Shown here piece by piece: positions 1 to 64,000 of a stretch of DNA of 64,000 nucleotides. The stretch's first letter is position 1, and each line of letters begins with the position of its first letter. Both the position numbers and the translations under genes were made by a program. The notes beneath the pieces were generated by a model. That model saw only the letters and a program-made list of their open reading frames with translations. It ran no database searches and was not told the origin of the DNA. Origin of the DNA: Pseudomonadota bacterium (GTDB taxonomy: Bacteria > Pseudomonadota > Gammaproteobacteria > QQUJ01). The DNA lies in contig QQUJ01000018.1 in assembly GCA_008501635.1 (NCBI GenBank), positions 248,680 through 312,679 of the forward strand. The letters are read 5' to 3'.

Positions 1-868
1 AGTGCAGGCGGTTTTCGGCCTCATCCCACACGACGCTCTGTGGTCCGTCGATGACCTCCGCGGCGACCTCTTCGCCACGGTGGGCCGGCAGGCAATGCAT
101 AAACAGTGCTTCGTCATGGGCTTGAGCCATTATCGCGGCGTTGACCTGATAGGGGGCGAAGGCCTTGATGCGCTGCTGTTGCTCCTCCTCCTGACCCATG
201 CTTGCCCACACATCGGTCACTATCAGGTCGGCATCCTTGGCTGCCGCCATCGGGTCACTGATCAGTTCGACGCTATCGTTGGCGCGCTCGACGATGGCGG
301 CTTGCGGCGAGTAACCATCAGGAGAGGCGATACGTAGCCTGAAACCGAGTAGTACGGCAGCATTAATGTAACTGTGGCACATATTGTTGCCATCGCCGAT
401 CCAGGCCACGGTCCGGCCGCGTATCGACCCGCGGTATTCGTGATAGGTCTGCATGTCGGCCAGCAGTTGACAGGGATGGTAACTATCGGTGAGTGCGTTA
501 ATTACTGGCACGCTGGCATGGGTGGCAAAGCGCTCCAGCTTTTCGTGCTCAAACGTACGTATCACCAGCACATCGACCATGCGTGACAATACCCGGGCGG
601 TATCCTCCATTGGTTCGCCCCGCCCCAGCTGAGTGTCACGCGGGGAAAGAAAGATCGCACCGCCGCCGAGCTGAATCATTCCCGCTTCAAACGATACTCG
701 GGTTCGGGTTGATGATTTCTCGAACACCATGCCCAGCACGCGCTGTCCGAACGGGGCGTAGTTCTCACGGCGTCGATGCTTCATGCGCAATTCGCTGGCG
801 CGATTGATGAGACGCTCGAACTCCGCCGATGAGAGGTCGCGCAGAGTGAGGAAGTGGCGTGGTGACAT
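1..868 (-). CDS. argF: ornithine carbamoyltransferase; the 3' end lies outside the window
   Basis: Minus-strand translation from the ATG at 866-868 gives [29 protein letters not shown]... and further on the STRTRVSFE carbamoyl-phosphate-binding motif. It lies 15 nt downstream of the argD stop, so it is probably operonic. Confidence 0.85.
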
Positions 869-882
869 GATCAGGCTATGCG

Positions 883-2058
883 TCAGGCGCCGAGAAACTC
901 ACGAATCACGGCGCTGACGCCGTTGACGATCTGATCGGCTTCTTCGGTGGAGATGATCAGCGGCGGCAGCAGTCGTATGACCCGCTCCGCTGTTACGTTG
1001 ATGAGCAGGCTCTGCTCGAGTGCGAGGGCTACCAGTTCTTTGCAGGGTTGCTCCAACTCGATGCCGATCATCAGCCCATGACCGCGGATCGTTTTAACAC
1101 CCTTGATGCCACCCAGGGAATCATTGAAACCTGCGAGCATGCGCTGACCCAACTCCTCCGCGCGCGCGGCGAGGTTCTCTTTCTGCAGTATCTGCAGCAC
1201 CGTGAGTGCCACCCGGCAGGCAAGCGGATTGCCACCGAAGGTAGAGCCATGATTGCCGGGTTTGAATGCTCTGGCCGCTGCGCCACGGGCAAGGCAGACG
1301 GCGACCGGGAACCCGTTGCCCAATCCTTTGGCGAGGGTCAGGACGTCGGGCGTGATACCGGCATGCTGGAAGGCGAACATCTGCCCGGTACGGCTGATAC
1401 CGCTCTGAATCTCGTCGAGCATCATCAGCCACTCGTGATGATTGCAGATCTCGCGCACTCCGTGCAGGTAGCCGACCTCGGGGATGCGGATACCCCCTTC
1501 GCCCTGTATCGGTTCGAGCAGCACGGCGACGACATCCGGCGTGTTGCCGGCGACAGTCTCCAGCGCTTTCAAATCGCCGAAAGGCACGCGCACGAACCCG
1601 CTGACCAGGGGTTCGAAACCGGCCTGGACCTTGCGGTTGCCGGTCGCCGTCAGCGTCGCCAACGTGCGGCCGTGAAACGCCTGTTCCATCACCACGATGA
1701 CTGGCTTGTCGATATTGCGCTGATGGCCATAGAGACGGGCGATTTTGATCGCCGCTTCGTTGGCCTCGGCACCGGAGTTGGCGAGAAAAGCGTTGTCCAT
1801 TCCCGACAGGGCGGTGAGCTCCGCCGCCAGTTGGGTCTGTAGCGGGATCTCGTAAATATTGGAGGTGTGCAGCAGGCGGCGCGCCTGATCGCAGATGGCG
1901 TCGGCAATCAGCGGATGAGCATGACCCAACCCGCAGACCGCGATGCCGGCCAGGGCGTCGAGGTATTTTTTTCCGTTCTTGTCCCACAACCACGCGCCTT
2001 CCCCGCGGTCGAAGGCCACGGGAAGCCGGGCGTAGGTCTGCATGAGCGGGCTGTTCAT
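883..2058 (-). CDS. argD: acetylornithine/succinylornithine aminotransferase (class III PLP aminotransferase)
   Basis: The 394-aa ORF has full-length similarity to ArgD/AruC (DEIQSG, lysine region). The start was moved to the ATG at 2058 ([13 protein letters not shown]...), which has a GGGTG Shine-Dalgarno; the ORF-track start at 2067 is a GTG three codons upstream. Confidence 0.85.
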
Positions 2059-2220
2059 GGCGATCACCCTGTGGCTATACCGTAAAACAAAAAAGCAGCC
2101 CCCTGAGAGGCCGCCATTTAGCCGAATTGGAAATTCTAACGGTGTATTTGGCTCTGCGTAAACCCTGCGACCATCGTCTGTTCGCTGGTAACGGCCTTAG
2201 CGCCAGGGATTGTGCTGCAT

Positions 2221-2252
2221 CCCCCGCGAGCCGGGAGGCGGGCTCGCGGGGG
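2221..2252 (-). terminator. GC-rich hairpin with a perfect 12-bp stem and 8-nt loop, 27 nt past the sodB stop. It is a candidate terminator or protective stem-loop but has no U-tract.
   Basis: cccccgcgagcc-gggaggcg-ggctcgcggggg read directly in the sequence. No T-run follows on either strand. Confidence 0.3.
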
Positions 2253-2278
2253 TTGTGCGCCGGGTTGCGGCATGCGTA

Positions 2279-2857
2279 TCAGAGGTTCGACGCCGCAAAA
2301 TCCCAGTTCACAAGGTTCCAGAATGCTTCCACGTACTTGGGTCGCGCATTGCGGTAATCGATGTAGTAGGCGTGCTCCCAGACATCGCAGGTGAGTAGAG
2401 GTGTCTGGCCGTTGGTCATGGGGTTGCCCGCGTTGCCGGTCTGTACGATTTCCAGACCGCCATTGGCATTCTTTACCAACCAGGCCCATCCGGAGCCGAA
2501 TTGAGTGACCGCGGCCTTGGTAAAGGCCTCCTTGAAGGCGTCGAGGGAGCCAAATGCCTTGTCGATGCCGGTTGCCAGGGCGCCGCTGGGGGCGCCGCCA
2601 CCGTTGGGCGAGAGGCTGTTCCAGTAAAAGGTGTGGTTCCATACCTGGGCCGCGTTGTTGAACAGGCCTCCGGCGGGAGCCTTGCGAATGATCTCCTCGA
2701 GCGTCGCGTTGGCGAACTCGGTGTCCTTGATCAGGTTGTTCAGATTCACCACGTAGGTGTTGTGATGCTTGCCATGGTGAAAGTCCAGTGTCTCGGCCGA
2801 GATGTGCGGCTCCAGCGCGTTCTTTTCGTAGGGTAGTGGGGGCAGTGTGTGCTCCAT
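2279..2857 (-). CDS. sodB: Fe/Mn superoxide dismutase
   Basis: [32 protein letters not shown]...DVWEHAYY are textbook Fe/Mn-SOD motifs. The start was set at the internal ATG (2855-2857), giving 192 aa; the ORF-track ORF extends 96 codons further upstream without homology. Confidence 0.9.
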
Positions 2858-3077
2858 GATCTTCACTCCTTGATGAGAGTTTTGGGGAGAGTCAGTTCGT
2901 TTGAATCGATAACAAAATCGTAGTCGCTTGCCTGTAATGCCACATTGAGCTACATCAGCTAAACCCAATATAACAATGTAGTTTAGTCGGAAATATAGCA
3001 GTTGTTGGGACGGTGGTAAGATAGCCGCCCTTGCGCGGTTGGTGGACCGTGCCGATGTTGACCTGTCCGAGGTGGTT

Positions 3078-4865
3078 ATGTGCGGGATCTGTGGTGAGCT
3101 GCGCTTTGACAGTGCCAGAGGTGATCTGGCTGCCCTCGGGCGCATGCTGGAGCCGCTGAAACGGCGCGGACCCGATCATGAAGGGTGCTATACCGATGGA
3201 CCGGTGGCGTTGGGGCATCGACGCCTCGCCATCATCGATCTCTCCGAGAGATCCAACCAACCGCTGGTCGATAGCGATCTGGGTCTGGTGCTGGTCTTCA
3301 ATGGCACGATCTACAACTATCCCGAGTTACGTCACGAGTTGATCGATCTGGGCTATCACTTCTTCTCTCACGGCGACAGTGAGGTGATCGTCAAGGCCTA
3401 CCACGCCTGGGGAGAGCGCTGTGTTGAACGCTTTCTCGGCATGTTCGCTTTTGGTATCTGGGATCTGCACAACCAGCGGCTTTTTCTGGCGCGTGACCGC
3501 ATGGGCATCAAACCCCTTTACTACGCGCGGTCGGGGCGCTGGTTGCGTTTTGCCTCGAACACCCAGTCCTTGCTGGCAGCCGGTGGGATCGATGCGGGAA
3601 TCGATCCCGTTGGCCTGCATCACCAACTGACCCTGCATGCGGTGATTCCCGCGCCGCACACGATCCTCAAGGGTGTGCGCAAGGTGGCGCCGGGAACCAC
3701 GCTTACGGTGACTCGCGACGGCAAGGTTCAAGAGCGGGTCTACTGGCGGCTGCATGCCGCTCGCCCCAGGGAGGCGCGCGACGAACAGCAGTGGATCGAC
3801 GATGTCCACGAGGCGCTCAAGCGTGCTGTGGATCGGCGCCTGCGCATCGCCGATGTGCCGGTTGGGGTGCTGTTGTCGGGCGGTCTCGATTCGAGCCTGC
3901 TGGTGGGGTTGCTCGCGGAAGCGGGGGTGGAGGACCTGCTGACCTTCTCCGTTGGATTTGAGGATCAACCCGAGGAGAAGGGCAGCGAATTCGAGTATTC
4001 CGATCAGGTGGTGGAGCGTTTCCACACGCGACACCACAAGTTTCTGATCCCCAACGATAGCGTGCTCGATCGGCTGCCCGAGGCGGTGGATCAGATGGCC
4101 GAGCCGATGGTGGGTCAGGACGCCGTTGCCTTCTATCTGCTGGCAGAGCGGGTATCACGTGAGGTGAAGGTGGTGCAGAGCGGTCAGGGGGCTGACGAGG
4201 TCTTTGGCGGCTACTTCTGGTACCCGCGCATGGCGGCTGAGACCGAGGGCGCGCCGGTGGATCGGTTTCGCAAGCACTATTTCGATCGCGACCATGACGA
4301 GTTTCTCGCCACCGTGGCCCGACCCTTCCACGGTGCTGATCATACCGCGATGCGCATCGCCGAATTGCTCAGCGAAGAGGGTGCAGAGACCTTCATCGAT
4401 GCCGTGCTGCGCCTCGATGTTACTACGCTGATCGTCGATGACCCGGTCAAGCGTGTCGATAACATGACCATGGCCTGGGGCCTGGAGGCACGGGTGCCGT
4501 TCCTTGATCATGAGCTGGTCGCACTGGCGATGCAGATGCCTCCCGAGCTCAAACTGCGCGCTGGCGGCAAGTATCCGCTCAAAGCCATCGCGCGCGGGTT
4601 GCTGCCCGATGCCGTGATCGACCGACCAAAGGGTTATTTTCCGGTACCGGCCCTCAAATTCGTGCGCGGTGAGTTTCTCGCCTTCATGCGTGAAATCCTC
4701 AATTCCACGGCGTGCCGGCAGCGCGGACTTTTTCGGCGCAACTACGTTGAGAAGCTGCTCGCCGAGCCCGAATCCCATCACACCCGTATTTTGGGCAGTA
4801 AACTCTGGCATTTGGCGTTGTTGGAGCTATGGTTGCAGCGTAACGTCGACACAGTGGCCAACTGA
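3078..4865 (+). CDS. asparagine synthase (glutamine-hydrolysing) family amidotransferase (AsnB-like)
   Basis: It starts MCGICG (Ntn-hydrolase nucleophile Cys2) after a GAGGTGG Shine-Dalgarno. It has an SGGLDSS PP-loop and is ~595 aa. Confidence 0.8.
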
Positions 4866-4972
4866 TGGGCTGCCATCGAGAATCATTTTCAGTTAGACTG
4901 AGTCTATTGAAACTACAGTGTTCACTGGTCAGCGAAATTTCTCCCCCGTAGCAATCTGAATGAGGTAACCGA

Positions 4973-5299
4973 ATGGACGTACTTGATCGCATCCGTCAAC
5001 AGGTGGAGGGAAATCCCGTCGTTCTCTACATGAAAGGCACCCCCCAGTTTCCCATGTGCGGTTACTCCAGCCGCGCATCCCAAGCACTGGCGGCCTGCGG
5101 CGAAGATTTCTTTTACGTCAACGTGTTGGAAGATCCGGAGATCTTCGAGAATCTTCCGCGCTATGCCGATTGGCCCACCTTTCCGCAGCTCTACATCAAT
5201 GGCGAACTGATGGGTGGTTGCGATATCACCCTTGAGCTCCACCAGAAGGGTGATCTGCAGAAGTTGGTCAAGGAGGCAGTCGCAGGCAGCGCCGCTTGA
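4973..5299 (+). CDS. grxD: monothiol glutaredoxin (Grx4 family)
   Basis: 108 aa with a CGYS active site (CGFS-type) and WPTFPQLYINGELMGGCDI. Confidence 0.9.
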   Translation: MDVLDRIRQQVEGNPVVLYMKGTPQFPMCGYSSRASQALAACGEDFFYVNVLEDPEIFENLPRYADWPTFPQLYINGELMGGCDITLELHQKGDLQKLVKEAVAGSAA

Positions 5300-5335
5300 G
5301 AGTGGTCTGACAGTGCGGATCGGGGTCGGCAGCCT

Positions 5336-5986
5336 TTACCCGAAGGCAGCCGGCCTCGACTCTTCCGCCGAGTCTTCGAGATCCTTCCAGCGATTGACGA
5401 TCAGGCAAAAAAGCTCGGCTGTGCGCTTGGCGTCATAGATGGCGGAATGCGCCTGATTGTTGTCCCAATCCATACCCGCGGCCTGCACCACTCGCGACAG
5501 CACCGTCTGTCCGTATACCAGTCCTCCCAGCGTTGCCGTGTCGAAGCTGCTGAAGGGGTGGAAGGGATTGCGCTTGATCTCAGCCCGTTCTACAGCGGCG
5601 TTGAGAAAGGCGAGATCGAAAAGCGGGTTATGTCCGACCAGAATGGCCCGCGAACAGTTGGCCCTGCTTACTGCGCGGCGCACCGGCCGGAAGATGTCTT
5701 TCAGTGCCTCCTGTTCCGGCAACGCTTCCCGGAACGGGTGATAGGGATCGATACCGTTGAACGCCAGCGACTCCTCGCTGAGATGTGCGCCCGGGAAGGG
5801 CAGGATATGCGACGCGTAGGCAGGACCCGGCCGCAGGTAGCCTTGATCATCCATGTCGAGGATAACGGCGGCGATCTCCAGCAGAGCGTCGGTCTGAGGA
5901 TTGAGTCCGGCGGTTTCAACGTCCACCACGACCGGGAGGAAGCTCCGAAACCGTGAGGCAATAGGTGCTCTGTTGGTGATTGACAT
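5336..5986 (-). CDS. rnt: ribonuclease T
   Basis: [16 protein letters not shown] exonuclease motif, 216 aa. It lies next to grxD and pyrC, as I recall for Pseudomonas-type genomes. Confidence 0.9.
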
Positions 5987-6073
5987 CGACTCCCGCGTCT
6001 TTCGCTTGGGTAGACAGTTGCTCCAAGGCTAGGACTCTAACACAATCCTGATTAAGCCTGTAAGGAATAGGGC

Positions 6074-7114
6074 TTACGCCGTCATTACGCTCCAGACGAT
6101 CGTCTCGCCCGCCCGCAGCGGGATCAACCCCCCATCGGGGTAGGGGTAACTTTCCGCGACGGGGTAGGCCCGGCGCTCCAGGGTGACTTTGTCACTGTTG
6201 CGCTCCAGGCCGTAGAAGTCGGCGCCGTGGAATGCGGCAAAGCCTTCCAACCGGTTCAGAGCTCCCGCCTGCTCGAAGGCCTCGGCATAAAGTTCAAGGG
6301 CGCCGTGGGCGGTGTAGATGCCCGCACAGCCACAGGCCGTTTCCTTGCCCTTGCGGGCATGCGGCGCACTGTCGGTTCCGAGAAAAAACTTCGGATTGCC
6401 ACTGGTTGCGGCGGCGAGCAGTGCCTGGCGATGCTCCTCACGTTTGAGGACGGGCAGGCAGAACAGGTGCGGGCGGATACCGCCGTGGAAAAGTGCATTG
6501 CGATTGTAGAGCAGGTGATGGGCGGTCAGCGTGGCCGCGACGCGCGCCGGTGCCTGCTGGACGAACTCGATGCCCTGGCGGGTGGTGACATGTTCGAGCA
6601 CCACGCGCAAACCCTGAAACCGTTCGATCAGCGGTGCCAGCTGTCGTTCGATAAAGACCGCTTCGCGATCGAAGACATCGACCTTCGGATCGGTCACCTC
6701 GCCATGCACCAGCAGCGGCAGATCGTGATGCTCCATCGCTTCGAGCGCCGGGAGGATGTTCTCAATGGCAGTGACACCCGAAGCGGAATGCGTGGTCGCG
6801 CCGGCCGGGTAGAGTTTGGCGGCGTGAACCTGCCCGGATTCGCGCGCCTTGCGGATCTCCTGCGGGTCGGCGTGATCGGTCAGATAGAGTGTCATCAACG
6901 GCTCGAAGCCGTTGCCTGCGGGCACCGCGGCGAGGATACGTTGCCGGTAGGCGAGCGCCTGCTCGACGGTCGTCACGGGCGGGCGCAGGTTGGGCATGAT
7001 GATCGCGCGACCGAACACCCTTGCGGTATGCGGTACGACGGTGGTCAGCGCCGCGCCGTCGCGCACATGCAGGTGCCAATCGTCGGGGCGGGTGAGGGTC
7101 AGGGAGTCTATCAC
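6074..7114 (-). CDS. pyrC: dihydroorotase (class II, homodimeric type)
   Basis: [12 protein letters not shown] and DSAPH motifs with full-length similarity to E. coli PyrC. The start was chosen at the GTG at 7114 (GAGG 6 nt upstream); a TTG at 7129 is an alternative. Confidence 0.85.
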
Positions 7115-7176
7115 TTCGAGCCTCGTCAACGCGGCGGTTCTGTAGCTGGGAGTAGCGCCATTCTATCCGACGCTGT

Positions 7177-8667
7177 TCACGCCGTCTTTTCCAGGTGACG
7201 ACCCAGTAACAGTTCCAGCGTGTACCGCACGCCAAAACCGGTTACATCGGTGGGGATGTGGCCGAGGCCGCCGCGGTTGCGACCGGCGCCAAGATCGATA
7301 TGTACCCAGGGGATCGCCGCATCGATAAAGCGCTGCAGGAAACGTGCGGCGAGGATGTGATCCGCCTCGCCCTCCAGCGTGCACTGCTTGATGTCGGCGA
7401 TGGTGCTCTCCAGCGCATCGTCGAAATCCTTGTCGTTGGGAAAGGTCCAGACTCTTTCACCACTGTGACGTCCCGCCTCGATCAATGGAGCATGGTAGTC
7501 GTCGCGATTGGTGACGATGCCGCTGTAACGGGTGCCCAGGGCGTGGATACAGGCACCGGTGAGCGTCGCATAGTCGATGATCAGTCGTGGTTTTTCCTTG
7601 CTGGCAATGGCCAGGGTATCGGCGAGCACCATACGGCCCTCGGCATCGGTGTGCACCACCTCGATGGTCGTACCGTTGCTGGCCGTGACGACGTCGTTGG
7701 GTTTGTAGGCGCGGGGCCCGATATGGTTCTGTGCCAGCGCCAGCCAGCAGTCGATGGGAAATCCGACACGCAGCTGTGTGAGTGCCAGCAGCGTACCCAA
7801 CGCTACCGCACTGCCCTCCATGTCTTCGTGCATGTTGAACATGCCGCGCGCCGGTTTGAGGTTCACGCCCCCGGTATCGAAACAGAGTCCCTTGCCCACC
7901 AGGGCGATCGGTTTCCCTTTCGGCTTGGCGGGGCGGTAACGCAGTTTTACGATGCCGGCATCACGCTCTTCGCTGCCCTGCACGACCGCGAGAAAGGCCC
8001 CTGCTTTACGCCGCTTGAGTTGTCCAATGTCGTAAAACGTCATCTGCCAGCCGTGTTGTCGGGCGAGTCGGGTAACCTCCTTGCGATAGAGCGCCGGTGT
8101 CAATGTGTTGCCAGGCATCAGCGTCAGCCGCCGTGCCAACTCGTTGCCCGCTGCCTCGGCGAGCAGTCGATTGCCGGCGATGCGTGTTTTGATGTTGAAG
8201 AGCGCGATGGTCTGTAGTTTTTGCGGCGCCTTGGCTTTGCTCTTGAAATGGGGAAGATCGACGCAGCCTGCCAGTGACGCTGCGACCAGCGCCTCCGCGA
8301 CGCGCTCGTTGAGTCGTTCGTCTTCGAGGCAAACCATGACCGGCAGGGCCGCGACTGTATTTTGCGCTGATTCGGCCACAGCCTTGCGCGCTGCGGTCAG
8401 CAGCATATAGGTATCCGACTCGTCGGCGACCGCGAGTGCAACGACGCGGGTCGCACGGTTGTTGGACAGGTCGAACACGACGATCGAGCCGTTGGCGAAG
8501 TCGGATGCGCGCTGTTTGATTCGTCGCAGCATCTCTGCCCCATACGGCAATTCCTGTTTCCGTACGGCGTTCAGATCGGGCGGTAACGCCAGCACCACGG
8601 TCGCGTACCGATCGAGGGTGCGTTCGCTGGGTAGTCGAGCGGATTGGCGGATGCGGATTGGTTTCAT
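7177..8667 (-). CDS. M17 leucyl aminopeptidase family protein (PepA/PepB-like)
   Basis: It carries the NTDAEGR signature (VVHTDAEGRMVLAD) and GKGLCFDTGG, at 496 aa. An AAGG Shine-Dalgarno precedes the ATG. Confidence 0.8.
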   Translation of the reverse strand: MKPIRIRQSARLPSERTLDRYATVVLALPPDLNAVRKQELPYGAEMLRRIKQRASDFANGSIVVFDLSNNRATRVVALAVADESDTYMLLTAARKAVAESAQNTVAALPVMVCLEDERLNERVAEALVAASLAGCVDLPHFKSKAKAPQKLQTIALFNIKTRIAGNRLLAEAAGNELARRLTLMPGNTLTPALYRKEVTRLARQHGWQMTFYDIGQLKRRKAGAFLAVVQGSEERDAGIVKLRYRPAKPKGKPIALVGKGLCFDTGGVNLKPARGMFNMHEDMEGSAVALGTLLALTQLRVGFPIDCWLALAQNHIGPRAYKPNDVVTASNGTTIEVVHTDAEGRMVLADTLAIASKEKPRLIIDYATLTGACIHALGTRYSGIVTNRDDYHAPLIEAGRHSGERVWTFPNDKDFDDALESTIADIKQCTLEGEADHILAARFLQRFIDAAIPWVHIDLGAGRNRGGLGHIPTDVTGFGVRYTLELLLGRHLEKTA

Positions 8668-8699
8668 GCCTTATTACCCTTGAGTGACGAAATCGCGCA

Positions 8700-8725
8700 G
8701 CAACTGCGGATCATACGGCAGTTGC
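8700..8725 (+). promoter_or_regulatory. dyad-symmetry element (GCAACTGC-N10-GCAGTTGC) upstream of the aceE-derived ORF; a candidate operator
   Basis: A perfect 8-bp inverted repeat read from the sequence. Its function is unknown. Confidence 0.2.
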
Positions 8726-8950
8726 ACTGAAGCTGCAGTGCATCTCGACGGCCTTGACTATACTGGACTGGAAAGGTGCCGGGCGCTGTTCGAACAATCG
8801 ATCTCGCTCGTCGCGTTCAAGTGTATGCGCGGATCCCGTTGGACGATGGATGATACTGGGGAACCGTAGATCGTGTTAGTTGCGTTGCGGTGTGGTCCGC
8901 GCCCAGTACGCGCCGCAACGCATCGATCGCTGGCATCCGAGAGGTGGTTC

Positions 8951-10852
8951 ATGGCAGTCCATCCCGACGTAGATCCCCAGGAAACCCGCGAGTGGCAGAA
9001 TGCCCTCGAGGCTGTACTGGAACGCGAGGGAACGGAGCGGGCGCACTATCTGCTGGAACAACTGATCGACAAGGCACGGCGCTCGGGCGCCTATCTTCCC
9101 TGCAGCGCGCGCACCGCCTGCATCAACACCATTCCTACGAACCAGGAGGAGCGCAATCCGGGCGATAGGGAACTGGAACGACGCATCCGCTCCATCATCC
9201 GTTGGAATGCAACCGCCAAGGTGGTGCGCGCCAACCGCAAGAGCAGCGAACTGGGTGGACATATCGCCAGCTTTGCCTCGGCCGCAACCCTCTACGATGT
9301 GGGATTCAATCATTTCTTCCGCGCCCCGAATGCCGAGCAGGCAGGTGATCTGGTTTTTATCCAGGGCCATTCCGCGCCGGGCATCTACGCCCGTGCCTAT
9401 CTGGAGGGGCGCATCGACGAGACGCAGCTGGAGCGTTTCCGCCAAGAGGTAGCGGGCGGCGGTCTCTCATCCTATCCACACCCCTGGCTGATGCCCGATT
9501 TCTGGCAGTTTTCCACGGTCTCCATGGGTCTCGGGCCGCTGACGGCGATCTATCAGGCACGTTTCATGAAATACCTGGAACATCGTGGAATCATCGAAGC
9601 GTCCAACCACAAGGTCTGGGCGTTCATGGGCGATGGCGAGATGGATGAACCGGAGTCGCTGGGAGCGATTGCTTTGGCGGGGCGCGAAGGGCTCGACAAT
9701 CTCATCTTTGTCATCAACTGCAACCCCCAGCGCCTGGACGGTCCGGTGCGCGGTACCGGCAAGATCATCCAGCAGCTGGAATCCGATTTTCGCGGCGCTG
9801 GATGGAATGCCATCAAAGTGATCTGGGGCTCGTATTGGGATCCGCTTCTGGCGCGCGATACCAAAGGACTGCTGCGCCGGCGTATGGAGGAAGCGGTCGA
9901 TGGCGAATATCAGAAATTCAGGGCCAAAGGCGGCAAGTACACACGCGAGCATTTCTTTGGCAAATTCCCCGAACTCAGGGAGATGGTGGCCAATCTCACC
10001 GATGAGGATATCTGGCGTCTCAATCGCGGAGGCCATGATCCCAACGAGATCTATGCGGCCTACGCCGCCGCGGTCAAGCACACCGGGCAGCCAACGGTCA
10101 TCCTCGCCAAAACGGTGAAGGGTTACGGCATGGGTGAGGCGGGCGAGGGACAGAACATCACCCACCAGCAGAAGAAACTCGACGACGAGTCGTTGCGGCA
10201 TTTCCGCGATCGCTTCAGGATCCCGGTCACCGATGACCAGACCGGCGCAGTGCCGTTCTACAAGCCACCCGCAGACAGCCCTGAGATTCAGCACCTCCAA
10301 CAGTCTCGTGAGAAACTGGGCGGTTACCTGCCGCTGCTTTCATTCCTGATGAAAGCGGCGGTGGCAGCCCTGAAGCGGTACGAGAGTTTCACCGCCTCGC
10401 GCGATCCGGGCGGCGCGCGGCTCATTTTGAAACGCTACTGCCATCTCGGCATCACCGTCGATACGCCCAACGGATTGGTGATGCCGGTGTTGCGGGATGT
10501 CGATCAAAAAGGTCTGTGGACATTGACCGAGGAGCTTGCCGGAATCAGTGACAAGGCGCGCGTCGGCAAGCTTTCACCCATGGAGATGCAGGGAGCGACG
10601 TTTACCGTTTCCAGTCCGGGTGGTATCGGTGGCGTCGCGTTCACGCCCATCGTCAATGTGCCGGAAGTGGCCATCCTTGGTGCCTCGCGCGCTGCGCTCA
10701 AGCCGAGCTGGCGGGGTGGCGAGTTCGTACCCAGGCTGCAGCTGCCGTTGTCGCTCTCTTATGATCACAGGGTCATCGACGGTGCCGCCGCAGCGCGATT
10801 CAGTGCGTTTCTCGCCACGTTGCTGGGTGACATCCGGCGGTTGCTGCTGTGA
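8951..10852 (+). CDS. aceE/aceF: chimeric ORF. The N-terminal ~480 aa of pyruvate dehydrogenase E1 (AceE) are fused in frame to the C-terminal ~175-aa catalytic domain of dihydrolipoamide acetyltransferase E2 (AceF). This is probably an internal-deletion remnant, a functional pseudogene of aceEF.
   Basis: Residues 1-478 (MAVHPDVDPQETREW...REKLGGYLP) align with E. coli AceE 1-~480. The remainder (FLMKAAVAAL...SLSYDHRVIDGAAAARF...DIRRLLL) is the E2 catalytic domain with the DHRxxDG motif. The transketolase-like Pyr/C domains of E1 and the lipoyl and E3-binding domains of E2 are absent. The junction is near nt 10335-10345. Confidence 0.75.
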   Translation: MAVHPDVDPQETREWQNALEAVLEREGTERAHYLLEQLIDKARRSGAYLPCSARTACINTIPTNQEERNPGDRELERRIRSIIRWNATAKVVRANRKSSELGGHIASFASAATLYDVGFNHFFRAPNAEQAGDLVFIQGHSAPGIYARAYLEGRIDETQLERFRQEVAGGGLSSYPHPWLMPDFWQFSTVSMGLGPLTAIYQARFMKYLEHRGIIEASNHKVWAFMGDGEMDEPESLGAIALAGREGLDNLIFVINCNPQRLDGPVRGTGKIIQQLESDFRGAGWNAIKVIWGSYWDPLLARDTKGLLRRRMEEAVDGEYQKFRAKGGKYTREHFFGKFPELREMVANLTDEDIWRLNRGGHDPNEIYAAYAAAVKHTGQPTVILAKTVKGYGMGEAGEGQNITHQQKKLDDESLRHFRDRFRIPVTDDQTGAVPFYKPPADSPEIQHLQQSREKLGGYLPLLSFLMKAAVAALKRYESFTASRDPGGARLILKRYCHLGITVDTPNGLVMPVLRDVDQKGLWTLTEELAGISDKARVGKLSPMEMQGATFTVSSPGGIGGVAFTPIVNVPEVAILGASRAALKPSWRGGEFVPRLQLPLSLSYDHRVIDGAAAARFSAFLATLLGDIRRLLL

Positions 10853-10910
10853 CGATCGCGAGGTAATCGTTTGCATGAACACCGAATTCACCGCTTAACA
10901 GGAGTATGGT

Positions 10911-13900
10911 GTGCACAATCCCAAGCAAGAAAAGCAGGAAACCCTCGAGCGCGTTGTTGAACTGGTACGCAAACGCTTCAAGGGTGAGCAGGCCGCACAG
11001 ATCGCGGCGTTTCTGGCCCACTACTATGCGAAGACGCCACCCGAAGATCTCCGGTTGTGGCGTGATCAGGATCTTTATGGTGCTGCCATCGCACAGTGGA
11101 ATCAGCTGCAGCGACGCGCATCGGGTTCCCATCTCATCAACGTCTACAATCCAGATTTCGAGGAGCACGGTTGGGAGTCGACCCATACCATCGTCGAGCT
11201 GGTCCTCGAGGACATGCCGTTTCTGGTCGACTCGGTCAGCATGGAGCTGGCGCGTCATGGGCTGACCATACATCTGATCATTCATCCCGTGATCTCGGTT
11301 CGCCGCGACAGGGCGGGTCACCTGCTCGCAGTCGTCGGCAGCGACGACGAAAATGCGGTCCGCGAATCCATCATGCACTTCGAGATCGATCGACAGACCG
11401 ATCGTGCCGTGCTTAAAACGGTGCGTAAAGAGCTGGGCAGGGTGCTGATGGAGGTGCGTGCAGCCGTCGAAGATCAGCATACCATGCGGGCAAAAATGGC
11501 CGAGATCGTCGACGAGCTGGAAAGCAACCCGCCGCCCCTCGATGCCGACGCGGTTGAAGAGGACAAAGCGTTCTTGCGCTGGGCGATCGATGAACACTTT
11601 ACGTATCTCGGTTACCGCGCTTACGACCTGATTCGAGGTAAGGGCGAAGATGCGCTCAAGGGTGTCGGCAGTTCGGGAATCGGGATATTGCGTGCTTCGC
11701 AGTCGGGCGCTTCACGCAGTTTTGCGGTATTGCCGCCGGAGCTGCAGAAGCTGGCTCGTGAGCCGATACTTCTGATTCTTACCAAGAGTAACTCGCGCTC
11801 GCTTGTTCACCGCTCCGCCAACATGGATTACATCGGCATCAAGCGGTTCGGTGCCAAGGGCAAAGTGATTGGAGAACACCGCTTCCTCGGTCTCTACACT
11901 TCGTCGGCCTACAGTCAGTCTCCGCGCCGCATTCCGGTGCTGCGCCACAAGGTTGAGACGGTGCTCAAGAAATCCGGTAGTCCACCGGACAGCCATGATG
12001 GCAAGACCCTGATGCATATTCTTGAGGGGTATCCGCGCGACGAGTTGATCCAGACCCCCGAGGATGAGTTGTTCGAAACCTGCATGGGTATTCTCAATCT
12101 GCAGGAGCGCCAACGGGTGCGCTTGTTTGTGCGTCGCGATCCCTTCGGGCGCTTCGTCTCGTGTCTCGTCTATGTGCCGCGCGACAGCTACAACACCGAG
12201 TTGCGAGTGCGCATGGGCGAAATCCTGAAGCGCGCCCTCGGCGGCACCGATATCGAGTTTACCGTGCAGATCTCCGACTTGATGTTGGCGCGCGTGCACT
12301 TTATCGTGCGCACCGCGCCGGGGCAGATCCCCGAATTCGATGTGGCAGAGCTGGAAGCCGATCTCGTCGAAGCCACCCGCAGTTGGCAGGATATGCTATT
12401 TCGCACACTCATCGAGCATTACGGCGAGGAAAAAGGGAATCGACTGCATCAGAAGTATCGCATGGCCTTTCCGGCGGGGTATCGCGAGTACTTCACGTCG
12501 CGAACCGCAGTCTACGATATCGAGCATATCGAACGACTCGATGACGAGAAGAGCCTGGAGATGTTGCTCTATCGACCGCTGGAAGCTCCCAGTGGAGCGT
12601 TGCGCTTCAAGCTCTATCGACGCGGTGAGCCGATCTTCCTCTCCAAGACGCTTCCGATGCTGGAAAACATGGGGGTTGAGGTTGTGTTCGAGCACCCCTA
12701 CCAGGTACAGCCGGAAGGCGAGGGTGCGGTATGGATACACAACTTCGGCCTCCAGCATGCCGCCGAGCTGGAGTTTGCCGCCGAGGAGATCAAAGGCATT
12801 TTCCAGGATGCCTTCGCTCGGGTGTGGCTGGGAGATGTGGAGAACGATGCTTTCAATCGCCTGGTGCTGAGCGCCCAACTCGACTGGCGCGAATCCACGC
12901 TGCTGCGTGCCTACACGCGCTACCTGCGGCAGGTCAGCGCGAATTTCAGTGAGAGCTATATCGCGGCAACCCTCGAAGCGAATGCCGGTATCGCGCGGCG
13001 GCTGGTACAGTTGTTTCATGTGCGCTTCGATCCGCACAAGCGCAAGGGGGCGGAGGAGCGTGCCAATAAGCTGATCGAGCAGATCAACACCGCGATTGAT
13101 TCGGTGAGCAGTCTCGATGAGGATCGCATTCTACGACGCGTGCTCGCGGCAATGCAGGCGACCCTGCGCACCAACTACTACCAACATCTGCGCAAGGGCG
13201 TTCCCAAGTCCTATATCTCGTTCAAATTCAGTCCCAAAGAAATACCCGACATGCCGGCGCCCAAGCCGGCTTACGAGATCTTTGTCTACTCACCGCGAAC
13301 CGAAGGTGTGCATCTGCGCGGCGGCAAGGTGGCGCGCGGCGGCTTGCGCTGGTCGGACCGACGCGAAGATTTCCGCACCGAGGTCCTCGGTTTGCTAAAA
13401 AGCCAATTGGTGAAGAATGCGGTGATCGTTCCGGTTGGGGCCAAGGGCGGTTTTGTGGTCAAACAGCCGCCGGTGGAAGGTGGGCGCGAGGCGCTGCAGG
13501 AGGAGGTGAAGTTCTGCTACCGCAGTTTCATCCGCGGCCTGCTCGACGTTACCGACAACCTGGTGGGCGGAAAGGTGGTAGCGCCGCAGGATGTCGTACG
13601 TCACGATGATGATGATCCCTATCTGGTGGTGGCGGCGGACAAGGGCACGGCTACCTTCTCCGATCTTGCCAATGAGGTAGCGGGCGAGTACGGGTTCTGG
13701 CTGGGTGATGCGTTTGCCTCGGGCGGTTCGGCCGGCTACGACCACAAAAAACTGGGCATTACGGCGCGTGGCGCGTGGGAATCGGTGAAACTCCAGTTTG
13801 CCGAAATGGGTCTCGATATGGTCAACCAAACCTTCACGGTCGTCGGCATCGGCGATATGGCTGGAGATGTGTTCGGCAACGGTCTGCTCTACTCGCGCAA

Positions 13901-15752
13901 CACCAAGTTGGTTGCTGCCTTCAATCATCTGCATATCTTTATCGATCCTGATCCCGATCCGGAGACGAGTTTCAAAGAGCGCGAGCGCCTGTTCCAACTG
14001 CCGCACTCGACCTGGGAGGACTATGACCGTACGGTGCTCTCACCAGGTGGTGGGATTTTCTCGAGGCGCGACAAGAGCATCCTGCTCAGTCCGGAAGTAC
14101 AGCGTTTGATCAATGTCAGCGAGGCGCGGCTGGCACCCAACGAATTGATCCGCGCCATTCTGCGCATGTCCTCGGATCTGTTGTGGAGTGGTGGCATCGG
14201 CACCTTCGTCAAGGCCAGCCATGAGAGCCATGCCGATGTCGGCGATCGCGCCAATGATGCGATACGTGTCGATGGACGTGAACTGGGTTGTGCGGCCGTC
14301 GGCGAAGGCGGCAACCTGGGTCTGACGCAGCTGGGGCGCATCGAATACGCTGCCCGTGGGGGACGGGTCAACACCGATTTCGTCGACAATTCGGGTGGTG
14401 TGGACTGTTCCGACCACGAGGTCAACATCAAGATCCTGCTCGACAACGTGGTGGCCAACGGCGATATGACCCTCAAACAGCGCAACCAGCTGATGGCCAG
14501 GATGGCCGACGAGGTGTCCGATCATGTACTGGAACATAACCGCCACCGCGCGCAGGCGATCAGCATGATCGAGGTGCAGGCGTTTCAGTTGCTCGACGAG
14601 CAGAGCCGTTTCATGCATGCCCTCGAACGCGAAGGACTGCTCGATCGCGCCCTGGAGTTCCTGCCCAACGATGAGGTCCTGGCGGAACGGCAAACGGAAG
14701 GTCGGGGCCTGTTGCGACCGGAAATTTCGGTACTGCTTGCCTACTCGGCTATCGTGCTCTATCAGCAACTGTTGGCCAGCGACATCGCCGATGATCCTTT
14801 CTTTGTCCATGAGCTGCGCGACTATTTTCCACAACCGCTGCGTGAACGGTTCGCCGAGGAGATGATGAGTCATCGGCTGCATCGCGAAATCATAACCACC
14901 CAGGTGACCAACAGTATGGTCAACCGCGTCGGCATTACCTTTATCCACCGCCTGCGCGAGGAGACGGGTGCCGAGCCGGGCGATATTGCGCGTTCCTACA
15001 CGGCCGCGCGCGAGGTGTTCGCGGTACGAAACCTTTGGAATCAGATCGAGGCTCAGCAAAGTGGTGTTGCCGCACCATTGGTGATACAGATGTTTCTGGA
15101 GTGCGGTCAATTGGTGGAGCAGGCGACACGCTGGTTCCTGCGCCGTTTGCGGCAGCCGTTGGCGATCGATGAAACGGTGGCGCGTTTTTCCGCCGGTGCC
15201 CAGGCGCTTGCTCAGGTGCTCCCGGGAGTGGTCGTGGACGTCGATCGCGAGGAGTTGGAGCAAGCGGCGCTTGAATACACGACCGGGGGTGCGGATGAGT
15301 CGCTGGCCAGGCAACTGGCGTCGCTGCGCATGCTCTATGCCGCGCTCGATGTCGTGGAAGTGAGCGAGACGAGCGGATATTCCATCCAGGATGTGGCCTA
15401 TGTTTACTTCCATCTCGGTGATCGTCTGGGTCTGCATTGGCTGCGCGATCAGATTGCCTCGCTCAGCACCGCGAACCACTGGCAGGCAATGGCCTGCTCT
15501 GCGCTGCACGATGATGTCACCACCAAGCAGGGGGCACTGGTCGCGAGCATCCTGCGCCAAGCCAAGCGCAGCAAAAAGATCGATCTGCTGATCGAGAACT
15601 GGCTGGTGGACAACGAGGCGGCGACGCGACGCTGGCAGCGCATCCTGGCCGATTTGCACACCGCTGGCAGTCCCGATCTTGCAATGCTCTCGGTTGCGGT
15701 ACGTGAAGTGCGCGATCTCGCCCAAGCCAGTGCTCAGGTGACGACGAAGTGA
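10911..15752 (+). CDS. gdhB: NAD-specific glutamate dehydrogenase, large (~180 kDa) Bac_GDH family
   Basis: 1613 aa. Its length and domain order match Pseudomonas GdhB, and it has the central GDH catalytic core (GGLRWSDRREDFRTEVLGL..., GGSAGYDHKKLGITARGAWE). It uses a GTG start after an AGGAG Shine-Dalgarno and sits only 58 nt after the aceE/aceF chimera. Confidence 0.85.
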   Translation: MHNPKQEKQETLERVVELVRKRFKGEQAAQIAAFLAHYYAKTPPEDLRLWRDQDLYGAAIAQWNQLQRRASGSHLINVYNPDFEEHGWESTHTIVELVLEDMPFLVDSVSMELARHGLTIHLIIHPVISVRRDRAGHLLAVVGSDDENAVRESIMHFEIDRQTDRAVLKTVRKELGRVLMEVRAAVEDQHTMRAKMAEIVDELESNPPPLDADAVEEDKAFLRWAIDEHFTYLGYRAYDLIRGKGEDALKGVGSSGIGILRASQSGASRSFAVLPPELQKLAREPILLILTKSNSRSLVHRSANMDYIGIKRFGAKGKVIGEHRFLGLYTSSAYSQSPRRIPVLRHKVETVLKKSGSPPDSHDGKTLMHILEGYPRDELIQTPEDELFETCMGILNLQERQRVRLFVRRDPFGRFVSCLVYVPRDSYNTELRVRMGEILKRALGGTDIEFTVQISDLMLARVHFIVRTAPGQIPEFDVAELEADLVEATRSWQDMLFRTLIEHYGEEKGNRLHQKYRMAFPAGYREYFTSRTAVYDIEHIERLDDEKSLEMLLYRPLEAPSGALRFKLYRRGEPIFLSKTLPMLENMGVEVVFEHPYQVQPEGEGAVWIHNFGLQHAAELEFAAEEIKGIFQDAFARVWLGDVENDAFNRLVLSAQLDWRESTLLRAYTRYLRQVSANFSESYIAATLEANAGIARRLVQLFHVRFDPHKRKGAEERANKLIEQINTAIDSVSSLDEDRILRRVLAAMQATLRTNYYQHLRKGVPKSYISFKFSPKEIPDMPAPKPAYEIFVYSPRTEGVHLRGGKVARGGLRWSDRREDFRTEVLGLLKSQLVKNAVIVPVGAKGGFVVKQPPVEGGREALQEEVKFCYRSFIRGLLDVTDNLVGGKVVAPQDVVRHDDDDPYLVVAADKGTATFSDLANEVAGEYGFWLGDAFASGGSAGYDHKKLGITARGAWESVKLQFAEMGLDMVNQTFTVVGIGDMAGDVFGNGLLYSRNTKLVAAFNHLHIFIDPDPDPETSFKERERLFQLPHSTWEDYDRTVLSPGGGIFSRRDKSILLSPEVQRLINVSEARLAPNELIRAILRMSSDLLWSGGIGTFVKASHESHADVGDRANDAIRVDGRELGCAAVGEGGNLGLTQLGRIEYAARGGRVNTDFVDNSGGVDCSDHEVNIKILLDNVVANGDMTLKQRNQLMARMADEVSDHVLEHNRHRAQAISMIEVQAFQLLDEQSRFMHALEREGLLDRALEFLPNDEVLAERQTEGRGLLRPEISVLLAYSAIVLYQQLLASDIADDPFFVHELRDYFPQPLRERFAEEMMSHRLHREIITTQVTNSMVNRVGITFIHRLREETGAEPGDIARSYTAAREVFAVRNLWNQIEAQQSGVAAPLVIQMFLECGQLVEQATRWFLRRLRQPLAIDETVARFSAGAQALAQVLPGVVVDVDREELEQAALEYTTGGADESLARQLASLRMLYAALDVVEVSETSGYSIQDVAYVYFHLGDRLGLHWLRDQIASLSTANHWQAMACSALHDDVTTKQGALVASILRQAKRSKKIDLLIENWLVDNEAATRRWQRILADLHTAGSPDLAMLSVAVREVRDLAQASAQVTTK

Positions 15753-15807
15753 GGCGACCCCGTGGCAGGCGCTAACCCTTGCATAGCGTTGGATTCGGTC
15801 AACGGGC

Positions 15808-16599
15808 ATGATTGAAACTGTCGAACTGTCGACACGAGTATCGGGTAGCGGCGAGCCCCTCGTCATTGCGCACGGGCTTTTTGGTTCCAGCCGCAACTGG
15901 TCAGCGCTCGCCCAATCGCTGAGCGAGAACTACCAGGTGTGGTGTGTCGACCAGCGCAATCATGGCGAGTCCCCGCACGCTGAGACGATGGGCTATCCGG
16001 AGATGGCAGCCGATCTGCTGGCGCTGTTGGATCGCGAAGGTTTGGAGCGGGTCCATCTCATCGGCCACAGCATGGGCGGCAAGACCGCCATGTGGTTCGC
16101 ATTGCACCATCCGCGACGGGTGAAACGGTTAATGGTGGTCGACATCGCACCGGTCAGCTATCGCCACGATTACGAAGGCATGGTTGCGGCTATGAGGGGG
16201 ATCGATTTCTCCCTCCTCGGGCGCCGGGACCAGGTCGATGCGGCACTGCGCGCCGTGGTGGCGGAGCCCGGTGTTCGGCAGTTTTTGCTGACCAACCTGG
16301 TAAATCGAGAAGGACAGTTCCAGTGGCGCGTCAACCTCGCGGCCATCGGGGCGGCCCTGCCCGCACTGACCGCTTTTCCGGACGTCAACGCTGGGATTTG
16401 CTATGACGGGCCGACGCTCTTGCTCGGCGGAGCCAACTCGCCGTATCTGCGCAGTGAACACGAGCCGCGCATCTTTCGTCTCTTCCCCAATGCCGAAATC
16501 GTGCATCTGCCCGCAACCGGACATTGGGTGCATGCCGAGCGACCGCAGGAGTTCCTGCGGATCGCACAGCGCTTTTTTGCAGGAGAGGCTTGCAGCTAA
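15808..16599 (+). CDS. alpha/beta-hydrolase fold esterase (YbfF-like)
   Basis: GHSMGG nucleophile elbow with HG and His motifs, 263 aa. Confidence 0.7.
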   Translation: MIETVELSTRVSGSGEPLVIAHGLFGSSRNWSALAQSLSENYQVWCVDQRNHGESPHAETMGYPEMAADLLALLDREGLERVHLIGHSMGGKTAMWFALHHPRRVKRLMVVDIAPVSYRHDYEGMVAAMRGIDFSLLGRRDQVDAALRAVVAEPGVRQFLLTNLVNREGQFQWRVNLAAIGAALPALTAFPDVNAGICYDGPTLLLGGANSPYLRSEHEPRIFRLFPNAEIVHLPATGHWVHAERPQEFLRIAQRFFAGEACS

Positions 16600-16718
16600 T
16601 ACGCTGAATCCACTGCTGGGTGTTCGGTCACCCCTTATCCTCACCAGCGGGAAACTATTAAGATTCGCCTGCACCCTGCCGATGTAATGGTCAGACTGAA
16701 TCAGGGTGGACGGATCAC

Positions 16719-17594
16719 TTGGTGAAGCACTGGATACGCAGAGGACTGTTGTTGCCGGTACTGTGGATGGCGATTGCCACCACCGTGAATGCGGGTGAGC
16801 GGGTCTATGGTGCAGAGCCCATCGAATCGCAGTGGCAGGTCAGTTCCGACAGCATACAGTGCCGCATGGAGCACCCCATCCCCCAGTTCGGTCAGGCGAG
16901 TTTCGTTCAGGCGCTCGATGCACCGCTGCGTTTCGAACTGGGCAGCCTGCGTCCTCAGCAGGCCGGCCCGGTGGCGTTGCGGGCGATTCCTCCCGAATGG
17001 CGTCCGGGCTTTCCGATCGTTGAATTGGGCGAGACGAGGTTGACGCAGGGGCAGCGCACCCTGCGGATCGACGATCACCGTGCCGAATGGCTGCTTGCCG
17101 AACTTGAAGAGGGGGTTTACCCGGCGATCTTCTTTGCCGAATCCGGCGCGGGGCGTGGTGGGGTTTCGGTGGTGCTTTCCGGTGTCCGCTTTCGTGATGC
17201 CCTCGACACCTTCCTGGAGTGCCGGTCGAAATTGTTGAATGTGGATGTGGCCGCACTTCGCAACCGTACGCTGCGATTTGACACCAACAAGAGCAGAATC
17301 GGCGACAGTGATCGCGAGGCTCTGCGTGAGCTGGCCCGTTTTGCGAGTAGTGGTGACGTCAGACGCCGAAAAGTGATTATCGAAGCCCATGCCGATGCCC
17401 GGGGCAGCACCCGCTACAACGAGAAGCTGTCCCTGCGGCGCGCCGAGGCGGTGCGCGACTTCCTGATCGCCCAGGGCGTGATGCGCGACCAGATCCAGAT
17501 CAGCGCCCTTGGAGAGCGTAAACCGCTGGCCGACAATCGGTCTTCCGCGGGGCGGACACTGAATCGACGCGCCAGTGTGCGCGTTATCAACTAG
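16719..17594 (+). CDS. motY: flagellar motor T-ring protein MotY (N-terminal MotY domain plus C-terminal OmpA-like peptidoglycan-binding domain)
   Basis: A signal peptide, then WQVSSDSIQCRMEHPIPQFGQASF...PEWRPGF matching the Vibrio/Pseudomonas MotY N-domain. The C-terminal OmpA_C motif is TRYNEKLSLRRAEAV. It uses a TTG start and lies adjacent to argG as in Pseudomonas. Confidence 0.7.
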   Translation: MVKHWIRRGLLLPVLWMAIATTVNAGERVYGAEPIESQWQVSSDSIQCRMEHPIPQFGQASFVQALDAPLRFELGSLRPQQAGPVALRAIPPEWRPGFPIVELGETRLTQGQRTLRIDDHRAEWLLAELEEGVYPAIFFAESGAGRGGVSVVLSGVRFRDALDTFLECRSKLLNVDVAALRNRTLRFDTNKSRIGDSDREALRELARFASSGDVRRRKVIIEAHADARGSTRYNEKLSLRRAEAVRDFLIAQGVMRDQIQISALGERKPLADNRSSAGRTLNRRASVRVIN

Positions 17595-17629
17595 AACCCA
17601 TCTCAAAATCCCCCGCGCGCTGCAGCGAT

Positions 17630-17660
17630 CCCATTTTCGTCAGAAATTTCGGGTATAATT
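17630..17660 (+). promoter_or_regulatory. candidate argG promoter: a perfect TATAAT at 17654-17659 with a weak -35. A GAAATTTC palindrome sits just upstream.
   Basis: Sequence inspection only; it lies ~80 nt upstream of the argG ATG. Confidence 0.3.
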
Positions 17661-17736
17661 CCCCGCCTGTTGGCGCGCGCGTCATCGCTGTGCGGTGTCC
17701 GACTTTGAATCCCATCGCGGTTTTGGAGCAACTTCC

Positions 17737-18954
17737 ATGTCTGGCGTTAAAAAGGTGGTTTTGGCCTATTCCGGGGGTCTGGATACCTCGGTAATCCTCA
17801 AGTGGCTGCAAGATGTCTACGGTTGCGAGGTGGTGACTTTTACCGCCGACATCGGCCAGGGCGAAGAGCTCGAACCCGCACGTGTCAAGGCCAAGGCCAT
17901 GGGCGTCAAGGAGATCTATATCGATGATCTGCGCGAGGAGTTTGTTGGCGATTTTGTGTATCCCATGTTCCGTGCCAACGCGATCTACGAGGGCGAGTAC
18001 CTGCTCGGCACCTCGATAGCCCGGCCGCTGATTGCCAAACGCCTGGTGGAGATTGCCAACGAGACCGGCGCCGATGCCATCAGCCATGGTGCGACGGGCA
18101 AAGGCAATGATCAGGTTCGTTTTGAACTCGGGGCCTACGCCCTCAAGCCCGATGTCAGGATCATTGCGCCCTGGCGCGAATGGGATTTGCTTTCGCGCGA
18201 GAAGCTGATGGCGTACGCGGAACAGCACGGAATCGCGGTCGATTACGCCAAGAAGGGTAAAAAGTCACCCTACTCGATGGATGCCAATCTGCTGCACATC
18301 TCCTACGAAGGCGGCGTGCTGGAGGATCCCTGGGCTGAACCCGAAGAGGAGATGTGGCGCTGGACCCGCGCACCCGAAGCGGCACCGGACAAGCCGATCT
18401 ATCTCGAACTCACCTATCGTCAGGGCGACATAGTGGCCATCGATGGTGCGGCGATGAGCCCGGCTCAGGTCCTTACAAAGCTCAACCAGATCGGTGGGGA
18501 AAATGGCATCGGTCGACTCGACATTGTCGAGAATCGCTATGTGGGCATGAAGTCGCGCGGCTGCTACGAAACACCCGGCGGCACCATCATGCTGCGTGCC
18601 CATCGCGCCATCGAATCGTTGACACTGGATCGTGAGGTTGCCCACCTCAAGGATGAGTTGATGCCGCGTTATGCAAGTCTGATATACAACGGCTACTGGT
18701 TCAGTCCTGAACGCGAGATGATGCAAAAGATGATCGACGCTTCACAGGCGAGTGTGAACGGTGTGGTGCGCATCAAACTCTATAAGGGCAATGTCGGCGT
18801 CGTCGGTCGCAAATCCGAATCAGACAGCCTCTTCGATGAGAGCATCGCCACCTTCGAGGACGACGCGGGCGCCTATCACCAAGGTGACGCGGAAGGTTTC
18901 ATCAAACTTAACGCACTGCGCATGCGTATCGCCGCAAAGAAACGACCACGATAG
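17737..18954 (+). CDS. argG: argininosuccinate synthase
   Basis: [11 protein letters not shown]-loop at the N-terminus, 405 aa from the ATG that has a GGAG Shine-Dalgarno. The ORF-track start at 17695 is in the upstream leader. Confidence 0.9.
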
Positions 18955-19189
18955 TTCTCGCGTTGGCGGGCAAGGTCAACGGCGGGGGGAGTCCAATCCC
19001 CCATGCCAGTGGCCAACCCCACAATCCACCCGTTTTTGAGTTGCCTCAAGGCTGCTACCTTAGTGGCTGTAGAATCCCTTCCCCGTCCTCTGCGCTGACC
19101 AGCATTCGATTTTGATCGCACGGAAAGCGATGGAACTGCACATTGCGTTGCAGCGGTAGTTCAACAAACCACGTGGGGTCGAAACCGGT

Positions 19190-19918
19190 ATGAGTCGAGA
19201 GGATCTGCATCTGCGTCCGGTGGCTGCAACGCTGGATTGCGATCACTGCGCTGTGCGCCGCCGCTGTCTCCCTGCGAGGTTGGAATCGGATGATCTTCGC
19301 GCCTTGAGTGATATCGCAGTACGACACGAACGCAAGCGCAAGGGCACGATGCTCTACCGCCAGGGCGAGGCGTTTCGTTCGCTATACGCCATTCGCTCAG
19401 GATCGGTCAAGACTTACGGGCTGACAGAAGAGGGCGAAGCGCAGATTACCGGGTTTCATCTGACGGGCGAGGTGGTCGGGATGGACGCCATCGGCAGCAC
19501 CCTCCATCCCTGCGCCGCTGAGATGCTTGAGGATACCTGGATCTGCGAGCTGCCCTACGCACAGCTCGCGGAGTTGGGCATACGCTTGCCGAGCCTGCAA
19601 CGTGAATTGATGAGCATCATGGCGCAGGAGATTCGCAATGAGGAGCATGCCCTGATGTTGGTGCGAGGTTTACGTGCCGAGCAGCGCGTCATGCGCTTTA
19701 TCAATAGTCTCTTTGAACGCATGCGCCAGCGCTTGGGCGATATCAACGAGATTCCATTGGTAATGACGCGCGAGGATATCGCCAACTACCTGGGCCTGGC
19801 ACCCGAGACACTGAGCCGGGCGTTGGCGAAATTGCGCGATGATGGCTTGATAAGGGTGAAGTCAAGGAGCATCGAAGTGTTGGACCGCGCGGCGATGCAT
19901 CGCCTTGTGCAGTGTTGA
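19190..19918 (+). CDS. fnr: FNR/Anr-type oxygen-sensing transcription regulator (Crp/Fnr family)
   Basis: N-terminal Cys cluster C17-x2-C20-x5-C26 plus an internal Cys. A cNMP-like domain and a C-terminal HTH (EIANYLGLAPETLSRAL) give a close Anr-like alignment. Confidence 0.85.
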   Translation: MSREDLHLRPVAATLDCDHCAVRRRCLPARLESDDLRALSDIAVRHERKRKGTMLYRQGEAFRSLYAIRSGSVKTYGLTEEGEAQITGFHLTGEVVGMDAIGSTLHPCAAEMLEDTWICELPYAQLAELGIRLPSLQRELMSIMAQEIRNEEHALMLVRGLRAEQRVMRFINSLFERMRQRLGDINEIPLVMTREDIANYLGLAPETLSRALAKLRDDGLIRVKSRSIEVLDRAAMHRLVQC

Positions 19919-19925
19919 ACGACTA

Positions 19926-20564
19926 TCAGTGATAGTCGTTTAGGACTGCCAGGACCTTACGCACATAGTTGCGCGTCTCCCGGTAGGGTGGAATGCCGCG
20001 ATAGCGTTCCACGGCGGAGGGGCCGGCATTGTAGGCAGCCAACGCGAGGCGGGTATTGTGGTCGAAGCGCTCCAGCATTTTACGCAGATACTGCACGCCG
20101 CCGCGAATATTCTCATCGGGATTGAAAATATTGCGCACGCCCAATTCCGAGGCGGTGGTGGGCATGAGCTGCATCAACCCGCTGGCCCCGACACGCGATA
20201 TCGCATCGGGATCGAAGCAGCTCTCAACCGCGATGACAGCTTTGACCAGCGCCGGGTCGACACGCTCAGCAGTGGAGTGTGTCTGAATCAGCGCATGATG
20301 ACGGGCTGCGCGTTCGCGCAGGATGCGATTGTTGACGCCGCGGCAGGAGCGTTCAGCGGTCGGTCTCCCGTAGCGGCCGAGATAAACCAGGGATTCTTTG
20401 CGCAACGGGCGGTCGGTGAACCAGTGCGTACCGTTTTTATCCAGGTACATATAGGGGCGCTTGTCGCCCGCAACCGCGGATATCGGCAACAGTGCAGACA
20501 ACAGGGTAACCATCAGCCCTGCCCGGGCCCAGCGCATATTGAAGCGACCTGTCGTACTTAGCAC
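19926..20564 (-). CDS. lytic transglycosylase (Slt domain) with an N-terminal DUF4124-like motif
   Basis: GLMQLMP and AYNAG motifs are present, along with YMYLDKNGTHWFTDRP (DUF4124-like) and a signal peptide. The start is either the GTG at 20564 or the ATG at 20537. Confidence 0.75.
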   Translation of the reverse strand: MLSTTGRFNMRWARAGLMVTLLSALLPISAVAGDKRPYMYLDKNGTHWFTDRPLRKESLVYLGRYGRPTAERSCRGVNNRILRERAARHHALIQTHSTAERVDPALVKAVIAVESCFDPDAISRVGASGLMQLMPTTASELGVRNIFNPDENIRGGVQYLRKMLERFDHNTRLALAAYNAGPSAVERYRGIPPYRETRNYVRKVLAVLNDYH

Positions 20565-20640
20565 GTAGCCCCCGTCAGTTAACGCCTATCAGTTTGCAGA
20601 AAGTCTCCAGTATTGACAACACCTGCGATCCCACCATTCG

Positions 20641-21173
20641 TCACCCAATCAGTTCCTGGATCTCTGCCGTTGACTCTTGCGTGTGCTGTGCCAGGGTGCG
20701 AACTTCATCGGTAATCACTACAGTCCCGTGGATTACATCGAGAATCGTGCCAGCGCCCTCAGTCTCCGCCTGTAGCTGGTTGATCATCTCGGCGGCCTGA
20801 CTGACTCTACCAGCCAACGTGCGGATCACCTCCGCATTGCTCGACACTACTTGCTGAATGTTCTGCTCCTGCAGATTGGTGTGTTGAGCAGATTCTGCGG
20901 CGCTGGAAGCGTTGTGCGCCACCACCTGAACCGATGCCGATATCTCGTGGACCGCGGTGGCGACTCGATCGGACTCCTGTTGCTGGTGGAAATAAGCGAT
21001 CACACCGTGCGCCGTCTCGACCGCATGACGCACCGCGGTTTGACGATCCTCAAGAACTTGTCGTGCCCGTTTGCGAGAGCAAACCCGCAGGAGCCTGCAA
21101 GCCCGGCCCCGGCAATCAGGAGGATTGGCCAGGTGCGAGGATTGATTTTCCAGGCTTGGGCGAGGTTACGCAT
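20641..21173 (-). pseudogene. methyl-accepting chemotaxis protein relic with internal deletions and a frameshift
   Basis: A 47-codon N-terminal fragment with a TM segment (MRNLAQAWKINPRTWPILLIAGAGLAG..., ATG at 21171-21173) ends in a stop near 21000. A different frame, 20641-21033, encodes only part of the MCP signalling domain (EVRTLAQHTQESTAEIQELI) and lacks the conserved hairpin tip and the C-terminal helices. Confidence 0.6.
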
Positions 21174-21542
21174 GGTCTCTAGTCCAATGGCGCTGGTCTG
21201 TGAATTGAGATGGACTGAGCGTCCGAGCCTGGAACGCCCTTGTGCATTACTGACTTCACCCTGTCAGCAGTGGAACCTGGTATCGGCAGAACAGGGCCAA
21301 ACCTTAGTAGTGTTGCAGCCAGAACCACATACGGCCTGCCCAGTGCGCCCCTGGGGCTCAATACAGCACGCGGAGGATTTTGAGGTAGGTTCTAAATTCA
21401 CTTCGATTCTTTGGGTGGAACAGCGCAGAGACTGGTTCGGCAACTGCCAGAGAATTTCAGGTGGACGCCGCGATAAGGTTTGATAAAAACAGTAACGATG
21501 TATACCGTCTCATTACTTAATCGCCCGACGGAGGCAAACGAC

Positions 21543-21929
21543 ATGCGTGTTCTTCATACCATGCTTCGAGTAGGGGATCTCGACCGATCAATCGGATTTT
21601 ACACGGAGGTGCTGGGGATGCAGCTGCTGCGACGTAACGATTATCCGGAGGGCAAGTTCACCCTGGCTTTCGTCGGCTACGGCGCTGAACGCGACGAGGC
21701 GGTAATCGAGCTGACGTTCAATTGGGGGGTCGATCACTACGAGCTTGGTACCGGTTACGGGCATATCGCATTAGAGGTGGATGATGTCTACGATGCTTGC
21801 GCGGCCATCCGTGCCAAGGGCGGTAAGATCACTCGCGATGCAGGGCCCATGAATGCGGGTACTACGGTTATTGCATTCGTCGAAGATCCCGACGGTTATC
21901 CCATCGAACTGATCGGCAAGAAGAAGTAG
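21543..21929 (+). CDS. gloA: lactoylglutathione lyase (glyoxalase I)
   Basis: [26 protein letters not shown] aligns closely with the E. coli GloA N-terminus. Taken from the internal ATG with a GGAGG Shine-Dalgarno, it is 128 aa. Confidence 0.9.
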
Positions 21930-21931
21930 CC

Positions 21932-22369
21932 TCAGCGTAACTCAACCAGTTTTTTCAACCGTTCTATATAGCTGTTCTCGTCGGGTGACTTGCCGTCGCG
22001 CTGTGCTTCCCACAGGCTCTCAGCGAGGCATTCGATCATCCGATGTTCGGCCTCATGGGCGCTGCCGTAGCGAAGCTGCAATTGCCGGTGTATCCCAATC
22101 ACACCCAGTGGCCGATTGGTACTGAGTTGTTCGTGGATGGCGATATGCAAACCCATGTGCAGGAACGGGTTGGTCTCGCCCATTTCGGGGAAGAAGTCTT
22201 TCGCCAGAGCGCCTTCGTAATCCTCAAGGTAGATTTGGTACTCCGGGTGTTGCAGGATGACGGCGGCGATCTGTTTTTCCAGGGGTTCCAGCGGGAGCCC
22301 TGATTCATACTTGCGCCAGGCCTCGAAGTAAAGCCCCCGCAATTGGTCGCGATCGTTGCCAAACAACAT
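21932..22369 (-). CDS. conserved hypothetical protein (DUF1841-like)
   Basis: A 145-aa ORF with good codon usage, between gloA and nth. The family assignment is from memory and not certain. Confidence 0.5.
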   Translation of the reverse strand: MLFGNDRDQLRGLYFEAWRKYESGLPLEPLEKQIAAVILQHPEYQIYLEDYEGALAKDFFPEMGETNPFLHMGLHIAIHEQLSTNRPLGVIGIHRQLQLRYGSAHEAEHRMIECLAESLWEAQRDGKSPDENSYIERLKKLVELR

Positions 22370-22380
22370 GCGTCAGTTTC

Positions 22381-23013
22381 CTAGATCGTCTTGTCCTTGT
22401 AACTACACAGATCCGCAATGATGCACTGCGCGCACCTGGGCTTGCGTGCAATACAAGTGTAGCGTCCATGCAGGATCAGCCAATGGTGCGCGTCGACCCG
22501 ATATTCGGCCGGCACCGCTTTGAGGAGCTTTTTCTCCACCGCGAGCACCGTTTTTCCCGGGGCGAGTCCCGTACGGTTGGCTACCCGGAACACGTGGGTG
22601 TCGACGGCAATGGTGGGGTCGCCGAAGGCGGTATTGAGAATCACGTTGGCGGTTTTACGGCCAACGCCCGCAAGCTGTTCGAGCGCATTGCGGTCGTGGG
22701 GTACATGACCGCTGTGACGTTCCAGCAACTGGCCGCACATGGTGATGATGTTGGCCGCTTTGCTGTTATAGAGACCAATGGTCCTGATGTATTTTTTGAG
22801 TTCATCCGCGCCCAGCGCGTAGATTGCCTGCGGCGTTCGCGCTGCGGCGAACAGCCTGCGGGTGGCGAGATTGACGCTCTTGTCTGTCGCCTGCGCCGAG
22901 AGAATGACAGCCACCAGCAGCTCAAAGGGTGTGGAGTACTCCAGTTCACTGCGTGGCGCTGGATTGGCAGCGCGCAGGCGGGAAAAAAGTTCCTTGCGTT
23001 TTTTGGGCGACAT
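22381..23013 (-). CDS. nth: endonuclease III
   Basis: HhH-GPD motif (LPGVGRKTANV) and the C-x6-C-x2-C-x5-C [4Fe-4S] cluster. It lies downstream of rnfE as in E. coli and Pseudomonas. Confidence 0.9.
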   Translation of the reverse strand: MSPKKRKELFSRLRAANPAPRSELEYSTPFELLVAVILSAQATDKSVNLATRRLFAAARTPQAIYALGADELKKYIRTIGLYNSKAANIITMCGQLLERHSGHVPHDRNALEQLAGVGRKTANVILNTAFGDPTIAVDTHVFRVANRTGLAPGKTVLAVEKKLLKAVPAEYRVDAHHWLILHGRYTCIARKPRCAQCIIADLCSYKDKTI

Positions 23014-23066
23014 CAGATGCGGTGTTCAGGTCTGGGCCGCAAGCCAGCCACTCGATACCCGGCACT

Positions 23067-23759
23067 TCAAGTTACGGGTTCAGCTGCCACTGCGGCCGCG
23101 GGACGCTGCGCGACACGACGTTTTTGCCGCCGGTCGATCAGGTTCTTGAGCGCAATGAGAAATCCGAGACCGATGAAGGCGCCGGGTGGCAGCATGGCCA
23201 ACAGAAAGCCCTTGTAGTTCTCAAACACCGTAACCGTAACACCCCTGAAAGGCTCCCCGAACATGAGAGCCGCCTGTGCCAGCAGCGTGCCCTGGCCCAA
23301 AAGCTCACGCATGCCGCCCAGCAGCACCAAACCGAGGGTAAAACCCAATCCCATGGTAAAGGCATCGACAAAGGAGCGAACTACGTTATTTTTCGAAGCA
23401 AAGGCCTCGGCACGACCGATAATGACGCAGTTGGTTACGATCAGCGGGATGAAGATGCCAAGGATCTTGTAGAGATCATAGAAGAAGGCGTTCATCGCCA
23501 ATTCGATAGCGGTGACGAACGAGGCGATCACCATTACGAACACGGGAATGCGGACCTCGGGGCGCACCAGGTTGCGGATCAACGATACAGTAACGTTGGA
23601 ACCGATCAGCACCAGCATTGTGGCCATCCCCAGTCCCAGTCCGTTGACGATGGTGCCGCTGACCGCCAGCAGTGGGCAGAGCCCCAGCAGTTGAACGACG
23701 GCCGGGTTGTTGCGCCATAAGCCGTCACGAACCAGCGTGCCATAGTCGCTGTTAGCCAT
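23067..23759 (-). CDS. rnfE: Rnf/Rsx electron transport complex subunit E
   Basis: [29 protein letters not shown] matches the RnfE N-terminus. It is a polytopic membrane protein and the last gene of the rnfABCDGE operon. Confidence 0.85.
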
Positions 23760-24393
23760 GTTTCGCCTCCTGAGGTTTGACCGGTGCGAAGAGCTCGTCG
23801 CGATGCGCATTGAAGTAGATCAGCGCCTTGCGCACGGCATCGACCACGATCCGCGGTGTGATCGTTGCGCCGGTGAACTGATCGAAGACACCGCCGTCTT
23901 TTTTCACTTTCCATTGCATCATGGGCGGATTGCCCAACGAACGCCCGATAAAACTGTGTACCCAATCTGAACGTTCCACTTCGATCTGGTCGCCCAGACC
24001 CGGTGTCTCTTTGTGGCTGATGATGCGAATGCCCGCCAGTGCACCGTCGAAGTTGACGGCAATCAGTATTCGAATTGGACCGGCATAACCATTGGGCGCC
24101 ACGGCAGTGAAGATGACAGCGACAGGCGTGTCGGCGTTGCGTGCTCGATAGACCGTCACGGTTTCTGCAGTTCCCAATTGCTCGGGTGCCGCGATGCTCA
24201 GAGTATCCGCCAGCGGATCGTTGTCATAGCGAGTGGCGGGCACCAGCGCCTGCAGACTGCGCAGCAGCGCCATGCGTTCATTTTCGATGATCTGCTCGCG
24301 GGTGGTGTCGTAGGTTACGGCGACCAGTGTCGTACCGATTATGGCGAACAGGGTCAGCACCAACGATGAGCCGAGCATGTGCCGGATCGTCAT
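23752..24393 (-). CDS. rnfG: Rnf/Rsx complex subunit G (FMN-binding)
   Basis: RnfG family; the start is at [10 protein letters not shown] (ATG 24391-24393). It overlaps rnfE by 8 nt. Confidence 0.8.
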
Positions 24394-25430
24394 TGCACCT
24401 TCCTCCCGGTGCCGAAGACCCGTGGTTGGGTGTAGTAGTCGATGGTCGGCGCGGCCATATTCATCAACAGTACGCCGAAAGCGATGCCGTCCGGGAAACC
24501 GCCCCAGGTACGGATCAGGAAAGTGATCAGCCCGACGCCGAAGCCGAACAGCAGGCGCCCGCGGGGTGTAGTACTGGCGGTTACCGGATCGGTGGCGATA
24601 AAAAAGGCGCCCAGTACAGTAGCGCCGGAGAGGAGGTGCACCAGCGGCGAGATACTGGACTCGGGATACAGGAGATGGAGGATGGCCGCTGGCCCCAACA
24701 GCCCGACCAGCAATCCTGCAGGGATCTGCCAGGCGATTGCCTTGCGCCACAGCAGGAAGAGTCCACCCGCTGCGTAGGCTGCGTAGACCCATTCCCAACC
24801 TTTGCCCCCCAGGTTGCCAAAGACCGGTTGTTGGAGAATCTCCCCAACGCTGCGGTTCATGTCGAGCTGCGTCTTGAGCGTATCCAGGGGTGTGGCCATG
24901 GTCAGGGCGTCGACGGCTATGCCATCAGGCATGAGACCGAGAAAGACGATGCCCAGGGTGTCGTGGAAATCGAGGGTCACCTCGAGCAGCAGCTGCGGCG
25001 GCATCCAGCGGGTCATTTCAACCGGAAACGAGATGATCAGCACCACGAAACCGACCATGGCCGGGTTGAACGGGTTATAACCCAGGCCACCGTACAGGTG
25101 CTTGGCGACGACAATCGCAAAAGCGATGCCCACTACGGTGAGCCACCAGGGGCTCAGCGGCGGGAGCGACAGCACCAGCAGAACCGCAGTCAGCAACGCG
25201 CTGAGATCGCTCAGGAAGGGCCACAGCGGACGCCGGCGGATAGCGAGCAGAGCTGCCTCGCAAACCACAGCGGTAGTAATCCCGAGTGCAAGCTTGATGA
25301 GGATGGCCCACCCGAAGATCAGGTAGTACGCGGCGATGCCAGGCACCAACGCGAGGAGTACGACACCCATGGCGCGAGTGACCGAGTTGGGCGAATGCAG
25401 ATGGGGCGAGGTGGCGGTTTCGAACTCCAT
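24390..25430 (-). CDS. rnfD: Rnf/Rsx complex subunit D
   Basis: 346-aa polytopic membrane protein of the RnfD/NqrB family, overlapping rnfG by 4 nt. Confidence 0.85.
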   Translation of the reverse strand: MEFETATSPHLHSPNSVTRAMGVVLLALVPGIAAYYLIFGWAILIKLALGITTAVVCEAALLAIRRRPLWPFLSDLSALLTAVLLVLSLPPLSPWWLTVVGIAFAIVVAKHLYGGLGYNPFNPAMVGFVVLIISFPVEMTRWMPPQLLLEVTLDFHDTLGIVFLGLMPDGIAVDALTMATPLDTLKTQLDMNRSVGEILQQPVFGNLGGKGWEWVYAAYAAGGLFLLWRKAIAWQIPAGLLVGLLGPAAILHLLYPESSISPLVHLLSGATVLGAFFIATDPVTASTTPRGRLLFGFGVGLITFLIRTWGGFPDGIAFGVLLMNMAAPTIDYYTQPRVFGTGRKVQ

Positions 25431-27068
25431 CTACGACGACTCCTCATCGGGCGGCGCTGGCGCTTCGTGATCGGGTGGCGCGGTGCCGGAGCGACGTTTC
25501 TCCAGCTCGGTGATGCGCAGGCGCGACTCGGCGCTCGGTGCACCCTGAGCGACATTGCCCTGGGGCGCAGCGCTATGCACACCGGCGGGGGCCTTCTGCG
25601 CTTCTTCGCGTTTCTTGGCCAGCGCAGCCTCTTTGATGATGCGCATGCGCTCCTCTTTTTCGCGTTTATCGCGGTCGATGCGCTCCTGCTTGGCGTCGTG
25701 GCGACGCCGCGACTCCTCCATGAAGTGTTGCTCGCGCTCCTGTGCCCAGATCTCGTTCTTGGCGAAGCGGAAGTACTGCACCAGCGGAATGTTGCTGGGA
25801 CAAACGTAGGAACAGCAGCCGCATTCGATGCATTCGAAGAGGTTGTGATCCTGAACGCGATCGAAATCTTTGGCGCGCGAGTGCCAGTACATCTGTTGGG
25901 GCAGTAAATGGGCGGGACAGGCTTTGCTGCAGCGACCACACCGTATGCAGGGTAAGACGGGGTTGCCGGAAGCGAGTTCGTCGCGGCGTGCCGCCAGGAC
26001 GCAGTTGGCCGCCTTCACCACCGGGATCGCATCGCTATGGAGCGCAAAGCCCATCATCGGGCCACCCAGTATCAGGCGGGTCACGTCTTCACGGTAGCCA
26101 CCGCATTGGGCGATGAGATCACTGACCGGGGTGCCGAACAGCACCTCCAGATTCCGCGGTTCAGCCACGCCTTCACCGGTCACAGTGATGATGCGCGAGA
26201 TCAGCGGCTCAGCCAATGCGATAGCGTTGTAGACTGCCCGTGCTGTGGAAAGGTTGTGGCAGACCACTCCGATCTCCAGCGGACGTTTGCCGCTGGGGAC
26301 CTCTTTGCCGGTCAGCACCTTGATAAGTTGGCGCTCGCCTCCTGTGGGATAGCGAGTGGGCAGCCGGACAACGCTGATCTGGGGATCGCCCGCCGCTTCA
26401 ACAGCCGCTTTCATGCTGTGGAACGCCTCGGGTTTATTGTCCTCGATGCCGATTACGCACCGCCCCGCCTGGAGGGCGTGGCGCATGATGAGCAGACCCT
26501 GCAGCACCTGGCTGGCGTAGTGACGCATCAGCATGTCGTCGGAAGTGATGTAGGGTTCACACTCCGCGCCGTTGATGATCAGCGTTTCAACCACCTTGCC
26601 CTCACCGGGATTGAGTTTGATGAAGGTGGGAAAGGCGGCACCGCCCAGGCCGACGATGCCCGCATCGCGGATATGCTGGCGTAGTTCCTTGGGCGTAAGT
26701 CGGGTGAAGTCGTCAATCGGATGCCGCGGGCTGATCCAGGTCTCTGCGCCGTCGGGTTCGATGACGATACAGGTGGCGTTGAGCCCCGATGGGTGCGGTA
26801 CCGGATGCAGTGCAATCTCCACAACGCGGCCTGAGGTCGGTGCGTGGATCGGGGCGCTGATACTGCCGCTGGCGCGAGCGATTATCTGCCCCTTGAGTAC
26901 ACTGTCCCCGGGTTGCACCGTGGGTTCGGCGGGAGCGCCAATGTGCTGCGCGACCGGCAGAATGAGCCGCGCAGGCAGGCGCGCTGTTTCCAGCGGGCGG
27001 CTCAGGCTCAGCTCTTTGCGCCCCGGCGGGTGGATACCCCCGCGGAATTTCCACAGACGCTGCAACAT
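25431..27068 (-). CDS. rnfC: Rnf/Rsx complex subunit C (NADH-binding, two [4Fe-4S] motifs)
   Basis: Starts [15 protein letters not shown]; two CxxCxxCxxxCP ferredoxin motifs and a charged low-complexity C-terminal tail. Its ATG overlaps the rnfB stop (TAATG). Confidence 0.85.
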   Translation of the reverse strand: MLQRLWKFRGGIHPPGRKELSLSRPLETARLPARLILPVAQHIGAPAEPTVQPGDSVLKGQIIARASGSISAPIHAPTSGRVVEIALHPVPHPSGLNATCIVIEPDGAETWISPRHPIDDFTRLTPKELRQHIRDAGIVGLGGAAFPTFIKLNPGEGKVVETLIINGAECEPYITSDDMLMRHYASQVLQGLLIMRHALQAGRCVIGIEDNKPEAFHSMKAAVEAAGDPQISVVRLPTRYPTGGERQLIKVLTGKEVPSGKRPLEIGVVCHNLSTARAVYNAIALAEPLISRIITVTGEGVAEPRNLEVLFGTPVSDLIAQCGGYREDVTRLILGGPMMGFALHSDAIPVVKAANCVLAARRDELASGNPVLPCIRCGRCSKACPAHLLPQQMYWHSRAKDFDRVQDHNLFECIECGCCSYVCPSNIPLVQYFRFAKNEIWAQEREQHFMEESRRRHDAKQERIDRDKREKEERMRIIKEAALAKKREEAQKAPAGVHSAAPQGNVAQGAPSAESRLRITELEKRRSGTAPPDHEAPAPPDEESS

Positions 27069-27613
27069 TAGCCGGCCGATTCGAGTTGGGCAGGCATGGG
27101 CCACTTCCATTCGCCGATGCCTGGATTGACCGGCTCCATAGAGATGCAGTCCACCGGACAGGGCTCGACACACAGCTTGCAGCCCGTGCAGTAGTCCGGG
27201 AGGACGGTGTGCATCTGCTTTGCGGCGCCGAGAATGGCGTCCACCGGGCAGGCGCGGATACAGGCGGTACACCCCACGCAAAGCGCTTCGTCGATCCGCG
27301 CCACCGACGGTACCCGGTTCGCGGTCGCCTCATCGAGCGCCACGGGTTCGCGGCCCAACAGGTCGGCCAATCCGATCATGGCCGCGTCCCCCCCAGGCGG
27401 GCAGAGATTGATCGCGGCTTCTTCACCGGCGATAGCTTCGGCGTAGGGTCGGCAGCCCGGGAAGCCGCACTGCCCGCATTGGGTCTGAGGAAGCAACGCG
27501 TCGATCTGATCCACCACCGGGTCGCTTTCGACCTTGAAGCGCAGGTCGGCATAACCGAGCAGCAAGCCGAACACGGCGGCGAGAGCACTCAATGCAATAA
27601 TGGCCTCCAGCAT
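27068..27613 (-). CDS. rnfB: Rnf/Rsx complex subunit B (ferredoxin-like)
   Basis: An N-terminal TM helix, a CGQCGFPGC cluster and two 4Fe-4S ferredoxin motifs. Confidence 0.85.
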
Positions 27614-27615
27614 GG

Positions 27616-28197
27616 TTACCCTTTCACCAACCCGGTGAAGCCCATGAAGGCGAGCGACATCAATCCTGCCGTGACCATGGCGATCGCCGCACCCTGGAAC
27701 GCAACGGGCACGTCGGCGACGTCGATGCGCTCGCGCATGGCGGCGAACAGCACCAGGACCATCGAAAAACCGGCTGCGGCACCAAAACCGTAGATCGCCG
27801 ATTGCAGCAGATCATGTTGTTTCTGCACGTTCAACAGCGCCACGCCCAGCACGGCGCAGTTGGTGGTAATCAACGGCAGGAAAATGCCAAGCAGCTGGTA
27901 GAGAATGGGGCTGGTCTTGTGCACCACCATCTCGGTGAATTGAACCACTACGGCGATTACCAGGATGAAGCTGATGGTGCGCAGGAACTCCAGATCGAGC
28001 GGCACCAGGAGGTATTCGTTGACCAGGTAACTGCAGATAGAAGAGAGCGTGAGGACGAACGTCGTGGCCAGGCCCATCCCGGTCGCGGTCTCCAGTTTGC
28101 GCGAGACACCCATGAACGGGCACAGGCCTAAAAACTTCACTAAAACGAAGTTATTGACCAGGACCGTGCTGACGAGGATGAGTGCGTACTCTGTCAT
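27616..28197 (-). CDS. rnfA: Rnf/Rsx complex subunit A
   Basis: 193-aa RnfA/NqrE family membrane protein and first gene of the operon. Confidence 0.85.
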
Positions 28198-28522
28198 TAT
28201 CTACCTGTTTTCCACGCCCTTCGGGGTGCGGGTGGGACTCGATACTAGCATGCGTTTTTGCATTGCAACAAGAATGTAACCTTTTGTTTTGCTGCAACAA
28301 AAATTTATGGGGGGATTACCCTGGGAAAATATTGCAGCACTCGCAGCTGGCGATCCGAATCCCGTTCAGCACAATATTAGTTTGATATCAAACAATTATG
28401 AAGCCCCACGGCGACGAAGTTCGTTCAGGCGAAGGGGAGTCAGAATCTGGATGTCCCCAAGGGATGATCTGCCCGCGTCCCCACGCGGGACGGAACCGCT
28501 GTAGTCTGGAAGGATAGCCAGC

Positions 28523-30538
28523 TTACTTGATTCGCATACCTGGCTGGGCACCGGAATCGGGGTTGAGCAGGAAGATCTCCTTACCACCGGGTCCGGCGGC
28601 CAACACCATGCCCTGCGAAATCCCGAAACGCATCTTGCGGGGCGCTAGATTGGCGACCATGACGGTCAGCCTGCCTTCCAGGTCTGCCGGGGTATACGCG
28701 GCCTTGATGCCCGCGAATACGCAGCGTGTCTCGCCGCCCAGATCGAGGGTCAATTCCAGCAGTTTGTCGGCCCCCGCCACGGCCTCGGCCTTGATGATGC
28801 GGGCGACGCGCAGATCCACTTTGGCGAAATCGTCAAAGGAAACGATCTCGGCGACAGGTTCGGCAGGTTGCTTGGGGTCGGCCTCTGCTTTGGGGTTCAG
28901 GGTCTCCTTGGAGGCGGCAACCATGGCCTCGACCTTTTCAGTCTCGACCCGCTGCATCAGCGGTTTGAAGGTGTTTATGGTGTGATCAAGCAACGGTGCG
29001 TGGCGATCGTCCCACTGCAATGGCGGGATATTGAGGAAAGTTTCGACCTTGTCGGCCATCACGGGCAGAACCGGTTTGAGATAGATCATTAGTACCCGGA
29101 AAAGATTCAGCGACAGGCTGCAGATATCGTGCAGCGCCTCGCCGCTGTCTCCTTGTTTCGCCAGCACCCAGGGTTCTTTCTCCGCAACGTACTGGTTGGC
29201 GCGGTCGGCGAGCGCCATGATCTCGCGAATCGCCCGGCTGTACTCGCGCGCCTCGTAGCATTCGCCGATGGCATCGCCGGCCCGTGCGAATTCGTCATAC
29301 AGGGCGGGTTCGGCACAACGTGGTGAGAGGCGGTTGGCGAAGCGCTTGGCGATGAAGCCGGCGGTGCGGCTGGCGATGTTGACGACCTTCCCCACCAGAT
29401 CGGCGTTGACGCGTTGTGCGAAGTCGTGAAGATTCAGATCCAGGTCGTCGATACGGCTGTTGAGCTTGGCGGCGAAGTAGTAGCGCAGATACTCCGGATC
29501 GAGATGATCCAGATAGGTGCGCGCTTTGATAAAGGTGCCGCGGGATTTGGACATCTTCTCCCCGTCAACGGTGAGAAAGCCGTGGGCAAAGACCGCCGAT
29601 GGGGTGCGGAAACCCGCTCCGTGGAGCATGGCGGGCCAGAACAAGGTGTGGAAGTAGATGATGTCTTTACCAATGAAGTGGTAAAGCTCGGTATCGCTGC
29701 CCGGTTTCCACCACTCCTCGAAATCCACACTGTGGCGATCGCACCAGTTTCGGAAGCTGGCCATGTACCCAATCGGTGCGTCGAGCCATACGTAGAAATA
29801 TTTATCTTCCGTATCGGGAATGCGAAACCCGAAATAAGGCGCGTCGCGGGATATGTCCCACTCCCGGAGGCCCGCTTCGAACCATTCATCCAGCTTGTTG
29901 GCGACCTGCTCCTGGACATGACCGGAACGGGTCCAGCCTTTGAGCATTTGCTCGAAATCCCCCAGCTTGAAGAAGTAGTGCAACGACTCCTTCTCAATGG
30001 GGGTCGCACCCGAGATGACCGAGCGCGGATTTTTAAGTTCGCCCGGCGAATAAGTGGCGCCACATACTTCGCAGGAGTCACCGTACTGATCGGCTGCTCC
30101 GCAGCGCGGGCACTCGCCCTTGATGTAACGGTCGGGCAGGAACATGGCGCGGTCCGGATCGTAGAATTGGGTGATGACGCGCGTGTTGATATGACCTGCG
30201 GCGCGATTGCGCAGGTAGATGGTCTCCGCGCAGACACGGTTTTCCTCCGAATGGGTAGTATGGTAATTGTCGAAGGCGATCGCGAAGTCGGCGAAATCGC
30301 GGCGATGTTCTGCGCCGATACGTTCGATCAGAGCTTCCGGGGTGATTCCCTCTTGTTCGGCGCGCAGCATGATGGGTGTGCCATGGGCATCGTCGGCGCA
30401 GACGTAAATGCACTCGTGGCCGCGCATTTTCTGGAACCGCACCCAGATATCCGTCTGAATGTACTCCACCAGATGTCCGATATGGATCGGGCCGTTGGCA
30501 TAGGGGAGGGCGCTGGTGACCAGAATTCGGCGCGGCAT
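28523..30538 (-). CDS. metG: methionyl-tRNA synthetase
   Basis: HIGH motif ([11 protein letters not shown]) and KMSKS, Zn knuckles CPRCG/CEVCG, and a C-terminal tRNA-binding (EMAP-like) domain. The start is at the ATG 30536-30538 ([13 protein letters not shown]), giving 671 aa. Confidence 0.9.
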
Positions 30539-30680
30539 GACTACCTCTTTGTATTTACTACAGTTGGGTGCGGTTGAAGCGGGTGCATACAGTATCAACA
30601 AAGGCCGCAACGGACCATAAAAGCTGCATTCGCAGCCAGTGGCACGACCATTCGCGCACGCGTGGGCATGCACGGCATGG

Positions 30681-30707
30681 TTTGCATAGAAAAATCACAA
30701 CTATAAT
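30681..30707 (+). promoter_or_regulatory. candidate sigma70 promoter (TTTGCA-N15-TATAAT) reading into the hemerythrin-like ORF
   Basis: A perfect -10 hexamer at 30702-30707 in an AT-rich intergenic island. Confidence 0.3.
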
Positions 30708-30743
30708 ATCAAATAATTTAATTATTATGTCGCTTCCTGTACC

Positions 30744-31289
30744 ATGGCGGGCACGGATCCTGGAATGAATGATCACACTAAGGATGGCAGGGAACAGGCA
30801 GTGACTGATAGTGAGCAAAAAGCCCACGATCTGCCGTGGGTGCACCAAGACCACGAGCGTATTCGCGGGCTGTTGGCGGATATTCACTCTGTACTCAACC
30901 GGGAACCGATGTCCTTTGTCGTACATCGCATGCTGGAGGAGTTGCGGAATTTGTGTCGCTCCCATTTCGCGCGTCAGCGTCGAGCATTGGGGGGAGCCGG
31001 GGTCGGTGAGGCGCAGATCGGGGATGGTGAGCGGTTTTTAAAGCGACTCCAGGACTTCCAGCGTCAAGCGTGTCTTTCGCGCAAGGTGGATCATGCCGCA
31101 TTGCAGGATCTTCTGGTCTGCTGGCAGACGCACCATTTTGCGAGTTGTGAAAAAACCCTGCGTGATGCAGTGGTTAGCGCCTCTGATGCGACACGCTGGG
31201 ACCTCTTTCATGCCGAAGCAGCCCGATACGGGGGTGCAGATCCGTCGGCCCCTTTTGATCCGAAGACGTCCGGCGCCTTTCTGTTGTAG
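30744..31289 (+). CDS. hypothetical protein with a hemerythrin-like HHE cation-binding pattern (putative)
   Basis: A 181-aa ORF between the divergent metG and apbC genes. It shows four His-bearing helix-like segments (WVHQDHERIRGLLADIH, SHFARQ, KVDH, CWQTHHFASCE). There is no clear Shine-Dalgarno, and the start is uncertain. Confidence 0.4.
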   Translation: MAGTDPGMNDHTKDGREQAVTDSEQKAHDLPWVHQDHERIRGLLADIHSVLNREPMSFVVHRMLEELRNLCRSHFARQRRALGGAGVGEAQIGDGERFLKRLQDFQRQACLSRKVDHAALQDLLVCWQTHHFASCEKTLRDAVVSASDATRWDLFHAEAARYGGADPSAPFDPKTSGAFLL

Positions 31290-31351
31290 AATCTTCGGCC
31301 CTCGATTCTGACCCGGCCCTGCCGGGTTTTTTACATGCCAGGAGGTTGAAG

Positions 31352-32446
31352 ATGGCGGCAATCACCCGCGAGCAGATTGAAACAGCGCTCAAGAACTACA
31401 CCGATCCCAACACCGAAAAGGATCTGTTTACGACAAAGTCGGTCAAAGATATCCAGATCGATGGCGACAAGGTATCGATTGCGCTCGAGCTGGGCTATCC
31501 CGCCGAGGGCTTCAAGAGTGAAATGTCCAAGACGGTCACGCAGTATGTACAGAAAGGCGTGCCGGGTGTGGGTGGTGTCGACGTCAAGATCGCCCACAAG
31601 ATCATCGCCCACGCGGTTCAGAAGGGCGTTACACCCATCAGTAACGTGAAGAACATCATCGCCGTCGCCTCCGGAAAAGGAGGCGTTGGAAAATCGACGG
31701 TGGCGGTCAATCTTGCGTTGGCTCTTAAAGCTGAGGGCGCCAAGGTGGGTATTCTCGACGCTGATATCTACGGGCCCAGCCAGCCGCGTATGCTGGGGAT
31801 CAAAGGCCAGCCGACCAGTAAAGATGGCAAAAGCCTCGAGCCGATGGTTAGTTACGGTATTCAGGCGATGTCCATCGGTTTCCTGATCGAGGAAGAGACA
31901 CCGATGATCTGGCGCGGTCCCATGGTGACTCAGGCGCTGGAACAGTTGCTCAACGACACCAGTTGGCAGGCGCTGGATTATCTTGTCATCGATCTGCCGC
32001 CCGGTACCGGTGATACCCAGTTGACGTTGGCGCAGAAAGTGCCTGTCAGCGGGGCCGTGATCGTCACCACACCGCAGGACATCGCCCTGCTTGATGCGCG
32101 CAAGGGTCTCAAAATGTTCGAAAAAGTGGAGGTGCCGGTACTTGGTATCGTGGAGAACATGAGTATTCATGTGTGCAGCAAGTGCGGTCACGAAGAGCAC
32201 ATCTTCGGCGAAGGTGGTGGGCGGCGTATGGCTGAGCAATACGGCGTCGATTTCCTCGGTGCACTACCGTTGGATATCTCTATTCGTGAGTTGGTCGACA
32301 GTGGCAAGCCTTCGGTGGTTGCGGAGCCGGACAGCGTCATTGCCGGGTACTATCGTGATATCGCGCGCAAGACAGCCGCCAAGCTCTCGCTCAAGGCACG
32401 TGATTACACCCACAAGTTCCCGAGCATCGTCGTCTCCAACGACTAA
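31352..32446 (+). CDS. apbC: Fe-S cluster carrier ATPase ApbC/Mrp
   Basis: Deviant Walker A (GKGGVGKST), a CxxC motif and an N-terminal DUF59/MIP18-like domain. It is divergent from metG as in E. coli. The start was set at the ATG at 31352 (GGAGG Shine-Dalgarno). Confidence 0.9.
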
Positions 32447-32462
32447 AGGACAGGCAGGCGCG

Positions 32463-33029
32463 ATGAGTATCAAATCGGACAGATGGATTCGGCGCATGGC
32501 CGAAGAACACGGGATGATCGAGCCCTTCGAGCCCGGCCAGATTCGCGAAAACGGATCTGGCCGGATCATCTCCTACGGGACCTCGAGCTACGGCTACGAT
32601 ATCCGCTGTTCGCGGGAGTTCAAAATATTCACCAACATCAATTCGGCGATTGTCGATCCCAAGAATTTCGATGAGAGTAGCTTTGTCGATCTGCAGTCCG
32701 ATGTCTGTATCATTCCACCCAATTCCTTTGCCCTGGCACGCACGGTGGAGTACTTTCGCATCCCGCGCAGCGTTTTGACGGTATGCCTCGGTAAATCGAC
32801 CTATGCCCGTTGTGGCATCATCGTCAACGTAACCCCGCTGGAGCCGGAGTGGGAGGGGCACGTTACCCTGGAGTTTTCCAACACCACCCCGCTGCCCGCC
32901 AAGATCTACGCCAATGAGGGAGTCGCGCAGGTGCTCTTCTTCGAATCCGATGAAGTGTGCGAGACCTCCTACCGTGATCGCGGTGGCAAATACCAGGGGC
33001 AGACCGGCGTTACCCTGCCCAAGGCCTGA
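32463..33029 (+). CDS. dcd: dCTP deaminase
   Basis: [24 protein letters not shown] is the conserved Dcd N-terminus; 188 aa. Confidence 0.9.
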
Positions 33030-33110
33030 TCGCCGCTCAAGGCGGTGATGGCCGTCTGGCGTTCGCTGTAACCTGCTAAAATCGCCCGAAACCCCGCATT
33101 GAGGTCGGAA

Positions 33111-34142
33111 ATGAACCGCCGTGATGACAAGGGCAGTTCTGCAGATTGGGCACGCTTCTGGGACCATGCACAGCAGCAGGCATGGGATGCCTGGAGCCAG
33201 ATGGCACGTCAGGCGCTGCCGCAACCGAAACCGCAACCCGATCAGCTATGGAAGCTTTGCGCCGATGGCCTGGAACGTCTGTGGCAAGGACGAAGTGCGC
33301 AGCTAACGGGTACGTCGCAAGAGGTTTTCAGCCGCGTGATCGATCAGGGCAAGGGTTTTCTTTTTCTCAGCCATGAGCTGCTGCGTGCTGTCGAAACGAT
33401 ACAGAAACAAGAGGAGCAGGGCGCTGATTGGAAACTGGCGCTGCGCAACGCTGTTGACAGGATTCAGGAGCAACTGCGGCAGTGGTCGGGGGTCTCTGTC
33501 GGGCAGACCGCGCTTTGGGGATTGCCGGCGGAAATGTGGGAGCGACTCTCATCGGCTCTAACGCTGGCGCCTGGTGACTGGTCGGCACACCTGAGGGCTG
33601 TTGCAGGCAAACCGCAAGAAGCGGCCCAGAGTTACCAGGATTGGTTGGAGTATTGGCCGGGGCTCAGCCGTGAGTGGCAGCTGCGTGCCAGGGCGGGGGG
33701 GCAGCGCGCGGAACGGTATCAGGAAGCATGGCGTTGTTATGCCGCGCAATTGCTCGATGTGGGTGTGTTGGCGCTTGATTATCTGTACGAGCGTCTGATT
33801 CAGATGGGTGAAATGGGTGGACGGATCCGTGATCTGCATACTCTATACGATCTCTGGATCGATGCTGCCGAGCAGGCTTATGCAGAGGTGGTGAGCACGC
33901 CGGAGTTTGCCAAACAGCAGGCCGAGGTCGTCAACGCGGCGGTTGCGCTCAAGCTCTGCCTGCATGAGTCCCTCGAAACCGTCGCCCGGATCAACAACCT
34001 CCCGACCCGCGCCGAGCTCGATAGCGCTCAACGCGCTATCAAGGAGCTGCGTGCCGAACTGGCGGACGTGCGCGCTCAACTCGCCGAATCCACGAAACCT
34101 GATTCAACGCGGAAACGAAGCCGCAAAGGCGCGGGAAAGTGA
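33111..34142 (+). CDS. phaE: class III poly(3-hydroxyalkanoate) synthase subunit PhaE
   Basis: A Trp-rich N-terminus and the conserved C-terminal PhaE box (NLPTRAELDSAQRAIKELRAEL), about 343 aa. Its stop overlaps the phaC start (GTGA). Confidence 0.8.
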   Translation: MNRRDDKGSSADWARFWDHAQQQAWDAWSQMARQALPQPKPQPDQLWKLCADGLERLWQGRSAQLTGTSQEVFSRVIDQGKGFLFLSHELLRAVETIQKQEEQGADWKLALRNAVDRIQEQLRQWSGVSVGQTALWGLPAEMWERLSSALTLAPGDWSAHLRAVAGKPQEAAQSYQDWLEYWPGLSREWQLRARAGGQRAERYQEAWRCYAAQLLDVGVLALDYLYERLIQMGEMGGRIRDLHTLYDLWIDAAEQAYAEVVSTPEFAKQQAEVVNAAVALKLCLHESLETVARINNLPTRAELDSAQRAIKELRAELADVRAQLAESTKPDSTRKRSRKGAGK

Positions 34143-35209
34143 GCAGCACACCCTTCGATTTCGATCATGAGGCATTGCTTAAGGAGTTGGGTGATTTCCA
34201 GCAACAACTGACCCGCGGTTTTAACAATCTTGCAGAGATTGAAACTATCGATGTGGGGACAAGCCCGCGCGAAGAAGTTTATCGCGAGAACAAACTGCGA
34301 CTATTCCGATATCGTCCGTTGGTGAACAATCCGCATCCGGTGCCGTTGCTTATTGTTTACGCGCTGGTGAACCGACCCTACATGGTGGACTTGCAGCCGG
34401 ATCGATCGCTGGTCAGGCGTCTGCTCGAGTCGGGTATCGATGTCTATTTGGTCGACTGGGGTTACCCTGATCGGGAGGACCGATTGCTTACGCTGCACGA
34501 TTACCTCAATGGTTATCTGTTGCGTTGTGTGGAGCAGATAGGTCGACGTCACAGTCTGGAGGCGATCAATCTGCTCGGGATCTGCCAGGGGGGTACTTTC
34601 AGCCTTTGTTTCAGCGCGATGCACCCACAGCGGGTGCGCAACCTGATCACTATGGTGACTCCGGTGGATTTCAGTACCGAAGGAAACCTGCTGGCGCATT
34701 TCATGCGCTCGATCGACGTCGATCAACTGATCGAAGCCTACGGTAACGTGCCTGGGGAGTTGCTCAATTGGGCTTTTCTGGCGCTGAAGCCATTCCGACT
34801 TGTCAGTCAGAAGTACGTGAATCTGGTCGAGATTCTCGATAGCCGCGAGAAAGCACTCAACTTTCTGCGCATGGAAAAATGGATTTTCGACAGCCCGGAT
34901 CAACCGGGCGAGGTATTCCGTGAGTTCGTCAGGCAGTTCTTTCAGGAGAACCGCCTGATGACAGGCGAGGCGGAGATTGGCGGGAAGCGGATTGATCTCC
35001 ATGCCTTGAAGATGCCGATACTCAATATCTACGCAACCCAGGATCACTTGGTGCCGCCGGCCGCTTCGTTGGCGCTGGGCGACTGTGTGGAGAATGATGA
35101 CTATACGGTAGCAGCCTTTCATGGCGGGCATATAGGGATCTATGTCAGTAGTCGGGCGCAGAAAGAGATCCCTGCCGCTATTGCGGATTGGCTGCGTCAG
35201 CGGAGATAG
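34139..35209 (+). CDS. phaC: class III poly(3-hydroxyalkanoate) synthase catalytic subunit PhaC
   Basis: 356 aa with a GICQGG lipase-box Cys. Its full length aligns with Allochromatium-type PhaC (VPLLIVYALVNRPYM, LRMEKWIFDSPDQ). Confidence 0.9.
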   Translation: MSSTPFDFDHEALLKELGDFQQQLTRGFNNLAEIETIDVGTSPREEVYRENKLRLFRYRPLVNNPHPVPLLIVYALVNRPYMVDLQPDRSLVRRLLESGIDVYLVDWGYPDREDRLLTLHDYLNGYLLRCVEQIGRRHSLEAINLLGICQGGTFSLCFSAMHPQRVRNLITMVTPVDFSTEGNLLAHFMRSIDVDQLIEAYGNVPGELLNWAFLALKPFRLVSQKYVNLVEILDSREKALNFLRMEKWIFDSPDQPGEVFREFVRQFFQENRLMTGEAEIGGKRIDLHALKMPILNIYATQDHLVPPAASLALGDCVENDDYTVAAFHGGHIGIYVSSRAQKEIPAAIADWLRQRR

Positions 35210-35215
35210 CGGGCG

Positions 35216-35836
35216 ATGGATAATTGTGGAGGAATCCTGCAGGTCTACGCCATCGACGGTGTCATACCCGTGGTGCATCCACAAGCCTACGTCCATCCTA
35301 CCGCCGTTTTGATCGGTGATGTGATCATCGATGCAGGAACCTATGTAGGGCCGGGCGCATCGTTGCGGGGGGATCTGGGCCGTATTCGAATCGGCAGAGG
35401 ATGCAATATCCAGGACAACTGCATTGTTCATGGCTTCCCCGGGGGTGAAACCGTGGTTGAGGAGAACGGACATATTGCCCATGGCTCGGTGCTTCATGGG
35501 TGTGCGGTGCTGCGCAATGCCCTGGTGGGTATGAATGCCGTCGTAATGGATGGTGCCCAGGTTGGTGAATCGGCTATCGTTGCGGCCATGGCGCTCGTCA
35601 CTGCGGGCACGCAGGTACCCTCCAGGCATCTTTTGGCGGGAGTCCCTGGTCGTATAGTGCGCGAGCTCTCCGACGCCGAGCTGGCATGGAAAGTCGAGGC
35701 TACTGCCGAGTATCAGCATTTGACGACGCGCTGCCTGCAGACACTCGCCCGGGTGATGCCGCTCACGGAGGAGGAGCCTGATCGTCCCCAACTCCACCCT
35801 CGGGGTGTGGCTCCCCTGCACCTGACCAGGAAATAG
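35216..35836 (+). CDS. left-handed beta-helix hexapeptide-repeat protein (gamma-carbonic anhydrase / PaaY / YrdA family)
   Basis: Hexapeptide repeats and conserved His residues (IVHGFPG, HGSVLHG). It starts 7 nt after the phaC stop. Confidence 0.7.
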   Translation: MDNCGGILQVYAIDGVIPVVHPQAYVHPTAVLIGDVIIDAGTYVGPGASLRGDLGRIRIGRGCNIQDNCIVHGFPGGETVVEENGHIAHGSVLHGCAVLRNALVGMNAVVMDGAQVGESAIVAAMALVTAGTQVPSRHLLAGVPGRIVRELSDAELAWKVEATAEYQHLTTRCLQTLARVMPLTEEEPDRPQLHPRGVAPLHLTRK

Positions 35837-36135
35837 TTTGATCCGCCGCACCGATTCTTCGCTTTCGCGTTTAGGATGCTAGACTACCCAATAACGCTAC
35901 CTCGAGAGGGGATATTGGTGTGGCTGATAACGATGCGCCCTATGAGGGGAAAGAACGTCGTAAGGAGCAGCGCCGCAAGCAAGAAGACCGGCGGGAACTG
36001 GTTCGTTTCGAACCGGAGAAAGAACCTCGGCGCAAGAAGAAGGGGCGACGCAAGGACGATGGCGCTGATATTTGGGATCGCCGCGATATCTGATCGTATC
36101 CCTCGGTAGGATAATTTTCTCCAAGGGCGGCAATA

Positions 36136-36173
36136 CGCCGAAACGGATCTCGGTAGACGGCCGAGGTTCGGCG
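36136..36173 (+). promoter_or_regulatory. nested RNA hairpin in the 5' leader of the response-regulator/GGDEF operon (CGCCGAA...CTCGG-tagacgg-CCGAG-g-TTCGGCG)
   Basis: 7-bp outer and 5-bp inner perfect inverted repeats, 43 nt upstream of the REC-gene ATG. No U-tract follows. Confidence 0.3.
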
Positions 36174-36215
36174 TGCTCTTGAACTGACACCGAACAAAGC
36201 AAAGCTCAGGCAACC

Positions 36216-37214
36216 ATGACCACCGCGGTACTTATTTGCGACGACTCCAGCATGGCGCGCAAACAGATGGCGCGCACACTCGCAGACGGTTGGGACGTGG
36301 CGCTCTCTTTCGCCAGCAATGGGGTGGAGGCGTTGGCGGCCATCAAAGAGGGGAAGGGCGACGTGCTCTTTCTCGATCTGAATATGCCCGTGATGGATGG
36401 GTATGAAACGCTACAAGCCATCAACCGTGAAGATCTTCCAACGATGGTGATCGTGGTCTCCGGTGATATCCAGCCCGATGCGCAACAACGGGCGAGCAAA
36501 TTGGGGGCGTTGGCGTTTATCAGGAAACCGGTAGTCAAGGAAGAAGTATTCGAAATTCTCTCCCAATATGGCATCGTCAGCGAAGCAGGTGCTGTGGCGA
36601 TCGCGGCCCCCGAGGCCAGCGGCTCTGTCGGCATCATGGATTGTTATCAAGAGGTGGCCAACGTCGCGATGGGGCAAGCCGCCGATCTGCTGGCACGTCT
36701 GCTCGGCGTATTCGTGGTTCTTCCAGTGCCAAACGTCAATTTGCTTGAGCCGAGCGAGCTGCAAATGGCGCTGGCACAGACGACGGAGGAGGCTTCGGTG
36801 TCTGCGGTGTCACAAGGATTTATTGGCGGCGGTATTGCGGGTGAGGCGTTGTTGCTCTTCCATGATTCCAACTTCGAACAGATTGCGCGTTTGATGCATT
36901 ACGAAGGCGAAGTCGACGATGCCATGGAACGGGAATTGGTTATGGACGTTGCCAGTATCCTGATCGGAGCCTGCGTTAAGGGTCTAGCCGCGCAGCTGGA
37001 TGTCAGTTTCAGTCAAGGGCACCCGGTCATCCTCGGGCAGCATGTCAACATGGCCCACCTGGTCGACGGCAAAGCGTGCAGTTGGAGCAAGACTTTGGCG
37101 ATTGAAATCAGCTACACCCTGGAGGACGTCGATATCAGTTTCGATCTATTGCTGCTGATCGCCGAGGATTCGCTACCGACCGTCGATGGAAAACTCGCTT
37201 TTATGTTGGAGTGA
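36216..37214 (+). CDS. response regulator with an N-terminal CheY-like receiver domain and a C-terminal CheC-like (CheC/CheX/FliY phosphatase family) domain
   Basis: REC: DD pair, phospho-acceptor in LFLDLNMPVMDG, and a conserved K. C-terminal: a D-x3-E-x2-N-x22-P CheC active-site motif (DCYQEVANVAMGQAADLLARLLG...P) plus a degenerate second repeat. Confidence 0.65.
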   Translation: MTTAVLICDDSSMARKQMARTLADGWDVALSFASNGVEALAAIKEGKGDVLFLDLNMPVMDGYETLQAINREDLPTMVIVVSGDIQPDAQQRASKLGALAFIRKPVVKEEVFEILSQYGIVSEAGAVAIAAPEASGSVGIMDCYQEVANVAMGQAADLLARLLGVFVVLPVPNVNLLEPSELQMALAQTTEEASVSAVSQGFIGGGIAGEALLLFHDSNFEQIARLMHYEGEVDDAMERELVMDVASILIGACVKGLAAQLDVSFSQGHPVILGQHVNMAHLVDGKACSWSKTLAIEISYTLEDVDISFDLLLLIAEDSLPTVDGKLAFMLE

Positions 37215-37220
37215 TGGGGG

Positions 37221-38183
37221 ATGGAAAGCGATAAAATAGACATTCGAGAACTGCACTGGATGATGGATATGGTGCAGAGTATCGATGTCGGACTCATCGT
37301 CATTGATCGCGAGTATCGGATTTCCGTGTGGAACAGCTTCATGCAGAATCACAGTGGCAAGAGCGCTGAATCCGTTCAGGAGCGGACGTTGTTCGAGGTA
37401 TTCCCAGAGTTGTCCAGAGAGTGGTTTCAGCGCAAGGCGGAGTCTGTGTTTCTTCTTAAAACGAAGGCTTTTACCACTTGGGAGCAGCGCCCCTTTCTGT
37501 TTCGCTTCAAAAGCTATCGGCCTATTACAGGCGCCGAGGAGTTCATGTATCAGAACGTGACCCTCAATCCGCTGGGATCTGCGACCGGTGAGGTCGATCA
37601 CATCTGCATAATTCTTTACGACGTTACCGATATCGCCTCACACAAAAGGGATCTGGAGCTCGCCAATGCGGAACTGGCCAATCTTAGTCGCACCGACCGC
37701 CTGACCCGGCTCAACAATCGCGGGCACTGGGAAGAGAACTTGGTAGCTGAGTTCCAACGCTTCAAACGCTACGGAACAAAAAGCACCCTGGTTATGTTCG
37801 ACATCGATTTCTTCAAAAAGATAAATGACACCTGCGGTCATCAGGCAGGTGATGAGGTGTTGAAGGTGATGGCCGATACTTTGCGCAAAAATATACGTAC
37901 TACCGACATCGCCGGCCGCTACGGCGGCGAGGAGTTCGGTGTCATTCTCGCGGCAACCGATGTCGAAGGCGGAGTGTTTTTCGCAGAACGATTGCGAAAA
38001 AACGTTGAGAAATTGGTGGTGACCTACGAGGGGCAGGAGATCCGCTTTACGATTAGTCTGGGTATCGCTCCGGCAGACGAAGAGATGAAGGATTACAAGC
38101 AATGGTTGGAGTGTTCGGATCAGGCCCTTTACGCATCAAAACATGGGGGGCGTAATCGACTTACCATAGCCGGCCAAACGTAA
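37221..38183 (+). CDS. PAS-domain diguanylate cyclase (GGDEF; GGEEF active site with an RxxD I-site)
   Basis: An N-terminal PAS fold, then RTTDIAGRYGGEEF. It starts 6 nt after the stop of the REC/CheC-like gene. Confidence 0.85.
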   Translation: MESDKIDIRELHWMMDMVQSIDVGLIVIDREYRISVWNSFMQNHSGKSAESVQERTLFEVFPELSREWFQRKAESVFLLKTKAFTTWEQRPFLFRFKSYRPITGAEEFMYQNVTLNPLGSATGEVDHICIILYDVTDIASHKRDLELANAELANLSRTDRLTRLNNRGHWEENLVAEFQRFKRYGTKSTLVMFDIDFFKKINDTCGHQAGDEVLKVMADTLRKNIRTTDIAGRYGGEEFGVILAATDVEGGVFFAERLRKNVEKLVVTYEGQEIRFTISLGIAPADEEMKDYKQWLECSDQALYASKHGGRNRLTIAGQT

Positions 38184-38196
38184 CGGACCGGCAGAG

Positions 38197-38227
38197 AAAA
38201 AAGGCGCACCAGCGTGCGCCTTTTTTT
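38197..38227. terminator. bidirectional rho-independent terminator (A6-GGCGCAC-cagc-GTGCGCC-T7) between the GGDEF gene and phaB
   Basis: A perfect 7-bp GC stem flanked by an A-run and a T-run, so it works on both strands. Confidence 0.8.
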
Positions 38228-38241
38228 GGCCGGCGCTCCAA

Positions 38242-38985
38242 TCAGAACATGTGCTGGCCACCATTGATGGCGAGATTGGAACCTGTGATAAATCCACCGT
38301 TCTCCTCGGCCAGGAACACGACAGCGCGGCCAATTTCTTCCGGTTTGCCCAAACGGCCAACCGGGATCTGGGCGACAATCTGTTCGCGTACCTTCTCGGG
38401 AATCGCCATTACCATCTCGGTACCGATATAGCCGGGCGAAATGGAGTTGACGGTGATGCCTTTGGCGGCACCCTCCTGAGCCAATGCCTTCGTTATGCCG
38501 TATATACCGGCCTTCGCCGCCGAGTAGTTGGCCTGACCGAATTGACCTTTCTGACCGTTGACCGATGAGATGTTAACGATGCGGCCGTATCCGCGTTCCA
38601 GCATTCCATTCCAAACCTGAGCGGTGACGTTGTAAACACTGTTCAGATTGGTGTCGATGACAGCGTGCCACTGCTCGGGGCTCATCTTCTTGAAGGTGCC
38701 GTCGCGAGTGATACCCGCATTATTGACCAGAATGTCGACCGGCCCGAGTTGTTTTTCGACCTGCTCGGCCATGGCCTTGCAGGATGCGACGTCCGTCACA
38801 TCGCCTGGCACGATCATCATGTCAAAGCCATCGGCCTTCATCTTTGCCTGCCAGGCCTGGGCTTTCTCGGCTTCGGCCGGGAAATAGTTGGCAGCCACCT
38901 TGGCGCCGCCTTTTGCCAGCTCGATGCAGACCGCGGTGCCTATACCGCCGATACCACCAGTAACCAGTGCTACTTTGCCTTGCAT
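38242..38985 (-). CDS. phaB: acetoacetyl-CoA reductase (SDR family)
   Basis: TGGIGGIG Rossmann motif and YSAAK catalytic motif; 247 aa with a strong PhaB-like alignment. Confidence 0.85.
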   Translation of the reverse strand: MQGKVALVTGGIGGIGTAVCIELAKGGAKVAANYFPAEAEKAQAWQAKMKADGFDMMIVPGDVTDVASCKAMAEQVEKQLGPVDILVNNAGITRDGTFKKMSPEQWHAVIDTNLNSVYNVTAQVWNGMLERGYGRIVNISSVNGQKGQFGQANYSAAKAGIYGITKALAQEGAAKGITVNSISPGYIGTEMVMAIPEKVREQIVAQIPVGRLGKPEEIGRAVVFLAEENGGFITGSNLAINGGQHMF

Positions 38986-39031
38986 ATCGCTACTCCTCGT
39001 CTGTGTTGCTTGTTAGCTTGATGTTGGGGGA

Positions 39032-40210
39032 TTAACGCTCGACGGCAATGGCGACACCCTGTCCACCGCCGATGCACAGCGTTGCCAGACCCTTCTTGGC
39101 ATCGCGTTTGATCATCTCGTGGAGCAGTGTCACAAAGACGCGACAGCCCGAGGCGCCGATGGGATGGCCCAGCGCAATAGCGCCTCCGTTGACGTTGACT
39201 TTATCGGGATCCCACTCCATACCGCGATTGACGGCTATGGCCTGTGCTGCGAAGGCTTCATTGGCCTCGACAAGATCCAGATCCGATACGTTCCAGCCCG
39301 CCTTTTTCAGGCACAACTGTGAAGCGGGAATCGGGCCGGTACCCATAATGGCCGGATCAACACCAGCGCTGCTGTACGCGGCGACGCGTGCCAGAGGCTC
39401 CAGACCCAGTTGGCGCGCCCGCTCGGCGCCCATTACCACAACCGCCGCGGCCCCATCGTTCAGCCCGGAAGCGTTGCCCGCCGTTACGGTGCCGTCTTTT
39501 TTGAATGCCGGCCGCAGTTTGCCGAGGCTCTCTACCGTGGCTCCGAAGCGTGGGAATTCGTCGGTTCCGAAGATGATGGGGTCGCCTTTACGCTGCGGAA
39601 TTTCGATCGGCAAGATCTCATCGGTAAAGCGGCCGGCTTTGATCGCGGCCTCAGCTTTCTGCTGTGAAGCCGCGGCGAAGACATCCTGTTCTTCGCGCCC
39701 GATGGCAAATTTTTCGGCGACGTTCTCCGCCGTGATGCCCATATGGTAAGCATGAAAGGCATCCTGGAGGCCGTCTACGATCATGGTATCGATCAACGAC
39801 CAATCCCCCATCCGCGCCCCATTGCGTGAGTTGGGTAGAACATGTGCCGAGGCGCTCATGTTTTCCTGTCCGCCGGCGATGATCACATCAGCGTCGCCAC
39901 AGCGAATAGCCTGTGCAGCCAGGTGAATCGCTTTCAGGCCGCTGCCACATACCTTGTTGATCGTCAGGGCAGGCACACCATGGGGGAGTCCACCATGAAT
40001 CGCCGCCTGACGTGCCGGGTTCTGCCCACTGCCTGCGGCAAGTACCTGTCCGAGGATAATCTCATCCACCTGTTCAGGGCTGAGACCGGTCTTGCGCATC
40101 AAGCCGCTGATAACATGGGCGCCGAGGGCGCTGGCGCTGAGACTCGCGAGTGTGCCGCCGAAACTGCCAATAGCGGTTCGCGTGGCCGCGACAATTACTA
40201 CATCTTGCAT
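39032..40210 (-). CDS. phaA: acetyl-CoA acetyltransferase (beta-ketothiolase)
   Basis: Starts [19 protein letters not shown]. Thiolase signatures [18 protein letters not shown] and CIGGGQG. The ATG is at 40208-40210. Confidence 0.9.
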
Positions 40211-40423
40211 GAACTGCCTCCAAAAGTTGTTGGCACCGAGAGGATGTGACACCGACCACCCACCGCCTCCCATGTTGGGTGGGCGAAGAACATCGGCCGA
40301 AAAACGAGGCGGCCACTATACGTCGAAGTATGGTGGTATCGCCACCTCTGGGCCCATCGAATCGCATAAAGAAAACCCCCTCATTGAGGGGGTTTTCCAT
40401 GTCACGCGATCGCTACTTGCCGC

Positions 40424-40861
40424 TCAGGCGGCTTTCTTTGGCGTAGCGCCCTTCTTAGTGCTGCCGGTGGCGGTCTTGACACCCTCTTCCACCTTCACTG
40501 CAACTGCCTTGAAACCCTCTTCGATCCTGGTGCTGGCAGACTTGAAGTTCTCCTCAGCCAGAGCGTTCAGTTCGGCTTGCGCCTCCAGCATGATCTCCAG
40601 GGCGGCCTGTGCCTGACCCTGAAGCTTGCTGGTGTAATCGGCAGCCAAAGCGGACTGTTTTTGCAGCAGATCCTGCAAGGACTTGATTTCACCAAAAGAC
40701 TGACTCTGCTTGACCCCCTCCTGGATGCTTTCGCTAACCAGGGTCAGTTGCTGTTTGGTCAAGCGCTCCATCGCACGCGAGGTGATCTGATTCATTCTCA
40801 CCACCGGCGCCAGGGCGGCCTGGTTCACTTCTTTCCAATTCTCAAACATTTCGTTCTGCAT
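40424..40861 (-). CDS. phaP: phasin (PHA granule-associated protein, PhaP family)
   Basis: 145 aa, Ala/Gln/Glu-rich amphipathic protein with a C-terminal KKxA tail, lying between phaA and phaR. Confidence 0.75.
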   Translation of the reverse strand: MQNEMFENWKEVNQAALAPVVRMNQITSRAMERLTKQQLTLVSESIQEGVKQSQSFGEIKSLQDLLQKQSALAADYTSKLQGQAQAALEIMLEAQAELNALAEENFKSASTRIEEGFKAVAVKVEEGVKTATGSTKKGATPKKAA

Positions 40862-40905
40862 GACATGCTCCTCGAATTAACAACCCACCCGTTAGGGGAT
40901 TACGT

Positions 40906-40938
40906 TTGTGCGCTGCACAAATGGTGCTATGCAGCATA
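40906..40938 (+). promoter_or_regulatory. candidate PhaR operator in the phaP promoter region: TGTGCGCTGCACA followed by the perfect palindrome CTATGC-A-GCATAG
   Basis: Dyad elements with TGC/GCA cores, 45-75 nt upstream of the phaP ATG. Known PhaR sites are TGC-rich dyads. Confidence 0.3.
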
Positions 40939-41084
40939 GGCAGAGAGGGTCTCCATGTCAAGCGTCTAGCCACCTTGTGTGTATGAATTTTTTGTGAGGA
41001 TGGCGAAAGTATCAGGGAAACTTGGTGCAGTGCAGAATACTGATCGGGAGGACCTATGGATGGGGTGGTGCGGAAGGGATCAAC

Positions 41085-41618
41085 TCAACGGTCTTTTTTA
41101 CCAGAGACCTTGTCGTTCGGTGTTTCGTTGTGAGAGGGGTCGTTCTTACCTGTCGCTGAGGCGAAGAAATTCTCCTGCATCTTCTGCCAAAGCGCCAGGT
41201 TGCGGTCAGCCATTTCGCTCATGACCGCCATGGGGGTTCGGCTCATAAGATCGGTCATCTGGTCACGGAGAATGTGTTGTTGCTCCATGAACATCTCCAT
41301 GCTTTTCTCCAGGTAACTGCTCATCACACTCTGCAGATTGTCTCCATAGAAACGGATGATTTTGGTCAACATATCGGTGGAAAAAATGGGAGAACCTTCA
41401 TCTTCCTGCTCGGAAATGATCTGCAGGAGGATATTGCGGGTGATCGCCTCGCCGCTCTTGGCATCGACAACCTGAAACTCGACGTTGTCCATGACCAACT
41501 GTTTCACGTCGGCCAGGGTGATGTAGCTACTGATCGCAGTGTCGTAAAGACGGCGATTGGGATACTTCTTGATAGTCCGGATTTCGCTCATGGATTCGCT
41601 CATAGAATAGGGATACAT
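41085..41618 (-). CDS. phaR: polyhydroxyalkanoate synthesis repressor PhaR
   Basis: IKKYPNRRLYDTAISSYITLADVKQLV is the hallmark PhaR N-terminal DNA-binding motif. The start is ambiguous among three in-frame ATGs (41618, 41603, 41591). Confidence 0.85.
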   Translation of the reverse strand: MYPYSMSESMSEIRTIKKYPNRRLYDTAISSYITLADVKQLVMDNVEFQVVDAKSGEAITRNILLQIISEQEDEGSPIFSTDMLTKIIRFYGDNLQSVMSSYLEKSMEMFMEQQHILRDQMTDLMSRTPMAVMSEMADRNLALWQKMQENFFASATGKNDPSHNETPNDKVSGKKDR

Positions 41619-41919
41619 ATCCTGCAAGTGACGCTGCTGACTGACGATGCGCGACTTCTGATCGAAGTTACCCCCAGTAAGTGGAATGTTATCAGAACGT
41701 CGGCACAGGCGGCAAAAAATTGTGCGTTGCGACAGTAGTTTGGAGGCGGGAGGGGAGCGGGAACCGGTCAGGCGCTTTGGCTGGAGCGTCAGTCGCAATA
41801 GGGGTGTGAACGCGGTTTGTTCAAGGTTTGAAAATGCTCCGATTGGTGGGGCAGTCGAGCTATTCCGTAGGGTCAATAAATTGCTTATTTAATAGATTAA
41901 TCAATAGGATAATAGCTTG

Positions 41920-41930
41920 TTGCGACGCAA
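41920..41930 (+). promoter_or_regulatory. perfect palindrome TTGCG-A-CGCAA in the phaR / PFOR divergent intergenic region, flanked by AATAG x3 repeats
   Basis: Read from the sequence. The TTGCGAC heptamer also occurs at 41727-41733. Confidence 0.25.
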
Positions 41931-42161
41931 TAATAGGGCATGCTAGACTTACTCGAAGGTGGATTCCGGTCTTGCCGGATCTCACCGTCCTCGGGGGAGG
42001 GTTAAGTCGAAGGTTTTACCCGGAGTACTGCTGCTTCGCGCTGTCACATGGGCAAGAGAAGCGCGCTGCACAATGGCAGTCCGGCGTTTTCCGTTGTATG
42101 CCATATCCCCGTGTAACACAATCAACACATAACTCGGTAAAACCGCCGCGAGGGGATTTCT

Positions 42162-45100
42162 ATGGCCACCGTTAACAAGATCACGTTGGAGGGTAATGAG
42201 GCGGCAGCCGCCATTGCACACCTTTGCAGTGATGTCATCGCTATCTATCCCATAACTCCGTCCTCGGCAATGGGGGAGTTCTGCGACGCATGGTCGGCCG
42301 AAGGCCGGGGCAACCTGTGGGGCAGCGTTCCTGAGGTGATCGAGATGCAGAGCGAAGCGGGTGCGGCAGGTGCCATTCATGGCGCGCTGCAAACTGGTGC
42401 ACTGGCGACCACCTTCACCGCCTCGCAGGGGTTGCTGCTGATGATCCCGAATATGTACAAGATCTCGGGTGAACTGACATCGGCGGTGATGCACGTCTCC
42501 GCGCGCGCGCTGGCGGCGCACGCCCTCTCCATTTTTGGTGATCATAGCGACGTGATGTCAGTGCGCTCGACCGGCTGGGCGCTGTTGGCTTCCAACTCCG
42601 TGCAGGAGGTGATGGACCTTGCCCTGGTTGCTCATGCGGCCACACTGGAAGCCCGCATGCCGATTCTCCATTTTTTTGATGGCTTCCGCACTTCGCATGA
42701 GGTGAGCAAGATCGATGAGGTCGGCAGAGACGTGGTGCGTGCAATGATTCGTGACGACCTTGTCCAAGCCCATCGCGCACGCGGTTTGTCTCCCGAGCGC
42801 CCGGTTATCCGCGGTACGGCGCAAAACCCTGATGTCTATTTCCAGGCCCGTGAGGCATCCAATCCCTATTACGCGAAGATGCCGGCCATCGTCCAGAAGA
42901 CGATGGACAGATTTGCCGAGTTGACAGGCCGCCAGTATCACCTGTTCGATTATTTCGGTGCAGCTGATGCCGAGCGGGTGATCGTCATGATGGGCTCGGG
43001 CGCTGAGGCGGTCGAGGAGGTAGTCGAGACGCTCAACGATCAGGGCGCAAAGGTGGGTCTGCTCAAGGTGCGGCTCTATCGGCCTTTTGCAACGCAGGCA
43101 TTTCTTGCCGCACTGCCCGCAACGGTCAAGCGGATCGCTGTGCTCGATCGCAATAAAGAGCCGGGTGCTGATGGTGAACCGCTATACAAGGATGTGGTAA
43201 CGGCGTTGGCCACCGACCTTACCGGCGCCGCACCTCGATTCAGCACTCTACCGCGCATAGTGGGTGGCCGTTATGGATTGGCATCAAAAGAGTTCAATCC
43301 CCAGATGATCAAGGGCATCTACGATGAATTGGCCAAAGAGGCGCCCAAGAACGACTTCACCGTGGGTATCATCGATGATGTTTGCTACACCAGCCTCGAA
43401 ATAGATGCCGATTTCCAGGTCGATAACGTCGAAGGCCTGACCCGTGCTGTCTTTTACGGTCTGGGATCGGACGGCACGGTGAGCGCCAACAAGAACACCA
43501 TCAAGATCATCGGCGAAGAGACCGATCTGTACGCCCAGGGGTACTTTGTCTACGACTCGAAAAAGGCGGGCGCCGTAACGGTGTCGCACCTGCGTTTCAG
43601 TCCCAGGAAGATTCGTTCCAGCTACCTGATCAGCGACAACGAAGCCAACTTTGTTGCGTGCCATCAACCAGGCTTCCTGGAGCGGTATCCGATGCTCGAC
43701 AAAGCGGCTCAAGGCGCGGTGTTTTTGCTTAACTCCCCTGTCGGCCCTGAGGCGGTATGGAATACCTTGCCGCGCCGCATGCAGCAACAGATTATCGACA
43801 AGCAGATCAGCTTCTATACGATCGATGCGATTGCCGTGGCTCGTGAAACCGGTATGGGGGCACGCATCAACACTGTGATGCAGACGTGCTTTTTCGCCAT
43901 CTCGGGCATTCTGCCCAAAGATCAGGCCATCGCTTCAATCAAGCACGCGGTCGAGAAGACTTATGGCACCAAGGGCAAGGCGATCGTTGAGCGCAACTTT
44001 GCAGCTATCGACACGACATTGGCCCGCATGTTCCAGGTTGAGGTTCCGGATGCCGTCACCAGCACCATGGAACTGACGCCACCGGTTTCTGACAAGGCGC
44101 CGGATTTCGTCAAGAAGGTGACGGGCGAGCTGATTGCCGGTCGCGGTGATGCCTTGCCGGTGAGTCTGATCCCGATCGATGGGACGTTCCCTGTCGGGAC
44201 AGCACGCTGGGACAAGCGCAACCTGGCATTGGAAATTCCGGTCTGGGAGGAGGATCTGTGCATCTTTTGCGGCAAATGTGCCATGGTCTGCCCGCACTCG
44301 GCCATTCGTTGCAAGGTCTTTCAGGCGGACGACGTGGCGAATGCCCCGCAGACCTTCAAGTACACCGAGGTAAAGGGCAAGGAGTTCGACGAGGGTACGC
44401 TGATTACCTATCAGGTGTTTCCGGAGGATTGCACCGGTTGCACCTTATGCGTGGATATCTGCCCTGCCAAGAGCAAAGAGAACACTTCGTTCAAGGCGCT
44501 CAATATGGCACCGCAAGCCCCGCTGCGTGAGCAGGAGACTGAGAATCTGGAGTTTTTCTACACCCTGCCGAGTTTCGACCGCACTCAGGTGCGCCCCAAT
44601 ACGCTGAAGAGTGCAATGCTGTTCGATACGCTCTTTGAGACCTCGGGCGCCTGTGTCGGCTGCGGTGAAACCCCCTATGTGAAGCTGGTCAGCCAGTTGT
44701 TCGGGGACCGCGCTATTGTCGCCAACGCTACCGGCTGCTCCTCCATCTATGGTGGGAATCTGCCGAGCACGCCGTGGGCTGCAAACGCCGATGGGCGCGG
44801 CGTCGCTTGGTCTAATTCACTCTTTGAGGACAACGCGGAATTTGGACTGGGCTTCCGATTGACGATCGATAAGCAGCGCGAGTATGCGAACGAACTGATA
44901 CAGACACTGGCAGACCAGATCGGCGCGGAACTGATCGACGGGCTGCTCAACGCGGATCAGTCCGATGAAGCCGGTATCCATGAGCAACGCGAGCGGGTGG
45001 CCGAGCTCAAGTCGAAGATTCAGGGCATCGATCGGCCTGAGGCTCGCGAGCTGGAGAGCGTTGCAGACATGCTGGTCAAGAAGAGCGTCTGGATCATCGG

Positions 45101-45755
45101 CGGGGATGGCTGGGCCTACGACATCGGTTTCAACGGCCTCGACCACACTATGGCCTCCGGTCGCAATGTCAACATTCTGGTGCTCGACACCGAGGTCTAT
45201 TCCAATACCGGTGGTCAGGCCTCGAAGGCGACGCCGATCGGGGCCGTGGCAAAATTCGCCATGGGCGGTAAGGAGTTGGGCAAGAAAGATATCGTCCAGA
45301 TTGCCATGAGCTATGGTCATGTCTACGTGGCGCAGGTGGCCTATGGCGCGAAAGATGTGCAAACGCTCAAGGCGTTTCTCGAGGCGGAGGCCTATGATGG
45401 GCCGTCGCTGATCATTGCCTATTCACCCTGTGTCGAGCATGGTGTGCCGATGGCGCAGAATCACCAACAGCAGGAGCTGGCGGTCAACACCGGACACTGG
45501 AACCTGTTGCGCTACGATCCGCGGCGCCTCAAAGAGGGCAAGAACCCCCTGCAACTCGATTCCAAGAAACCCTCCATACCGCTCAAGGAGTTTGTGGGTT
45601 CCGAGACGCGCTTCAGCATGTTGTGGCGGACCGATGCCGAAAAGGCGGATAGATTGCTGGGTATCAGCCAACGCAAGGTCGAGGACCGCTATCATTACTA
45701 CGAGCAGCTGGCCGGACTCGACTACGGTAATGAGGAGGAAGAGGCGCCCAATTAG
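42162..45755 (+). CDS. nifJ: pyruvate:ferredoxin (flavodoxin) oxidoreductase, single-polypeptide type
   Basis: 1197 aa. Its N-terminus is of the YdbK/NifJ type (LEGNEAAAAIAHLCSDVIAIYPITPSS), and it has two 4Fe-4S ferredoxin motifs (CIFCGKCAMVCP, CTGCTLCVDICP) and a TPP-binding region. A GAGGGGA Shine-Dalgarno precedes the ATG. Confidence 0.9.
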   Translation: MATVNKITLEGNEAAAAIAHLCSDVIAIYPITPSSAMGEFCDAWSAEGRGNLWGSVPEVIEMQSEAGAAGAIHGALQTGALATTFTASQGLLLMIPNMYKISGELTSAVMHVSARALAAHALSIFGDHSDVMSVRSTGWALLASNSVQEVMDLALVAHAATLEARMPILHFFDGFRTSHEVSKIDEVGRDVVRAMIRDDLVQAHRARGLSPERPVIRGTAQNPDVYFQAREASNPYYAKMPAIVQKTMDRFAELTGRQYHLFDYFGAADAERVIVMMGSGAEAVEEVVETLNDQGAKVGLLKVRLYRPFATQAFLAALPATVKRIAVLDRNKEPGADGEPLYKDVVTALATDLTGAAPRFSTLPRIVGGRYGLASKEFNPQMIKGIYDELAKEAPKNDFTVGIIDDVCYTSLEIDADFQVDNVEGLTRAVFYGLGSDGTVSANKNTIKIIGEETDLYAQGYFVYDSKKAGAVTVSHLRFSPRKIRSSYLISDNEANFVACHQPGFLERYPMLDKAAQGAVFLLNSPVGPEAVWNTLPRRMQQQIIDKQISFYTIDAIAVARETGMGARINTVMQTCFFAISGILPKDQAIASIKHAVEKTYGTKGKAIVERNFAAIDTTLARMFQVEVPDAVTSTMELTPPVSDKAPDFVKKVTGELIAGRGDALPVSLIPIDGTFPVGTARWDKRNLALEIPVWEEDLCIFCGKCAMVCPHSAIRCKVFQADDVANAPQTFKYTEVKGKEFDEGTLITYQVFPEDCTGCTLCVDICPAKSKENTSFKALNMAPQAPLREQETENLEFFYTLPSFDRTQVRPNTLKSAMLFDTLFETSGACVGCGETPYVKLVSQLFGDRAIVANATGCSSIYGGNLPSTPWAANADGRGVAWSNSLFEDNAEFGLGFRLTIDKQREYANELIQTLADQIGAELIDGLLNADQSDEAGIHEQRERVAELKSKIQGIDRPEARELESVADMLVKKSVWIIGGDGWAYDIGFNGLDHTMASGRNVNILVLDTEVYSNTGGQASKATPIGAVAKFAMGGKELGKKDIVQIAMSYGHVYVAQVAYGAKDVQTLKAFLEAEAYDGPSLIIAYSPCVEHGVPMAQNHQQQELAVNTGHWNLLRYDPRRLKEGKNPLQLDSKKPSIPLKEFVGSETRFSMLWRTDAEKADRLLGISQRKVEDRYHYYEQLAGLDYGNEEEEAPN

Positions 45756-45867
45756 CCGATTCCCGCGAGCTGGTTGGTGCACAGCACTAAGGTAGAGCGG
45801 CGCCCGCGCCAAGCGTGCCGGTTCTGCTGCGTATAACGAAAGACCCATCCGTGAGAGGGCATAACTT

Positions 45868-46878
45868 ATGAATCTGAGCACCAAGTACTTGGGGCTAACC
45901 CTAGAGAATCCACTGGTCGTCTCGGCCTCTCCTTTGTCGCGCAGTCTCGACGACACCAAGAAACTGGAGGAGGCCGGGGCCGCCGCTGTCGTAATGTACT
46001 CCTTTTTTGAAGAGGAGTTGCTCAACGAGCAGGAGAGAATCGATTTTTTCCTTGCGCATCAAGAGTTCGGCAATCCTGAATCGAGTACCCGGCTTGGCAT
46101 CCCCGACAGTTACCGCACCGGCCTCGACGAATATCTGGAGCAGCTGGCTGCGCTCAAAAAGAACTTGAGCATTCCGGTTATCGCCAGCCTCAATGGTGTT
46201 TCCACGACCGGCTGGGTGCGGCATGGCAAGCAGTTGCAGGAGGCGGGCGCCGATGCACTTGAGCTGAATGCCTATTACATCGCCGCCAATACCGAGGAGA
46301 CCGGCGTCGAGGTGGAGATGCAGTACGTCGAGTTGCTCAAGGAGCTGCGCAAGGAAGTTTCCATTCCGGTAGCCATGAAAATTTCGCCGCAATTCAGTTC
46401 CATCGCCAATATGGCGCGGCGCCTGGAACAGGCCGGGGCGGATGGGTTGGTCATGTTCAATCGGTTTTACCAACCCGATATCGACCTTGAGACGCTGGCG
46501 GTGACGCCGGTTTTGCGCCTTTCAAACTCCGAGGAGTTGCCGTTGGCGATACGTTGGGTAGCCCTTTTATACGGAAGACTCAATCTCTCATTTGCCGTCA
46601 CCGGCGGGGTGCATAGCCATGAGGATGTGTTGAAGGCACTACTCGCGGGCGCCAACGTGGCGCAGCTTTGCAGCGTGCTGCTCAAGCACGGTCCCGGTAA
46701 GATCACCGAGATCCTCGACGGATTGCGCAACTGGTTGCAGGAACGGGAGTATGAGTCGCTGGCGCAGCTGATCGGCAGCGTAAGTCAAAAGCACACGGAC
46801 AAGCCTACCGATTTTGAGCGGTCAAACTATATGCGGGTACTCGATACCTTTACGGTGCCGCGCGGGGTGTGGTCTTGA
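45868..46878 (+). CDS. dihydroorotate dehydrogenase-like TIM-barrel flavoprotein (class-1 PyrD-like)
   Basis: 336 aa with the DHOD/DHPD fold pattern (VIASLNG, FNRFYQPDIDLETL, VTGGVHSHED). It lies 112 nt downstream of the PFOR gene, and a terminator follows. Confidence 0.55.
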   Translation: MNLSTKYLGLTLENPLVVSASPLSRSLDDTKKLEEAGAAAVVMYSFFEEELLNEQERIDFFLAHQEFGNPESSTRLGIPDSYRTGLDEYLEQLAALKKNLSIPVIASLNGVSTTGWVRHGKQLQEAGADALELNAYYIAANTEETGVEVEMQYVELLKELRKEVSIPVAMKISPQFSSIANMARRLEQAGADGLVMFNRFYQPDIDLETLAVTPVLRLSNSEELPLAIRWVALLYGRLNLSFAVTGGVHSHEDVLKALLAGANVAQLCSVLLKHGPGKITEILDGLRNWLQEREYESLAQLIGSVSQKHTDKPTDFERSNYMRVLDTFTVPRGVWS

Positions 46879-46888
46879 TTTGATATGG

Positions 46889-46917
46889 CAGAGCCGACAC
46901 GGCTCTGTTTCTTATTT
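46889..46917 (+). terminator. rho-independent terminator (CAGAGCCG-acac-CGGCTCTG + TTTCTTATTT) after the DHOD-like gene
   Basis: A perfect 8-bp stem with a T-rich tail. Confidence 0.75.
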
Positions 46918-47649
46918 GCGGGACGGTACTTCGCCCACGGTGATCTTGCGCAGGCTTAGGCGGGCGTGTTCCGCGCCTTTGCGATATTGCACGATCCGTA
47001 CCGGCGCATAGCCCCACTGCGGTGCGCACCAGAACTCGGTGTAGCGTTCGGCGTGGCCTCGATCACGTTTGATGCGGATCGTTTCCACGAGTCCAAGGGG
47101 CGTCTCGATGGTCTCGCGGCCTGCAACCTTGAAGTGATAATCCTTGAGTGTCCCGCCATCGGCGATGTGATAGTTCATCGCTTGCCTGCCCTGATCGAGA
47201 TCAAGCATCAACGCCAGCTGAACCGCCAGTTTGTCCAAAGTGCCGGAGGGAATAGCCATCACCCACGGATCTTCGTTGATCGTATTGATGACCTGCGCTT
47301 TAAGCCAGTCGAACTCGAGGAGCACCTCACGCTCCTTGCGCCCTGTGCGCCGGTAGATGTAGTGCGCGGGGCGGATCTGGTCGCTGGAAAAACTTCCTTC
47401 GCTACGCTCTTCGATGTTTCCACCCACCAGTCGCCCGATAAAGCCTGTGGCGCGGCTGGAGGAGGTGTAGCGGTAGGTCTGCTCGCCATAGTGTTCGAGA
47501 GTTAACCGCGTCTCCCCCACGATTGTCGTGCCGCTGCTCAATGTGTAAGTGGCGTCGAAAGGAATCAGGCTGGCGGCCAGAGTGAGATGGCCCGTTCCGA
47601 GCGCGAGCGCTGTGGTCGCTATCGTAATAAGCCGTCTGTTTAGCGGCAC
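46912..47649 (-). CDS. DUF3108-family protein with a signal peptide
   Basis: A GTG start (GAGGG Shine-Dalgarno) gives MPLNRRLITIATTALALG.... It lies downstream of purN, as I recall for Pseudomonas-type genomes. Confidence 0.55.
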   Translation of the reverse strand: MPLNRRLITIATTALALGTGHLTLAASLIPFDATYTLSSGTTIVGETRLTLEHYGEQTYRYTSSSRATGFIGRLVGGNIEERSEGSFSSDQIRPAHYIYRRTGRKEREVLLEFDWLKAQVINTINEDPWVMAIPSGTLDKLAVQLALMLDLDQGRQAMNYHIADGGTLKDYHFKVAGRETIETPLGLVETIRIKRDRGHAERYTEFWCAPQWGYAPVRIVQYRKGAEHARLSLRKITVGEVPSRK

Positions 47650-47680
47650 GGCAATCCCTCTCGAGTGTGACCGGACCAAA

Positions 47681-48337
47681 TCAACCGGCAAAGACAGGGG
47701 GGGTCGCCAGGGGCAGACCGTCCAGCAGCACACGGTTTCCTGTCACGCGCAGGCGACCTTCCGCAAACCAGCGAACTGCTAGGGGGTATATAAGATGCTC
47801 CTGTGTGAGCACTCGGGCTGCGAGTGCATCCGCATCGTCACCGTTCAGGACCGGTACCTGGGCCTGCACCACCACGGGTCCTCCATCCAATTCGTTGGTG
47901 ACGAAGTGCACACTGCAGCCGTGCACTGTATCGCCCGCCTCCAATGCACGCTGGTGAGTATGCAGGCCCCGATACTTGGGCAACAGCGAAGGGTGGATGT
48001 TGAGCATCCGATCCGCATAGTGATCGATGATGTCCTTGCCCAGAATGCGCATGAATCCTGCCAGGACCACCAACCGGGGGCTGAAGCGGTCAATCGCCTG
48101 CATCAGTGCCCGGTCGAAACTGTCGCGATCAGGGTGGTTCTCATGATCGATGATAACGGTTTCGATACCGGCCTTTATTGCGCGGTCTAATCCGGTTGCA
48201 TGAGGGCGATTGCTGACGACCGCCACCAGATCAGCCGCAAGATTGCCTTGCCGGGCGGCGTCGATCAACGCCTGCAGATTGCTGCCCCGTCCTGAGATAA
48301 GGGCGACCACGCGGGTTGCCCCCTCTGCCGAGGTCAT
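47681..48337 (-). CDS. purN: phosphoribosylglycinamide formyltransferase
   Basis: [12 protein letters not shown]-terminus and an HPSLLP motif; 218 aa. Its ATG overlaps the purM stop. Confidence 0.9.
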
Positions 48338-49407
48338 CGATAGACCACTTTAGGGTGTTCGCTGTCAGATGCCTCAACCGTGCCGATCAGGTGCGGGGTC
48401 TCGCCAAGTTCGCGCAGAGTCGTGAGAACGCCCTCGCAGTCGGCGGCGCTTACACAAACAATCATCCCTAATCCGCAATTGAAGGTGCGTAACATCTCCT
48501 CGTCGCTGATATCGCCCTGCGCTTGCAGCCACTCGAAAATCGGAAGCCGCGGAATTTTCTGCCGTTCGATGATGGCATTACAGCGATCCGGCAATACACG
48601 CGGTAAATTCTCTGTGATACCTCCCCCGGTAATGTGGGCAAGCGCATGTATCGGATGTTTGGCAAGGGTCGCCAGCAGTGACCGGACGTAGATCCGTGTC
48701 GGTTCCAGTAGTGTTTCGCCGAGCGTTCGCCCCGCAAAGGGTGCGCTCAGGTCGGCGCTACACACTTCGAGTATTTTACGGATCAGCGAATAACCGTTGG
48801 AGTGAGGTCCTGAGGACTCCAGCCCGATCAGGACATCGCCCGGTGCGACCCGGCTGCCATCGATAATGGCGTCGCGTTCGACTATCCCCACTGCGAAACC
48901 CGCCAGATCGTAGTCGCCGCTAGCGTACATGCCGGGCATCTCGGCGGTTTCGCCCCCGATCAGGGCGGCTCCTGCCAATTCGCACCCACGGCCGATGCCG
49001 CTGATTACCTGAGTGGCCGTCTCCAGATCAAGTTTTCCCGAAGCGTAATAGTCGAGGAAAAAGAGCGGTTCCGCGCCCTGCACCACGATGTCGTTGACAC
49101 ACATGGCCACCAGATCGATGCCCACCGTATCGTGCTTGCCGGTTTCAATGGCCAGGGCGAGCTTGGTTCCCACACCATCCGTACTTGAGACCAGGACGGG
49201 GTGACGGTAGCGCTCAAGGGGAAGTGCGAACAGTGCACCGAAACCACCGAGACCCGTCAGCACCTCAGGTCGTGCTGTGCGGGCGGCTATGGGTTTGATG
49301 CGATCGACAAACCGGTTTCCGGCATCAATATCGACACCAGCGTCGCGATAGCTGATTGAGGGCTTCTTCCGGGTGGGAGGGCTGCCTGATTTGTCTTCAG
49401 AACTCAC
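48334..49407 (-). CDS. purM: phosphoribosylformylglycinamidine cyclo-ligase (AIR synthetase)
   Basis: [14 protein letters not shown]-terminus and a full-length PurM alignment. The start was set at the GTG at 49407 (AGGAG Shine-Dalgarno); the ORF-track ORF carries 24 extra N-terminal codons without homology. Confidence 0.9.
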
Positions 49408-49702
49408 TAGGGCTCCTGGCTGTTCGTTCAGTCGAATGGGACACGGGTGCGGCCCTGGTGACACAATCGGGCCGCGCACGATTATATGCTATCTTTATCC
49501 GGATTTCTCACCGGCCGGGGTTGCGGCGTAGTGGCGGTTTGCTGGCATATCTGGCCGGTTGCGTTTTGGCGATCGGGTTGCGCTGACTGAACTCGGATGG
49601 TGTGGATCGATAACCTTAGTTTGAGTCACATACTCGCCCGTAATTACTGTGTCATGATTGTAGCCTTCAACCACACCGGATCTTTGTTTAGTGAGTGCAT
49701 GC

Positions 49703-50800
49703 ATGAGTCGGTCTAAGGGTTTGCTGCTTACCTGGATGTGCCTGCTGCTGTTTAGCGGATCGCTCCAGGCGGGGAAGGTGGGGAATCTCTATCAGTCCAC
49801 GGTGCCTGTTACCGGGCAGGATACCAATGAGCGTAGTGCGGCGATCGCGACAGCGTTGACTCAAGTGCTCATCAAGGTGACCGGGGAGTCGCGCCTGGAG
49901 GAGCGACCCGAAACGCGTGGGCTGCTAAGCGGTGCCTCCGGGTTTGTCCAACAGTATCGGTACGAGAAACGATCCCACCCCTCACCCTTGCCTGATCAGG
50001 CGCCAGTGGATGCGCTATACCTCCACGTTCAATTCGATAGCAATGCGATTAACGAGGCTCTGCGCAAACGTGGGTTGCCGGTCTGGGGCGATGTGCGTCC
50101 GAGCACCTTGATCTGGTTGGCAGTGGAACAGGGCGCGCAGCGTTATCTCGTGGCCGCCGATTCGGAACCTGGGATCGTCACCGAACTGCGGGAGGCGTCT
50201 GCCCGGAGAGGCATACCCATTCTTTTGCCGTTGCTCGACCTGGAAGATCAGGCAGCGCTCTCCGTCGCTGATGTGTGGGGTAATTTTCGGGCCTCTGTGC
50301 TCAAGGCTTCCGCGCGTTATCAGCCCGACGCGGTTCTCGTTGGGCGGATCTATCGCCAGAGTGACGGGCTTTGGGAGGCGGCCTGGGCTTTCTATCATGA
50401 CGGGAACTCGTCAAGCTGGATCTCAAGCGGAGCGCTTTCATCGCAAGTGCTCGCTCAGGGATTGGAGGGTACTGCGGATCTGCTGGCGGCTCGATTCGCC
50501 CCTATCGGCTTGTCGCTTTCAGGGGGCGAATTTCTACTGCGCGTGGAAGCTGTCGACTCACTCGAGGATTATGCGCGACTCCATCGGTATTTGGGTGCGT
50601 TGCAACCCATAAAATCTCTTACTCCGGATAGGATTACGGCGGGTGAAGTACAGTTTCGAGTAACCCTGGAAGGGGATTATCGAATCCTCCAGCAAGTCAT
50701 CGGATTGACCAATCAGCTGCAACCAATAGCTGCCGCTGGTGGCTCGGCATCCTTGGAGCAGCCGATCCTGCCAACCCTGCGCTATCGCTTGGTGCAATGA
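49703..50800 (+). CDS. DUF2066-family secreted protein
   Basis: Signal peptide (MSRSKGLLLTWMCLLLFSGSLQAG). It is divergent from purM, as in Pseudomonas-like loci. The start is the ATG at 49703 or the GTG at 49691. Confidence 0.55.
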   Translation: MSRSKGLLLTWMCLLLFSGSLQAGKVGNLYQSTVPVTGQDTNERSAAIATALTQVLIKVTGESRLEERPETRGLLSGASGFVQQYRYEKRSHPSPLPDQAPVDALYLHVQFDSNAINEALRKRGLPVWGDVRPSTLIWLAVEQGAQRYLVAADSEPGIVTELREASARRGIPILLPLLDLEDQAALSVADVWGNFRASVLKASARYQPDAVLVGRIYRQSDGLWEAAWAFYHDGNSSSWISSGALSSQVLAQGLEGTADLLAARFAPIGLSLSGGEFLLRVEAVDSLEDYARLHRYLGALQPIKSLTPDRITAGEVQFRVTLEGDYRILQQVIGLTNQLQPIAAAGGSASLEQPILPTLRYRLVQ

Positions 50801-51363
50801 TTTCGCGACGTGACATCCCCAACCTGCTGACGGTCCTGCGCATCTTGCTCGTCGGCCCTGTCATCTGGTTGCTCGCTGAAGAGCGCTATGGTCAGGCGTT
50901 GCTGGTGTTTGCCATAGCCGGTGTCTCTGATGGCCTGGATGGCTATTTGGCTAAACGCAACGGATGGATAACCAGGCTCGGATCGTTTCTCGATCCCTTG
51001 GCGGACAAGATGTTGTTGGTGGGCAGCTATGTGGCTTTAGGTTGGACGGGTCTGTTGCCGGTATGGCTGGTTCTGCTGATTTTGGGGCGCGATTTGGTGA
51101 TCGTCAGCGGGGCATTGGCATTCCACTTACTTGTTGGGCGGTTCGAAGCGGAGCCCACGGCCATCAGCAAGATAAACACCTTCACTCAGATCGTGCTGGT
51201 GTTGTTGGTGGTGTCGGGAGAACTCGTCGCAGGGATTCCAACGACCGCTATCGAGGCGGTGACCTTCTGCGTCGTGGTTACGACGATTGCCAGCGGCGTG
51301 GGGTATGTCTGGGCATGGAGCCAGCGTGCGCATCGTGTGTCGAGGGAGGACAGGACTCGCTGA
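50797..51363 (+). CDS. CDP-alcohol phosphatidyltransferase family protein
   Basis: D-G-x2-A-R...G-x3-D-x3-D signature (DGLDGYLAKRNG...FLDPLADK), multiple TM helices, and ATGA overlap with the upstream gene. Confidence 0.75.
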   Translation: MISRRDIPNLLTVLRILLVGPVIWLLAEERYGQALLVFAIAGVSDGLDGYLAKRNGWITRLGSFLDPLADKMLLVGSYVALGWTGLLPVWLVLLILGRDLVIVSGALAFHLLVGRFEAEPTAISKINTFTQIVLVLLVVSGELVAGIPTTAIEAVTFCVVVTTIASGVGYVWAWSQRAHRVSREDRTR

Positions 51364-52059
51364 TCAGTGCAACTGGTTCAGCGCCTGCCTTACAAAAGGA
51401 ATCGTGAGACGGCGTTGCTCGACGAGCGATGCCTCGTCCAGTTGGTTCAATAGGTCGAACAGAACTCCCAGGTCGCGCGGATAACGCGATAACAGGAAAC
51501 ACCCCACCTCATCACTCAGTTCCAAACCTCGATTGCGCGCGCGTAATTGGAGCGCGCTCAAACGGGCGCTGTCGTCCAACAATCGCAGACGATACACAAG
51601 GCCAGCGTCGAGTCTTGAGCGCAGATCGGGAAGTCGGATTCCGAGTGCTTCGGGCGTATTGGAAGCGGCGACCACGATCTGCGTCGATTGCTCGCGGGCC
51701 GCGTTCACAAGATGAAACAAAGCGTGCTCCCATTGATCTGATCCGGCAACGCGGTGCAGGTCATCGATTGCGATGAGATCGAGGTGTTCAAGACCATTCA
51801 ATGCTTCCGGTTGAAGAGATTCAGTCGTTGCGAAGGAGAGATAGACGGGGCTGAGCTGCAGGTCCGCGGCGAGATGGCAGGCGGCCTGTAACAGATGCGT
51901 CTTGCCGCTGCCCGTGCCGCCGTACAAAGCAAACAATCCGCTGTCGTTCTGCCCAATATGTTGCCTAAGAGTGGCAACGATCTCCTCATTAGGGCCAGTA
52001 AAAAAGGTGTCAAAGGTCGTCGAGTCAGGCAGCACTATGCCTAGAGGTAGCTGGCGCAT
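51364..52059 (-). CDS. hda: DnaA regulatory inactivator Hda
   Basis: 231 aa with a Walker A (GGTGSGKTHLLQA) and a DnaA-like AAA+ domain without the DNA-binding domain. Confidence 0.85.
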   Translation of the reverse strand: MRQLPLGIVLPDSTTFDTFFTGPNEEIVATLRQHIGQNDSGLFALYGGTGSGKTHLLQAACHLAADLQLSPVYLSFATTESLQPEALNGLEHLDLIAIDDLHRVAGSDQWEHALFHLVNAAREQSTQIVVAASNTPEALGIRLPDLRSRLDAGLVYRLRLLDDSARLSALQLRARNRGLELSDEVGCFLLSRYPRDLGVLFDLLNQLDEASLVEQRRLTIPFVRQALNQLH

Positions 52060-52077
52060 GTTAAGCAGGGATTCCGC

Positions 52078-53041
<964 letters not shown>

Positions 53042-53148
53042 GGTGAACTCCGCGGAAATTTCGATAGTTTAGAGGCAAGTGCCTGATCTTGACGCTGTAT
53101 AGGGTGGGTGATAGGGTCCGTTCACCCATACTGTCACCAAGCCCGAAC

Positions 53149-53472
53149 ATGATACGAAAACAGGGCAGTCTCAACAAACGCGCATTGAGTGTGAAACGCG
53201 TCGCAGTCGCTGCCCTATGGTTGAGCGTAATGTTCGGCTGCGCGAGTGCACCCGTCCAGGAGATGAGCGATGCGCGCCAATCTATCGCGGCGGCGCGGGA
53301 CGCAGGTGCAGCTCAATTGGCTCCGAAGAGTTTGAGTGAGGCAGAGCGGTATTTGGAGCAGGCCAAACAGCTTCTGGATAAAGGGTTGTTCGACCAGGCT
53401 CGGCAGAGCGCACGCACCGCCAGGGAGTTAGCGCTCGAGGCGAGACGCAAAGTGTTGGAGTCCGACCGCTAA
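53149..53472 (+). CDS. DUF4398-like lipoprotein
   Basis: Lipobox (LWLSVMFGC-AS) and a helical SLSEAERYLEQAKQLL motif. Taken from the internal ATG, it is 107 aa. Confidence 0.55.
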   Translation: MIRKQGSLNKRALSVKRVAVAALWLSVMFGCASAPVQEMSDARQSIAAARDAGAAQLAPKSLSEAERYLEQAKQLLDKGLFDQARQSARTARELALEARRKVLESDR

Positions 53473-53721
53473 ACTGCTGGGATTGCCGACCGATATATCA
53501 AGTTGAAATTTGGTATATCAGGTGTGCTCTGGATCCTTGACTCATTGCAGGGGCGGTGCTACGGTCTGGCGAGGAAAACCGGACCAAACATCGGTTTACG
53601 GCGTATTTCGAGAATCAAGGACAAGAAATGCAGGGCACGGCGACTCGGAAATTTGCCAATGTTTGAGTACTTTTACATTCAACTCAGAATCTAACAATCT
53701 CTAAATTCGGAGCGATTCATC

Positions 53722-54486
53722 ATGAAGATTTTCGCGGCAACAAAGTATCTTGGGCTGGGTATCCTGGTCCTTGCCATGGGGGTGGGTTGTGCTACGGCGC
53801 CGGAAGAGGCGCCACCGCCGGCTGATACTTCCAGCCAGATGGCGGATCTGAAGGCCGCTGCAGCCCAGGCGATTGCCGATGCGCGTGCCGCCGTTAACAA
53901 GGCTCGTTCGGTTGACGGCCTGTGGCCCAGCACAGAAGACGTCTTGAATCAGGCGGTCGTCGCCTACGACGCTGGCGAGTTCGAGCGTGCTGTTCAATTG
54001 GCAAACCGGGCCAGGAGCGAAGCTGAGCAGGGCTACAATCAAGCATTGCTCGAGCGCGCTAAGGCACTGCTCCAGGAAGCGAAGCAGTATGAGAGCATGA
54101 TGAACGCCGATCAACTCAACACGCTACGCGAAGCCGAAGCGGCTATTGCCCGTTTTGAAGGTGAGCGTGCCTATGCGCTACTGAGTGGTCTTTTAGCCGA
54201 GTTGCGTTCGGCGATGATGAACTACACCGTCGAGCGTGGTGACAGCCTGTGGAAGATCTCCGGTAAGGATGAGGTTTACGGAAATCCGTACCAGTGGCCG
54301 ATTATTTACAAAAAGAACCAGGACCAGATCAAGGATGCAGATCTGATCTATCCCGGCCAGGAGTTTGCCATCGATAAAGTACCATCGCAGAGTGAAGTGG
54401 ACGCGGCGGTCAATCATGCCAAGACCCGCGGGGCCTGGTCCATCGGTGAGGTCGAAGAGTCAGACAGAGCCTATTTGGCCCGCTAA
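53722..54486 (+). CDS. lipoprotein with an N-terminal DUF4398-like helical region and a C-terminal LysM peptidoglycan-binding domain
   Basis: Lipobox (LVLAMGVGC-AT) and LysM (YTVERGDSLWKISGK...IYPGQEFAI). A GGAG Shine-Dalgarno precedes the ATG. Confidence 0.7.
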   Translation: MKIFAATKYLGLGILVLAMGVGCATAPEEAPPPADTSSQMADLKAAAAQAIADARAAVNKARSVDGLWPSTEDVLNQAVVAYDAGEFERAVQLANRARSEAEQGYNQALLERAKALLQEAKQYESMMNADQLNTLREAEAAIARFEGERAYALLSGLLAELRSAMMNYTVERGDSLWKISGKDEVYGNPYQWPIIYKKNQDQIKDADLIYPGQEFAIDKVPSQSEVDAAVNHAKTRGAWSIGEVEESDRAYLAR

Positions 54487-54512
54487 TTCGGCGATTCTAA
54501 AGTCAGTTGATT

Positions 54513-54543
54513 GAAAAGGGGTCCGAAAGGGCCCCTTTTTTTA
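54513..54543. terminator. bidirectional rho-independent terminator (A4-GGGGTCC-gaaa-GGGCCCC-T8)
   Basis: A 7-bp stem (one G-U pair) flanked by an A-run and a T-run. It lies between the convergent LysM and PilZ genes. Confidence 0.8.
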
Positions 54544-54586
54544 TCTGCGTGGTAGCAAATATTGAAGCCCTCTATGGGGGAGAGGC

Positions 54587-56209
54587 TTATCCCTTGATGC
54601 GTTCGAAATAAAAGCGATCCAGTGAGCTGGTGGCCTCGATAAGTTTGCTGGCGCGGATACGGATCTGCCCATCGCCGGATTTGATAACCGATTCCTTTTG
54701 TGGCTGATAGATCCCATGCGGGGTTACCAGTTGCGGCGGCAGAGGGCGGTCTGCCTGGCGGATCTCGATTTCCAGTGCGGCAATTGAGCGAACCGTATCG
54801 CCGCTGGTGTCGCGAACGATAACCGGTTTCGCATGATCGGAGAGATACTGCACCCCCACATTGATCTCGTCTTCCTGCTCCTGGCTCAGCCATCGAATTA
54901 CGCCAAGCAGCCAATTTTCCTGGCTGCTTGCTGGATTACGAAAAATGATCAGCTGTCCGACGCGCATCGCCGGGTTGCATGGTAGGCGCACGCTCAGAGC
55001 AACACCGCCGGTACTGTGATTGATCAGTCGCCACCGCTCCTGTTGTACGCGTATCCCGGTTGGGCGACGCATGGCGCCTGAGGTGCTTATTTCGATGGAG
55101 TCGTCTTTGTGCAGATGTGATTCGGCCGCCAGTTCCGCATCTTCTTTCAGCACTTCATGGGCCGAGTTTAGCCCGCACACGCCCTCGACCCATGAGAGGC
55201 GTTCGCGCCTTTCATGTTGGCGGGTCGGGCAGTGCCACCAGCTGAGCATCAGGTAACGCAGTACACGCACAATCTCCTGAGTCGGCAACTCCAGGTGGAT
55301 ACCCGCCTCTGCTGCGCGATTGCCTACCTCAAGTTCACGGATCTGATCATCAATCCACTGCGCGAGATCGTGAGTATCCAGAATCCGGTGGCGATCGGAA
55401 TCAATCTCCACGGCCTCACTATTGAGGGGTTGGGGCGCGCTGGTGCCTTCGAGATCGATTAAGAACTGGCCGTTCTTGCGCGGCCCCTTTGCGGGACGTG
55501 TTATTTTTCCGAGTTCGGCCCAACGGTCGAGAAAGTCATAGACCTTCCAGGCTTCACCATTGCCAAGGTGGTAGGGGTCACTCCGCGCTGTAAGGGCTAT
55601 CTGTTTATAGATGTGTGTGATGCTGGAGGAGGGCAGGCTGCTGTTTTCGTCGTCTATATAGGCGTTGTCGGCTAGCCCGTGCTCTAATGCCAATGCATAC
55701 AATTGATTAAGTTCGCCCCAAACATGACTTGAGGCGGGTGCATACGAGTGAAAACTGAATAACTGCTCCAAACCGAGAAACTTGATTGCGCGCAGGATGC
55801 TGGCTTGGAGGATACGGTCGGCGGATCTGATACCGCCTTCGGCCATCCTGTCGGTAACCACTATCTTGAAGGCAAAGGAGAGTTCCCGTGCTAACCGGCT
55901 CAGCGCCGCCAATGATTCATTGGCCTTGCGGCTCTGACGTACAGCGATTCCGGCACGTAGGAGTCGTGATTGAAGTTGGATCAGTTTGCGAAAGGTCTGG
56001 CGATAAAGTTCGACCAGCGGAAGACGTACCTGGGGTGTCAGGCGTTGGCGATTGAGGGCGGCAAGCTCTTCGCTGACTATACCGCAGGTTTTGATCGGAT
56101 CGGTGTACGGCAGCTGTTCTAGAAAGCGGCGCAGTTCTGTGGGCCTGGTCTCAATGCGCGGGTCGGGCAGATCGTTGCGCGTCGGTATCGTTAACTTTAT
56201 TTGCGTCAT
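54587..56209 (-). CDS. large (~540 aa) PilZ-domain protein (putative c-di-GMP receptor) with an uncharacterised ~430-aa N-terminal region
   Basis: A C-terminal PilZ-like signature (MRRPTGIR ... LINHSTGGVALSV, i.e. the D/NxSxxG motif). The start was set at MTQIKLTIPT (ATG 56207-56209). Confidence 0.5.
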   Translation of the reverse strand: MTQIKLTIPTRNDLPDPRIETRPTELRRFLEQLPYTDPIKTCGIVSEELAALNRQRLTPQVRLPLVELYRQTFRKLIQLQSRLLRAGIAVRQSRKANESLAALSRLARELSFAFKIVVTDRMAEGGIRSADRILQASILRAIKFLGLEQLFSFHSYAPASSHVWGELNQLYALALEHGLADNAYIDDENSSLPSSSITHIYKQIALTARSDPYHLGNGEAWKVYDFLDRWAELGKITRPAKGPRKNGQFLIDLEGTSAPQPLNSEAVEIDSDRHRILDTHDLAQWIDDQIRELEVGNRAAEAGIHLELPTQEIVRVLRYLMLSWWHCPTRQHERRERLSWVEGVCGLNSAHEVLKEDAELAAESHLHKDDSIEISTSGAMRRPTGIRVQQERWRLINHSTGGVALSVRLPCNPAMRVGQLIIFRNPASSQENWLLGVIRWLSQEQEDEINVGVQYLSDHAKPVIVRDTSGDTVRSIAALEIEIRQADRPLPPQLVTPHGIYQPQKESVIKSGDGQIRIRASKLIEATSSLDRFYFERIKG

Positions 56210-56430
56210 GCTAAGACTATAGGCCCAATGGCAACTGTGACTGCGGGGGATGGTACTGGATTTAGAGTGGATTCCGCCGCATTTTCCCTCACATGGGGCT
56301 ACTTTAGCCAGCTTCCAATGCCTGCGCCATACCTCGGTGGCGATGGAGGCTGGGAGCCTGGACACTGCAGGTCGAAGTTGAGGATACTCATGAGCGGGAT
56401 TTCTGCCTAGACATTAGGGTGTAGAAAACC

Positions 56431-56718
56431 ATGGCCACATCTGAATCGATTTGCCGGCGCTACTTCGTTGGCGGCAAGGTACAGGGTGTCTGGTTTCGTT
56501 CTGCGACGCGCGAGATCGCTTTGGAATTGGGGCTTTCCGGCTACGCCCGTAATCTCGCAGATGGTCGCGTTGAAGTGCTCGCATGTGGCGCACGGGAAGC
56601 GCTGCAGGAGTTGGAAGTTTGGCTATGGCGGGGGTCGCCTGCAGCAGTGGTAGCGGAAGTCACGCCCGAAACGGCAGATGGCGCGGAAGTAATCCCCGGG
56701 CGTTTCGCGGTCCTGTAG
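56431..56718 (+). CDS. acyP: acylphosphatase
   Basis: 95 aa with the [35 protein letters not shown] signature (VxGxVQGVxFR). Confidence 0.85.
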
Positions 56719-56731
56719 AGGAGGAAACAGT

Positions 56732-58525
56732 TTGGCGGTGCATGGAAAAAAGGCGTTAGAAACGCCGGATCGTAAGCTGAAGCTTGGCGAGATCGTCGAG
56801 ACCCTGGTAAAGGAGGGTCTGGTCGCCGATGCTCAGGCACAGCAACTGTATGCCAGGACAACCAACAGCCATTTGAACCTTCACCCCCTGGTGGTTATTG
56901 CCGATCAGGGCTGGACGCTACTTGGTCATCCGGGACGCAAACTGTCTTTGGAATATCTGACGGAGTGGCTTGCGCAGCATAGCCACCTGCCCTACTACCG
57001 TATCGATCCACTGAAAATCGACGTTGCCAAGGTCACGGCGGTGATGTCGCATGCCTATGCTGCGCGGTTTCGAATTCTGCCGGTGGAGGTGGAGCGCGAG
57101 GCGGTCGTGATTGCCACCGCCGAACCCCTGGTTCGTGAGTGGGTGAAAGAGCTTACCCATGTCCTGCGCTGCAAGGTACGTCGGGTGGTAGCGAATCCCG
57201 CTGAGATCACACGCTATCTCGATGAGTTTTACGGGCTAAGCCGCTCGATCAAAGAGGCCGTGTCCGAGAAGGGCGCGGAGAGCCCGGTCGGTATCACCAA
57301 TCTGGAGCAATTGGTGGAGTTGGGGCGCAGCGGCAAGCTTGATGCCAATGACCATCACATCGTCAGTATCGTGGATTGGCTGTTGCAGTACGCATTCGAG
57401 CAGCGAGCCAGCGATATTCATGTGGAGCCACGCCGCGATGCCGGCAACATTCGTTTCCGTATCGATGGTGTCCTCCATTTGGTTTACGAGATGCCGGTCC
57501 CGGTGATGGCGGCGGTCACCAGTCGCATCAAAACGCTGGGTCGTATGGATGTGGTGGAACGGCGGCGCCCCCAGGATGGACGGGTTAAAACCCGCACGCC
57601 CAAAGGCAACGAGGTGGAACTGCGGCTTTCCACTATGCCGACCGCATTCGGTGAAAAACTCGTGATGCGGATATTTAATCCCGATGTTTTGGTGCGCGAC
57701 TTCCGGCAACTCGGTTTTACCGAGAGCGCGGTCGCCACCTGGAATGCGATGACCCGTCATAGCCACGGAATCGTCTTGGTTACCGGCCCTACCGGTTCGG
57801 GTAAGACGACTACGCTCTATTCCACACTGAAGCAGCTGGCCAAACCCGAGGTCAACGTCTGCACGGTGGAAGATCCCATTGAGATGGTAGAACCCAGCTT
57901 CAATCAGATGCAGGTCCAGCACAATATCGGTCTCGATTTTGCCAGCGGGGTGCGTACCCTGCTGCGCCAGGATCCCGACGTGATCATGGTGGGCGAAATA
58001 CGTGATCTGGAAACAGCGCGCATGGCCACGCAAGCCGCACTCACGGGGCACTTGGTGCTCTCGACGCTCCACACCAATGATTCGATTTCTGCGATAACGC
58101 GATTAATGGAGATCGGTGTACCGGCCTACCTGATTCGCGCGACGTTGCTCGGGGTAATGGCCCAGCGCCTCATCCGTACCCTCTGCCCGCACTGCAAGCA
58201 GGCGGGTGAGTTGGATGCAGCAGCCTGGAAGGCACTGACCGCAGGCAGCATGCAGTCACATCCGACCTCCATCATGCAACCGGTCGGATGCGATGAGTGC
58301 CGCCATACAGGCTATCTGGGGCGACACGGCATCTACGAGATGCTGCCCATATCATCGAAGCTCAAAGGCATGATTCAGAACGATTTCAGTCTGCGAACCG
58401 TCAAGCAGCAGGCGTTGACGGAGGGTCTGCGGGAGTTACGGATCGCCGGTGCGCTGAAGGTCGCCGAAGGGCTGACGACGCTTGAGGAGGTATTCAAGGT
58501 TGCGGCCCCCGCGGAGAACGACTGA
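56732..58525 (+). CDS. orphan GspE/PilB/MshE-family secretion ATPase with a T2SSE_N-type N-terminal domain
   Basis: Walker A (GPTGSGKTTT), Asp and His boxes, a tetracysteine Zn motif (CPHCK...CDECRHTG), and an N-terminal KLGEIVETLVKEGLVADAQAQQL T2SSE_N-like segment. It uses a TTG start 7 nt after GAGGAGG. No other T2SS or T4P genes are nearby. Confidence 0.8.
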   Translation: MAVHGKKALETPDRKLKLGEIVETLVKEGLVADAQAQQLYARTTNSHLNLHPLVVIADQGWTLLGHPGRKLSLEYLTEWLAQHSHLPYYRIDPLKIDVAKVTAVMSHAYAARFRILPVEVEREAVVIATAEPLVREWVKELTHVLRCKVRRVVANPAEITRYLDEFYGLSRSIKEAVSEKGAESPVGITNLEQLVELGRSGKLDANDHHIVSIVDWLLQYAFEQRASDIHVEPRRDAGNIRFRIDGVLHLVYEMPVPVMAAVTSRIKTLGRMDVVERRRPQDGRVKTRTPKGNEVELRLSTMPTAFGEKLVMRIFNPDVLVRDFRQLGFTESAVATWNAMTRHSHGIVLVTGPTGSGKTTTLYSTLKQLAKPEVNVCTVEDPIEMVEPSFNQMQVQHNIGLDFASGVRTLLRQDPDVIMVGEIRDLETARMATQAALTGHLVLSTLHTNDSISAITRLMEIGVPAYLIRATLLGVMAQRLIRTLCPHCKQAGELDAAAWKALTAGSMQSHPTSIMQPVGCDECRHTGYLGRHGIYEMLPISSKLKGMIQNDFSLRTVKQQALTEGLRELRIAGALKVAEGLTTLEEVFKVAAPAEND

Positions 58526-58606
58526 GGCTGCAGGTTGACCTGATTGCGCCCCGCGAAGGTGGTCATCCAGCATTGTCTGGTCGCGACGCAACACTGGCGA
58601 TTCCTG

Positions 58607-60325
58607 TCATGCGTTCAATCGCTCGCGAATGAAGTCGATGATGCCGTCCAGTGCCACATCCGTGCTGGTATCGTCCTGGCGTCCCTTGTATTCGACAAGG
58701 CCATTATCCAATCCACGCTCACCCAGCACTACACGGTGGGGAATGCCAATCAACTCCATGTCGGCAAACATAAACCCGGGGCGCACTTTGCGATCGTCGA
58801 AGAGGACTTCGAATCCGGCCTCCTGTAGACGTTGATAGAGGGCGTCGGTCGCCGCCATCAGGCGCCCGGATTTGTGCATGTTCATCGGCAGCAGCGCGAC
58901 CTGAAACGGTGCAATAGGCGCTGGCCAGCAGATTCCTTTGTCATCGTGATTTTGCTCAATGGCTGCGGCGACCACCCGGCTTACGCCAATACCGTAGCAA
59001 CCCATCAGGAGCGTCCTGTCACGTCCCTCTTCATCGAGCACTGTGGCCCCCAGCGCCGAGCTGTACTTGGTGCCCAGCTGAAAGATATGACCCACCTCGA
59101 TGCCGCGGGCGATGGAGAGCCGGCCTTTGCCGTCAGCGCTCGGATCTCCGGCCACCACGTTGCGCAGGTCCGCCACCTCGGGTAGCGGGACATCGCGTTC
59201 CCAGTTAATGCCGAAATGGTGTTTATCATCGATATTGGCACCCGCGCCGAAGTCGCTCATTACCGCCACCGCGCGGTCAACAATCAGCGGCAGAGGAAGG
59301 TTTACCGGGCCCAGGGAACCGGGTCCGGCGCCAATGGCTTCGCGTATCTCCTGCTCGTCAGCGAAACGCAGAGGGATCGCCACCTGGGATAGTTTCTCCG
59401 CTTTGATTGTGTTCAGCTCGTGATCGCCACGTACCATGAGCGCCACCAACGGTGGATCACTCTCTTCCGCAGCCGCGACGATCAGGGTTTTGACCGTCTT
59501 CTCGATCGGTATCCTGAATTGCTCCACGAGCTGCTGAATGGTTTTGGCGTTTGGCGTGTCGACCAGTTGCATGGTTTCCGAGGGTGCCGCTCGTTCCGCG
59601 TGGGGTGCGATAGCCTCGGCCAACTCGACATTCGCCGCGTAATCGCTGTTGTCGGAGAATGCGATGGCATCTTCGCCGGAATCCGCCAGTACCATGAATT
59701 CGTGGGAAACAGCGCCACCGATGGAACCAGAATCGGCGCTCACCGGCCGGTAGCTCAGGCCGCAACGGTTGAAGATGTTGGAGTAGGCCTGGTGCATCAC
59801 CCGATAGGTCGCCTCCAGCGAGGCTTGGTCGAGATGGAAGGAGTAGGCGTCCTTCATCAGGAATTCACGGGCGCGCATCACGCCGAAACGGGGTCGGATT
59901 TCGTCGCGAAACTTGGTCTGGATCTGGTAGTAGTTGAGAGGAAGTTGCTTGTAACTGCTGATTTCCCGCCGCACCAGATCGGTGATGACCTCTTCGTGCG
60001 TGGGGCCGAAGCAGAAGTCGCGATTATGACGATCGCGAATGCGTAAAAGCTCGGGCCCATATTGTTGCCAGCGGCCCGATTCTTCCCACAGCTCGGAGGG
60101 CTGCACAGCCGGCATGGAGAGCTCCAGTGCCCCTGCTTGGTCCATCTCTTCGCGGACGATGGTTTCTACCTTGCGCAGCACGCGCAACCCCAGGGGAAGC
60201 CAGGTGTAGATGCCAGCGGCGAGCTTGCGGATCATGCCGGCACGCAGCATCAGTTTGTGGCTGACGATCTCAGCGTCGGCGGGGGTTTCTTTAACGGTAT
60301 TGAGTGGGTACTGGGAGACTCGCAT
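58607..60325 (-). CDS. proS: prolyl-tRNA synthetase (bacterial type with an editing domain)
   Basis: Class II aaRS motifs and a full-length ProS alignment. The start is the ATG at 60323-60325 ([10 protein letters not shown]); the result is 572 aa. Confidence 0.9.
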
Positions 60326-60499
60326 GAACGTTGCTCTTTCCTTGCGGTGCTGTCTGAATGAACAAAGTGAGGGATTGTAACGGCATGCCGTTAGCGGGGT
60401 CATCCGTGGCGAGTGGGCGAGGAACGAAAAGAGACCTTGGGCGACGCCGGCATTTGTGCCCGAGGGCGGAACAGGGCAGCGAAAATCGTGTGTTGCGGA

Positions 60500-60958
60500 T
60501 CAGTTGCAGTTCTTCTCGATCTGCGCGCGAGCCTCCTCCATCTTTTCATTGCGCTCCTCTTCGGTCATCACCGTAATATTGCCCTCGCTGTCACGGACTC
60601 GGCGGTTGGTGCGGATCTCAAGGTTGGCCAGGTTCTGTCGGGCCGCTTTGCATACGGTTTCTCGACGCTCCGTCTCAGCGTCGAGTCTGGTCTGTTCTTC
60701 AGTACTTTTCTTGCGCTGATCTTCAATGGTTTTGAGCCGATTCTGGATCGCCTCCGAACGCTGGCGACCCTGTTCGGTACCCCCGGTAGGCGCACTAAGC
60801 GTGCGAATACGGCTGCCGCGGTCTTTGTTGCTGGCCGGGGGCGGTGTCTCGGTGTAGTGCACGACCCCCTGGTCGTCGACCCAACGGTAAATCGCAGCCT
60901 GCGCCACAGTGGAAATGGCGATCCCGGCTGCCAGTAGTACCCCTATTGCCACACGCAT
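60500..60958 (-). CDS. DUF4124-domain secreted protein
   Basis: A signal peptide followed by IYRWVDDQGVVHYTETPP, the DUF4124 signature. Confidence 0.65.
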   Translation of the reverse strand: MRVAIGVLLAAGIAISTVAQAAIYRWVDDQGVVHYTETPPPASNKDRGSRIRTLSAPTGGTEQGRQRSEAIQNRLKTIEDQRKKSTEEQTRLDAETERRETVCKAARQNLANLEIRTNRRVRDSEGNITVMTEEERNEKMEEARAQIEKNCN

Positions 60959-61075
60959 AATGCCTCCCCCGCTGCGTCCTATCGGCTGTTGGCACTATAG
61001 CGGCATTGATGCTCGAGGGGGAAGGATCGTGATCGCAGAATGGCGTCAGCGGTTGATAAATAAAGGCTTTCAGCC

Positions 61076-61104
61076 TTGACGCGCTGCAGCGATGCCAATA
61101 TAAG
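61076..61104 (+). promoter_or_regulatory. near-consensus sigma70 promoter for ilvIH (TTGACG-N17-TATAAG)
   Basis: Read from the sequence. A 6-bp hairpin (AAGGCT-ttc-AGCCTT) lies immediately 5' of the -35. Confidence 0.45.
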
Positions 61105-61244
61105 TAACTCCTTTATCTCACAGATCGCGCGAGGCAGTGGGGCGTGGGGGTTGCCCCGGCTCGCCGGGCACATGAGCCGATCTGCGTCTCTTTTGCGGTG
61201 GTACCCGGCCACCGTCCGGAATCCCGGTAGAGGAGTTGACTCTC

Positions 61245-62945
61245 GTGGAACTGAGTGGTGCCGATATCTTCGTCCAGTGCCTGAAAGACGAAGGAGTGGA
61301 GCATATCTTTGGCTATCCTGGTGGAGCGGTGCTGCATCTGTACGATGCCTTGTACGCCCAGGAAGATGTCAAACACATTCTGGTGCGTCACGAGCAGGGC
61401 GCGGTGCACGCGGCCGACGGGTATGCCCGTTCGACCAACAGGGCCGGCGTCGCGTTGGTTACCTCTGGGCCGGGCGCGACCAATGCCGTGACGGGTATTG
61501 CCACGGCCTACATGGATTCGGTTCCCCTGGTCGTGTTTACCGGTCAGGTGCCGACGAGTTTGATCGGCAATGATGCCTTCCAGGAGGTGGATACGGTTGG
61601 CATCACACGCCCGTGCGTGAAGCACAATTTCCTGGTGAAGGACGTAAAGAATCTGGCGGAAACCATCAAAAAGGCGTTTTATATCGCCAGCACGGGCCGC
61701 CCTGGCCCGGTAGTGGTCGATATCCCCAAGGATGTGACCGACCCCAACATCAAAATCCCTTACCACTACCCTAAGAAGATTACGATGCGCTCCTACAACC
61801 CGGTGGTGAAGGGGCATTCGGGACAGATAAAAAAGGCGGTGGATTTGATGCTCGGTGCCAAGCGTCCGATATTCTACACGGGCGGCGGTGTGGTGTTGGG
61901 CAATGGCACCAAGGCGTTGACCGAATTGGCCCGGCTGCTGAGTTACCCCGTCACCAATACGCTGATGGGTCTTGGCGGCTACCCCGGCAACGATAAGCAG
62001 TTCCTGGGCATGCTGGGCATGCACGGTACCTACGAAGCGAATATGAGCATGCACCACTGCGATGTGCTGATCGCGGTGGGTGCACGATTTGACGACCGCG
62101 TGACCGGCAACGTCAAGAAATTCTGCCCCGAAGCAAAGATCATCCACGTCGACGTAGACCCATCGTCGATTTCCAAGAACGTAAAGGTGCAGGTGCCCAT
62201 CGTCGGTGAGGTGGAGAATGTGCTGCGCCAGATGATCAAGATGATCAAAGAGACCGAACGGCGCCCCGATCCCAAGGCGATCAAAAAGTGGTGGGAGCAG
62301 ATCGAGGAGTGGCGGTCAAAGGATTGTTTGAAGTTCGATCGTGGCAGCGACGCGATCAAGCCGCAGTTTGTGGTCGAGACACTCTATAAGGTAACCAAGG
62401 GAGATGCCTTCGTTTGCTCCGATGTCGGGCAGCACCAGATGTTCGCCGCACAGTTCTACAAGTTCAAGGAACCCAACCGCTGGATCAACTCCGGCGGTCT
62501 CGGCACCATGGGTTTCGGTTTGCCGGCGGCAATGGGTGTCCAGCTTGCACATCCCAAGGAAACCGTGGTCTGCATAACGGGCGAAGGCAGTATCCAGATG
62601 TGTATCCAGGAACTGTCGACCCTGCGCCAGTACAGTCTGCCGGTCAAAATCGTCAATCTGAATAACCGCTATCTTGGCATGGTGCGCCAGTGGCAAGAGT
62701 TCTTCTACCAGGGACGCTATGCCATGTCGTATATGGATGCCCTGCCGGATTTCGTGAAGCTGGCGGAAGCCTATGGGCATGCCGGCATTCTGGTTGAGAA
62801 ACCTGGCGATGTTGAACCGGCCTTGAAAGAGGCGATGAAGATAAAAGATCGGGCGGTATTTCTGGATTTCATCACCGACCAGAAAGAGAACGTCTACCCG
62901 ATGATTCCGGCGGGTGCAGGCCTTAACGAAATGATTCTGGTGTAG
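61245..62945 (+). CDS. ilvI: acetolactate synthase (acetohydroxyacid synthase) large subunit
   Basis: TPP enzyme; GYPGGAVL and GDG motifs, ~566 aa. A GTG start at 61245 (MELSGADIFVQ) was chosen over the TTG at 61236, which overlaps the Shine-Dalgarno. Confidence 0.9.
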   Translation: MELSGADIFVQCLKDEGVEHIFGYPGGAVLHLYDALYAQEDVKHILVRHEQGAVHAADGYARSTNRAGVALVTSGPGATNAVTGIATAYMDSVPLVVFTGQVPTSLIGNDAFQEVDTVGITRPCVKHNFLVKDVKNLAETIKKAFYIASTGRPGPVVVDIPKDVTDPNIKIPYHYPKKITMRSYNPVVKGHSGQIKKAVDLMLGAKRPIFYTGGGVVLGNGTKALTELARLLSYPVTNTLMGLGGYPGNDKQFLGMLGMHGTYEANMSMHHCDVLIAVGARFDDRVTGNVKKFCPEAKIIHVDVDPSSISKNVKVQVPIVGEVENVLRQMIKMIKETERRPDPKAIKKWWEQIEEWRSKDCLKFDRGSDAIKPQFVVETLYKVTKGDAFVCSDVGQHQMFAAQFYKFKEPNRWINSGGLGTMGFGLPAAMGVQLAHPKETVVCITGEGSIQMCIQELSTLRQYSLPVKIVNLNNRYLGMVRQWQEFFYQGRYAMSYMDALPDFVKLAEAYGHAGILVEKPGDVEPALKEAMKIKDRAVFLDFITDQKENVYPMIPAGAGLNEMILV

Positions 62946-62948
62946 ATC

Positions 62949-63440
62949 ATGCGGCATATCATCTCGATACTTCTGGAAAACGAATCTGGTGCCCTGTCCC
63001 GCGTCGCGGGCCTGTTCTCGGCACGGGGATACAATATCGAATCGTTGTCGGTGGCGCCCACCGAGGATGCCTCGCTATCGCGCATGACCCTGGTTACGCG
63101 TGGCGACGATGCGATCATCGAGCAGATCACCAAGCAGTTGAACAAGCTGATCGACGTGGTCAAGCTCACCGACCTCACCGAAGGTGTGCATATGGAACGC
63201 GAAATGATGCTGGTGAAGCTGCATGCCGACGGCGAGATGCGTGATGAACTCAAGCGGCGTTCCGATATTTTTCGCGGACGCATCATCGATGTAACGGACA
63301 CCACGTACACTGTTGAACTTACCGGCGCCGGAGATAAATTGGATGCCTTTCTCAACGGTCTTCAGGAAGAGTTGATCCTGGAAGTGGTCCGCTCCGGCGT
63401 GATGGGAATCGCGCGGGGTGAGAAGAGCCTGCATGCCTAG
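62949..63440 (+). CDS. ilvH: acetolactate synthase small (regulatory) subunit
   Basis: ACT domain (HIISILLENESGALSRVAGLFSARGYNIESL), 163 aa. Confidence 0.9.
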   Translation: MRHIISILLENESGALSRVAGLFSARGYNIESLSVAPTEDASLSRMTLVTRGDDAIIEQITKQLNKLIDVVKLTDLTEGVHMEREMMLVKLHADGEMRDELKRRSDIFRGRIIDVTDTTYTVELTGAGDKLDAFLNGLQEELILEVVRSGVMGIARGEKSLHA

Positions 63441-63491
63441 TGGCGTAGCGGCGCTGATTTCAGTTCACAGCCAAACCGAGGAAAGCAACCA

Positions 63492-64000
63492 ATGGCGATG
63501 AAGGTTTACTACGATAAGGACGCTGATCTGTCCATCATCCAATCAAAGAAAGTGGCCATTCTTGGCTACGGTTCGCAAGGCCATGCCCATGCGAACAACC
63601 TGCAGGACTCCGGTGTTCAGGTAACGGTCGGTTTGCGTGCCGGGTCCGCATCGGCGGCGAAGGCCGAGAAGGCCGGGCTCACCGTAAAACCGGTGGCGCA
63701 AGCCGTCGCCGAAGCAGATGTGGTGATGGTATTGGTTCCCGATGAGCACCAGGCGCGGCTTTACCGTGAAGATATCGCTCCGAATATCAAGCAGGGAGCG
63801 GCATTGGCGTTCGCCCATGGCTTCAATATCCACTTTGGCCAGATCGAGCCGCGTGCCGATCTGGATGTGATCATGGTTGCTCCCAAAGGTCCCGGACACC
63901 TGGTGCGTTCGACCTACAAGCAGGGCGGCGGTGTGCCGAGCCTGATCGCCGTTGCGCAAAACGCCAGTGGTCAGGCCAAGGAGATTGCGCTTTCTTACGC
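63492..64000 (+). CDS. ilvC: ketol-acid reductoisomerase; the 3' end lies outside the window
   Basis: (MA)[35 protein letters not shown] is a textbook IlvC N-terminus with its Rossmann motif. Confidence 0.9.

Follow-up and report, generated by a model that had tools for sequence, protein, structure and literature searches.

The reading frame at 8951–10852 of the window (the whole 64-kb stretch of DNA that was analysed) begins as AceE, the E1 subunit of pyruvate dehydrogenase (PDH), and ends as AceF, the E2 subunit, and the question is whether it encodes a novel enzyme, reflects a faulty assembly or is what remains of an operon. Our data indicate that the ORF is very likely a recently fixed aceE-aceF fusion pseudogene, an ordinary gene remnant of a deletion, and no new enzyme architecture or mechanism is revealed. 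The evidence lies in the deletion and its breakpoints, the many independent assemblies that carry it, the missing domains and a relaxation of constraint specific to this locus. The features considered below are as follows, L091 being the closest intact relative.

7177–8667, minus strand: M17 leucyl aminopeptidase (pepA), the ancestral upstream neighbour, divergently oriented.
8939–8947, plus strand: Shine-Dalgarno-like sequence GAGAGGTGG (sequence; alignment of upstream regions).
8951–10852, plus strand: chimeric aceE'-'aceF ORF, very likely a fusion pseudogene (ORF list, domain placement, PDB alignments).
8951–10333, plus strand: aceE-derived part, codons 1–461, N-terminal segment and ThDP-binding PP domain.
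10327–10334, no strand: deletion junction (base-by-base comparison with both L091 flanks); the junction-spanning peptide of the chimera is GGYLPLLSFLMK.
10334–10852, plus strand: aceF-derived part, the final 172 codons of a 435-codon aceF and the stop codon.
10853–10910, plus strand: spacer of 58 nt between the remnant and gdh.
10911–15752, plus strand: large NAD-specific glutamate dehydrogenase (GDH), 1613 aa, intact and constrained (Pfam GDH domains, identical gene in L001).
42162–45755, plus strand: NifJ-type pyruvate:ferredoxin oxidoreductase (PFOR), 1197 aa, intact (Pfam).

The ORF list gives 633 codons and a stop codon, in agreement with an earlier note on this DNA, which had described the frame as uninterrupted. 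An alternative GTG start lies upstream at 8873; the homologues begin MA(A/V)HPDVDPQE, which identifies the ATG at 8951 as the true start. The Shine-Dalgarno-like GAGAGGTGG stops 3 nt before this ATG, with its GAGG core 6 nt upstream, and the alignment of upstream regions showed that it is common to the remnant and its intact relatives; as read from these letters, the translation start signals of the remnant are kept. The spacer upstream of the ORF differs in length by 39 nt from that of L091, a difference that is not confidently polarised. The frame is open, the two parts are joined in frame and both the Shine-Dalgarno sequence and the start codon are retained, all of which counts against a pseudogene.

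Alignment to AceE and AceF HMMs (TIGR00759, PF00198), which the earlier note had proposed as a check, identified an AceE N-terminus joined to an AceF C-terminus. TIGR00759 (aceE) pairs chimera residues 4–481 with profile positions 3–481 of 885 and scores 782.6 bits, below the curated cut-off of 859.9 that marks a full-length AceE. TIGR01348 (aceF) pairs residues 452–633 with positions 406–587 of 587, with a score of 256 against a curated cut-off of 552.1, and PF00198 pairs residues 455–633 with positions 57–232 of 232, so that the retained aceF part, which begins at AceF residue 264, encodes a truncated CAT-like catalytic domain without the first ~56 profile positions. PDB alignments gave the same picture: residues 7–465 of E. 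coli E1 (1l8a) pair with query residues 6–463 and residues 63–243 of the A. vinelandii E2 core (1dpc) with 453–633, and residues 1–62 of 1dpc have no counterpart in the chimera. The parts had been estimated earlier at ~478 residues of E1 and ~175 of E2; the former does not hold (461 residues) and the latter is corrected to 172.

The PP domain is present (matches to PF00456 and PF28598), with GDG at residues 227–229 and NCN at 256–258 aligned to the E. coli motif, and the E1 part ends near what we take to be the PP/Pyr domain boundary. Pfam detected neither PF17831 (Pyr, middle) nor PF22613 (C-terminal) in the chimera; among the other proteins listed, none is without PF17831 and only three, all truncated, are without PF22613. 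The regions encoding both domains fall inside the deletion described below. The Pyr and C-terminal domains complete the ThDP active site across the E1 dimer, and Glu571 of E. coli E1 presumably sits in the Pyr domain. On the E2 side, the catalytic DHRxxDG motif is retained as DHRVIDG at residues 605–611. Biotin_lipoyl and E3_binding, both found in the 435-aa AceF of the relatives, gave no Pfam match in the chimera, which accordingly shows none of the lipoyl or subunit-binding domains of AceF. A related E2 without the N-terminal strand and helix forms no obligate trimer, and the E2 active site sits between protomers (PMC10415282). Both catalytic units are, on this domain evidence, structurally incomplete. 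We infer that the chimera is unable to run either PDH half-reaction, because the Pyr, C-terminal, lipoyl and E3/E1-binding domains and the trimerisation strand and helix are missing. The loss of the E1 Pyr/C-terminal, lipoyl and E3-binding domains had been recognised before; that the E2 catalytic domain lost about its first quarter as well had not.

Comparison with close relatives demonstrated how this arrangement departs from an ordinary operon. L091 (94% aa identity) carries pepA, aceE (886 aa), aceF (435 aa) and the giant NAD-GDH gene in this order. Across the three closest relatives, L091–L093 (94%, 84% and 83% aa), the pepA-gdh site holds an intact aceE of 886 aa and an aceF of 435–437 aa and no fusion, which answers the earlier call to look for the same junction in close relatives. 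By blastn, window 8501–10337 matches L091 151–1949 at 93.4% and window 10327–11200 matches L091 4041–4914 at 93.9%. The two segments are collinear and overlap by 11 nt, with a gap of 2,102 bp between them in L091, indicating that a single contiguous block of this length is absent from the window. Intact orthologues at the syntenic site of L091–L093 together with a single contiguous deletion are what is expected of a fusion pseudogene. The loss is 2,102 bp rather than the ~2.6 kb first estimated because the AceF of the relatives has one lipoyl domain and 435 aa.

The deletion removed aceE codons 462–886, the 35-nt spacer and aceF codons 1–263. DNA comparison with L091 places the junction at codon 461/462, between ...REKLGGYLP and LLSFLMKAAV..., at window 10332–10334. 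The breakpoints share an imperfect microhomology of 8 nt, 7 of them matching, which in L091 reads CCTGCCGC at the aceE breakpoint and CCTGACGC at the aceF breakpoint; the exact CGC common to both sides lies at 10332–10334, and the crossover must fall there. No long direct repeat across the breakpoints was found in L091. A hairpin flagged at 10319–10335 is small and not above chance. In the ancestral-type operon aceE and aceF are read in different frames, and the length of the deletion happens to bring them into one; the in-frame junction reported earlier is real. Starting from an ordinary aceE-aceF operon, a microhomology-mediated mechanism would account for this structure: illegitimate recombination or replication slippage between CCTGCCGC and CCTGACGC could have removed the 2,102 bp in one event, the frame being restored by chance of length to give the 633-codon fusion. 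Of the two enzymes, the product retains only the E1 PP domain and some three quarters of the catalytic domain of E2. On this reading, damaging substitutions have since piled up at a near-neutral rate.

The earlier note had also suggested an assembly or engineering artefact; on that view the assembler collapsed a 2.1-kb block or a construct entered the record. A priori, a clean in-frame fusion can look artificial, and the sequence was taken from a metagenome-assembled genome. The occurrence of the junction argues otherwise. Independent assemblies of separate SRA runs yielded at least 24 contigs that encode the identical 633-aa protein (listed in 31 index blocks). Another 9 contigs carry a second allele, which differs at 3 amino acids, so that the contigs read with this junction number at least 33 and come from several SRA accession series. 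These contigs are environmental assemblies and not constructs. Over 7–20 kb, loci of the same species are 99.85–100% identical, each with the junction, and the deletion has become fixed in a natural population that is close to clonal. In the intact operon, repeats across the breakpoints are no longer than chance-level, divergence from L091 is uniform on both flanks (93–94%), and the remnant's own excess of substitutions, described below, needs evolutionary time. Mis-assembly was rejected on the many independent assemblies, the two alleles and the lack of a repeat at the breakpoints, and an artefact of either kind is so improbable that we set it aside.

Searches of larger collections placed the chimera in a single lineage. 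In a collection of 5.8 billion proteins, one 90%-identity cluster alone, among the matches listed, spans the whole chimera; the alignment of the other matches listed, P0002 (94%) among them, is confined to the AceE part of the query, and nearly all of these matches are AceE proteins of 880–890 aa. Among these matches there was no intact AceE more than 94% identical, which also speaks against a collapsed assembly, and no other lineage with the chimera architecture. A protein scan of genome contigs recovered neither the source species nor a representative with the fusion: the best match is 76% identical and all matches end at about query residue 461. The exact 41-nt junction query gave zero matches in JGI metagenome contigs, which fits with the chimera protein, P0001, being listed from NCBI and Logan sources only. 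With the deleted C-terminal 425 aa of L091 AceE as query for a copy moved elsewhere in the same population, the best match was 75% identical, in a search that favoured fragments among its candidates, missed its positive control (the source protein P0002 itself was not returned) and is thus uninformative on such a copy.

To learn about selection on the remnant, we compared it with L091 and with neighbouring genes. The dN/dS relative to L091 is 0.18 for the aceE part and 0.26 for the aceF part, against long-term values of 0.04–0.06 for aceE and 0.07–0.12 for aceF and a value of 0.085 for GDH over the same comparison. Polarised amino-acid changes on the window branch versus the other branch are 19:4 in the aceE part and 8:0 in the aceF part, that is, 27 against 4 for the remnant as a whole. 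The 27 changes compare with 4.1 expected from GDH-scaled rates (P = 6e-14), a ~6.6-fold excess; GDH is also asymmetric (15:5), and the excess may in part be lineage-wide. The AceE part deviates at 10 of 218 near-invariant columns (at least 98% conserved), whereas 114 intact AceE proteins deviate at 1.1 on average and at 5 at most, and the AceF part deviates at 7 of 54, compared with a mean of 0.94 in intact homologues. In the PFOR control, 3 of 412 such columns deviate, all by conservative changes. Within the population, the remnant has 3 nonsynonymous polymorphisms and 1 synonymous one, and GDH 3 and 5, all tiny counts. Together these data demonstrate that the remnant lacks the purifying selection typical of the AceE family and that the relaxation is specific to this locus, since the PFOR and GDH controls have no such relaxation.

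Several of the changes fall beside motifs. L259P, which is lineage-specific, lies directly after NCN at the position of E. coli L261, flanked by the counterparts of N260 and Q262; these two and D230 are, we assume, the Mg2+ ligands of E. coli E1. L556P in the AceF part follows the conserved SS inside the SS-L-GG motif, the Ser of which is presumably catalytic. Further changes in the remnant include P188S and Y57C.

The dN/dS of the window branch is estimated at ~0.3 and not 1, as expected if the deletion occurred within the last quarter of the branch; weak residual constraint would fit as well. A value below 1, together with the open ORF with its start signals, the fixation in the population and the kept GDG...NCN and DHRVIDG motifs, could be read as the mark of a protein that selection keeps for some new or residual function, such as ThDP binding or regulation. 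We consider this highly unlikely. Near-invariant positions are hit at about ten times the rate of intact homologues, new prolines stand beside cofactor- and catalysis-related motifs, both catalytic units are incomplete, and the architecture has no relatives in other lineages among the matches listed. Nor is the open frame surprising: the probability of being in frame multiplied by that of having no stop is ~0.09–0.17 under neutrality, and chance adequately explains it.

The open frame could alternatively have been kept although its product is useless, if gdh is read from the aceE promoter and a premature stop codon or an out-of-frame deletion would cause Rho-dependent polarity on it; selection would then act against nonsense and frameshift mutations and not against missense changes. 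Such selection would account for a fixed deletion that is in frame and has stayed free of stops, and the absence of a stop despite many missense changes is in keeping with it. GDH is the ancestral downstream neighbour of aceF, as seen also in L091–L093, and the adjacency and the 58-nt spacer, almost the same as the aceF-gdh spacer of L091, are conserved. A pattern scan of this spacer found no terminator-like or sigma-70-like promoter site, and promoter and terminator counts around the ORF were no higher than in shuffled sequence. Such consensus scans are weak evidence, however, the giant-GDH adjacency is seen in the closest relatives and one other aceEF locus only, and chance suffices for the open frame; we regard the polarity effect as unlikely. 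Still more speculative is an acquired non-catalytic role of the PP-domain/E2-core polypeptide. A fusion pseudogene whose frame has stayed open by chance is the reading that we prefer.

The earlier note had also described the genes downstream correctly, gdh starting after 58 nt with no lpdA next. The missing lpdA is no part of the loss, since in the intact relatives aceF is likewise followed by GDH after the same 58-nt spacer; lpd directly follows aceF in 22 of 42 other aceEF loci. The PFOR, RnfC/RnfG and an FNR-type regulator (CX2CX5C motif) that it had listed are indeed present in the window. PFOR, which it took to fit a loss of PDH, is not a lineage-specific stand-in: an 85% identical PFOR orthologue shares assembly GCA_054681815.1 with an intact aceEF operon. 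PFOR is rather an ancestral parallel route that may have made the loss of PDH tolerable, and PFOR or other routes would cover acetyl-CoA formation.

Its reading of a loss in this lineage, applied to this PDH operon, gains support from the syntenic intact relatives and the relaxed constraint, and this gammaproteobacterium probably lacks PDH at this locus. Whether PDH activity was lost as well bears on the physiological consequence and not on the nature of the locus. Many proteobacteria have more than one 2-oxoacid dehydrogenase complex, so the deletion might have struck a redundant copy, with activity kept through another aceEF or a pdhABC-type operon. We consider this rather doubtful, though the least improbable of the alternatives: each of the three closest relatives shows one aceEF, located at this site, the 64-kb window contains neither a second PDH nor an lpdA, and no other AceE more than 94% identical to the remnant's lineage appears among the matches listed.

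The significance is mainly for annotation and metabolic reconstruction. The ORF was deposited as 'hypothetical protein' and should be flagged as an aceE/aceF pseudogene, not as PDH E1 or E2; domain-based pipelines could otherwise wrongly assign pyruvate dehydrogenase to this uncultured gammaproteobacterium. The locus also offers a clean, datable case in which a central aerobic enzyme was recently lost and PFOR, Rnf and FNR were kept, the sister lineages keeping both the PDH and the PFOR routes.

Compared with known systems, residues 1–461 of the chimera are clearly orthologous to the N-terminal segment and PP domain of AceE (TIGR00759, E. coli 1L8A), 94% identical to the nearest intact AceE and with the GDG...NCN ThDP/Mg motif region kept; unlike AceE, the chimera has no Pyr or C-terminal domain, scores below the cut-off and is mutated at near-invariant residues. 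Its final 172 residues correspond to the C-terminal three quarters of the catalytic domain of AceF (TIGR01348, A. vinelandii 1DPC/1EAA), with DHRVIDG, but the lipoyl and E3/E1-binding domains and the N-terminal catalytic strand and helix are gone and the score is far below the cut-off. The actinobacterial OdhA/KGD is a functional E2o-E1o fusion (PDB 8P5S-8P5X) in which the E2 domain is N-terminal and a complete E1 C-terminal, both being catalytically complete and conserved across the phylum (PMC10415282). The chimera resembles it as a single polypeptide of acyltransferase-type and ThDP-dependent decarboxylase-type sequence, and its E2 part gives a weak match, NF008907 scoring 38 bits against a cut-off of 878; it differs in having the two parts in reverse order and both truncated, and in being confined to one near-clonal population and decaying. 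The earlier note was right that no functional E1-PP/E2-core chimera of this order and truncation is known. The closest likeness is to the microhomology-deletion fusion pseudogenes of bacteria, with which it shares a contiguous deletion, a short microhomology, the loss of essential domains and relaxed selection; nothing essential differs here, and what is notable is that the frame is still open, joined in frame and derived from an enzyme of central metabolism.

The aceE'-'aceF chimera is a single open reading frame.

8951-10852, plus strand: aceE'-'aceF chimera, 633 uninterrupted codons (ATG at 8951, stop codon ending at 10852)

A second possible start, the GTG at 8873, lies upstream; we take the ATG as the real start because homologues begin MA(A/V)HPDVDPQE. 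Residues 4-481 of the product match positions 3-481 of 885 of the NCBIfam aceE profile TIGR00759, residues 455-633 match positions 57-232 of 232 of the Pfam profile PF00198 and residues 452-633 match positions 406-587 of 587 of TIGR01348 (aceF, long form), all at scores below the curated whole-protein cut-offs. Comparison with solved structures aligned residues 6-463 to residues 7-465 of E. coli E1 (1L8A) and residues 453-633 to residues 63-243 of the A. vinelandii E2 core (1DPC). The single ORF and both sets of alignments demonstrate that the AceE/AceF chimera described in the earlier note is real. The protein is recorded as 'MAG: hypothetical protein DWQ09_11245 [Proteobacteria bacterium]' (KAA3627735.1).

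In a search of 5.8 billion proteins, one 90%-identity cluster only covered the whole chimera, namely the window's own protein (P0001). The remaining matches listed cover the AceE part alone and are nearly all ordinary AceE proteins of 880-890 aa; among them the nearest intact AceE (P0002) is 94% identical, followed by proteins at 84% and 83%, and the nearest named relatives are from Sedimenticola, Ca. Vondammii and Thiohalocapsa (76-77%). At the syntenic site, contigs of the three closest relatives (L091, L092 and L093) share the gene order M17 aminopeptidase (pepA, minus strand), aceE (886 aa), aceF (435-437 aa, with one lipoyl, an E3-binding and a catalytic domain) and NAD-specific glutamate dehydrogenase (gdh, ~1613 aa). 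The 58-nt aceF-gdh spacer of L091 is nearly identical to that of the window. About 39 nt at window 8832-8870, in the divergent pepA/aceE promoter region, are absent from L091, and the sequences of L092 and L093 are unrelated there. No lpdA was found after aceF in any of the three relatives, and in a set of 42 less closely related aceEF loci whose flanks were long enough, an lpd-like gene lies directly 3' of aceF in 22 and is missing there in 20. The earlier note was right that no lpdA follows the chimera but not in reading this as a sign of collapse: because the close relatives and 20 of the less related loci also lack the gene at this place, its absence is ancestral here.

Searching L091 by blastn with window 8501-11200 yielded two collinear blocks, window 8501-10337 with L091 151-1949 (93.4%) and window 10327-11200 with L091 4041-4914 (93.9%), which overlap by 11 nt within the window. 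Base-by-base comparison with L091 placed the aceE-side breakpoint between ...GGTTACCTGCCGC and AGCGG, and the aceF-side breakpoint between ...GCGCCTGACGC and TGCTTTC. Both carry the microhomology CCTG(C/A)CGC, in which 7 of 8 positions agree; its exact CGC lies at window 10332-10334. The block missing relative to L091 is 2,102 bp long and comprises aceE codons 462-886 with the stop codon, a 35-nt spacer and aceF codons 1-263; the aceE and aceF frames differ in L091, and 2,102 nt is among the lengths whose loss brings the two into one frame. The junction after aceE codon 461 and the size of the gap lower the earlier figures of ~478 E1 residues and ~2.6 kb missing, the latter probably reflecting an assumed AceF of the E. 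coli type, which has three lipoyl domains. In L091 the breakpoints are not joined by any long direct repeat and so offer nothing for an assembler to collapse. The 2,102 bp may have been lost through microhomology-mediated illegitimate recombination or replication slippage.

The identical 633-aa protein is present on at least 24 contigs (31 index blocks list it) from separately assembled runs, including SRR8556129, many SRR36519xxx and SRR18243706, all with the same neighbours. Nine more contigs, from other runs such as SRR26328199 and SRR23332755, carry a second allele (P0121) with three residue differences from P0001 (A111T, Q130K and A482T). Across 7-20 kb, twelve loci of the same species match the window at 99.85-100% identity, and the junction is present in all twelve. 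No intact AceE closer than 94% to the chimera was found in the protein collection. The independent assemblies, the two alleles, the missing repeat and the lack of a closer intact AceE rule out the assembly or engineering artefact that the earlier note had offered as an alternative. The population, of an uncultured gammaproteobacterium, is near-clonal, and the deletion became fixed in it recently. The run accession numbers of L093 (intact aceEF, 83% aa identity to the window; SRR23332760) and of the fusion-bearing contig L095 (SRR23332755) are close to each other, and the two lineages may co-occur in one study or habitat.

Measured against L091, the window has a pairwise dN/dS of 0.179 in the aceE part and 0.256 in the aceF part, compared with long-term values among intact lineages of 0.04-0.06 and 0.07-0.12, respectively; for the intact gdh (window 10911-15752, plus strand) it is 0.085 against 0.10-0.13. 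Amino-acid changes, polarised by the outgroups L092 and L093, number 19:4 (window branch versus L091 branch) in the aceE part, 8:0 in the aceF part and 15:5 in gdh over 1145 residues. The gdh excess hints at a lineage-wide nonsynonymous rise, e.g. from small effective population size, which would fit near-clonality. From the gdh rate, scaled by long-term dN ratios, 4.1 changes would be expected in the remnant, whereas 27 are observed, a 6.6-fold excess (Poisson P = 6e-14); the per-residue rates of remnant and gdh also differ (Fisher P = 2e-4). Of 218 AceE columns with at least 98% conservation across 114 intact homologues, 10 differ in the window (Y57C, P188S, R220H, L259P, N269T, E275Q, K324R, Y339F, K366E and Y448H), compared with a mean of 1.08 and a maximum of 5 in intact proteins. 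The window also deviates at 7 of 54 AceF columns at least 95% conserved (mean 0.94, maximum 6 in 49 homologues). As a control for lineage-wide sloppiness, the pyruvate:ferredoxin oxidoreductase (PFOR) of the window deviates at 3/412 such columns, within the normal range and all conservatively (A to S, L to M, L to I). L259P sits in INCN-P-QRLDG (NCNLQ in E. coli), where N260 and Q262 of E. coli E1 presumably help bind Mg2+-ThDP, and L556P comes right after the conserved SS in the E2 core, beside what we take to be the catalytic serine. Within the population, nonsynonymous to synonymous polymorphisms stand at 3:1 in the remnant and 3:5 in gdh, small numbers in the expected direction. Judged by these substitution patterns, the remnant is decaying.

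The window-branch dN/dS of ~0.3 is compatible with neutral evolution during about the final quarter of the branch that began when the L091 lineage split off, a phase of about 25-36 neutral substitutions in 1.9 kb. Because stops arise from only 3.2% of the substitutions possible in this GC-rich ORF, the chance of acquiring none is ~0.3-0.45; together with a one-in-three chance of an in-frame junction this gives a joint probability of ~0.1-0.17, and the still-open frame is unremarkable under neutrality. In a pattern scan, the stretch from the remnant to gdh showed neither terminator-like nor promoter-like sites, and gdh may for this reason depend on the aceE promoter. If it does, out-of-frame or nonsense variants of the remnant could be selected against through polarity, a reading that we consider unlikely. 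Neutral decay remains our preferred reading.

The earlier note had linked the chimera to PFOR, Rnf and FNR-type genes, all of which were found:

19190-19918, plus strand: Crp/FNR-family regulator with an N-terminal CX2CX5C and an internal Cys
23752-24798, minus strand: RnfG-like, FMN-binding protein
25431-27281, minus strand: RnfC
42162-45755: intact NifJ-type PFOR

The Cys set of the regulator is the Fe-S ligand pattern of oxygen-sensing FNR; its counterpart in L092 also follows argG. Neither lpdA nor a second PDH was found within the 64-kb window. A PFOR orthologue (85%, same local synteny) is present in GCA_054681815.1, itself a binned MAG, alongside the intact aceEF locus L092, indicating that PFOR and PDH coexisted ancestrally and that PFOR is no lineage-specific replacement. 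PFOR is nevertheless a plausible reason why loss of the aceEF locus was tolerated. Class III PHA synthase genes (phaE, phaC-like) and a thiolase lie near PFOR (33099-35209 and 39032-40273), and in relatives (L096-L098) the genes flanking PFOR, in conserved synteny, encode a PhaR-like regulator with PHB_acc domains, a phasin and a thiolase. These arrangements point to a conserved gene neighbourhood for the route from pyruvate via acetyl-CoA to PHB. Elsewhere, Pfam gave no match (best E = 0.027) for a 592-aa ORF (54587-56365, minus strand) whose amino-acid composition is ordinary; inspection by eye shows RxxxR ... N-x-S-x-x-G in its C-terminal part, reminiscent of PilZ c-di-GMP-binding domains, and the ORF adjoins an MshE-type ATPase (56732-58525; T2SSE and MshEN domains). 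No tRNA, tmRNA or Rfam family at gathering threshold was found across the 64-kb window.

The chimera lacks the PDH E1 middle (Pyr) domain PF17831, found in every other protein listed in the search, and the C-terminal domain PF22613, found in all but three truncated ones. On the AceF side it has no lipoyl or E3-binding domain, and its catalytic domain (PF00198) is missing the first ~56 profile positions. In transketolase-type ThDP enzymes two subunits form the active site together, one contributing its PP domain and the other its Pyr domain, and a PP domain by itself is unable to activate ThDP; Glu571 of E. coli E1 activates the cofactor, a role for which we found no confirmation in the accessible literature. 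In the structure of OdhA/KGD the acyltransferase site lies between protomers, and a construct without the N-terminal beta-strand and the following helix forms no functional trimer (PMC10415282). The window's E2 fragment lacks the region equivalent to this strand and helix, and more besides. On its domain content, the remnant is predicted to be unable to serve as a PDH component.

One half of the chimera is an orthologous fragment of AceE and the other of AceF, and the chimera has neither the complete domain set, nor the curated score, nor the constraint of these families. To our knowledge, actinobacterial OdhA/KGD is the only functional fusion of E2-type and E1-type domains. Its domain order is opposite to that of the chimera, its domains are complete and it is conserved across a phylum (PMC10415282); the opposite order and incomplete domains of the chimera rule out membership. 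The chimera fits best among deletion-derived fusion pseudogenes, a familiar class, and its practical value lies in correct annotation and in a clean example of recent PDH-operon loss.

Follow-up and report, generated by a model that had tools for sequence, protein, structure and literature searches.

The regulator examined here is related to the CheC/CheX/FliY superfamily. CheC of Thermotoga maritima and Bacillus subtilis is a class I CheC-type CheY-P phosphatase; CheC proper has two functional ExxN sites and a CheD/chemotaxis partnership. CheX (class III) measures about 150 aa and carries one site, located on the helix of its second repeat. In PleD, WspR, and DgcR, a receiver and a GGDEF domain lie on one polypeptide, which is activated by dimerization. 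Phosphate-sink CheY proteins, such as Sinorhizobium CheY1, and the receivers of hybrid kinases rapidly draw phosphoryl groups off a kinase or Hpt protein. A functional connection between CheX and c-di-GMP signaling, via PlzC and PlzD, exists in Vibrio (PMC12799141, PMC12887009). REC-CheC regulators such as Psyr_0886 of Pseudomonas syringae appear in domain censuses as uncharacterized entries, and in the sections of these sources that deal with Psyr_0886, its cloning and purification served solely to obtain a candidate phosphotransfer partner of BphP1, with no phosphotransfer to it reported there (PMC2222644, PMC5654926).

Here, we describe a REC-CheC-type regulator gene and the PAS-GGDEF gene that follows it, which lie in a PHA locus within a 64,000-nucleotide stretch of DNA (the window). 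A literature search for a characterized REC-CheC/GGDEF system returned census listings and work on stand-alone CheX only. This outcome agrees with an earlier reading made from the sequence alone, which could match the pairing to no characterized system, and the operon is apparently unstudied.

Layout of the locus

The features of the locus are collected in Table 1. The sequence-only reading had described two tightly linked genes 6 nt apart; both plus-strand ORFs are real, and the gap is exactly of that length. A GGAG/GGGGG ribosome-binding sequence overlaps the 3' end of gene 1, and we infer that the two genes are translationally coupled. Position 35837, where the region had been taken to start, is the first base after the stop codon of the upstream gene rather than the start of gene 1. 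The pair had also been placed between phaEC and a phaB-phaA-phaP-phaR block. The flanking genes were confirmed, but the pair does not directly abut phaEC: two genes that had been missed, a hexapeptide-repeat gene and a 57-aa ORF, separate it from phaC. The 57-aa ORF lies in the 379 nt between the hexapeptide gene and gene 1.

Table 1. Positions of the features discussed, numbered from the first nucleotide of the window
Feature	Positions	Strand	Description
phaE and phaC, class III PHA synthase (context)	33099-35209	+	profile matches
PaaY/CaiE-like hexapeptide-repeat gene	35216-35836	+	gamma-carbonic-anhydrase-like; 7 nt 3' of phaC
Conserved GGaTGCTAgACT motif	35874-35885	+	similar to an extended -10 element (TGn-TAnAcT); ~35 nt before the 57-aa ORF
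Conserved 57-aa Arg/Lys/Glu-rich ORF	35920-36093	+	GTG start; GAGAGGGGA ribosome-binding site upstream
Regulator gene (gene 1)	36216-37214	+	332 aa; REC, variable linker, CheC-type domain
REC domain	36228-36557	+	D9, D10, D54 (phospho-acceptor, LDLNMP), S82, K104; F101 at aromatic-switch position
Flexible interdomain linker	36573-36629	+	length and sequence variable
CheC-type domain	36630-37211	+	two-repeat alpha/beta fold
Site 1, D142-x3-E146-x2-N149-x22-P172	36639-36731	+	canonical CheC/CheX/FliY active-site motif, helix alpha-1
Site 2 (pseudo-repeat), E240-x3-D244-x2-S247-x22-P270	36933-37025	+	degenerate
Intergenic spacer TGGGGG	37215-37220	+	6 nt, gene 1 stop to gene 2 ATG (TGA-TGGGGG-ATG)
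Cyclase gene (gene 2)	37221-38183	+	320 aa; predicted cytoplasmic PAS-GGDEF diguanylate cyclase
PAS domain	37269-37631	+	PAS_4 34.2 bits (cut-off 23.1); PAS 31 bits
GGDEF catalytic domain	37692-38159	+	Pfam PF00990 E = 6e-45, 153 bits; TIGR00254 176 bits
I-site R226-T-T-D229, five-residue spacer, active site G235-G-E-E-F239	37896-37937	+	residues 226-239
Bidirectional intrinsic terminator A6-GGCGCAC-CAGC-GTGCGCC-T7	38197-38227	.	serves both gene 2 and the convergent phaB operon
phaB, phaA, phasin, phaR, convergent (context)	38242-41591	-	profile matches

The surrounding genes were assigned by profile searches. PhaC scores 524 bits against TIGR01836, exceeding the cut-off of 365. PhaE matches PHA_synth_III_E (E = 2.8e-46), its Pfam score of 158.7 bits lying above the cut-off of 25.7 and its NCBIfam score of 136.7 bits below that of 154.95. 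PhaB (TIGR01829, 386 bits), PhaA (PRK05656, 691 bits), and PhaR (TIGR01848, 156 bits) all exceed their cut-offs, confirming the context of a class III PHA locus, and a Phasin_2 match is present. The hexapeptide gene matches Pfam Hexapep and scores 288 bits against NCBIfam PaaY (cut-off 320) and 264 bits against CaiE. The terminator was overlooked by a promoter/terminator consensus scan and was spotted by eye. Folding confirmed it: the energy is -33.1 kcal/mol (z = -4.7) for one strand and -32.3 kcal/mol (z = -4.3) for the other, and 0 of 200 shuffles folded as well.

The 57-aa protein is 72-77% identical in relatives, with 38 invariant positions in four aligned sequences, and third-base changes in its ORF are synonymous whereas the flanks diverge. 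The protein is arginine-rich and carries RxxD- and RxD-like motifs. Its family comprises only 26 proteins and has no Pfam match; distant members are unlinked to the pair, and two of three sit after a PlsC-type acyltransferase. Upstream of the ORF, the GGaTGCTAgACT motif is the sole conserved block in a spacer that otherwise diverges among four relatives, and TGCTAAACT is also found in two related loci (L094 and L095). We infer that the motif is a putative promoter. The small ORF, the regulator, and the cyclase do not in general form a three-gene unit, as none of the 80 distant loci has a small charged ORF of this kind upstream. A 62-aa ORF called in Hahella is unrelated.

The regulator and its partner cyclase

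The product of gene 1 carries a receiver that matches Pfam Response_reg (PF00072; E = 1.3e-22, above the gathering score) and whose catalytic quintet is complete and conserved. In this receiver, position D+2 is Asn and position T+2 is Asp. The corresponding residues of CheY, Asn and Glu, are reportedly associated with fast autodephosphorylation in work from the Bourret laboratory. The linker is the least conserved part of the protein, with a mean top-residue frequency of 0.27 as compared to 0.75 for both domains. Its length differs by up to ~60 residues across homologues, and residues 124-136 have pLDDT values below 50 in the predicted structure.

The domain after the linker is less readily recognized. 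Searches of the whole protein detected REC alone in Pfam and NCBIfam and receivers only in the PDB. The C-terminal 195 aa on their own fall under the Pfam thresholds for CheX (PF13690; 17.0 bits versus 27) and CheC (PF04509; 14.1 versus 22), although some orthologues have a precomputed PF13690 match. A profile of the family, by comparison, retrieves PDB entries for FliY at E = 1e-6 and for CheC at E = 7e-5, and the domain has the CheC-like alpha/beta fold. The domains named in the sequence-only reading are thus borne out by matches above cut-off for REC, PAS, and GGDEF, whereas its CheC/CheX-type domain is recovered through the family profile and not through the Pfam models. Fold and active-site motif, but not the Pfam gathering score, point to membership in the CheC/CheX/FliY superfamily, and phosphatase activity is predicted.

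The intact D-x3-E-x2-N-x22-P motif noted earlier is present in this domain and lines up with active site 1 of CheC from T. maritima. Orthologues retain the pattern [D/E]-x3-E-x2-N-x22-P in 78 of 78 cases, and within the domain, conservation is highest in the site 1 helix (0.86), where 12 of 24 positions are invariant. Site 2 is degenerate, with Asp in place of the catalytic Glu and Ser in place of Asn; in orthologues, this site reads DxxN (56), DxxS (15), or ExxS (6), and in none is it ExxN. The domain accordingly differs from CheC proper in having one functional-type site instead of two, and no che genes that would suggest a CheD/chemotaxis partnership are linked to it among the window genes scanned or at the related loci examined. 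It differs from CheX as well: it spans ~195 aa with both repeats, 177-182 of its residues align to CheC-type chains, and its intact site is on the first helix. Conservation also bears on whether the domain is an enzyme. A non-catalytic scaffold, binding protein in the style of the FliM middle domain and recruiting the cyclase or another partner upon receiver phosphorylation, is very unlikely given that the Glu, Asn, and motif proline of site 1 are kept in all 78 orthologues, on the most conserved helix. FliM proteins are not known to carry the CheC-type active-site motif, which also counts against a scaffold. Gene 1 encodes an orphan response regulator in which the flexible linker joins a fully competent receiver of the CheY type to a CheC-type domain bearing a single canonical ExxN site.

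Gene 2 is a predicted cytoplasmic PAS-sensor diguanylate cyclase with an active-type GGEEF and a product-inhibition I-site, and its product should synthesize c-di-GMP. The intact GG(D/E)EF motif and the RxxD five residues upstream are both present, confirming the earlier identification of a PAS diguanylate cyclase with these motifs. RxxD-x5-GG[DE]EF is found in 69 of 76 partner ORFs, and the PAS domain is highly conserved across cyclase orthologues. When compared with named diguanylate cyclases (SiaD, DgcA, PleD, AdrA, and others), the protein scored below every NCBIfam equivalog cut-off, the best scores being those for SiaD (164.6 versus 290) and DgcA (161.3 versus 370).

Distribution of the pair and its position in the PHA locus

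The gene directly downstream of the regulator gene is an orthologous PAS-GGDEF gene in 80 of 80 further gammaproteobacterial genomes; the two share their orientation and are 0-120 nt apart. The cyclase orthologue is full-length and 46-65% identical in 74 loci and 36% identical in one further locus (L052); the other five matches are partial. Carriers include Oleiphilaceae, Hahella, Shewanella, Colwellia, Pseudoalteromonas, Psychromonas, Thiogranum, Ectothiorhodospiraceae, and Methylococcaceae, among others. Some genomes have a split form, in which a REC gene (121 aa) overlaps a CheC-like gene (210 aa) by 4 nt and PAS-GGDEF follows. The other neighbors of the pair are housekeeping genes that differ by lineage. 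No linked cognate kinase is conserved at the related loci examined or present among the ten large window ORFs scanned. The pair is the local copy of a two-gene signaling operon, probably autonomous, that is widespread in Gammaproteobacteria. The sequence-only reading had overlooked that the operon is conserved and widespread.

The CheC-type domain might instead act in the manner of CheC, CheX, and FliY and dephosphorylate a separate CheY-type protein, with phosphorylation of its own receiver serving solely to regulate this activity, such that the operon ties flagellar or chemosensory signaling to c-di-GMP synthesis. The catalytic helix is invariant, and genetic ties connect the stand-alone CheX of Vibrio to PlzC and PlzD, which are c-di-GMP effectors (PMC12799141, PMC12887009). 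However, the receiver and the CheC-like domain are either fused or encoded by overlapping adjacent genes, which indicates a cognate pair, and no che or fli genes are linked at any locus examined or found among the window genes scanned. A chemotaxis link is, on balance, rather unlikely.

Embedding among pha genes is restricted to one uncultured, sulfur-oxidizer-like lineage. Every relative examined whose PhaC is 71-100% identical (at least six distinct assemblies or metagenome contigs) carries the four-gene block, which consists of the hexapeptide gene, the small ORF, and the regulator and cyclase genes; the regulators are 65-100% identical. In Inmirania thermothiophila, the rnf-metG-mrp-dcd-phaEC / phaBA-phasin-phaR-PFOR backbone is identical, and the phaC/phaB spacer is empty and measures 41 nt. 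The hexapeptide gene, which accompanies the embedded pair in every relative, opens the block that this junction lacks. In a sub-lineage that has the block, two further genes, for an enoyl-CoA hydratase and a hybrid kinase, have entered the phaC/phaB junction. The comparison suggests that the block is a lineage-specific insertion into the convergent phaC/phaB terminator region. The possibility, raised with the earlier reading, that the pair is unlinked to pha genes in all relatives holds for distant relatives and not for close ones.

That reading had further suggested a mobile signaling cassette. Insertion relative to Inmirania stands: the block is missing from an otherwise collinear locus, and the junction accepted further genes in the sub-lineage. 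Recent acquisition of a mobile cassette is nonetheless highly improbable. No transposase or integrase is present, the window is devoid of genes for tRNA and other RNAs, no recombinase is found among the block genes, and flanking direct or inverted repeats are not above chance. GC3, at 0.62-0.67, does not deviate from that of phaE, phaC, and the hexapeptide gene (0.63-0.64), and the block was stably inherited while the regulator diverged to 65% and PhaC to 71% identity.

The position of the pair could also reflect dedicated PHA control. The module would then have been recruited in this lineage so that a phosphorelay or a PAS-sensed cue (redox, carbon, or energy state) acts via c-di-GMP on the making or mobilization of PHA, with PhaR, phasin, the synthase, or the 57-aa protein as a possible effector. 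The pair does lie between phaEC and phaBA-phasin-phaR in every one of the close relatives examined, the kinase at the sub-lineage junction is a hybrid histidine kinase with an Hpt domain that is accompanied by the enoyl-CoA hydratase, and the gene directly after phaC is PaaY-like, a family tied to CoA-thioester metabolism. In contrast, phaC/E/A/P/R occur within 10 kb of the pair in 0 of 80 other genomes, the pair ends at the terminator shared with phaB and is fused into neither pha operon, and Inmirania operates the same pha locus without it. Profile searches found no known c-di-GMP receptor domain in the pha genes, and a literature search found no paper tying a diguanylate cyclase to pha loci. 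An Rfam scan of the whole window gave no matches and hence no c-di-GMP riboswitch, and an MshEN-type ATPase (56732-58525) contains no strict match to the canonical c-di-GMP-binding motif. Conservation of the embedding only within one lineage is what simple inheritance would predict, whereas its stability over substantial divergence is also what a functional link would produce. We consider dedicated control unlikely and a PHA link possible but unsupported; the position most likely reflects a permissive insertion site. The earlier proposal that control is coupled to carbon storage is not upheld, given the separation from pha genes in all 80 genomes, the shared terminator, and the two genes that intervene after phaC.

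Proposed mechanism and comparison with known systems

The reading we favor, with somewhat better than even confidence, is an autonomous operon in which a self-resetting regulator gates its partner cyclase and the PHA position is a permissive insertion. An unlinked histidine kinase or Hpt protein would phosphorylate D54. The tethered CheC-like domain would then place its E146/N149 helix in the active site of the receiver, in cis or across a dimer, and speed hydrolysis, so that the regulator would act as a phosphate sink or as a transient switch that resets itself. Direct contact could let the phosphorylation state of the regulator gate the cyclase, with the cyclase also integrating a PAS-sensed input and c-di-GMP as the output. 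Self-dephosphorylation and regulator-cyclase contact are suggested by architecture and co-occurrence. It is distinctly improbable that the pair, whether fused or split, represents an unrecognized class of c-di-GMP control with a built-in phosphatase timer, recruited into the PHA locus to set carbon storage, in which the 57-aa protein might be the effector.

Each domain belongs to a well-known family, and the combination is conserved at 50-60% identity across several gammaproteobacterial orders; no functional study of it was found. If the tethered CheC-type domain resets its own receiver, the protein would be a compact response regulator with a built-in timer that drives second-messenger synthesis, and a direct molecular link would be added to the genetic ties reported between Vibrio CheX-type phosphatases and c-di-GMP. 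For PHA biology, the locus is cautionary: the adjacency is lineage-specific, at a convergent-terminator junction open to other genes, and without experiment is not evidence of c-di-GMP control.

Among described proteins, CheC differs from the regulator in that the domain here is fused to a receiver, has a degenerate second site (D..S), and scores below the Pfam CheC/CheX thresholds; there is no cheD or other che gene nearby, and the partner is a diguanylate cyclase. CheX of Borrelia burgdorferi, T. maritima, Vibrio cholerae, and V. vulnificus is of the same superfamily and uses the same catalytic ExxN principle as that predicted here. Psyr_0886 / PSPTO1039 has the same listed architecture, an orphan REC + CheC regulator, the likeness being one of listed domains only (PMC2222644, PMC5654926). 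The REC-GGDEF proteins PleD, WspR, and DgcR share with the proposed system a phosphorylatable receiver that controls an I-site-bearing GGDEF cyclase. Here, these domains are split between two proteins, a PAS domain provides the input of the cyclase, and a phosphatase-type domain is attached to the receiver. Phosphate sinks such as Sinorhizobium CheY1 have the role proposed for the regulator, but they achieve it through intrinsic or kinase-mediated dephosphorylation rather than through a tethered CheC-type domain.

Gene Layout at the phaC/phaB Junction

The stretch at 35837-38183, which the sequence-only reading had taken for two linked genes 6 nt apart between phaEC and the phaB block, contains three ORFs, not two. 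The linkage is confirmed: the gap between the regulator, a receiver (REC) joined by a linker to a CheC-type domain, and the PAS-GGDEF cyclase is exactly 6 nt (TGA TGGGGG ATG), and a GGAG/GGGGG sequence overlaps the 3' end of the regulator gene. The gene boundaries are corrected here; position 35837 is the first base past the stop of a hexapeptide-repeat gene and not a gene start. The placement also stands, with two genes that had been overlooked, the hexapeptide gene and a small ORF. The order is phaE-phaC (class III)-hexapeptide gene-small ORF-regulator-cyclase-bidirectional terminator, followed by the convergent phaB-phaA-phasin-phaR, and Pfam and NCBIfam back every pha assignment at the locus.

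Features of the junction and other genes mentioned in the text (window positions)
Feature	Position	Strand	Remarks
Large NAD-specific glutamate dehydrogenase, 1613 aa	10911-15752	+	ACT and helical-motif domains, full set
Protein of about 174-181 aa	30744-31289	+	between metG and mrp; no Pfam family (precomputed gene calls)
PaaY/CaiE-like hexapeptide-repeat gene	35216-35836	+	gamma-carbonic-anhydrase fold; 7 nt 3' of phaC
Small ORF, 57 aa	35920-36093	+	Arg/Lys/Glu-rich
Regulator, 332 aa	36216-37214	+	
Cyclase, 320 aa	37221-38183	+	
Bidirectional intrinsic terminator	38197-38227	both	perfect, A6-stem-loop-T7; between the cyclase gene and phaB
592-aa ORF	54587-56365	-	no Pfam match at E<=1e-5
T2SSE/PilB-type ATPase	56732-58525	+	with MshEN domain

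The small ORF (MADNDAPYEGKERRKEQRRK...GRRKDDGADIWDRRDI) is 72-77% identical within the embedded lineage, the uncultured relatives that carry the pair inside the PHA locus, and is coding, as synonymous changes among relatives show. It belongs to a family of 26 proteins, has no Pfam match, contains RxxD- and RxD-like motifs, and is preceded by a conserved extended -10-like motif. The hexapeptide gene is probably co-transcribed with phaEC; its product may assist PHA metabolism as an enzyme that works on CoA thioesters.

Domains of the Regulator and the Cyclase

The receiver (residues 1-118) is canonical (Pfam E=1.3e-22), with the full set of D9, D10, D54, S82, and K104; the phospho-acceptor loop LDLNMP is kept in 77 of 78 orthologues. 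The predicted model shows the linker as disordered; no other part of the protein is less conserved (0.27), and linker length differs by tens of residues. The C-terminal domain falls under the Pfam thresholds for CheX (17 bits vs 27) and CheC (14 vs 22). A profile built from 16 family members matches, among PDB sequences, Thermotoga maritima FliY (E=1e-6), CheC (E=7e-5), and an archaeal CheC (E=1.4e-3), and it aligns the family's DCYQEVANVAMG onto the first active-site helix of CheC. The site 1 signature, D142-x3-E146-x2-N149-x22-P172, is intact and recurs as [D/E]-x3-E-x2-N-x22-P in 78/78 orthologues. By these sequence comparisons the domain is CheC-type despite its sub-threshold scores, and the original REC and CheC-type calls hold. 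The signature sits on the domain's most conserved element, where conservation averages 0.86 and 12 of 24 positions are invariant. A non-catalytic scaffold role like that of FliM is an unlikely alternative for the domain.

In the pseudo-repeat, site 2 (E240-x3-D244-x2-S247-x22-P270), both the catalytic Glu and the catalytic Asn are replaced, and orthologues mostly have DxxN and never ExxN. With two repeats, the domain therefore resembles CheC in topology but carries one canonical site only, on the first helix. CheC, in contrast, has two sites, whereas CheX is about 150 aa and its site corresponds to the second repeat.

PAS_4 and PAS exceed their cut-offs in the cyclase, and GGDEF scores E=6e-45 (Pfam). 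R226-TT-D229 is followed after five residues by G235-GEEF, the textbook spacing of I-site and active site, and 69 of the 76 partner ORFs show this type of pattern; the PAS, GGEEF, and I-site calls thus remain in place. The cyclase scores below every NCBIfam equivalog cut-off. Conservation of its PAS domain among orthologues is strong, and no cofactor signature was recognized in it. Elsewhere in the window, the T2SSE/PilB-type ATPase has an MshEN domain, a class known for c-di-GMP binding; a pattern search did not find the strict c-di-GMP-binding motif in it.

The Pair as a Widespread Operon

The best 120 of thousands of database relatives of the regulator are full-length, with 53-100% identity (53-65% outside the window's lineage), and come from Hahella, Oleiphilaceae, Alkalilimnicola, Thiogranum, Thalassotalea, and others. 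When one genome per species was scanned, 585 of the first 600 pattern matches were confirmed as encoded relatives, and more exist beyond these. In 80/80 retained loci, a PAS-GGDEF match starts 0-120 nt downstream on the same strand, which makes the operon partnership strict: 74 are full-length with 46-65% identity, one (L052) is full-length with 36%, and five are partial, mostly at contig ends. No further neighbor is conserved across lineages, and no conserved kinase lies beside the pair in the related loci examined; recurrent neighbors are housekeeping genes (peroxiredoxin, Hsp20, lnt, corC, ybeY, phoH). The pair is an autonomous, widely distributed operon.

Among 1.84 billion cluster representatives searched with a profile, the CheC-like subfamily falls into two size classes, fused (about 320-355 aa, domain at about 140-335) and stand-alone (about 200-210 aa). 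In a split unit (L097 2546-4719; L098), which represents the single stand-alone member whose locus could be placed, a 121-aa REC overlaps a 210-aa CheC-like protein by 4 nt and is followed by a 316-aa PAS-GGDEF protein, all clearly orthologous to the window's. A gene for a MaoC/PhaJ-type dehydratase and a 95-aa ORF rich in Cys are found immediately upstream of this unit. Fusion and fission of this kind argue for receiver and CheC-like domain as cognate partners and for the cyclase as part of the same unit. Less probably, the domain acts on a chemotaxis CheY, as does, to our knowledge, every characterized CheC-type family member. In Vibrio, CheX has been tied to PlzC and PlzD (PMC12799141, PMC12887009).

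The PHA Locus and Known Systems

Embedded relatives, from several MAGs and metagenome contigs, have regulators 65-100% and PhaC 71-100% identical to the window's. The nearest named organism by PhaC (66%), Inmirania thermothiophila, shares the backbone rnf-metG-mrp-dcd-phaE-phaC and phaB-phaA-phasin-phaR-PFOR-DHODH-DUF3108, with a phaC-phaB gap of just 41 nt. The ~3-kb block (35210-38240), positioned exactly at the convergent phaC/phaB junction, was therefore inserted in the window's lineage or lost in Inmirania. The hexapeptide gene is kept across the embedded lineage and missing from the Inmirania pha locus. The gene between metG and mrp (conserved in the embedded lineage, with products of 161-174 aa in relatives, and missing at the same Inmirania position) is a second lineage-specific insertion in this backbone. 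In a sub-lineage (L086 10493-13866; also L087 and L090), the junction adds an enoyl-CoA hydratase-family gene and an 812-aa hybrid kinase (HisKA-HATPase-REC-Hpt), which may be the regulator's cognate kinase; both genes are absent from the window.

That the block is a mobile cassette, as the sequence-only reading had proposed, is very unlikely. Repeats around it do not exceed chance, no recombinase was found at the block, the window has no RNA gene, and the block's GC3 (0.62-0.67) equals that of phaE, phaC, and the hexapeptide gene; nothing in its sequence marks it as a mobile element, and this proposal is not supported. The terminator common to the cyclase gene and phaB is strong (z about -4.5 on each strand), so transcription does not join the pair to the phaB operon. 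A consensus terminator scan missed this element.

The unit could, with low probability, be dedicated to PHA control in the window's lineage, where the closest relatives all retain the embedding, hexapeptide gene and small ORF included. However, phaC, phaE, phaA, phasin, and phaR are absent within 10 kb in 80/80 distant loci; the pair is linked to pha genes in all closest relatives and unlinked in these distant loci. The earlier inference of control from position is weak because an autonomous, widespread operon landed in a permissive pha junction in one lineage.

REC-CheC regulators appear in domain censuses, for example, Pseudomonas syringae Psyr_0886/PSPTO1039 (PMC2222644); another study cloned and purified Psyr_0886 solely as a possible BphP1 phosphotransfer partner, with no function assigned (PMC5654926). 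The literature searched, largely outside the subscription journals and so no proof of absence, contains no functional work on a REC-CheC protein, on its pairing with a PAS-GGDEF cyclase, or on a pha locus with a diguanylate cyclase inside it, in agreement with the original failure to match a characterized system. The pair is a variation on two known themes, CheC-type phosphatases and GGDEF cyclases under two-component control, and it matters mainly as an uncharacterized, highly conserved signaling unit rather than as a PHA regulator.

Follow-up and report, generated by a model that had tools for sequence, protein, structure and literature searches.

The locus at positions 53149-58525 of the window (i.e., the whole stretch of 64,000 nucleotides analyzed) is best explained, with a probability of about 0.6, as a conserved housekeeping synteny block in which two accessory genes lie, independent of each other and serving a type IVa pilus machine whose genes are located elsewhere. 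One of them encodes a 540-aa protein that belongs to the FimW family and is predicted by homology to bind c-di-GMP; the other encodes a 597-aa ATPase which, from its sequence, is a stand-alone extension-type motor of the TfpB family. The sequence-only reading had supposed an orphan c-di-GMP/ATPase module of unknown output. This must be corrected: both genes fall in described accessory families (FimW and TfpB) that are tied to type IVa pilus assembly, and their setting is conserved housekeeping synteny. The family assignments, motifs, fold, synteny and adjacency statistics given below are observations. The FimW gene and tfpB adjoin solely in this small lineage. The locus is ordinary and gives at most a weak hint on the mode of action of FimW.

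The five ORFs of the interval are present in the ORF list at the coordinates of Table 1, and the same genes were called independently on identical metagenome contigs. They belong to a block with the conserved order purN-purM-DUF2066-pgsA-like-hda-wrbA-arsC-two lipoproteins-FimW-acyP ... proS. No T4P or T2SS gene was found among 30 large ORFs from the remaining parts of the window, in agreement with the earlier remark that cognate platform genes are absent from it.

Table 1. Features of the locus (positions are those of the window).
Feature	Position	Strand	Evidence
Lipoprotein 1, DUF4398, 107 aa	53149..53472	+	Pfam DUF4398, E 7e-9; signal peptide and Cys
Lipoprotein 2, LysM, 254 aa	53722..54486	+	Pfam LysM
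FimW-family c-di-GMP receptor (predicted), 540 aa	54587..56209	-	FimW_N and FimW_C, PilZ motifs
FimW_N region, aa 1-326, mostly helical repeat	55232..56209	-	
PilZ RxxxR motif (RQHER), aa 330-334	55208..55222	-	Translation
PilZ (D/N)xSxxG motif (NHSTGG), aa 397-402	55004..55021	-	Translation
Divergent intergenic region, 221 bp, between the FimW-like gene and acyP-tfpB	56210..56430	.	ORF coordinates
Acylphosphatase acyP, 95 aa	56431..56718	+	Pfam, NCBIfam
TfpB-family type IV pilus extension ATPase (predicted), 597 aa	56732..58525	+	NCBIfam NF053534, Pfam T2SSE
ATPase N-terminal ~70 residues, aa 14-85, i.e., position of the two c-di-GMP motifs of MshE	56771..56986	+	
ATPase Walker A, GPTGSGKT	57785..57808	+	
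ATPase tetracysteine, CPHC-x31-CDEC	58184..58300	+	

In the precomputed annotations the 540-aa protein carries FimW_N (PF27104, E<=1e-5) followed by FimW_C (PF27125, marked as weak, E<=1e-3). Both domains occur on all 19 full-length homologues, and are free of the weak mark on P0013, P0018 and P0011. There is no match in NCBIfam or in a Pfam release older than FimW_N and FimW_C; the assignment combines the precomputed annotations with motif and fold tests. The architecture is a helical-repeat N-terminal domain followed by a C-terminal PilZ barrel. The ~430 aa previously considered as unassigned are thus the FimW_N domain of Pfam, while the C-terminal PilZ-like signature NHSTGG was correctly recognized and is accompanied by RQHER. 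R330 is found in 167 of the 168 family members and R334 in all of them. For the (D/N)xSxxG motif, the values are 167/168 for Asn or Asp, 150/168 for Ser and 168/168 for G402. NHSTGG is localized 62 residues past RxxxR, with a helix and a disordered insert (aa 367-386, pLDDT < 50) between the two. The FimW family comprises 5741 representatives at 50% identity (E<=1e-3).

The 597-aa ATPase reaches 907.1 bits against the NCBIfam TfpB equivalog NF053534 (cut-off 850) over aa 14-591 of 597, and stays under the cut-offs of the paralogues, i.e., 513.9 bits for PilB (675.65) and 506.1 bits for GspE, TIGR02533 (630.25). An identity as GspE is rejected on this score and on the absence of gsp genes from the window. 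The earlier description as a stand-alone secretion-type ATPase with Walker A, tetracysteine and a T2SSE_N-type N-terminus holds in all its parts: Pfam T2SSE is matched at E 1e-129, Pfam MshEN/T2SSE_N over aa 86-171, and the four cysteines are invariant in the family alignment (A3). Such a tetracysteine is typical of extension-type ATPases. Orthology to PA4958, for the FimW-like protein, and to Acinetobacter baylyi TfpB, for the ATPase, was assigned solely through curated HMMs. A literature search on PA5210, which we take to be the P. aeruginosa TfpB homologue, returned nothing relevant. In the window, tfpB is flanked by acyP and proS and is unlinked to pilC or pilD. The ATPase had been called an orphan; it does stand alone, but this is no special feature, since tfpB genes have no synteny with pilC and isolation is their defining genomic habit (TfpB literature). 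TfpB itself was described in A. baylyi, as a second motor for type IV pilus extension (Ellison et al. 2021, PMC8213720).

A direct binding of c-di-GMP by the ATPase, through an N-domain of the MshE type, had also been considered. The MshEN motif, RLGxx(L/V/I)(L/V/I)xxG(L/V/I)(L/V/I)xxxxLxxxLxxQ, is absent in its strict as in its relaxed form from the ATPase and from 120 homologues, whereas it is seen in the control MshE, PDB 5HTL (RLGDLLVEEGIV...Q), and such a binding is not supported. The N-terminal consensus of the family is KLSLHEV, with neither a conserved RLG nor an RLG...G core. The Pfam MshEN/T2SSE_N match covers the alpha/beta subdomain and not the motif-bearing helices. Searching the sequences of the PDB with the ATPase N-terminus left MshE unmatched; the only matches were to PilB, weak and confined to aa 74-179. 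TfpB-type ATPases can be described as a family without the MshEN c-di-GMP motif.

The assignment of the first lipoprotein to DUF4398 is confirmed. It has an orthologue in matching position in three relatives (L007, L011 and L093), and is a member of the conserved synteny block, probably with no part in pilus function. For the second lipoprotein, proposed as DUF4398 plus LysM, LysM is confirmed (aa 168-215, 22.3 bits vs. a Pfam cut-off of 20.9) and DUF4398 is not confirmed, no Pfam match to it being found even at E<=5; a weak pairwise match links this protein to lipoprotein 1 (E 0.006). NCBIfam LysM and SAXB are matched as well, both under their cut-offs, and the N-terminal half is helical. The gene has a conserved place beside the FimW-like gene: its orthologue in L007 is found at E 1.5e-74, although FimW of L007 is just 26% identical. 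The predicted acylphosphatase gene is real (Pfam E 3e-21; NCBIfam PRK14451, 95.1 bits vs. a cut-off of 91). It ends 13 bp upstream of tfpB and the two are probably co-transcribed. The divergent intergenic region presumably carries promoters for both directions; one weak sigma-70-like site was detected in it (56359-56388, + strand), no more than in shuffled sequences. Promoter and terminator matches show no excess.

Among relatives, the distant L007 keeps the order FimW, LysM lipoprotein, DUF4398 lipoprotein, arsC, wrbA, hda, purMN. L010, L012/L013 and L093 share the tfpB-acyP-FimW arrangement; L093 is one of the two loci obtained by scanning metagenome contigs for FimW, and repeats the arrangement in the window. 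The head-to-head order of FimW and acyP-tfpB persists where FimW identity has fallen to 53%. L011, a close relative, has FimW and acyP side by side and no tfpB at the site, and its proS lies 48 bp from acyP. In Thiohalophilus the tfpB orthologue follows ptsP, and in Sulfuricella it follows ilvD (63-65% identity); FimW is not nearby in either locus, and the ATPase gene is absent from three distant FimW loci. Over 80 species-level tfpB loci, with fetched flanks up to 10 kb, a FimW match is found near tfpB in a single one, from this clade. De novo clustering of the flanking ORFs in these loci, whose clusters are mostly spurious alternative-frame ORFs from high-GC Rhodanobacteraceae, yields no universal neighbour of tfpB, with acyP in 8/80 and proS in 5/80. 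The claim of a variable locus with three additions does not hold: the lipoproteins and the FimW-like gene hold this position in distant relatives, and tfpB alone varies.

By homology, c-di-GMP binding and a pilus output are expected, as is a T4P machine at another place in the genome, and the preferred reading can be put as follows. The PilZ barrel of the FimW-like protein would bind c-di-GMP via RxxxR (R330, R334) and NxSxxG (N397, S399, G402). If it behaves like P. aeruginosa FimW, the protein with bound ligand may then shift its oligomeric state or its location, and pilus assembly would be promoted. The TfpB-like protein would be a hexameric ATPase with Walker A and a Zn-type tetracysteine, and without a c-di-GMP sensor of its own; as A. 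baylyi TfpB, it may share the PilC platform with the canonical PilB and start or drive pilus extension. The T4P machine is assumed, since the window contains no pilus structural gene and the analysis of this genome is confined to the window. FimW and tfpB would owe their neighbourhood to the arrival of tfpB between acyP and proS in an ancestor of the clade, without forming a conserved module.

It is unlikely that the locus is a dedicated c-di-GMP module, in which FimW would be a trans-acting sensor that recruits or activates a sensorless TfpB, the divergent pair being co-regulated from the 221-bp region. The lack of the MshEN motif in TfpB and the conservation of the divergent FimW/acyP-tfpB pair in several clade members would agree with such a module. 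FimW has been described as a c-di-GMP effector promoting T4P assembly (Laventie et al. 2019, via PMC10212136 and PMC11656802); in the FimW literature consulted its target is left open, no interaction with PilB or FimX is found and no ATPase is reported as a partner of a FimW-type protein. Moreover, P. aeruginosa is listed with a TfpB homologue in addition to FimW, and tfpB of A. baylyi is faced by a gene for a GGDEF cyclase, transcribed in the opposite direction. However, the adjacency is missing in 79 of the 80 species-level tfpB loci, in the three distant FimW loci and in the close relative L011, and acyP intervenes between the two genes. GGDEF genes near tfpB (13 ORFs in 11/80 loci, 7/13 within 3 kb) are roughly as frequent as in the background; this count is close to the expectation from the sampled span and is thus rejected as evidence. 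The divergent head-to-head arrangement could reflect co-regulation instead of chance, and a direct link from FimW to TfpB is weakly supported. That FimW is the missing c-di-GMP input of TfpB-type motors, i.e., that ligand-bound FimW binds or recruits TfpB and that the head-to-head arrangement is the genomic trace of it, is decidedly improbable. If it were true, FimW would gain a target, and TfpB, which has been proposed as a pilus «initiator» motor, would gain a regulator.

The output itself may be questioned. The TfpB-like ATPase of sulfur-oxidiser-like gamma- and betaproteobacteria may be a mere sequence relative of A. baylyi TfpB that drives something other than a type IVa pilus (e.g., a T2SS-like or other filament), which is considered quite unlikely. 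The unusual conservation of these ATPases (58-67% identity across orders of Gamma- and Betaproteobacteria), their constant isolation amid housekeeping genes, the window without pilus genes and the demonstration of TfpB function in one species, A. baylyi (TfpB literature), would suit this explanation. It is opposed by the score above the curated TfpB cut-off and below that of GspE, by the presence of PilB and T4P genes in 15/16 species with TfpB, and by the phylogenetic separation of the TfpB clade from GspE and MshE (TfpB literature). A horizontally acquired variable island with three additions is very improbable. There is a slight GC dip (0.54-0.57 over 53-56.5 kb vs. 0.58-0.60 in the flanks) and close relatives differ in whether they carry tfpB, but no tRNA genes, flanking repeats, mobility genes or Rfam elements were found, and the synteny of the lipoproteins and FimW in distant relatives refutes the island for all genes but tfpB.

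Two accessory genes in a housekeeping block thus remain the preferred reading. Across the Gamma- and Betaproteobacteria, TfpB-type ATPases are very widely distributed and highly conserved, and the head-to-head position of tfpB and fimW in one clade makes TfpB a testable candidate for the FimW target.

Four known systems can be compared with the locus. (i) The extension ATPases MshE (Vibrio cholerae) and PilF (Thermus) share the ATPase superfamily and the Pfam MshEN/T2SSE_N region with the ATPase described here. They bind c-di-GMP directly via MshEN, whereas the 24-residue motif RLGxxLLxxGLLxxxxLxxxLxxQ is missing in this ATPase and its family. (ii) The PilZ-FimX-PilB complex of Xanthomonas and Pseudomonas shares the concept of a PilZ-fold protein linking a PilB-type ATPase to c-di-GMP. 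Its PilZ is small, single-domain and devoid of c-di-GMP motifs, whereas the protein of this locus has 540 aa and intact motifs. (iii) A. baylyi TfpB (PMC8213720) resembles the ATPase by the TfpB equivalog score, the lack of pilC/pilD linkage, the tetracysteine and Walker A. The A. baylyi gene faces a GGDEF cyclase gene, whereas the divergent neighbour is here a predicted c-di-GMP receptor, with acyP between. (iv) P. aeruginosa FimW (PA4958), compared through domain models, shares the long N-terminal domain, the FimW_N plus FimW_C composition and the C-terminal PilZ fold with RxxxR and (D/N)xSxxG. It is described as a c-di-GMP-binding protein that relocates to the cell pole and stimulates the assembly of pili (PMC10212136, PMC11656802), and its gene is encoded with fimX; in this locus the FimW-like gene is flanked by acyP-tfpB and, on its other side, by the LysM lipoprotein.

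By its family scores, the orphan ATPase is a TfpB-family motor. It reaches 907.1 bits (aa 14-591) with the NCBIfam equivalog NF053534 (type IV pilus assembly ATPase TfpB; cut-off 850) and stays below the cut-offs of the PilB (513.9 vs. 675.65) and GspE (506.1 vs. 630.25) models. The definition of TfpB comes from Acinetobacter baylyi, where it is a second motor for extension and phylogenetically separate from PilB; its name was chosen partly for the missing pilBCD synteny (PMC8213720). The orphan state is thus normal for this family. PilB is also present in 15 of that study's 16 TfpB-bearing species, P. aeruginosa PAO1 being listed among them (PMC8213720). The family is highly conserved, with 58-67% identity across Gamma- and Betaproteobacteria. 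The ATPase does stand alone in the window, as the sequence-only reading held: none of the 30 large ORFs elsewhere is a pilus or secretion gene, and these ORFs are housekeeping genes (Rnf, metG, PHA synthase cluster, PFOR, NAD-GDH, argG and others). Two homologues, P0028 (788 aa) and P0029 (712 aa), are 62-63% identical and exceed the norm of about 597 aa by 115-190 residues; this extra length may be an added domain or mis-called starts.

Binding of c-di-GMP by an MshEN-type N-terminal domain of the ATPase had been proposed; the motif it needs is absent. The Pfam MshEN/T2SSE_N match spans aa 86-171, i.e., the alpha/beta subdomain, and the motif-bearing helices would fall in aa 14-85. The window ATPase and all of 120 homologues lack the strict motif (RLGxx[LVI][LVI]xxG[LVI][LVI]xxxxLxxxLxxQ) as well as its relaxed form and a relaxed core. 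The TfpB family consensus at this position is DRKLSLHEVLDDLVADG, and RLG...G is not conserved. The control MshE (PDB 5HTL) contains the motif twice, with RLGDLLVEEGIVSEAQLEQALNAQ as the first copy. Searched against PDB sequences, the ATPase N-terminus gives a weak PilB match only and none to MshE.

On sequence grounds, the 540-aa PilZ protein is to be placed among the FimW-family receptors. It has no match in the Pfam and NCBIfam model sets searched. The precomputed annotation gives FimW_N (PF27104) and FimW_C (PF27125) in the identical protein and in all 19 full-length homologues, so the approximately 430 aa previously called unassigned are in fact annotated. R330 and R334 (RQHER) and G402 are invariant in an alignment of 13 homologues, down to 23% identity. 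Among 168 diverse family members, R334 and G402 are kept in all, R330 and N/D397 in 167 each and S399 in 150. These residues correspond to the canonical PilZ motifs RxxxR and (D/N)xSxxG, with a spacing of 62 residues here. In the AlphaFold2 model (pLDDT 79.8), aa 1-326 are mostly helical and aa 335-537 form a beta-barrel; a helix and a disordered insert (aa 347-386) lie between the two motifs. This is a large family, with 5741 representatives (50% identity level) at E<=1e-3 and 2630 at E<=1e-30 in a profile search; nearly all of the best 150 of the 5741 matches are aligned full-length. [quoted passage not shown]

The earlier account was mostly right for ORFs and motifs: its five ORFs are all found where it had placed them, and the gene models agree with those called independently on metagenome contigs encoding the identical ATPase. 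The FimW-like frame is open up to a GTG at 56365, and homologues begin at the ATG at 56209. For the lipoprotein said to combine DUF4398 and LysM, LysM is barely over the gathering score, and Pfam gives no DUF4398 match even at E<=5; the protein has a weak pairwise similarity to the 107-aa lipoprotein (E 0.006) and a sub-threshold NCBIfam SAXB match. The acyP and tfpB genes are probably co-transcribed, given the gap of just 13 bp. Two ORFs of the window lacking a Pfam match may not be coding at all, or may be genes of an uncharacterised kind.

Features of the window, with coordinates
Feature	Position	Strand	Remarks
NAD-specific glutamate dehydrogenase	10911-15752	+	very large, 1613 aa; all ACT and helical-motif domains
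ORF, 301 aa	16701-17606	-	no Pfam match at E<=1e-5
ORF, 210 aa	20851-21483	+	no Pfam match at E<=1e-5
Class III PHA synthase cluster	33099-41876		
phaE	33099-34142		
phaC	34139-35209		
Thiolase	39032-40273		PHA cluster
PhaR-like regulator	41085-41876		PHA cluster
DUF4398 lipoprotein, 107 aa	53149-53472	+	Pfam DUF4398 E 7e-9, signal peptide, Cys
Gap between lipoprotein genes, 249 bp	53473-53721		short spurious ORFs only, no Rfam match
LysM lipoprotein, 254 aa	53722-54486	+	LysM 22.3 bits vs. gathering score 20.9
FimW-like protein, 540 aa	54587-56209	-	ORF
Acylphosphatase (acyP)	56431-56718	+	ends 13 bp ahead of ATPase gene
TfpB-like ATPase, 597 aa	56732-58525	+	ORF, Walker A, CPHC-x31-CDEC
Walker A GPTGSGKT	57785-57808	+	TfpB-like ATPase
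Tetracysteine CPHC-x31-CDEC	58184-58300	+	TfpB-like ATPase

Homologous loci correct the description of this region as a variable locus with several additions. In L007 (FimW 26% identical) the order is fumarase-FimW-LysM lipoprotein-DUF4398 lipoprotein-arsC-wrbA-DUF2069-hda-pgsA-like-DUF2066-purM-purN, without ATPase but with unmistakable orthologues of both lipoproteins (E 1.5e-74 and 7e-17). FimW lies near wrbA or arsC-hda, again without ATPase, in L005 (Sulfuriferula, 26%) and L006 (27%). The order proS-tfpB-acyP-FimW-lipoproteins-arsC is that of the window in L010 (FimW 53%), L093 (FimW 70%) and L012/L013 (ATPase 84% identical). L011 (FimW 71%) has proS-acyP-FimW with a proS/acyP gap of 48 bp and no tfpB, suggesting that this lineage has deleted or relocated the gene. 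Since the synteny is kept in relatives, the lipoproteins, FimW and acyP are part of an old synteny; tfpB alone has been gained or lost here in a lineage-specific way. A horizontally acquired island, refuted for all genes but tfpB, is highly improbable. The locus contains no tRNA genes, flanking repeats or Rfam elements, promoter and terminator matches are not in excess and the GC dip is slight.

Some details of these loci can be added. The LysM lipoprotein (L007 9674-10513) is better conserved than the neighbouring FimW. The lipoprotein pair adjoins FimW in L007, L010, L011, L012 and L093; it is not beside FimW in L005 and L006, where a BrkB-family gene is found instead. In L011 (7475-8001; GCA_054681815.1, a close relative), acyP is called at just 65 aa.

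Seen from tfpB, the neighbourhood is different. The orthologues come after ptsP in Thiohalophilus and after ilvD in Sulfuricella, with no FimW nearby. The FimW profile matches only one of 80 species-level tfpB loci (flanks up to 10 kb per side), i.e., L013, from the window's own clade; acyP occurs in 8 and proS in 5 of them. It is unlikely that FimW and TfpB are a genuine sensor-motor pair: 79 of the 80 loci lack this neighbourhood, and the vicinity of tfpB shows no enrichment of GGDEF genes (13 such ORFs, spread over 11 loci, 7 of them within 3 kb). Points in favour of such a pair are the head-to-head layout, maintained in relatives whose FimW is as little as 53% identical, the lack of a sensor in TfpB itself, the still missing target of FimW and, in A. 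baylyi, the transcription of a GGDEF cyclase gene (ACIAD2242) opposite tfpB. A non-pilus role of the window ATPase is also rather improbable.

In two betaproteobacterial MAGs (L022 11706-15131; L089 downstream of 5854), tfpB is followed directly, on its own strand, by a GGDEF-domain gene. In the window, 36216-38183 (+) encodes a response regulator (REC and a weak CheC/CheX-like C-terminal region) and, after 7 bp, a PAS-GGDEF diguanylate cyclase, i.e., a c-di-GMP source; no link to the FimW-like receptor is seen.

The motifs, fold, family scores and synteny are established by the present analysis. The preferred reading (probability about 0.6) is that the FimW-like and TfpB-like genes serve, independently of each other, as accessory genes for a type IVa pilus machine presumably encoded elsewhere. 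The PilZ barrel would take up c-di-GMP and the ligand-bound FimW-like protein would, by homology, promote pilus assembly; the TfpB-like hexamer, judging from its relatives, may help PilB to start or drive extension at the PilC platform. Both genes fall in already known families, and their juxtaposition is specific to this clade.
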